From positions 360,884-380,883 of the forward strand of contig JBEWZL010000098.1 in NCBI GenBank assembly GCA_045837725.1: a DNA stretch of 20,000 bases, written 5' to 3'. The DNA comes from Vermamoeba vermiformis. Its lineage: Eukaryota. Numbering within the stretch: position 1 is the stretch's first letter; every line of letters starts with the position of its first letter. Below the pieces are notes generated by a model. It had not been told where the DNA came from. It did not search any database and saw only the letters and a list, made by a program, of their open reading frames with translations. Of the stretch, positions 1-20,000 are shown in pieces. Both the position numbers and the translations under genes were made by a program.

Positions 1-1114
1 TAATTGCACAGCCAACTGAGGTCGATCCAGCAATCGAATTTCGCACGTTTTCTTTATCTTCGTCCATTTTACCAGCTCCAGAAGCGATCGAAAGCACATC
101 TGAGTGACGAACCGATCTGTTTCTTGTATTAGTTACCAATAGAGCGATAGAACGTCACTTACTTAGCAAGGGACAATCTTGTGGCCATCGCTGGTTTGAG
201 CTGTAAGGCGAGAATTAAGTTGTTTGAAAATTCACCAAATAAGGAAATTCCTACCGATTGGGTGATTTCAGCGAGCTTGCCTTCCAGTTCATCAATCTTC
301 AATTGTTTCTCGAAAACTTGTTGCTTTAGCGCTGCAATCTGTTAAACGAAGGGTTAGCCGACGTCCGAAGGCGTGTGTTACAAGTTGACGTACCTCTGGT
401 TCGGATGAGGTGTTAAAGCTCATTTGGTCCAATTCCATCTTCGTTTCTTCCAAGGATTTTTGCAGCGAAGCAATCTGCGATAGTTAGTTTCACTGCCATG
501 GATTACACTATCTAATTTTGTACGTACCTTAGAGTCCTTTAAGTTGACTTGCGCCTCTAAGTGGCTCATTTGATTCTTGTGCAAGGCTTTGAGTTCGCTG
601 AGTTGGTTTGCGTGACGCGCGTGCAAGAGATCAATGTACTTCTTTTTGTCCTCGAGCTGACTCTGCGCAAGAAAACACTAATTAGTCGCTAATCCTATTA
701 ATTATTCTTGATTATACGTACATTAACGCCTTTTAACTGCGCCTCAATTGTCTCTCGACGAGAGACTTCCTTTGTCATGTTTAACTGCCAGTTTTGCTCT
801 GTTTTGTTCAATTTGTTCTCGTACTCCAGAACAGATTCGCTCATAGACTGTATTCTTTCCTTCTCTTTGTAGAGTTCCTGGAGTATTTGTTCTTCTTGTG
901 CCTTAGCTCGTTGAATTTCTGTTTTGTAGTGCGAAATCTGTGACTCGATCGCAGTTGATTTGCGTTCAGTTCGCCGATATAATACATAGATAAATACACA
1001 TTGAAGTATAGCTAAGATACGAATTAGTAATCTAACCAAGCCAGCAATAATGAAATAGTAGATCGATCTTGCAATGTCGAACGTACCAATTATTAGATAA
1101 GTGATTGGTGCCAT
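1..1114 (-). CDS. Membrane-anchored coiled-coil protein, 3' end beyond the window (exons 1114-722, 662-528, 474-394, 338-255, 200-163, 116-<1)
   Basis: Five GT-AG introns of 46-59 nt join the pieces into one open frame. The N-terminus is hydrophobic (YYFIIAGLVRLLIRILAILQCVFIYVLY), followed by E/K/Q/L-rich heptad-like sequence (QIQRAKAQEEQILQELYKEKER, IAALKQQVFEKQLKIDELEGKLAEI). Confidence 0.8.
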
Positions 1115-1439
1115 GTTATGCTATTTTTTGTTTTCAACTATACAGTTATAGGGTATATAAATATTTACAAAGCGTCAGATCTTCGATCGAATGCCAAAGT
1201 CTGACGATTATTTACTGGTAAGCTTAATCACCAATAAATAATGTGTAGTTCTTACTGACGTAGACTAACAAAATGAATCGGGACCGAAAATTTAAATTTT
1301 GAGTTACAACGGCTAGTAGGAAATGCGCGGTTCCGGTCATTCTATTTTTCCGCACGAGTGTTCTACATCCAACGCGCTCGTTGCTTAATTTTGCATTTAT
1401 TGGTCAAAGGCGTGAGAGGAGGCTTCTCTTGGATTAAGG

Positions 1440-3110
1440 ATGGTGATCCAGAACCTGCGTACGTTTCAGAAATTCAATACACTTTCTAGAGGCATTAATA
1501 ACATGACGTAATTTTAAATAATTGGTTTCGTAATTTTATCATCCCGCGCGCTGTAGTTTTGACGGCATCTAAGTTCGATCACATTTTTAATGTTAATTAG
1601 GATCAGCCAATTAAATTTGATACTGTTACTAATATTGTCCTAGATTATATATTTGTTTTTGTATGCACGGTGACCTTAACATCTGGATTTTTGCTCAACA
1701 AACCCGATCTGTCGAACTTAAAAACGTTCAACATTCTAGATTATGGAGCTAAAGGCGACGGTAATACATCAAATACAAGAGCAATTAATATGGCGTTAAT
1801 GGAGGCTCAGCGTAACGGTGGTGGCATCGTACTCGTACCTGAAGGCAGATTCGTCTCTGGCGCGTTTCAAGTGACTGGTCAGAACATCTATTTGCAAGTA
1901 GAGGGCGAACTCCTCGCTACTGACGATGCATCTCAATACTACTGCTTGCCTTCCGTTACCTCCGACACAGGGCCATGCGACTATCCATTCATCGCGGTAT
2001 TGAACGGCAATGGCATCGGTATCATTGGCAGCGGCAGTATTAATGGCGGGGCGAACAGTCCACCCGGTCATTTGGTCGCGAAATATCTGCCCGACTTGAA
2101 CTTCTTGGTGCCGAGTGAATGGAAACTGCCCAATTGCACGGGCTATTCGTGCAGACCCAAGCTGCTCGTGATCAACAACTGCACTAATGGTAAGCACATA
2201 TTGTCATTGCGTAGTCGTGTGCTAACAATTGGTAGCGCTGTTCAAGTCAGTCTCGTTGCTGAACAGCCCGTTATGGACGGTGACTCTCATCGCCTCACAT
2301 CACGTGGAATTTGACGGCGTGAAAATTATCGGCGACAAGCGCTGGCCCAACAACGACGGCATTGATCCAATTTCAGGCTCGTTTATCACCATCAAGAACT
2401 CCAAGATTATTGCGGGCGATGATTGTATTTGTCTCATCACGCACACGCACGAGGACATTCATGACGTGCTGGTTGAAGACTGCGAGTTTGAATCGAGTTC
2501 TGCGGCACTAAAGATTTCAGCCTTTGAATCGACAGCTACTGGTGCCATCTTCAACGTCATGTTCAGAAACAGCAAAATTACTGATACGAACAGAGGTCTC
2601 GCGATTATGCCGCGATGGGGCACTGGTCAGATCTCGCAAGTTGTCTTCGCTAACCTTACGATGGAAACGCATTACTTCTCCAATGCGTGGTGGGGCAGTG
2701 CTGAGCCTATTTATATTACGAGCATTGACTCGTCTACAACGCACTTTTGGAATGGCGCCATCTCTGACATCAAGTTCTACAACGTTACGGCACACAGCGA
2801 GAACGGCATTGTGATCCGCACTCAAAAAGGCAAAGAACAGATCCAAAACGTGTTTTTCGATCAAGTGCGCGTGACTATAGACAAATTCAGTAATATTTCT
2901 AACCCAATGCACGACTGGCGCCCGTCTCCTCCGCCAGAAGTGGAGCCGTGCAAAGTCGATGGCTTTTACATTGACAACGCGGACTACGTTATCATCACCG
3001 ACAGTACTGTCACCTACACGCAACCTTCGCAACCGTTCTATGGCGAATGCATGAATCGCACGAGCTCTGTGCACCACGTTGTCGTTAGCAACTTTTTCTG
3101 CACAGAGTAA
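1440..3110 (+). CDS. Secreted glycoside hydrolase family 28 (polygalacturonase-like) protein, ~479 aa (exons 1440-1458, 1644-2189, 2236-3110)
   Basis: Splicing gives a signal peptide (MVIQNLHYIFVFVCTVTLTSG). The protein has the N-terminal FNILDYGAKGDG..NTRAI..A motif, NSPLWT, and the catalytic NNDGID and GDDCI motifs of GH28 beta-helix enzymes. Intron 2190-2235 (GTAAGC..CTAAC..TAG) joins ORFs 1670 and 2229. Confidence 0.92.
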
Positions 3111-3558
3111 ACTAAATATTGTGGTGAACACAACGCGACAAATGATATCACATCATATCATTTACATCTTTGTTGTAAAATCAGAAGAATTTAGAGTCGA
3201 CATGTAATTTGGCATGACTTTGTAAACCAAGTATCTTCCGAATCCAACAGCGGCCATTACTAAAACGTAGTGCTAAGCCTAAATAGACGAAGTGCTAGGG
3301 CCTTAGGTACATGAAGACAAGTCAATCGGAGTCATAAGAAATTTTCTTTTTTTTTAGATTTTTATTTAATTGCATCTGCGTAGGCTGGGCATCCTGTATA
3401 ATTAATTAAATATTTAATTCGTCGAAATTACAACGCAGCAATATTTAATAAATAATTTTGCTCGTGGAATAATGCGTATTCCAAATTTAAAACTCCAATT
3501 AATTCCCAACGGCCATTTCATTTCAAATCATCAATTCAAGTTGTCAACCACATTTGAT

Positions 3559-6500
3559 ATGAAATTATGTATTTTATTTGTATGCTTGTTATTTATTCAT
3601 GTTGCACGAGCAGTTGGTAAGTTACACTGAAGGCCAGTAAGATCCGTTCAAACTTACCATTACAGATTCAACTCCTGGTTTTATAAAGCAGCAAATACAA
3701 CAGCTCGATAATGCACGACCACGAGCACTAATGTCATATGCAACTGGCACAGCTCATTTAGTGACAGCAATTGAAAACAAACTTGACACGAAACGTAACG
3801 CAGGTACACCACTTTTTTAGTATAACGCAAGCGTGTATGAATTATTTATTAACCAAGTACCAACCGATTTTATTAGTAAAATCAGTGGAGGAAGCGTTGG
3901 TAACATTTTTAGCATCGCATCCGTAGATTGGGATAACCGATCCAAGAAAAGAATTAATAGAAGTTGGAAGACAGGCAGATACCCACATTAAACAATGTAC
4001 TTATAAGCTATCAGCAGGTACCTACGGACATCGTATAATTACATTGAATTATTCCGTCCCTTTCTAATTCATGAATGTTGCAGTTGTACGAAGGTTTAAT
4101 TGTCGAATCAGCTCTATTAAAAGTCACATTTGATGCTGATAACACGGTTGTATCGTCATCCAGCACCATCATTCCGGATCTGAATTTATCTATCGTCCCA
4201 TCGATTATCGAAAAACAGGCCATCGAAATCGCAAGACAAGCGTTAACGAATAGCATGTAGGTTAGGGATAATACAAAGACATCGTATTAACAGTTTTATA
4301 ATAAGGCAATTCGATGCTGGCCATGCGGAGTTGAAGATCTACCGAACGGATCTGGCACGCGGAGTTGCGGGCACAAACCATCTAGCCTATCACGTTATAT
4401 TGAGCTGCATAGAACATCATCGCAAGCACTTTGCCTACGTCGATGCGCACAGCGGTGTTGTGCTTAATGAATTCAATCCCATTCACCACGCACTCAGTCG
4501 CCAAGTCAACCAATACAGCACTTCGCAGCGCTTGTTCAGCGAAGGAGATGCGACACCTGTGAACGGCGAAGTGAGAATGTTGACAGACACGGTGTGTCAG
4601 CAGTACAACATGATGAAAAACGTGGCCGGTTGGCGCAGTTGGGACTTGAGAGGTTCGTAATTTTGTCCTCGTGACACGTGTCATTAACTCACTCGCATGA
4701 CAATAGACGGCACGTTCATTATGGAAGTGAACGTCACTACGAATTCTATGGACGGCTGGGCCTGTCCTAACGCCATGTTCTACATTGATCGCTCGTATTA
4801 TTGCCCTGGCATGGGTATGGTGCCGATGTTACTGGTCACGAGTGGGGTCATGGCTATTCGGACATGGGTAATGCAGCACACAGTACTACCCGAGCACGTC
4901 TCAGAACTAACATTCCGTTATTAGTAGTTGGCTCGGGTGGATTTTTCTATCAATATCAAAGTGGTGCTTTGAGCGAGTCGTTCGCCGACATCATTGGCGA
5001 GACTGTGCAGCTCTTGTGGAAGCAGCCGCGAGAGTACACGCCGAGAACTAATCGTTCGTGCACTTTGACTGACCCCAACCGACGCTGGATCATTGGGGAT
5101 CAGATCACAGGCGTGTTGCCCTTGTTGAACTCCGATGGAAAACTTTACGGTACGTCTGTTAGACTAGCACCAAAAGCAGTGCGTTTAATGTCAATTCAAA
5201 GGTCTCCGTGACATGTACAATCCTAATTGTTACGGTGACCCAGCCACAACTGACGATGAACACGTGTGGTGCAATGGTGCTGATGGCGGTGGAGTGCACG
5301 CTAATTCAGGCATTCCCAACCAAGCCTACGCGTTGTTCACTGACGGCGGTGCATTTAACTCGGCAACGTTTACCGGCGTTGGATTGGTCAAAGCGTTTCA
5401 CATCTACATGCGTGGCTTGTCCAAGCACGTCCCTTCAACGACCTTCAGTCAACACGCTGATTTTGTCATGGCAGTACGTAGTGGAGTAGTGCCACTTGAA
5501 TATGTTCTAATCCGTACTAGGCTTGCAATGAACTCGTCACGAACAATGTCAATCTCACGGATCCATTGACCGGCCAACCTTCTGGCCTAATTGTTAGTGC
5601 AGCTGATTGCTCCACGTTAGGTGCGTTGCATAACGATAATACTGAATGCTCATTCGTATGTTAACTTTAAATTACAGCGGACGTGTTCAGTGCTACTAAG
5701 ATGAAGGCTACATCCTTCTGTGGTAAGTATTAGCGCTTTAACTAGGCGAAGATGATCAGTGCTGATCTCGTTGACAGGTGTCGGTGGAGTGCCAACTCCA
5801 GGTCAAGTCGAGCGAGGTCCATTCCCGTCAGTCATTTTGCCCATTGGTCTGGACAACGTCTATTGGTAAGCCAAGCTCTTCTTTAATTAACCACGAGTAA
5901 CATCGTGCTCAGGGAGACGTCACATTTCCTCGAGTACCAAAATGTTCAGTGCCGCATTGACAATGGAGCATCGTTCAGTGGCGGTGTCTATCAAACACAA
6001 TGGAGCGAGTACTCTTATTGCCCAATGCCCGCGCTAACTGGCGTGCAATCCGTTCAGCTGTACGTTAGCTACAACGGCACTGAGTGGTTTGGTCCCTACG
6101 AAGTTGCAGTCAAAGGTACGCGTAGTGTTGTTAGTCTCGTCATTCGCTTGTTAACAGTTTCCTCACGCAGGTGTTTATCGTGTCAGCTCGTACAATCCGG
6201 GCAGCGGATCATTCGAGGGAGGTACAACGCTCACCATCAACGGCCAGGACTTCATAGAAGGGTTCACTGGTTGCAATCCTGCAGCACAATCAACGAGTGA
6301 TCCTGATTGCGCTGTTTGTTTCTTCGGCACCAGCGTGACCTCCGTTGCAGTGCCAGCGACTGTGGTATCATCCACGCAAATCAAGTAAGACTCGGTGACA
6401 AGTCTTGATTTCGCTCGTTCTTATTCAAGTGACAGATGTACTTCGCCTCCGTGGCAATCTCTCGGCACGCCGGACACGACGATCAGTTTCTCAATTGCAA

Positions 6501-6811
6501 TGAATTACTATTTAGCTCTCGGACCGTTTGAATTCACTTACACTGCACTTGGTAGTAAGTCAGACACTGCTCGACAAAAATATTAACCGTACACAGGTAC
6601 GCCGATAGCACAAGCAGTCAACGTGACACAAACTCCGATTGATTTGTATCCACAACACGGTGCACCAGTAGCGTCAACTGCTCCAGTACCACCAACGGAC
6701 ACGGGCTCATTGCCCAATGTGACTGTCAGTGCGCCACAGGCGAAGCAAGTCTCTTCGGCCTCCAACGTCATTTTCAAGCTGTGGTTGTTAAGTTTTATTA
6801 TGTACATTTGA
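3559..6811 (+). CDS. Thermolysin-family (M4) zinc metallopeptidase with signal peptide, propeptide, IPT/TIG-like domains, S/T/P linker and GPI-like C-terminus; about 13-14 introns; apparent frameshift near 4815
   Basis: Signal MKLCILFVCLLFIHVARA; PepSY-like AYVDAHSGVVL; CPNAMF (NAFW equivalent); HEWGH at 4837-4851; GALSESFADI (third zinc ligand); GGVHANSGIPN. The IPT/TIG signature PGSGSFEGGTTLTINGQDF...IKCTSPP and a hydrophobic end (VIFKLWLLSFIMYI*) follow. Exon structure at 3800-4020 is ambiguous. Confidence 0.88.
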
Positions 6812-6832
6812 TAAACAACTGCTTTACGACGA

Positions 6833-9800
6833 CTAATCGTCTTTTTTCACTTTTTCAACGACTTGCATCATTTTGCGCCACTCGTGCAACAATGAACTGA
6901 TGGTGTACAAAAACGCGTTGAATTTGAGCATTTCAGGGTGCCATTTGTGCAATTGTTTTGAATCGATTTCGTTCTGTCTCGTCATTCGATGACGTTTTTG
7001 AATCTTTTTCAACGTTGCCTTGATTTTCTTCGTGGCGATGTGATACGTGGGATGCAACGCACTCGTCGTCATAAATCCGCGGAATAAGTGCACTTGAATC
7101 TCCGCAATTTTGGAGATCTGTTGGAAGTCCTTTTCTAACGGTTCGAAGACGCCTTTGACCATCTCGGTGCTGAATCCGCCGTGCAGAGCTCCTTCAGCGG
7201 CGCTCAGTAAAAACACCAAGTTCGACATGTGCTCCATGAATGTAATGTACAGGTGTCGCTTCAATTGTCGAAAATACAGTTCTGACTTGGCTTCCTTTAA
7301 CCACCTATTTTCAACATCAGTTGGATAACTCAAAGAAGACATTTCGTAATACTCACTTGCTCTGCACTTGTATCGTCGAATTGAGCTCAGCGACTTGAGC
7401 CGAGACGTCAATGTGATTGATTTGGACTTCAGAGACAGACAGAATTGAGTGCATGATGTCAGCGCACTTCGATATGGTCGTCAAGTAACTTTCTTTCAAT
7501 CGTCTGTACGTTAGAACGGGCCACGGCAAGCTCGTCAGAATACCCAGAATTACACCTAGGAGATGCGTTATGTAAGTCCAAAAATAGCTCTTTTACTTAC
7601 CGGCCAGAATATTCAAGAATCGATACAACACGGTCCAATCCATCCAATTAATATTTGGATACGAGGGATAGGCAATGATCAAGAACGTAAGTACGGCCAC
7701 CACCCTGAAGTAGTCGTTATTAACTAAAGAAATAAATATTGAAGAAGCGACTTACATCGAGTACGGTTTCTGATAGAACTCGCTGTACTGAATGTACGTG
7801 GCAAGGAAGCAGAACACGAATGTGAATGCGATCAATATTGCCAGTGGATTGGCGTACGTGCCTGCAATCATCGTCACGAGTGCCACTGCAGCACCGATTA
7901 ACGTGCCAATAATGCGATGTACGCCGCGCTTGAAAGTGGCCCCAACAGTTGGCGTCAGAATGATAATGAATGTGATCATCGTCCAATACGAGCGCACGTT
8001 GGGCAAGATCATTGCCACTGCACCATCGGTCAGTCATTAATATTGTTTCGCCGTTACACTTACCGTACACGGACGCCACGCTGATGATGGCTCCGAACAC
8101 GGCCAATCTGATCGGATATTTCCACTGTTGATTGTGCCATATTTGTTTGAAGTTTTGCAAGTATTCTTTTTGGGGCTTGCCAGTCTCTGCAATAATTCGC
8201 GTTAGTGCGGAACACGACATTAAAATACTTACTGTTGGTGATGTCTTTGAACACTAAATACACGTCCACGAACGGATACGCCAGGACACTTCTGACCGCG
8301 TAATTGTAGTGCCACGTCTTGTCGTGGTGAATCAGCTCGCTGAACTTGGTGACTGCCTCTTCGAGTGCTTGCAACTTTTCGACGAGCGTGATCAATTGCC
8401 ATAAATAGAAATTCATGCGCGTGACTTCGGCGGTCGGAGTGACTCTCAATTCACCGTTGTACTCCATGTCTTTAATCTGCTCGAGATACTCTTCGGAAAT
8501 TATGTCAATCAAACTGCGCAGCGTTGGTTTTCTGCTCGGATCTGCTGCGAACTTTGGGTGGCCAGCTTCAATGAGCAACATGTCTTCTTCTTCCAGCTTT
8601 GCGTAGTCTTTTGCTTTTGAAGTGAACACGTAGTGAAGTTTGTCGCGTGTAACGTCGACGTGTGCATAAAACTAAATATTAAAATAATTATAAATGAAAT
8701 ATTATAAATTAGTCGTAATAAAAATGAAATATTTAGCAAATGAGTAATTTAATTCGTCTTACTCGGTTCTGCAGCAATTCGATCTGCGGCATTAATTTCG
8801 GCAATATATCGTGCACAGTATTACTTCGTTTTACGAGGCCGTGTCCCAACGATATCTTCATCGTCACCAAGTTCGCGACGAGTGAGTCGAGTTTCTTGAT
8901 GATCTCTTCTTCTGCAGCGAAGATTTCGGGATTGACCCACCTGGCAGGATATCAATAAATGAAAATAAATAGCGTAGAGTATAATAAAAATACGATACCT
9001 CTCTAATTTGCTCTCCTCTAACATCGAATACAGCCAACGAATATTCTTGATTAATTTGTTCGAAATGTGCGTCAGTTTTCGCGTGTCTGCATCGCGTTCC
9101 AACTCGGCTTTCAAAATTTCTTTGTCCAATTCAGTCATTGCATCGCCGTGCACGATGAGCTCTTCTAATTTTTTGATTTTCATCGTCAATCTCGGCTTCT
9201 TTGACAGGCGCAGCAAGATCAATAACATTTTATTGCACCGCTTCAGTGTCAACGAGAATTCTCGCGGCAACTTGATCACCCACCGCGCTGGAAATAAGAG
9301 CAAGGACACGATGCAGAATATATATCCGATGACAGACAGCATGACGTACTGCACTGGCGGCGAGTAATAGTAATTCCGCTGAAAGTCAAACGGAGGCGGG
9401 AAAATCAGCACTAGCAGCAAACTCCAGCCAATGAATCTGACGCAAGTGACATGCAACAGTTTTGGATCTGCGGCGACGTACAATAATCCGATCAACGCTG
9501 TCCAAAAAGTAAACATTGCGATCCCGATCCAGACATTGTCGTGAGTGATCGGGTAAAATGCTAAATTTGGAATTGCTGCAACAATACCTGTATAATAATG
9601 AATAAATAACTTACAAATAAATAATATTTATATTTACGAACCAGAAGCCAGCAAATATTTAGCGGATTGGATAGAGCCACCGAGGCTATGACTGGCGGAC
9701 ATCAAGATCCCGACTAAAATTGTCATCCAAACGGGCCAAGCCCCAGCGGGATCTAATATAACGTAAGTTTGTGGTACGAACCAAAATACGGACGATGCTA

Positions 9801-9972
9801 ATATGGCACTGGTGACACGCAATGCCGTCCGAAGTCGAATGAGCGAGATCGAACAGTGCTTCGTGAGATGAATTTTATCTTTGTAAAGCCTGCAATATTT
9901 AAGTGATAATTAGTTATTAGACGTGAAAACGATTTCCATAACTTCGATCGAGCGTTTATTTTGCCGGCAAAG
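6833..9972 (-). CDS. FUSC/ALMT/aromatic-acid-exporter-like multi-pass membrane transporter (multi-exon; 5' end uncertain, extends at least to 9889)
   Basis: Two transmembrane blocks, each followed by a helical soluble region. The motifs WTMITFIIILTPTVGATFKRGVHRIIGTLIGA and YRFLNILAG..LGILTSLPWP are typical of the FUSC/ALMT superfamily. Several ~50-nt GT-AG introns link ORFs 9634, 8821, 8060, 7752 and 6833. Confidence 0.82.
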
Positions 9973-10993
9973 CTTTATTATTATTATTTTTATTGATAAC
10001 CGCTCGAAGTATGTAAACTCACCGTAGTAAAATAAATTACTAATAATTAAATTTACCTTTTCTTGGGTTCCATACGGTAAGTGCAAAGTTAAGGATCTGC
10101 TTGGCTTGGCGCGAATTGACGCGTGGTAGGCTGAATCACTGTTACTTATTAATTCAACAATTGTTGTCTCATGCGAGGTTTTGAACGTGGATAAACAAGT
10201 AAAATAAATTCCCGTCCAATTTTCAAAGGACGGACGTGCGCCGTCCCAAGTTCTTAAAATCCGACAAACTGTGCACAACATGAGAGATTTTGTATATGGA
10301 TGTTACAAGCTCGATGCGTAAAGCTCCTCGTTGAGACTGTAATTCCGGCCTTGATTCCGAGGTAAATTCAAACTAATTCTAAAAATGAATGGTTTAAATC
10401 GTTTAAAAATACTAGAATTATTTTGATTAATTTTCCATCATTTCTAGGCTTCAAAACTGCATCATCCAAAATTTTGGACCGAATCTGCCCAATCAGGCTA
10501 ATTCGAGCAAACACGCGCCTTGTGCAAATCTTCGGGACTATTTTTAATACGAAAGAAATCATCACGGCGAAGAGGTTCAGCCGTGTAAGCGCGTAAGTTT
10601 ATTATAACCTATTTTGATCTATTTATTAAACAAATATTGATTGATAATACGCCAACACTGACTGCTTATAGATCAGGATTGGGCGTGCGGTTGATGGGAA
10701 GCCAACATAATTTAATAAGGGGCGTCAAGTTCAGGCCACTTCAGTGATTCCAAACGTGTCGCGTTAGGCGAAGGTACTTCCTTCCAGATATTTTAAGTGC
10801 CGAAGGTTCGGGAATCGAGCAAAGAATATTCTAGGTGACATTTTAATGCGCTGTCAAAGTGAGTAGTTGAAAGATTTTTCTTCTTCTTTCAGAACTTGCG
10901 CGTCCTCTTGTGAATCAAAAAATATACAAAGTGATTCGCAATTAACAAATCATTTTATATTTAATTGTTAACAACGCTACCAGCAATATCATT

Positions 10994-12163
10994 ATGTTGG
11001 CGAAGTCCATCGTTCTTGCCTTCGTGTTGCTCTGCGGATCTACTTGGTCGACCCGAACCTTTGAGCGAACCGTAAGTATTACGCTATTTATTACACTTAA
11101 AATATACTGATGTTTATTAGAAACTTTATACGACCCGAAACAGCCCAGCGTTTCAATGCCCACATTTAATTGGAGACATTGCTGGATCCGGTCGAAATGT
11201 TTCTGCCCTTGACGGCAATGGCGCTAGCGTGCGCATATTCCAACGTCAATCGGACTCTAACGATTTTTACAACAATGTCACCAGTATGTCAGTGGATGCG
11301 GGAGGCTACGTCATCGACACTAACAGCAAATGGTTCTCGTGCTTGCATCCGTCCGGCTACTCTTTACTATGGCAGGTCAGTTCGCATGGCTTCGTCTACA
11401 ACGAACAGAAGTTTCAAACTGGTGGAATTTTCTCTCTACTTTTAACGGATGGCAGCTACATCACAGTAGTGACGGCTAATTCATTGGACACATATCGCTA
11501 CAACTCTTCTTATTTATGGAGCCTTGACAACTCGTTTGCATTCCAGAGGATCCTGCTTTACCCCTGTTTGGAATTTCAACAACCGAAGATTCTTTTGCAA
11601 TCCTTGATGCGGTCTATGCCAGAGTTCAATTATACGCTAGACGTGGTTGGTCGTGGTATTATATGGACGTTGTGCCTTTAGTCACCACTTTGGGCATTCC
11701 TCGAGTTATTGTTCCCATCAGCAATGGACGCAAGACTTTGATCGTCTCTTATGCTAATACCGTTGAAACTCCTTCAATTCCTTCTGGTGCTGTCGTCGTG
11801 CACACGAAAACAATTGGATACTGGCAACCCTCTGTCATATTAGCGACAGATCTCAGTATCAAACCAACCGCTGAATTTGGATCTGCACTTCTAGCACTGG
11901 ATGATAAAAGAGTTTTTATATCAGCACCTAAAGCAGGATATGATGCCGATCATCAAACTGGTGGCCAAGTCTTCTTATTGAACCAATTATTGAATGGCAC
12001 ATGGGCAGTGACAAGAGAGATTGTAACAACAGAGCAGCCCAAAGTGTTGTTTGGCACTGGCCTTGCACGAACTGACATGGATGTTATCATTGCTGCTGGC
12101 CAAAGTACATTTGCCCAGAATTATTGCTATTTGTACACTGTGCCGTTTTATCAACTTTCATGA
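10994..12163 (+). CDS. Secreted beta-propeller-like (FG-GAP-like) protein (exons 10994-11071, 11121-12163), with an apparent frameshift near 11541
   Basis: Signal peptide MLAKSIVLAFVLLCGSTWS; intron 11072-11120 (GTAAGT..TAG); FG-GAP-like segments FGSALLALDDKRVFISAP...GQVFL and FGTGLARTDMDVIIAA. The frame changes between ORFs 11229 and 11663 with no usable intron. Confidence 0.65.
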
Positions 12164-12982
12164 TTTTAAAATGATCTGAAAATTATCATTGAATAAAACT
12201 GTTAAATTAAAACAACAATTAATGAATTGAGTCACACAACCTGCCTTTGGTACCAACTTAGTGGTAAAGATACATGTGTGGTTAATTATTTTCTGAAACC
12301 AAAAATGCAAAAGTTTATTAAAATAAACTAAAACACAGTGCTTAGGATACTATGAGTCCCTAGCAACTTTTCAATTGATTTTCAATACAATCAATTCTCA
12401 ACAACAGAGCCATTCTTGGTTCATTGACATTGGCATTGTTCTTTTTTAGTACATTTTTGTAAGATTTGTTTCCAATGACAGTTGCACTCATTGCAAATGA
12501 TCTGAGGAAATTTTACTTTCAGGTTCAACTAAAGATTGTCCATCAGATAACTGTAATGGATGGTTATGGAACCTGTGGAAAGTTGTATTCCTCTTTAATT
12601 TGGTGATTGACCTTGGCCCACACATCAAGGATGAAAATGAAGAAACTTTCAAGTATGGTACCTTCCATTGGTTGCTTTCATTTGCTGTTTTTGACTGAAA
12701 GATGAAGATTAGAATAGAGTTAAAATAGACATGATTCAAGCCACTTACATTGGATATGGCAAGGTCCACGAGTCTCAGTCCTGAAGAAATTCAATTTTTC
12801 GAAGAAATGTTCGGAAACTGTAATAATTCATACAACTAAATTAAATAAATAGTACGTTAAAAACAAACAGAGCATGCTAGAGAAAAAACAAAGTTTATGA
12901 AAAAGAATTTTGCATATGAAAAAGATGTATTTATTGTAAAACAAAACCTGCTACAGGCAAAAAGTTTTACAAGTCAAATGCC

Positions 12983-13890
12983 CTACTTGGCATTAGATTT
13001 GGACTTCTTGGTGAAGTTTGTAGGTGACGAAGGTTCATCACGTTTGCGCTTTTTGGAAGTTGCCGGGGTTTCATCCATGATGCCAGGCACATAAGGAGTC
13101 TCAGGCAAATCCTCATCCACGGCCATCTTAGCAGGAGTGTCAGGCAGTCCCAGTGGCTCATCATCTTCATCACCTTCTTGCACTTTGTTTGTAACAATCT
13201 CAAACAAAGTGTTTTGAAGGGCTGTGGCATCTTCTTGACTGGACAAGCGTGAGGAAATGAACCTTGAAACATGCTGGCATGCCACCTCCTTGTTGTCGGT
13301 AAGCATGAAACCAAGGTAGGTAGCTGTCATGTTGACGCAAGCAATGTAAGATGCTGCCGAGCACTCGTTGAAAACAATGACAAAAGGGGCAGGAGGAGCA
13401 AAGGCCTATCTATAAGTCAGCAAACGAAAGGTGGTGAAAAAAAGAAACTTACCCGAATAACAAACTCAAACATTTCAATTGGAGGCTGCCTTGGATACAT
13501 AGGAGGTGCAGCAGTGGAAGCTCTTGCACGCAAGTGCTCTTCCTGTGTTGGTGCTTTGAAGGTACCATGAGACCAGTATTGACTTCTGTGGCGTGCCCCA
13601 TCCAAATCTTCATCATTAAAGTGTGGCTGGCCACCTTTCACCTTGAGAAAGTAGAAGTCCCAGCAAGTTGCTGCAGGGCGGTCTTTTTGAAGGACCCGCG
13701 CAGGAGGATACGACATCACTCCAGTGTACTTGAAGTCGAACTCCAAAGTATTTTCCTTGGCGGATAGACCAGTGAAAATAGTTGGGGAGTCTGCTGGCTC
13801 AGCAATAATCACAACCCTGCCATTTTCGAGGACAGACTTCATCATTGCATTCCAATGGGCGTTAGAAATTCTTCCAGTGCAGTTATTCAT
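12983..13890 (-). CDS. Orphan protein of ~286 aa with an acidic low-complexity C-terminus and a basic NLS-like motif (exons 13890-13453, 13405-12983; may extend 5' through upstream exons)
   Basis: A 47-nt phase-0 intron at 13406-13452 (GTAAGT..CTGAC..TAG) joins ORFs 13417-13890 and 12983-13330 in frame. The C-terminus reads EGDEDDE...SKKRKRDEPSSPTNFTKKSK, and AATAAA follows on the minus strand near 12930. No family recognised. Confidence 0.7.
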
Positions 13891-14010
13891 ATATACTACA
13901 GGGCTTGGCCAAACAGGGCTAGCCCTAAAAATTATCCAAAAAGTTTTGTAAAGTCAAACTATACTGGTGGTTTTTCAACCAAGAGTTTGACATTGAGCAA
14001 GAGTTGTAAA

Positions 14011-14130
14011 GTGCTAACGAGAGTTGCCGAGCACTAACGAGAGTTGCCGAGCACTAACGAGAGTTGCCAAGCACTAACAAGAGTCGCCGGGCACTAACGA
14101 GAGTCACCAAGTGCTAACAAGAGTTGCCGT
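14011..14130. repeat. 20-bp minisatellite, 6 copies (consensus GCACTAACGAGAGTTGCCGA)
   Basis: Six consecutive 20-mers read directly, plus a degenerate partial copy at ~13999-14010. Confidence 0.95.
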
Positions 14131-14269
14131 GAGAACACTAATAAATAAAACATTTAAACAGGCAAACATATTTAAAGATCATTTATTCTTTCTATTGTTA
14201 CAATAACCATTACTAAAAAGCTAAAAATAAAGAGTTAGCTACAGTTAAAAATTAAAAGAGAGATGATGT

Positions 14270-14703
14270 AAAAAAATTCATCAAAAACTGCATGACCATG
14301 CTGGTCATGAACTAAGAAAAATAAAGTCCAAAACTTCATGACCACACTGGTCACGAACTAAAAAATTAAAGTCCTACGAGGTCGTCTCCATGGAGAGACG
14401 ACATCTGAAAAAAAACTAAGTCCTGCGAGGTCGTCTCCAGCGGGAGACGATGTTAAAAAAAACTAAGTCAAAAACTTCGTGACCGCACTGGTCACGAACT
14501 AAAAATTAAAGTCCTACGAGGTCGTCTCCACAGGGAGACGATGTTAGAAAAAAACTAAGTCCAAAACTTCATGACCACACTGGTCACGAACTAAAAAATT
14601 AAAGTCTCGCGAGGTTGTCTCCCTAAGGAGACGATGTATGAAAAAATTAAGTCCGGCAGAGGTTGTCTCCCTATGGAGACGATGTCGGAAAAAACTAAGT
14701 CCT
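14270..14703. repeat. Array of nine ~44-50-bp hairpin units of two types, in the order A A B B A B A B B, with a shared A-rich linker
   Basis: Type A, TTCRTGACC-N5-GGTCAYGAA, at 14291, 14335, 14476 and 14568. Type B, TYGTCTCC-N4-GGAGACGA, at 14381, 14431, 14522, 14615 and 14663. The linker AAAAA(C/T)TAA(A)GTC lies between units. Confidence 0.93.
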
Positions 14704-15011
14704 AAACTAACTTACCTTTGGCCGTATGGTTTGTAGCCAGTTGAGGTATGCCTCAACGCACCGAAGGTTGTAACGGAACCACAGAGCGAAAGGTATCTGC
14801 TGAACGAGCAGGACTTGGGAAATTCGTTAGTTAGATGTGGAAAAATTAATTCGAACTGGCTTACCAGCTGCTGGAGGGTTGTTCAAAGTAGTGAAGATAT
14901 GCCAACTTTCTAATGTGCGTGCACGTGTATTCGCGGGAGCCAGCTGCCCTAAACAAACAAAAGTTCAGTCAGATGCCGCGCACTCGAAAATTATTTTAAA
15001 AATTTAGTGCG

Positions 15012-15175
15012 AGTCCTAGGAGGTCGTCTCCACCGCGGAGACGACCTACAAAAAAAACAAAGTCGTAGGAGGTCGTCTCCACCGTGGAGACGATCTACGA
15101 AAAAAACAAAGTCGTAGGAGGTCGTCTCCCTAAGGAGACGATGTAAAAAAAATAAAGTCCAGCAGAGGTCGTCAA
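15012..15175. repeat. Second array of type-B hairpins (3 full copies plus 1 truncated, 49-bp period)
   Basis: AGGTCGTCTCC-N4/5-GGAGACGA at 15021 (11-bp stem), 15070 and 15119; truncated GAGGTCGTC near 15166. Confidence 0.92.
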
Positions 15176-15350
15176 ACAATCATACCCTTGGCCATAATGG
15201 GTTGTAGTGGGCCACGATGCTCCACAGCAGGTTGTAATGCCATGACAGGAGCCGTAGGGCGAAAGGAAATTCGAATGAGCTTCGAACGTTAGATCAAAAT
15301 TTGAACTCAAGTAAACTTAGCTTACCTCACACAAGTTGCACGGTGCCAAT

Positions 15351-15417
15351 CCAGCAGTACCTAAGTTGTTCATGAGGTGGCCAGCAGTACCTAAGTTGTT
15401 CATGAGGTAGCCAGCAG
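15351..15417. repeat. 30-bp tandem duplication (2.2 copies)
   Basis: CCAGCAGTACCTAAGTTGTTCATGAGGT(G/A)G occurs twice, followed by CCAGCAG. Confidence 0.95.
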
Positions 15418-15926
15418 CACTGCACAAGCAATAAAAATTAGATGCCGCGCATCTAAAAATTACGGATTTAAATTTGTTTGCTTACCGAATGCTGTGTACT
15501 CGTGGGCTCCCACCTAATTGCATTCTCCTTTGATTTGAGACACGGTAGAAACCAACAGTGAGTTCGAAGAACAGTTAGTATCCCGGACCCGCACCGATCA
15601 GCTGAAAACGAAATATTAGCGTAAATTAAAAATATTCTGAATTTAATTAATGTTAGGGAAACTTACCTCAGTGCACTGCGCACCGTACAAGCACATATTG
15701 GGAAACAGACAGCCGATCGGCACCCAGAACCTTGGCCACAAAGCAGCTGTGTTGCGTTGCGTTCTACAACGCAGTAAACAAGGAAACAATATTCAATAAA
15801 ATTAAATTCACGACCATTGTGGTGATCGTGGTGCTGGTGGTTGTTTATCCAAGTTAGTTTCGCGTGTTAAATTTGTCCGCTGTGCCAGGATTTATCCCAG
15901 CACAAACAATTTTTGGCAGCACGTGC

Positions 15927-16404
15927 TGTCGACGCACGTCGGTTTTCATTGTCGACGCACGTCGGCTTTGGCCTAAAAAAGGAAGTGACCGTTATTCATT
16001 CAGCGTTTATTAAAACTTTGACAGAGCAATGCAACAAATCGACCACACGGGTCGATTTATTTATTTATTACAGCTGTAATAAACAGAAAGTAACGCGCCG
16101 CGGCATCAGAGCCGTTCCAGCGCGAGTTATTTGGATGGAGAGCTGATGCAAAATGTCGCATGCGTTATTTCGCATCAGTAATTCAACAAATCGACCACAA
16201 GGGTCGAAATACTTATTGTTGTGAGCTATTAACAGCGGAAAGTGACGCGCCACGGTCGCAATGGCCGTTCAGCGCGAGTTATTTTGATGGAAACCCGATG
16301 CGAATCCGGATTCTTAGTTAAATCGACCACAAGGGTCGTATTATGGATATCATTTAGTTCCTGTGTATATATCCGTCACGCTCAACGATATTCAGCGTCG
16401 TTGC
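15927..16404. promoter_or_regulatory. Putative bidirectional promoter with repeated palindromic sites
   Basis: Lies between the divergent spliced units. Contains two copies of GTCGACGCACGTCGG (~15928, ~15951), TCGACC-ACA(A/C)G-GGTCG at 16039, 16191 and 16323, and GCCGTT(C)CAGCGCGAGTTATTT twice. Function is inferred from position. Confidence 0.5.
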
Positions 16405-16429
16405 TGCGCGATATACGAGTCAGCAATTT

Positions 16430-18485
16430 GTTCGCGATCGGATGACGCGTTGGACGCATCGAAATAATTCGTAAGTTATTTCATATTAATAACAATAATG
16501 AATATTATGCAATGAATGTGTCCTTTTGAAATTTAAAATTCAAGATAAAAAAATTAATTGCATTATTCGATCGAGCTTTCCGCTCGAACCAAAGTAAAAT
16601 AATTATTTATATTATTGTTTATATATTTTATTAATCGTAATTTTACAGGTTATTATGAAGAAGGCGCGAACCCAGACCGGATGGGTCGATCGAAAACTCG
16701 ATGCGTGTCAGGCCAAGTTTTCTTGACCGGTAAGTGATTTAATATAGTTAATTAAATACTAAACGGTCTAACATTGTTTCTTTAGGTCTTAACAAAAGTA
16801 CAGAACGGATCTCGATCGCGAACTTCACGCGATAAAAAATTTATAGAGAAGGGTAAGTTATTAAGATGATTAATATTTATCGATATTACTGCAGTATTAT
16901 TAACGTTTTATAATTACAGATACGTTCTAATTGGCTTGTGAATGTTTTTACAGTCCACGCAAGTCCACGATCCGTACACGTAGCGATCCGTTAAAATTGC
17001 TTAGTCTTTAAGCAAATAGTTTTAAAGGTAAGTAAATCGATAAATATATATATTTATATATATTTCTAATGTTTAATTAATAGCAGTGTCCGATTACCGT
17101 CAAGTTTTCGCGATCCGAGTCAAATGGATGCCGCGACGGTAATTCAGCAACATGCCTTAGTTTTTAATGGTAAGCTTGTAAAGACGTTTATTACGATGTG
17201 TTCTAATACAATGTAAACCAGGAAGGGTTAACATGACCCGTGAAGAAACATCAACGAGTACGAATCCGCGATCCAGCAGCGGATTCAACTTTTAATCAAA
17301 GGCATCGAGTGCGCCAACGGTAAGTATAACGCGTTATACATTATGAATATCTAACGGTTGTCTGCCCCAGATTTGCTCACGGAGCTGACTACACGGATCG
17401 AACGATCTCGATCCGTACCACGTTAGTAGAGCGCGTCTAACGCGAAAAAGGTAAGTACAACGCATTATTTATAATTGTTATATTGTAATGATTCATTTAA
17501 TTTCGATAGAATAACAGTCTTCACGGACTTAACGGATCCGCGAGATCCAGTATGGTGCGCGTTATTACTCAGCAATGGTAACGCTGTATATCGCGGTAAG
17601 TCGCTAATTCAATAGTAGATGCAACGTGCTAACACGTTATTTAACAGAACTTATCAAGCCCTTGAATAGTTAGTCAGTTGGCGCGGATCGATCCAGCGAG
17701 ATCGGATCCGAAAAAATTGAATGGCCTTATTCAAAGGCTCTTAAGGTAAGTAAAGATCGTTTAATGATATATTTAATATAATATTTAACGCTAACTTTAA
17801 TTATAGAACTTCTGGCGATGCGATCACGGATCTTAGGCGCGATCTGACCCGCGAAGAAAAGTCAGTCAGATCGCTAACAAATCTCACAGGTAAGTCTCAT
17901 TATTGTTTATTATGAATACTAACATTATTTTCTTACTAATTAGAAACGAGTGAAGGGTTATTTTACAAGAACAGACGCGATCGCCACAGCTCACGGATCA
18001 AGATAAATTTTCACGTAGCGCATTGACCGCGCTCCAAGTAAGCAAGATAAAGTTTAATATGCTTATAATTACGTACTAACGTTATTATTAAATTAGTGGA
18101 GACGTGCTGTGATATTTGAATCAGTGATGAGTGATAGTAATGCCTGTAGCATCAAAGCGTTCCAGCGCGTAATTACGGATGGAGACGATGGCTAAATGAT
18201 CGCACTTCTTTTCCTTAGCAACTTAACAGATCGACCACAAGGGTCGTATTATTATTATTTTGATTAAAACCAAGTTGTAAGTTTATTTAGCAATTTTATG
18301 CGTTTGCTAACACCCTTTTAGTAGGGAATTCAAGGTTTTTACATTGCCGTTCCCGAGTTGATTCCTCACTCCAACGGATCGAGATTTTGCCATTTTTAGA
18401 AGGCATCTCACGAGCAATTTTGACTATTTAACTTGTAAAATTAATTGTAAAAGGACTTTAAATAAAAGCGTTTCGCATAAATAAA
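16430..18485 (+). ncRNA. Putative 13-exon non-coding RNA built from GATC-centred hairpin modules (copy 1)
   Basis: Introns at 16471-16648, 16730-16785, 16853-16919, 17028-17083, 17170-17221, 17320-17370, 17451-17509, 17596-17647, 17746-17806, 17890-17943, 18038-18096 and 18277-18321. All start GTAAG and end YAG; most have CTAAC/CTAAT/TTAAC branch sites. Exon 17648-17745 and segment 16954-17027 have stops in all three frames. AATAAA at ~18461 and ~18480. The ends are approximate. Confidence 0.72.
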
Positions 18486-18535
18486 ATTGATAAAAATCTC
18501 GCCGGAGGGAATTACAAAGATCTGGATGCGTTATT

Positions 18536-18768
18536 TTTATTAAAACTTTGACAGATCGACCACAAGGGTCGTCATATTTATGTTTTATTGATAATTAACA
18601 TATGGTAGTTACGCGCCACGGTTGGAGCGGCCGTTCAGCGCGAGTTATTTTGATTTGAAGTCGATGCGAACTTGGATTCGCGTCAGATCGACCACAAGGG
18701 TCGAATTATTTATAGTATTTAGTTTAGTGTATATATTGTACACGCCCAACGATATTCAGCGTCGTTGC
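18536..18768. repeat. Diverged direct repeat of the 16006-16404 promoter-like module
   Basis: Shared blocks in the same order: TTTATTAAAACTTTGACAGA, TCGACCACA(A/C)GGGTCG, ACGCGCCACGGT, GGCCGTTCAGCGCGAGTTATTTTGAT, TCGACCACAAGGGTCG, CAACGATATTCAGCGTCGTTGC. Confidence 0.9.
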
Positions 18769-19179
18769 AGCGCGAGGCGTCAGCGTGCATCTTTCGGTCG
18801 CTAAATCTACGAACAGTAAGTTAAAATTTTGATGGCGGTCGTAAGATATAACTTACTTCCACCATTTATAATAATAGAATAACGTTAAACAGAGGTCAAT
18901 TTTTTTCCTATTTTTAGAATCAATCGGATCGAACTTAGTGCTCGAAAATTAATAATAAAACTAATCAAAAACGATAATATAGACCCTATTATTAAATATT
19001 AATCGGTTTTTTTATTATAGAACCCGACACGAAAAAATTACCACGATCGAAAGTTTTATTTTCTTTCGATTCGTTGGATCTCGACCACCAATGGTCGTTA
19101 AATGTTATTCAGTACTGTTTCGTTCGTTTCCTGCGTTGGCTGGTATTCTCACTGCTCGCTCGTGGGGTCGCTAGCTCGA

Positions 19180-20000
19180 TGGCGCGATCGGATGCGTGGA
19201 ACGCGTCCAAATAATACGTAAGTAATTATTTTAATATATTAGATATTAGAACGACGCAATGAATGCGTCGATTTCGTATTTAAAATTATAGTTAAAGTAT
19301 TAAAAATTTAAATTCACGGATCGAGTTTAGTGCTCGATTTAATTTCGAAATTACGCTATAAATATTATTATACTAATATTTTAACGTTTATTATGGCAGG
19401 GATCGTGCGATTGAAGAGGTCTCGAACCGCGTCCGATCAGTCGCTGCTTAGATCCGTGAAGTGTACACAGAGAACCGCAGGTAAGCAATTCGATACTATT
19501 TAATTGATAATTTAAACCATGCTAACACTTCATATTAGGCAAACCAACGCAAAAAACGGCGGATCTAGATCGCGGACTTGACGCGATAACAGCTATGGCT
19601 CGTCTCGTCAGTTGCTCTTGGTAAGGATAAAAATTCATAGAAAATGATGACCAATAACATTCAATAGAATGCTATATGATAACAGCGCGATTATTCAGCA
19701 GGTGAACCGCTTCGATCCAGCGCTGCTCTGGATCCACAAATTTCGCTTGAATGGCTCATTCATTATAGAAAGTGAGTAAAACGCGTTCTATATAATACTA
19801 TAATCGCTAATACTTTCACTTTTTAATTATAGGAGTTGATTGGTGCGATAATTGGAGATCAAACAGCGCGCGATCCGATCTCGGCGAAGTACGCAATCTG
19901 TACCCTAAGGCCGCAGAACGCTTCGTAAGTTAATATATAGCTAGAAGGTAGATGATGTTAACGATTCTTATTATTATTTAGGCTGTAATCGCTCACGGTG
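19180..20000 (+). ncRNA. Second, paralogous multi-exon hairpin-module RNA (copy 2), truncated by the window end
   Basis: Introns at 19218-19399, 19481-19538, 19621-19667, 19772-19832 and 19925-19981. The end of exon 1, the long first intron and the exon-3 core match copy 1. A possible extra upstream intron starts at 18816. Confidence 0.7.

Follow-up and report, generated by a model that had tools for sequence, protein, structure and literature searches.

Several long noncoding RNAs are built from repeated modules, among them NORAD with its repeat units, Xist with its A-repeat, and the roX RNAs with their roX boxes, and these are thought to act by multivalent protein binding. The snoRNA host genes of the GAS5/UHG type carry their snoRNAs in introns, and in the retroviral dimerisation initiation site (DIS) and the loop of the oskar 3′-UTR a single palindromic dimerisation site is embedded in a genome or an mRNA. 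Annotated lncRNAs mostly consist of few exons with weak splice signals and follow no recognizable internal logic. The locus described here lies in a 20,000-nt stretch of Vermamoeba vermiformis DNA (the window) and, by sequence comparison, belongs to a family of tandemly duplicated genes whose 5′ part is conserved, a relationship that the initial annotation had missed. The reading we favor, tentatively, is that of a spliced lncRNA family whose exons are repeated GAUC-palindrome modules and which probably serves as a multivalent protein- or RNA-binding platform. Given its introns, its centered motif, its paralogs, and the units of a second organism, we regard the locus as a rare lncRNA family with a sequence rule that can be stated and mutated.

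The unit that we call A (window 16400-18490, + strand) consists of 13 exons and 12 introns of 45-178 nt; an upstream repeat precedes it, and a paralogous unit, C, follows it.

16036..16344, + strand: upstream repeat, two ~152-nt copies, each bounded by the hairpin ATCGACCACAAGGGTCG (H1)
16363..16411, + strand: TATA-like stretch and putative promoter-proximal or 5′-leader motif (..CAACGATATTCAGCGTCGTTGC..)
16400..16470, + strand: exon 1, with a putative 5′ end set by the TATA distance
16471..16648, + strand: intron 1, 178 nt, with the TTTAAAAT box and the hairpin TCGAGC-loop-GCTCGA at 16568-16588
16649..16729, + strand: exon 2, 81 nt, 1 GATC
16730..16785, + strand: intron 2, 56 nt
16786..16852, + strand: exon 3, 67 nt, 2 GATC, core GGATCT..CGCG-loop-CGCG
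16853..16919, + strand: intron 3, 67 nt, alternative acceptor at 16953
16920..17027, + strand: exon 4, 108 nt, 2 GATC, 3′ hairpin at 16997-17015
17028..17083, + strand: intron 4, 56 nt
17084..17169, + strand: exon 5, 86 nt, 1 GATC, 9-bp stem across 17093-17143
17170..17221, + strand: intron 5, 52 nt, predicted, bridged by no contig
17222..17319, + strand: exon 6, 98 nt, 8-bp stem at 17262-17286 with 1 GATC in the loop, fold z -2.2
17320..17370, + strand: intron 6, 51 nt, exact GT..AG skip in X11 contig 2
17371..17450, + strand: exon 7, 80 nt, 3 GATC, 9-bp stem at 17393-17416, 3′ hairpin at 17421-17442, fold z -3.1
17451..17509, + strand: intron 7, 59 nt, exact GT..AG skip in X11 contig 2
17510..17595, + strand: exon 8, 86 nt, 2 GATC, hairpins at 17534-17548 and 17559-17584
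17596..17647, + strand: intron 8, 52 nt
17648..17745, + strand: exon 9, 98 nt, 4 GATC, hairpins at 17684-17710 and 17717-17734, fold z -4.1
17746..17806, + strand: intron 9, 61 nt
17807..17889, + strand: exon 10, 83 nt, 4 GATC, 10-bp stem at 17839-17874, fold z -2.8
17890..17943, + strand: intron 10, 54 nt
17944..18037, + strand: exon 11, 94 nt, 2 GATC, 3′ hairpin at 18017-18033
18038..18096, + strand: intron 11, 59 nt, predicted only
18097..18276, + strand: exon 12, 180 nt, partial copy of the upstream repeat including the H1 hairpin at 18232-18246
18277..18321, + strand: intron 12, 45 nt, predicted only
18322..18490, + strand: exon 13, two AATAAA signals (18461-18466 and 18480-18485), putative 3′ end
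18727..20000, + strand: paralogous unit C, cut by the window end
18776-18815, 19021-19217, and 19400-19480, + strand: unit C exons 1a, 1b, and 2
19539-19620 and 19668 (or 19686)-19771, + strand: unit C exons 3 and 4
19833-19924 and from 19982, + strand: unit C exons 5 and 6

As had been proposed from a first inspection, all 12 introns of unit A begin with a GTAAG donor (16471, 16730, 16853, 17028, 17170, 17320, 17451, 17596, 17746, 17890, 18038, and 18277), and an AG acceptor follows each of them at a distance of 45-178 nt (12 of 12). A branch motif CT[AG]A[CT], of the CTAAC/T type, is found 12-22 nt upstream of the acceptor in nine of these introns. Introns 2-12 measure 45-67 nt, compared with 178 nt for intron 1, and the internal exons 2-11 measure 67-108 nt and together account for 881 nt of a predicted spliced RNA of 1301 nt. 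More generally, the host is a eukaryote whose introns measure ∼50-60 nt and have CTAAC-like branch sites. The further proposal that GTAAG donors distinguish this locus from nearby coding genes fails for the adjacent minus-strand coding gene (12400-15800, gene model by eye), in which GTAAG(T/C) occurs at the ends of ORFs at least six times; donors in the related units also include GTGAGT, GTATGT, GTAACC, and GTAATA. Protein-atlas and homolog searches assigned the neighboring gene at 13417-13953 (minus strand) to no family and returned one 61%-identical relative.

Splicing of the multi-exon transcript is borne out by contigs of the run X11, which comes from a close relative; the RNA label of this run is the index's guess, and its contigs may derive from a paralog rather than the ortholog. 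These contigs carry a spliced form of unit A from which introns 6 and 7 are removed exactly and introns 1, 2, 8, 9, and 10 with divergence at the exon ends, so that exons 1-2, 2-3, 3-(4)-5, 8-9, 9-10, and 10-11 are joined. In contig 1 the last 22 nt of exon 1 are joined to exon 2, and intron 2 is removed, other letters standing in for the initial ∼16 nt of exon 3. Removal of introns 3 and 4 is supported indirectly, by a contig in which 16852 is joined to 17085 with ∼99 unaligned letters in the place of exon 4. Position 17595 is followed directly by 18 letters that agree with the beginning of exon 9 except for two changes, contig 3 joins 17739 to 17823 with 23 letters replaced, and in contig 4 letters matching the start of exon 11 appear after 17886. 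The aligned exon pieces differ from the window at 0-6 positions each, namely 4 of 74 in exon 2 (16657-16730), 4 of 86 in exon 5 (17085-17170), 2 of 98 in exon 6 (contig 2), 3 of 79 in exon 7, 1 of 88 in exon 8, and 0 of 79, 5 of 92, and 6 of 58 in the others. Two X11 contigs diverge after exon 10 and could represent isoforms or paralogs. A search of sequencing runs listed no RNA run with this locus. Three RNA-seq runs with the same species label as the DNA runs that contain it (X12-X14) gave 6, 9, and 14 reads, each only partly matching and all falling on short repeated motifs, including short matches to the 5′-leader motif; because the depth is zero on the neighboring coding gene as well, these runs are uninformative on expression.

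The leader motif at 16363-16411 has an 88% identical copy at 18727-18775 and is found again at 280-301 of L001, a 2964-nt public contig from a second organism that carries two further tandem units, U1 and U2. The 5′ exons, the intron-1 hairpin, exon 3, and the central GATC clusters are common to these units and unit A. Exon 1 of unit A is homologous to exon 1a of U1 and to the 3′ end of exon 1b of C, U1, and U2, with the exon 1b homologs scoring 97-174 against a null 99th percentile of 23. By the same yardstick exon 3 is the best conserved internal exon, scoring 30-54 among the units (36-54 for the homologs in C, U1, and U2 against unit A), and scores of 41 and 58 were obtained for exon 9 of A with exon 4 of C and for exon 4 of U1 with exon 4 of U2. 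Later exons cannot be aligned between units, and alignments among the exons of a single unit rise above the null only weakly, if at all. All six homologous long first introns (178-206 nt) of the two organisms contain the intron-1 hairpin, and in two of the six the stem is kept by a G-U pair, which would be a mismatch on the opposite strand. The composite exon-1b pattern had no match in the genome-contig and viral-contig collections, nor did the leader motif in the viral-contig collection. Within each upstream repeat lie a CGCGCC...GCGCG hairpin, a stretch rich in U, and a third hairpin, which varies, and a third copy of the repeat lies at 18553-18709, upstream of unit C. The H1 hairpins are followed by T-rich runs, as seen in a sigma-70/terminator scan that is otherwise not meaningful for a eukaryote. 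Single matches to H1 in L002, an actinobacterial MAG, and in L003, a viral contig, fall inside G+C-rich coding sequence and were set aside as chance.

The internal exons cannot form an ORF, and the locus is noncoding, as the initial annotation had it. The spliced unit A RNA has 26, 22, and 21 stops in its three frames and a longest ATG-initiated ORF of 39 aa; unit U1 has 10-18 stops per frame, and in exon 9 of unit A no frame stays open beyond the first 30 nt. Codon-usage scores for unit A are -0.25 to -0.37, compared with 0.02 to 0.27 for the 16 coding ORFs of the window. Indels that distinguish the units from one another, or the window from X11, have lengths not divisible by three, and we found no ORF common to the units.

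What recurs in the exons is GATC. Each of exons 2-11 of unit A has at least one copy, in a central cluster as first described, and the total of 22 in 881 nt compares with a mean of 5.3 in dinucleotide shuffles, none of 1000 of which reaches 22; GATC is the most over-represented 4-mer in these exons. The same holds for the exons of unit C (13 against a shuffle mean of 4.1) and of L001 (25 against 9.6), where again 0 of 1000 shuffles attain the observed count. GATC was found in 26 of the 27 exons tested, at a density of 20-25 per kb compared with 5.3 per kb in window 1-12400, and the intron set of each unit has two. When the short exons of the four units are pooled, 35 of 48 GATC sites lie at 0.3-0.6 of the exon length (binomial P ∼1e-9). 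The extended motif ACGGATC occurs 14 times in the window, where 1.8 occurrences are expected, with 11 of them falling within 16805-19457. The exons show the recurrent motif enrichment by which repeat-module lncRNAs are recognized, a likeness of functional analogy and not of homology.

The six central stems and five 3′ hairpins listed in the initial annotation are all present where it placed them, with complementary arms, and stems in the unit A exons are 5-10 bp long. Its broader idea of a multi-hairpin module in every exon lacks statistical support, since only 4 of the 10 exons (E6, E7, E9, and E10) fold with z < -2 relative to shuffles (-2.2 to -4.1). Exons 2-11 have a mean fold z of -1.61 on the + strand versus -1.36 on the reverse complement (summed MFE of -226 versus -218 kcal/mol), with controls at -0.23 for introns, -0.04 for unit C exons, -0.76 for L001 exons, and -0.32 for coding chunks. 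Because the reverse complement folds about equally, the stems of unit A are Watson-Crick DNA palindromes with no strand signature, and folding is not a consistent property across the family. Rather, given the weak fold z in controls and paralogs, the robust conserved feature is the central GATC cluster and not the fold. Covariation is sparse in exon 3, with one compensatory pair among four sequences, and the consensus fold of exon 1b has four compensatory pairs among three sequences. The seven single-base differences listed between the window and X11 keep a pair in two cases, break one in two, and are unpaired in three, with two of them destroying a GATC; they say nothing for or against pairing. 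Inter-exon complementarity of ≥9-mers yields a few 10-12-nt matches (E1-E3, E7-E13, E4-E8, and E6-E12) amid much noise.

A search of Rfam release 15 is in keeping with the earlier statement that no known RNA family is recognizable, giving two sub-threshold chance matches in the window, to mcrA inside intron 3 (25.4 bits against a gathering threshold of 57.6) and to MIR4374 at 15017-15101 (23.2 against 105), and none in L001. No snoRNA or miRNA model of Rfam matched the window or L001, and no box C/D features were found by eye; a snoRNA host gene was rejected, the locus having the spliced transcript without an ORF and no intronic snoRNAs. A protein-coding gene or pseudogene of a known family (no shared frame and no protein-family match above threshold among the open per-exon peptides), a tandem satellite (no array with a period near 145 nt by TRF), and a transposable element (no ORFs in the locus) were likewise rejected, as was an array of Pol III elements, for which the B-box consensus with at most one mismatch gave 2 matches against 2.5 expected. 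ARAGORN reported no tRNA or tmRNA gene, and telomere-type repeats, which would have hinted at a telomerase-RNA template or at a subtelomeric element, are absent from the window. Full-text literature searches turned up no description of a GATC-centered multi-exon noncoding RNA.

We weighed whether the palindromes act instead as DNA, being sites of binding or modification (by a dimeric DNA-binding protein, for example, or by adenine methylation at GATC, with AT-rich introns giving nucleosome-like spacing), with a transcript that is a by-product or keeps the region open. This would suit stems that are perfect DNA palindromes with no + strand advantage, a donor-to-donor spacing of 123-175 nt (mean 145), a CpG observed/expected ratio of 1.7 in the exons versus 0.98 in the coding sequence of the window, and the occurrence of related palindromic GACCAC..GGTC-type hairpins between genes as well and, on the opposite strand, in introns of the neighboring gene. 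We nevertheless consider it improbable, as it leaves unexplained the spliced contigs and 12 near-consensus introns kept across units and in another organism; GATC is concentrated and centered in exons rather than set at a fixed DNA period, the tandem-repeat signal at ∼145 nt is absent, and the G-U pairs in the intron-1 and exon-1b stems fit a + strand RNA. Nor does it seem probable that the exons matter little and that the locus is a host for a first-intron element or acts through transcription and repeated splicing: no Rfam family, snoRNAs included, matches the intron, the other 11 introns are too short for a small RNA, and the GATC clusters at the center of 26 of 27 exons would go unaccounted for, even though the first intron is long in the family (178-206 nt versus 45-67 nt for the others) and keeps its box and hairpin in six of six copies, conservation in the family lies at the 5′ end with later exons not alignable between units, and the splice signals are near consensus.

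The GATC excess could also be a relic of codons such as those for Asp-Pro, Asp-Leu, or Arg-Ile, were the family a decayed or very fast-evolving protein-coding one with one repeat per exon and unit A a transcribed pseudogene, which we hold to be decidedly improbable. Several exons do have one open frame, brief peptide-like similarities turn up repeatedly in these frames, such as D-L-x-R-D/E-L in exon 3 of all four units and in exon 10 of A, and one frame of unit C has only two or three stops. Against this, the open frames of unit A fail to chain across exons, and the one long open frame of unit C (134 codons) depends on the choice of acceptor and is equaled in 134 of 2000 shuffles (6.7%); with the other acceptor the longest open stretch is 77 codons compared with a shuffle mean of 88. 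The frame that is open in C meets stops in exon 3 of A, U1, and U2 at the homologous codons, and two frames are open in exon 5 of C, a sign of low stop density and not of coding. The codon score is 0.00 at best, Pfam returned nothing above threshold for nine open per-exon peptides (best E-value 0.07), and all 12 splice sites are intact, which would not be expected under decay. We give very little credence to the other options of the initial annotation, a precursor of small or guide RNAs or a set of cassettes for exon skipping or back-splicing into circular RNAs. Some exons do contain hairpins, and two X11 contigs differ after exon 10 (isoforms or paralogs), but no back-splice or exon-skipping joint occurs among the X11 contig joints listed, contigs being prone to drop rare forms, and no box C/D, H/ACA, tRNA, or miRNA model is matched. 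Known Dicer- or Drosha-type substrates have stems longer than 5-10 bp, and a canonical miRNA-type precursor is unlikely because the stems here are too short.

Under the favored reading of a lncRNA family with GAUC-palindrome modules, RNA polymerase II would make an mRNA-like transcript that is spliced many times and probably polyadenylated. Transcription would start behind the conserved TATA-plus-leader motif, splicing would proceed at 12 short introns with near-consensus signals, and the transcript would end at the AATAAA signals near 18461-18485, giving an RNA of ∼1.3 kb without a reading frame. The conserved 5′ part is made up of the leader motif, exon 1, the long first intron with its hairpin, and exons 2-3, with a variable string of ∼80-100-nt exons 3′ of it. 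Each variable exon has a central CpG-rich cluster of short GATC-containing palindromes, many able to form stems of 5-10 bp and often followed by a second small hairpin. The mature RNA may then be a multivalent platform with one GAUC-palindrome site per exon, the partner of the site being a sequence- or structure-specific RNA-binding protein, possibly dimeric, or alternatively other copies of the site itself; as GAUC, CGAUCG, and GGAUCC are self-complementary, such sites could pair with their own copies. Units that gain or lose exons would thereby differ in how many sites they carry.

A stronger form of this proposal, which we think rather unlikely, makes the exon the unit of valency, in a “velcro” RNA that multimerises or captures a dimeric GAUC-hairpin-binding protein, the number of sites being set by exons gained or lost from one tandem paralog to another and possibly by alternative splicing. 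To our knowledge, such a gene architecture has been described for no lncRNA. If the GAUC clusters are sites of binding or pairing, the locus would provide a natural system for the exon-level encoding of valency, and if the GATC clusters act on the DNA, exon-intron structure would be linked to a periodic DNA signal; under either reading gene finders will miss or mis-call such loci.

Compared with the known systems, the locus has in common with the snoRNA hosts of the GAS5/UHG type a spliced transcript assembled from many short exons and lacking a conserved ORF, whereas 11 of its 12 introns measure only 45-67 nt, no snoRNA model is matched, and the non-random feature is exonic. With the retroviral DIS and the oskar loop it has in common short G/C-flanked self-complementary motifs on small hairpins and a putative capacity for intermolecular pairing, although here one to four motifs recur per exon and some lie in stems and not in loops. 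Like NORAD, the Xist A-repeat, and roX, it presents some ten repeats of a short motif in or beside small stem-loops, separated by A/U-rich linkers in a noncoding RNA. It has no sequence similarity to these RNAs, and in contrast to them its modules are separate exons bounded by introns, its motif is a cluster of self-complementary GATC palindromes, and its putative binding function would be carried by a tandem family with a conserved 5′ part.

Unit A, on the plus strand of the window, very probably belongs to a family of spliced non-coding RNA genes, and this family carries an unusual, statistically solid sequence rule in a poorly sampled eukaryote. The window DNA is eukaryotic, and the 12 introns that the initial annotation had drawn, every one with a GTAAG donor, stood up to inspection: an AG acceptor lies 45-178 nt downstream of each donor, and in nine of the 12 a branch-type motif, CT[AG]A[CT], precedes it by 12-22 nt. 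Exons 2-11 measure 67-108 nt each, introns 2-12 are 45-67 nt and intron 1 is 178 nt long, the donor-to-donor spacing averages 145 nt, and G+C is 12-39% in introns versus 38-52% in exons. The GTAAG donors had also been held to set the unit apart from nearby genes, which fails for the adjacent minus-strand coding gene (~12400-15800), where a gene model drawn by eye shows ORFs ending at GTAAG(T/C) in six places or more.

~16400-18490, plus strand: unit A, 13 exons (E1-E13)
18461 and 18480, plus strand: two AATAAA signals in the 3' part of unit A
From 18727 past the window end, plus strand: unit C, exons 1a, 1b, 2, 3, 4, 5 and so on

Three RNA-seq runs with the species label of the DNA runs (X12-X14) gave almost no reads, even on the neighboring coding gene, and the reads they had fell on short repeated motifs alone. 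Contigs of X11, a run of a close relative that bears a different organism label and whose RNA status is a guess, matched the unit A exons with 0-6 differences per piece and with the introns absent. One 283-nt contig joins 17221-17318, 17370-17448 and 17508-17595, which excises introns 6 (51 nt) and 7 (59 nt) as predicted, exactly at GT..AG, and its next 18 letters are those of the start of exon 9 apart from two changes. Further contigs join exons 1-2, 2-3, 9-10 and 10-11, and another joins exon 3 to exon 5 with ∼99 unaligned letters at the expected place of exon 4. At the joints outside introns 6 and 7, short exon-end stretches are replaced, and some of the length changes are no multiple of three. 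The contigs thereby give direct support to seven of the 12 introns and indirect support to two, with introns 5, 11, and 12 predicted only; seven single-base differences from the window speak neither for nor against the predicted pairs or GATC motifs. As read from this relative, unit A appears to be expressed, with many of its near-consensus introns removed from the transcript.

The TATA-plus-leader motif at 16363-16411 has an 88% identical copy that starts unit C at 18727, and a leader-motif scan of a metagenome collection returned one contig, L001 (2964 nt), with two more tandem units, U1 and U2. Exon homology was scored by local alignment, for which shuffled sequences give a 99th percentile of 23.

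Exon 1b of C, U1 and U2: alignment score 97-174
Exon 3 of all four units: 30-54
A exon 9 versus C exon 4: 41
U1 exon 4 versus U2 exon 4: 58
A exon 1 versus U1 exon 1a: 36
A exon 1 versus the 3' end of exon 1b of C: 41

By this measure the remaining exons have no alignable counterpart among A, C, U1 and U2. All six copies of the long first intron carry the box TTTAAAAT together with a hairpin, TCGAGC-loop-GCTCGA, whose stem is kept through G-U pairs in two of them; for exon 1b a common fold is plausible, with four compensatory pairs among three sequences, and exon 3 has one such pair. The 5' and promoter-proximal part of the family is conserved. Between its two units, at 1591-1873, L001 carries an exon-like stretch with a hairpin of the H1 type (the hairpin bounding a ∼152-nt repeat upstream of unit A) and a GTAATA donor at its end, followed by an acceptor just before U2 exon 1b, and the leader motif is absent there; U1 and U2 may be joined in one transcript, or U2 may use another promoter.

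That the exons of unit A form no ORF, as initially proposed, was borne out. Stops number 26, 22, and 21 in the three frames of the spliced unit (1301 nt), whose longest ATG ORF is 39 amino acids; exons 4, 6, 7, 9, and 11 have no open frame, and a codon-usage score trained on 16 ORFs from the window gave -0.25 to -0.37 for the unit's frames versus 0.02 to 0.27 for coding frames. A Pfam search with the nine open per-exon peptides gave no match above threshold. In unit C, one frame contains 2-3 stops. Of the two possible exon 4 acceptors, one leaves this frame open over 134 codons up to the window end, and 134 of 2000 shuffles do as well; the alternative acceptor gives an open stretch of at most 77 codons, which is short of the 88 that shuffles average. 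In the homologous exon 3 of the three other units, stops close the frame that is open in C, and the sole frame common to exon 1b of C and U1 contains stops in both. That exon 5 of C has two open frames indicates low stop density rather than coding. A conserved ATGGCG starts short upstream ORFs of varying length and sequence, and that ATG is absent from unit A. We conclude that the family is non-coding, and that a pseudogene family of decayed or very fast-evolving coding origin is quite improbable.

The central GATC cluster that had been described in each of exons 2-11 proved strongly non-random. These exons hold 22 GATC in 881 nt versus 5.3 ± 2.1 in dinucleotide shuffles (0 of 1000 reach 22), GATC is their most over-represented tetramer, and its density in them is 25 per kb versus 5.3 per kb over the first 12.4 kb of the window; all the introns combined hold two. 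ACGGATC occurs 14 times in the window versus 1.8 expected, 11 of them between 16805 and 19457, and the CpG observed/expected ratio is 1.7 in exons 2-11 versus 0.98 in window coding sequence. The rule holds independently in the relatives, with 13 GATC in the exons of C versus 4.1 by shuffle and 25 in those of L001 versus 9.6 (0 of 1000 shuffles reaching the count in either case). Of 27 exons tested, 26 contain GATC, and 35 of 48 occurrences fall within the central 30% of their exon (P about 1e-9). A central, CpG-flanked cluster of GATC palindromes is selectively maintained in nearly every exon, the rest having diverged beyond alignment.

All six central stems and five 3' hairpins proposed earlier were recovered in place, and the claim of a multi-hairpin module in each exon held in part. 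Compared with dinucleotide shuffles, exons 2-11 of unit A fold with a mean z of -1.61, and E6 (-2.2), E7 (-3.1), E9 (-4.1) and E10 (-2.8) stand out individually; the other six do not. The controls gave -0.23 for introns and -0.32 for 85-nt coding chunks (S.D. 1.15, 3 of 20 below -2). The reverse complement of the same exons folds about equally (mean z -1.36), the exons of C fold no better than shuffles (-0.04), and those of L001 weakly better (-0.76). Given this partial significance and the equal folding of the reverse complement, the hairpins are real in part of the array and are ordinary Watson-Crick palindromes with no strand signature.

Several other elements lie in the window. The ∼152-nt repeat (16036-16344, 18140-18250 and 18553-18709; three full copies and a partial one inside exon 12) is bounded by the hairpin ATCGACCACAAGGGTCG (H1), which X11 and X13-X14 reads and contigs show between other flanking sequences. 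Within the repeat lie a hairpin of the form CGCGCC..GCGCG, a U-rich stretch that resembles an Sm site, and a third hairpin that keeps its stem but differs in sequence from copy to copy. Candidate identities for the repeat are a gene for a small structured RNA, a terminator or insulator-like element, and a mobile repeat. A palindrome, GTCGACGCACGTCGG, occurs twice at 15915-15960, between the first upstream repeat and the start of the minus-strand gene. Arrays with a ∼48-nt unit (14250-14700 and 15010-15160; repeat families D1 and D5-D7) lie in apparent introns of that gene; every unit contains a GGTCGTCTCC-loop-GGAGACGA hairpin, TGACCACACTGGTCA hairpins are set between them, and one pair gives a sub-threshold miRNA-like Rfam match. 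Also inside the gene, at 13980-14139 (D2), the 20-nt unit AGAGTTGCCGAGCACTAACG, which holds a branch-site-like CACTAAC on the plus strand, is repeated eight times in tandem. Its 5' region seems assembled from duplicated mini-exons, with an exact-like 30-nt tandem duplication at 15351-15410 and two similar short exons (15183-15293 and 14715-14882, ending ..PLWPR and ..PYGQR). At 12983-13953 (minus strand), a coding gene has a 178-amino acid exon with no Pfam domain and, among proteins of 313-2000 residues, a single relative (P0001, 336 amino acids, 61% identical), which suggests a poorly sampled lineage. A polygalacturonase-like glycoside hydrolase family 28 gene lies beside a thermolysin-type M4 peptidase gene (1601-3110 and 4247-5569, plus strand), a pair unusual for a eukaryote and possibly of foreign origin.

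For a spliced non-coding RNA gene family, a function as a multivalent platform is a tentative reading, with the balance leaning somewhat against it. In the simplest mechanism the mature RNA would present about ten equivalent GAUC sites and, because GAUC, CGAUCG and GGAUCC are self-complementary, each could form a local stem, pair with a second site within the molecule or on a different one, or be recognized by a dimeric protein. Exon number and order, which differ between units (exon 9 of A, for example, corresponds to exon 4 of C), would alter the valency. The main rival is that the palindromes act at the DNA level, favored by their lack of any strand asymmetry and by the nucleosome-like period; against it speak the maintained splice signals, the exon-centered placement of GATC and the G-U pairing of the conserved stems at the 5' end. 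Other rivals are that the unit is a host gene for the intron-1 element, or a precursor of small or circular RNAs.

The Rfam search suggested at the outset, run on the window and L001, gave no usable match, a tRNA scan of the window found none, and the listings and abstract openings from a full-text literature search held nothing similar. Non-coding snoRNA host genes bear a superficial likeness to unit A; unlike theirs, its introns lack snoRNAs, as judged by model matches. To our knowledge, a layout of one module per exon with a palindromic motif is a described feature neither of these nor of NORAD, the Xist A-repeat or roX. These last three, repeat-module long non-coding RNAs among which unit A, with no sequence or model match, is not a member, would come closest to it in mode of working.

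Follow-up and report, generated by a model that had tools for sequence, protein, structure and literature searches.

Among animals and plants, spliced long noncoding RNAs (lncRNAs) are a familiar class; in microbial eukaryotes few have been described, and families of such RNAs with a recognisable conserved architecture are rarer still. Two groups of described genes are among the closest to the locus analysed here. Host genes of the GAS5, UHG and SNHG type consist of multiple exons that are spliced together, lack a conserved reading frame and diverge rapidly, whereas the splice sites persist; snoRNAs lie in the introns. The two tandem genes found in the window (the whole 20,000-nt stretch of DNA that was analysed) have in common with these host genes multi-exon splicing, the lack of a conserved frame and the retention of splice sites, but their introns are devoid of a box C/D or Rfam match and it is their exons that are enriched in hairpins and in a short motif. 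In the second group, exemplified by the A-repeats of Xist, the roX boxes and the Pumilio sites of NORAD, many copies of a short motif or stem-loop lie within large exons. The RNAs described here likewise carry many motif copies per molecule, often in stem-loops; here, however, each repeat module is a small exon of its own, followed by an intron of its own. The scaffold or decoy role suggested below for the present genes is modelled on the Xist/roX/NORAD type. GGAUC or CGAUC stems are not known to be bound by any protein.

Among amoebozoans, the dictyostelid literature describes an upstream element, DUSE, located ~60 nt ahead of the start of noncoding RNA genes such as those of Class I RNAs and snRNAs (PMC7919456, PMC3188802), with the consensus [AT]CCCA[AT]AA (PMC7919456, PMC3188802, bioRxiv 10.64898/2026.03.01.708701). 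Class I RNAs are characterised there as unspliced RNAs of 50-60 nt with a terminal stem and a conserved 11-nt CCTTACAGC-type motif (PMC7919456, PMC3188802). The core of H, a 17-nt hairpin that precedes both genes, occupies a similar position, ~52-58 nt before the ACGC of a conserved 5' stem-loop and before the first base found in RNA (18749). This core, ACCACAA, looks loosely like DUSE but has two Cs and falls outside the consensus; moreover, H is palindromic and is itself present in RNA reads. Since the published DUSE consensus is unmatched, the relationship is one of analogy, not of membership. Unlike Class I RNAs, the RNA described here is longer than 1 kb and spliced, and the CCTTACAGC-type Class I motif was not seen on reading of the sequence. 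In Physarum polycephalum, nine 'novel lncRNAs' forming three similarity groups have been reported (PMC4758236); they, too, are lncRNA families without a name, in this case of an amoebozoan, and a window protein has a relative in Physarum (see below).

Two tandem genes with short introns

Both gene models were built from donors and branch/acceptor motifs, ahead of any RNA data. They describe two collinear paralogues on the plus strand, gene 1 at 16.36-18.5 kb and gene 2 from 18.73 kb to beyond 20 kb. Gene 1 comprises 13 exons, from ~16395 to ~18500, and 12 introns:

16366-16372, plus strand: TATATAT box, conserved in copy 2 (repeat family D6)
16377-16411, plus strand: 5' stem-loop, CAACGA..TCGTTG within CGC..GCG; aligns with the short units described below
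16395-16470, plus strand: exon 1, donor at 16471; the 5' end is a guess
16471-16648, plus strand: intron 1, 178 nt, fold z -3.1
16649-16729, plus strand: exon 2, 81 nt, from the splice-motif model
16786-16852, plus strand: exon 3, hairpin ATCGCG-N7-CGCGAT; an X5 contig (see below) spans 16810-16851
16853-16919, plus strand: intron 3, 67 nt, removal seen in X5 contigs
16920-17027, plus strand: exon 4, 108 nt; the match of an X5 contig (16919-17027) ends at the predicted exon end
17084-17169, plus strand: exon 5, from the splice-motif model
17222-17319, plus strand: exon 6, 8-bp hairpin GAATCCGC..GCGGATTC
17371-17450, plus strand: exon 7, 9-bp hairpin ACGGATCGA..TCGATCCGT, fold z -3.0
17510-17595, plus strand: exon 8, from the splice-motif model
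17648-17745, plus strand: exon 9, homologous to gene 2 exon 5 (z 9.9), fold z -4.0
17807-17889, plus strand: exon 10, homologous to gene 2 exon 6 (z 4.4), fold z -2.6
17944-18037, plus strand: exon 11, from the splice-motif model
18097-18276, plus strand: exon 12, unit-like, containing hairpin H4 (18230-18246)
18277-18321, plus strand: well-formed intron after exon 12, 45 nt, from splice motifs
18322-18500, plus strand: probable last exon, inferred on reading of the sequence, with two AATAAA near 18460 and 18481

Gene 2 comprises at least seven exons, from 18749 or earlier to the window end, and six introns; its 3' part lies beyond the window:

18730-18736, plus strand: TATATAT box, from sequence and repeat analysis
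18741-18775, plus strand: 5' stem-loop with an exact 21-mer common to both genes; an X5 contig starts at 18749
18749-18815, plus strand: exon 1, in an X5 contig; 5' end at or before 18749
18816-19020, plus strand: intron 1, 205 nt, removed in X5 contigs; no gene 1 counterpart
19021-19217, plus strand: exon 2, 197 nt, with a degenerate H-like hairpin near 19076
19218-19399, plus strand: intron 2, 182 nt, homologous to gene 1 intron 1, fold z -2.6
19400-19480, plus strand: exon 3, 81 nt, homologous to gene 1 exon 2
19539-19620, plus strand: exon 4, homologous to gene 1 exon 3 (z 14.2)
19699-19771, plus strand: exon 5, homologous to gene 1 exon 9; acceptor at 19698 or 19701
19833-19924, plus strand: exon 6, homologous to gene 1 exon 10
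19982-20000, plus strand: start of exon 7, truncated by the window end

The donors of the 18 introns read GTAAGT (13), GTAAGC (3), GTAAGG (1) or GTGAGT (1), every intron ends in AG, and branch-like [CT]TAA[CT] motifs are found in the introns of both genes. Fifteen of the 18 introns measure 45-81 nt, the three long ones 178, 182 and 205 nt. With exons of 67-108 nt in the module chain, the density is one intron per ~145 nt of noncoding transcript. GTAAGT occurs 35 times in the whole window as against 9.4 in shuffled sequences, and within 16471-19930 it is found 13 times on the plus strand and once on the minus strand. The first 14 kb of the window contain ORF fragments, among them those of a GH28 polygalacturonase-like protein and of an M4 peptidase; candidate introns, 43-55 nt long, abound around them and have donors of the GTAAGT type and a branch motif resembling CTAAC. 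The introns of genes 1 and 2 are of the same style as these candidates flanking protein-coding ORFs; nothing about them is unusual for this genome, and it is the spliceosome that removes them. As to the proteins themselves, the nearest named relatives of the GH28 protein, at 42-43% identity, are from bdelloid rotifers, Pelomyxa and Physarum, closer matches reaching 56-77%; a second window protein has one database match, and the annotation 'eukaryotic FUSC/ALMT-like' is attached to a protein of the window. The sequence is that of a eukaryote, a microbial one and possibly an amoebozoan.

Contigs from a public run, X5, contain two joints, each exactly at a previously predicted intron. At the first, 67 nt bordered by GT..AG are skipped (16851>16919, cut +1), which corresponds to the intron 16853-16919. 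At the second (18812>19021), the three letters lying between the two aligned parts are 18813-18815 with one mismatch, and the intron 18816-19020 is gone; the contig in question begins at 18749 and continues to 19174. Since the X5 contigs lack exactly two predicted introns, the RNA of these genes is spliced. The genes are thus transcribed and their introns removed at GT..AG in a run whose RNA nature is guessed, at a depth of 2-3.5 and for two of the 18 introns.

Relation of the two copies

Exon-by-exon local alignment yields a collinear map of gene 2 onto gene 1, in which exons 1 and 2 of gene 2 together correspond to exon 1 of gene 1, exon 3 to exon 2, exon 4 to exon 3, exon 5 to exon 9 and exon 6 to exon 10. 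The alignment scores of the paired segments exceed those of shuffled sequences by z values of 2.2 to 9.2, and the resemblance of the two copies is far above chance. Exons 4-8 of gene 1 are without counterpart in gene 2; since gene 2 exons 5 and 6 match gene 1 exons 9 and 10, five modules are missing, having been either lost from gene 2 or gained in gene 1. Conversely, the 205-nt intron of gene 2 is an extra one, located inside the counterpart of gene 1 exon 1. The spacing from acceptor to acceptor is 134-164 nt, with five of 14 intervals at 137-139 nt, a regularity that points to tandem duplication of exon-intron modules. The tandem architecture as a whole repeats with a spacing of 2.36 kb.

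A preliminary description of the second copy had listed several features common to the two, and all of them are present in the sequence where it had placed them. The shared exon-1 end, CGCGATCGGATG..ACGC..AAATAAT.C ahead of GTAAGT, is found at 16436-16470 and 19184-19217; first introns of 178 and 182 nt at 16471-16648 and 19218-19399; an exon 2 of 81 nt in both copies at 16649-16729 and 19400-19480; and the shared exon-3 stretch CGGATCT.GATCGCG.ACTT.ACGCGATAA starts at 16806 and 19560, with 90% identity over 30 nt. The exon numbering of copy 2 has to be corrected, however: the X5 joint connects 18815 to 19021, and therefore what had been taken for the end of exon 1 in that copy is the end of exon 2 (19021-19217), namely its last 35 nt. 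Likewise, the hairpin TGAATG-GCT-CATTCA (19748-19762) and the one that it was said to echo, TTGAAT-GGCCTT-ATTCAA (17717-17734), both exist, but they lie in exon 5 of gene 2 and in exon 9 of gene 1, respectively, and so in exons of different number.

Conservation of donors, hairpins and the upstream region

In the five homologous intron pairs, 27 of the 30 donor positions are identical (counted from the intron coordinates), whereas the interiors of the short introns are near random (z -0.4 to 2.7). The exons keep islands of similarity only (z 2.2-5.6). MAFFT identities amount to 33-51% for exons, 52-58% for four of the five intron pairs and 32% for the pair I8/4; on this measure, whole-exon conservation is no better than intron conservation. 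The conservation test proposed beforehand, that splice sites and stems should be better kept than intron interiors and loops, therefore has a mixed outcome, favourable for donors set against short-intron interiors and unfavourable for exons set against introns. That the donors have been kept while the exons drifted apart shows selection on splicing itself, a conclusion that I consider well supported.

The best-kept block lies upstream of the genes: 16160-16411 and 18526-18775 are 77% identical over 253 nt (z 24.8). The 5' stem-loop is conserved in both genes (structure conservation index, SCI, 0.90; z -3.4) with its exact 21-mer in each. Conservation extends to the interior of the long first intron (z 6.5), which contains two hairpins common to the copies.

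In the exon-3 hairpin (gene 1 numbering), 12 of 12 stem positions and five of seven loop positions are identical; the stem being entirely identical, it displays no covariation, and comparison of the two copies reveals no compensatory change in any stem. Two other hairpins, GGATC..GATCC (exon 9 of gene 1, exon 5 of gene 2) and TTGAAT..ATTCAA versus TGAATG..CATTCA, are formed in both copies with the register of pairing shifted. Their retention through a register shift is suggestive of selection on structure, on the basis of two copies only. The earlier proposal of selection on splicing and structure rather than on protein is thus borne out by the retention of donors, while the lack of compensatory change, and the fact that the intron 1 interior and the upstream block are the best kept parts, weaken its second half: selection on structure is no more than plausible from the comparison of two copies.

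Coding capacity and known RNA families

All three frames are interrupted by stops in seven of the 18 exons (six of the 12 in gene 1 alone), none stays open in the spliced models, and the paralogues have neither a start codon nor a frame in common. Protein-coding capacity is absent from genes 1 and 2. A protein-coding gene or pseudogene with a continuous or recently broken shared frame does not fit, no such frame having been found, and the preliminary description was right to argue against a decayed coding gene: closed exons are numerous and the spliced RNA has no open frame. On either strand, the region 16.45-19.0 kb contains no ORF of 70 aa or more and no transposase or reverse-transcriptase frame.

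No Rfam family was matched at its gathering score, matches at E<=5 being at chance level, and ARAGORN detected no tRNA. Several candidate identities were considered, and most of them rejected. Against a snoRNA host gene stand the lack of an Rfam match, the absence of a C or D box from the three long introns, and the size of the other 15 (45-81 nt); nor does intron 1 contain the boxes of a snoRNA. On reading of the sequence, gene 1 has no CCCTAA-type template of a telomerase RNA, and H is not followed by the CTRR of a Helitron end. Of the ~20 bp or more in the stem of a miRNA-type precursor, exon stems, of 9 bp at most, fall short, whereas the units may reach them with a hairpin of ~20 bp. A 9-nt match between gene 2 exon 5 and the 3' end of 18S rRNA was taken as chance, because it is not conserved in gene 1.

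Composition and folding of the exons

GATC occurs 37 times in 1601 nt of exon, four times in 1346 nt of intron and 134 times in 28001 nt of background, an enrichment in exons of about five times. The top exon hexamers are CGCGAT, CGATCC, GCGATC, GATCCG and CGGATC, and of the 28 CGGATC in the window (6.7 expected), 19 lie at 16.8-19.9 kb. The CpG observed/expected ratio reaches 1.73 in the exons, compared with 1.13 in the first 14 kb. Exon palindromes containing GATC and CpG form short stem-loops: a perfect stem of at least 6 bp is present in eight of 14 internal exons, compared to 2.5 in dinucleotide shuffles, and the observed mean stem length was reached by none of 300 such shuffles. Folding energies are less uniform. 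The mean MFE z of the exons is -0.91, with three exons below -2.6 and six of 18 at or above 0; for the complete spliced RNA of gene 1, compared with shuffles, the MFE z is -4.2.

The CGGATC motif and conserved hairpins are found in long introns as well (16567, 18925, 19317). Together with the conservation of intron 1, this argues that the precursor RNA or the DNA matters, beyond the mature RNA.

Hairpin H, TATA box and short units

The 17-nt hairpin H occurs six times in the window, as against 0.02 expected, always on the plus strand. One copy, H4, lies inside gene 1 exon 12; the others, with the units that follow some of them, are:

16038-16054, plus strand: H1, ATCGACCACACGGGTCG, one mismatch to the other five
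16055-16189, plus strand: unit U1, the 5' stem-loop and then a tail homologous to the end of gene 1 exon 12
16190-16206, plus strand: H2, match to the H pattern
16207-16321, plus strand: unit U2, inside the 253-nt block 77% identical to 18526-18775
16322-16338, plus strand: H3, 27 nt ahead of the TATA box and 39 nt ahead of the gene 1 stem-loop ACGC
18555-18571, plus strand: H5, match to the H pattern
18572-18686, plus strand: unit U5, from repeats, alignment and consensus fold
18687-18703, plus strand: H6, 26 nt ahead of the TATA box and 38 nt ahead of the gene 2 stem-loop ACGC

In five of the six cases, the ACGC that opens the conserved stem-loop comes 38-39 nt after H. Two of these five have a TATATAT box between H and ACGC, and a long gene follows; the other three have no TATA box and are followed by a short unit of 115-135 nt that runs up to the next H. 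The tail of a unit resembles the end of exon 12 (16103-16224 matches 18149-18263 at 75%), and the exon 12 tail also ends in H. The units, 64-79% alike and able to fold into a long hairpin, would be collapsed copies in which the 5' stem-loop has been fused to the exon 12 tail. They resemble spacer-promoter duplicates. Neither an Rfam snRNA nor an Rfam SL match was obtained for them. An Sm snRNA was rejected, since the U-rich stretch GTTATTTT is paired with the upstream GAAAGTNAC in the consensus fold, as was an SL RNA, the sequence that precedes the candidate GT being different in all three units.

The arrangement of H and the TATA box ahead of the two long genes suggests that they may serve as a promoter. 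H4, located within exon 12 with a well-formed intron of 45 nt after it, shows that H is not simply a terminator.

Related copies in other data

H or the 5' stem-loop, at 90-95% identity and with different flanks, is found in reads or contigs of X5 and of three further data sets, X7, X8 and X9. X7-X9 have the same species label as the best DNA match to the window; the raw RNA reads in question number six, nine and 14, respectively, all aligned in part only, and none is found on a control gene (12983-13953). As X7-X9 cover neither genes 1 and 2 nor the control gene, they say nothing on the expression of these loci. In X5, two further contigs match H or the 5' stem-loop with other flanks; a paralogue of a unit is present in an X5 contig. 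These look-alikes are taken for paralogues, or else for the orthologues of a diverged strain, and in either case support a family; that the locus belongs to a gene family, as had been proposed, thus agrees with the two paralogues in the window and with the conserved elements set in other flanks in X5, X7, X8 and X9. Paralogue RNA reads traverse H and the spacer that precedes the 5' stem-loop. These reads thus do not pin down the transcription start, and it is possible that H belongs to the RNA and not to the promoter.

A metagenome search for H returned at least 121 loci, all of them single matches among those listed. When 13901-20000 was compared with these by BLAST, extended similarity was limited to L110 and L109, a 22-mer in L089 being chance-like. 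A metagenome contig of 753 nt has two copies of H with its flanks, at a distance of 14 nt from a tRNA-Ser gene encoded on the opposite strand, and another short metagenome contig has one. Two single matches in viral contigs, and two in prokaryotic genome contigs (bacterial MAGs, to a 19-mer of the 5' stem-loop), were taken as chance. Full-text literature searches returned no match to H as sequence, reverse complement or RNA form, and no comparable lncRNA family was found there or in Rfam, the Physarum lncRNA sequences (PMC4758236) lying outside this comparison.

A proposed modular RNA and its rivals

Genes 1 and 2 very probably represent a family of spliced noncoding RNAs. The best overall explanation of the data, to which I assign a probability of roughly 0.55, is that they are two tandem members of a hitherto undescribed lncRNA family whose RNAs are modular, structured and spliced. 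Each gene begins with a block of H, followed 26-27 nt on by a TATA box and then by the conserved 5' stem-loop; its body is a chain of ~140-nt modules, each an exon without reading frame plus an intron. Splicing would join the hairpin modules into a string, and the family would evolve by gain or loss of whole modules.

What such an RNA might do is a more tentative matter. The mature RNA, ~1.1-1.3 kb for gene 1, could possibly be a modular, multivalent structured scaffold or decoy, the GGAUC/CGAUC stem-loops of which would either attract multiple copies of a single protein or base-pair among themselves. Two points speak against a scaffold, namely that no loop sequence is known to be common to the hairpins and that the mean exon structure is modest. 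The chief arguments against a purely mature-RNA function are the motif in the long introns and the high upstream conservation. Going further, one may speculate, with some reserve, that the locus exemplifies a new class of modular RNA, in which each small exon with its own intron supplies one stem-loop module; ~140-nt modules would be gained and lost as in repeat proteins, a bipartite snRNA-like promoter (H ~60 nt upstream plus TATA) would drive transcription, the multivalent GGAUC/CGAUC array would assemble a protein or RNA complex, and H would be a lineage-wide signal of noncoding RNA genes.

An unlikely alternative to the modular lncRNA is that the genes are hosts or precursors of a small RNA issued from the first intron, from the ~20-bp hairpin of the units or from exon 12, the exon chain being a disposable carrier. 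The long first introns are indeed the most structured and best-conserved transcribed parts (fold z -3.1 and -2.6; interior 6.5), and the units, 64-79% alike, fold into a long hairpin and have a paralogue in an X5 contig. Yet neither a box C/D nor an Rfam snoRNA, miRNA or snRNA match was found, 15 of the 18 introns (45-81 nt) are too short for a snoRNA, and exon stems of 9 bp or less are too short for Dicer-type processing; in addition, a carrier role leaves unexplained why exons are enriched in GATC and hairpins.

Rather improbable, too, is a role exerted by the DNA or during transcription, with GATC/CpG islands ~140 bp apart as sites of binding or modification, or with the act of transcription or splicing as the function and the RNA as by-product. 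It would account for the presence of the motifs in both orientations and within long introns, for the regular module spacing of 134-164 nt, and for the upstream block being the best conserved part. It is difficult to reconcile with the strand specificity of the signals (GTAAGT 13 versus 1; six H, all plus), with the excess of exon hairpins over dinucleotide expectation, and with the conservation of donors despite exon divergence.

That the locus is a selfish or neutral tandem transcribed repeat, possibly derived from a mobile element, with chance splice sites and no cell function, I consider improbable. The tandem architecture, the units, the 2.36-kb spacing and the gain or loss of modules are what such an array would display; other tandem hairpin repeats crowd the adjoining 14.0-15.2 kb, and a short metagenome contig has multiple H copies beside a tRNA gene. 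No transposase or reverse-transcriptase frame is present, however, and no terminal repeats were seen in a scan for direct repeats. Furthermore, full splice signals are retained in each of the 18 introns despite an identity of only 33-51% between paired exons, a pattern not expected of neutral decay.

Finally, a decayed coding gene, or a gene 2 that is the long 5' UTR of a coding gene past the window end, has very little to recommend it: gene 2 extends beyond the window and its whole exons, exon 2 excepted, each have at least one open frame, but gene 1, complete in the window, has no frame and is closed in all three in six of 12 exons, which brings this reading close to refuted for gene 1, exon lengths are out of phase, the paralogues share neither reading frame nor start codon, and intact splice signals are unlike decay.

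Significance

Were the locus a transcribed repeat array only, the finding would be a curiosity. As a family of modular spliced lncRNAs, it offers a clean natural case in which to ask whether selection keeps splicing, local hairpins or motif count in a lncRNA. The block common to both genes, made up of H, the TATA box and the 5' stem-loop, provides a handle for finding further members in the genome and in relatives, and the full set of members would permit a covariation test.

Hairpin H in the gene pair and on metagenome contigs

The 17-nt hairpin H occurs upstream of two paralogous spliced noncoding genes, gene 1 and gene 2, and within gene 1. Hairpins relevant here are:

19070-19092, degenerate H-like hairpin CTCGACCACCAATGGTCG, within gene 2 exon 2
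L110:275-291, L110:435-451 and L109:301-317, H copies on two short metagenome contigs

Exon 2 of gene 2 is weakly similar to exon 12 of gene 1, probably because of the degenerate hairpin that it contains. On the metagenome contigs the flanks of H are conserved, with an A-run on one side and a T-run on the other. In L110 a tRNA-Ser(CGA) gene is located on the opposite strand; H lies 14 nt past its 3' end, and a duplication comprises both H and this 3' end.

Protein-coding neighbours

1601-3110, GH28 polygalacturonase-like gene
4247-5569, M4 (thermolysin-type) peptidase gene

The surroundings of both genes are eukaryotic, with introns. Bacteroidota form the majority among the more distant relatives of the GH28 protein, and its named eukaryotic relatives are from bdelloid rotifers, Pelomyxa and Physarum, a pattern that is compatible with an ancient transfer from bacteria.

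Tandem repeats and a candidate minus-strand gene

14000-14129, 20-nt repeat, AGAGTTGCCGAGCACTAACG-like, about 6 tandem copies
14257-14708 and 15012-15173, 49-60-nt repeat, in tandem arrays
14715-14795 and 15187-15265, paralogous segments of about 80-100 nt each
15351-15410, 30-nt repeat, 2 tandem copies, 97% identity
14600-15850, minus strand, second ORF-free stretch with splice-like signals

The 20-nt array is directly downstream of a minus-strand gene ending near 13953. Every copy of the 49-60-nt repeat carries a 9-bp hairpin, GGTCGTCTCC-N4-GGAGACGAC, followed on the plus strand by an A-run (read on the minus strand, a T-run precedes the hairpin), and a second hairpin, CATGACC..GGTCATG, alternates with some copies. 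Compared with Rfam, these arrays gave miRNA-family matches at chance level only. The paralogous segments, which are without Rfam match, share the pattern ..GGTTGTAGC..GGTTGTAAC..GCGAAAGG and are both terminated by a donor-like site on the minus strand.

The ORF-free stretch has minus-strand GTAAGT/GTAAGC donors at 15661-15666, 15480-15485, 14859-14864 and 14710-14715, together with short candidate introns; read coverage over it is zero. Its start adjoins an H-like hairpin at about 15809-15826, degenerate and inverted, and a GCGTTG..CAACGC stem follows this hairpin. This stretch may be a noncoding gene in divergent orientation, of a kind related to gene 1 and gene 2.
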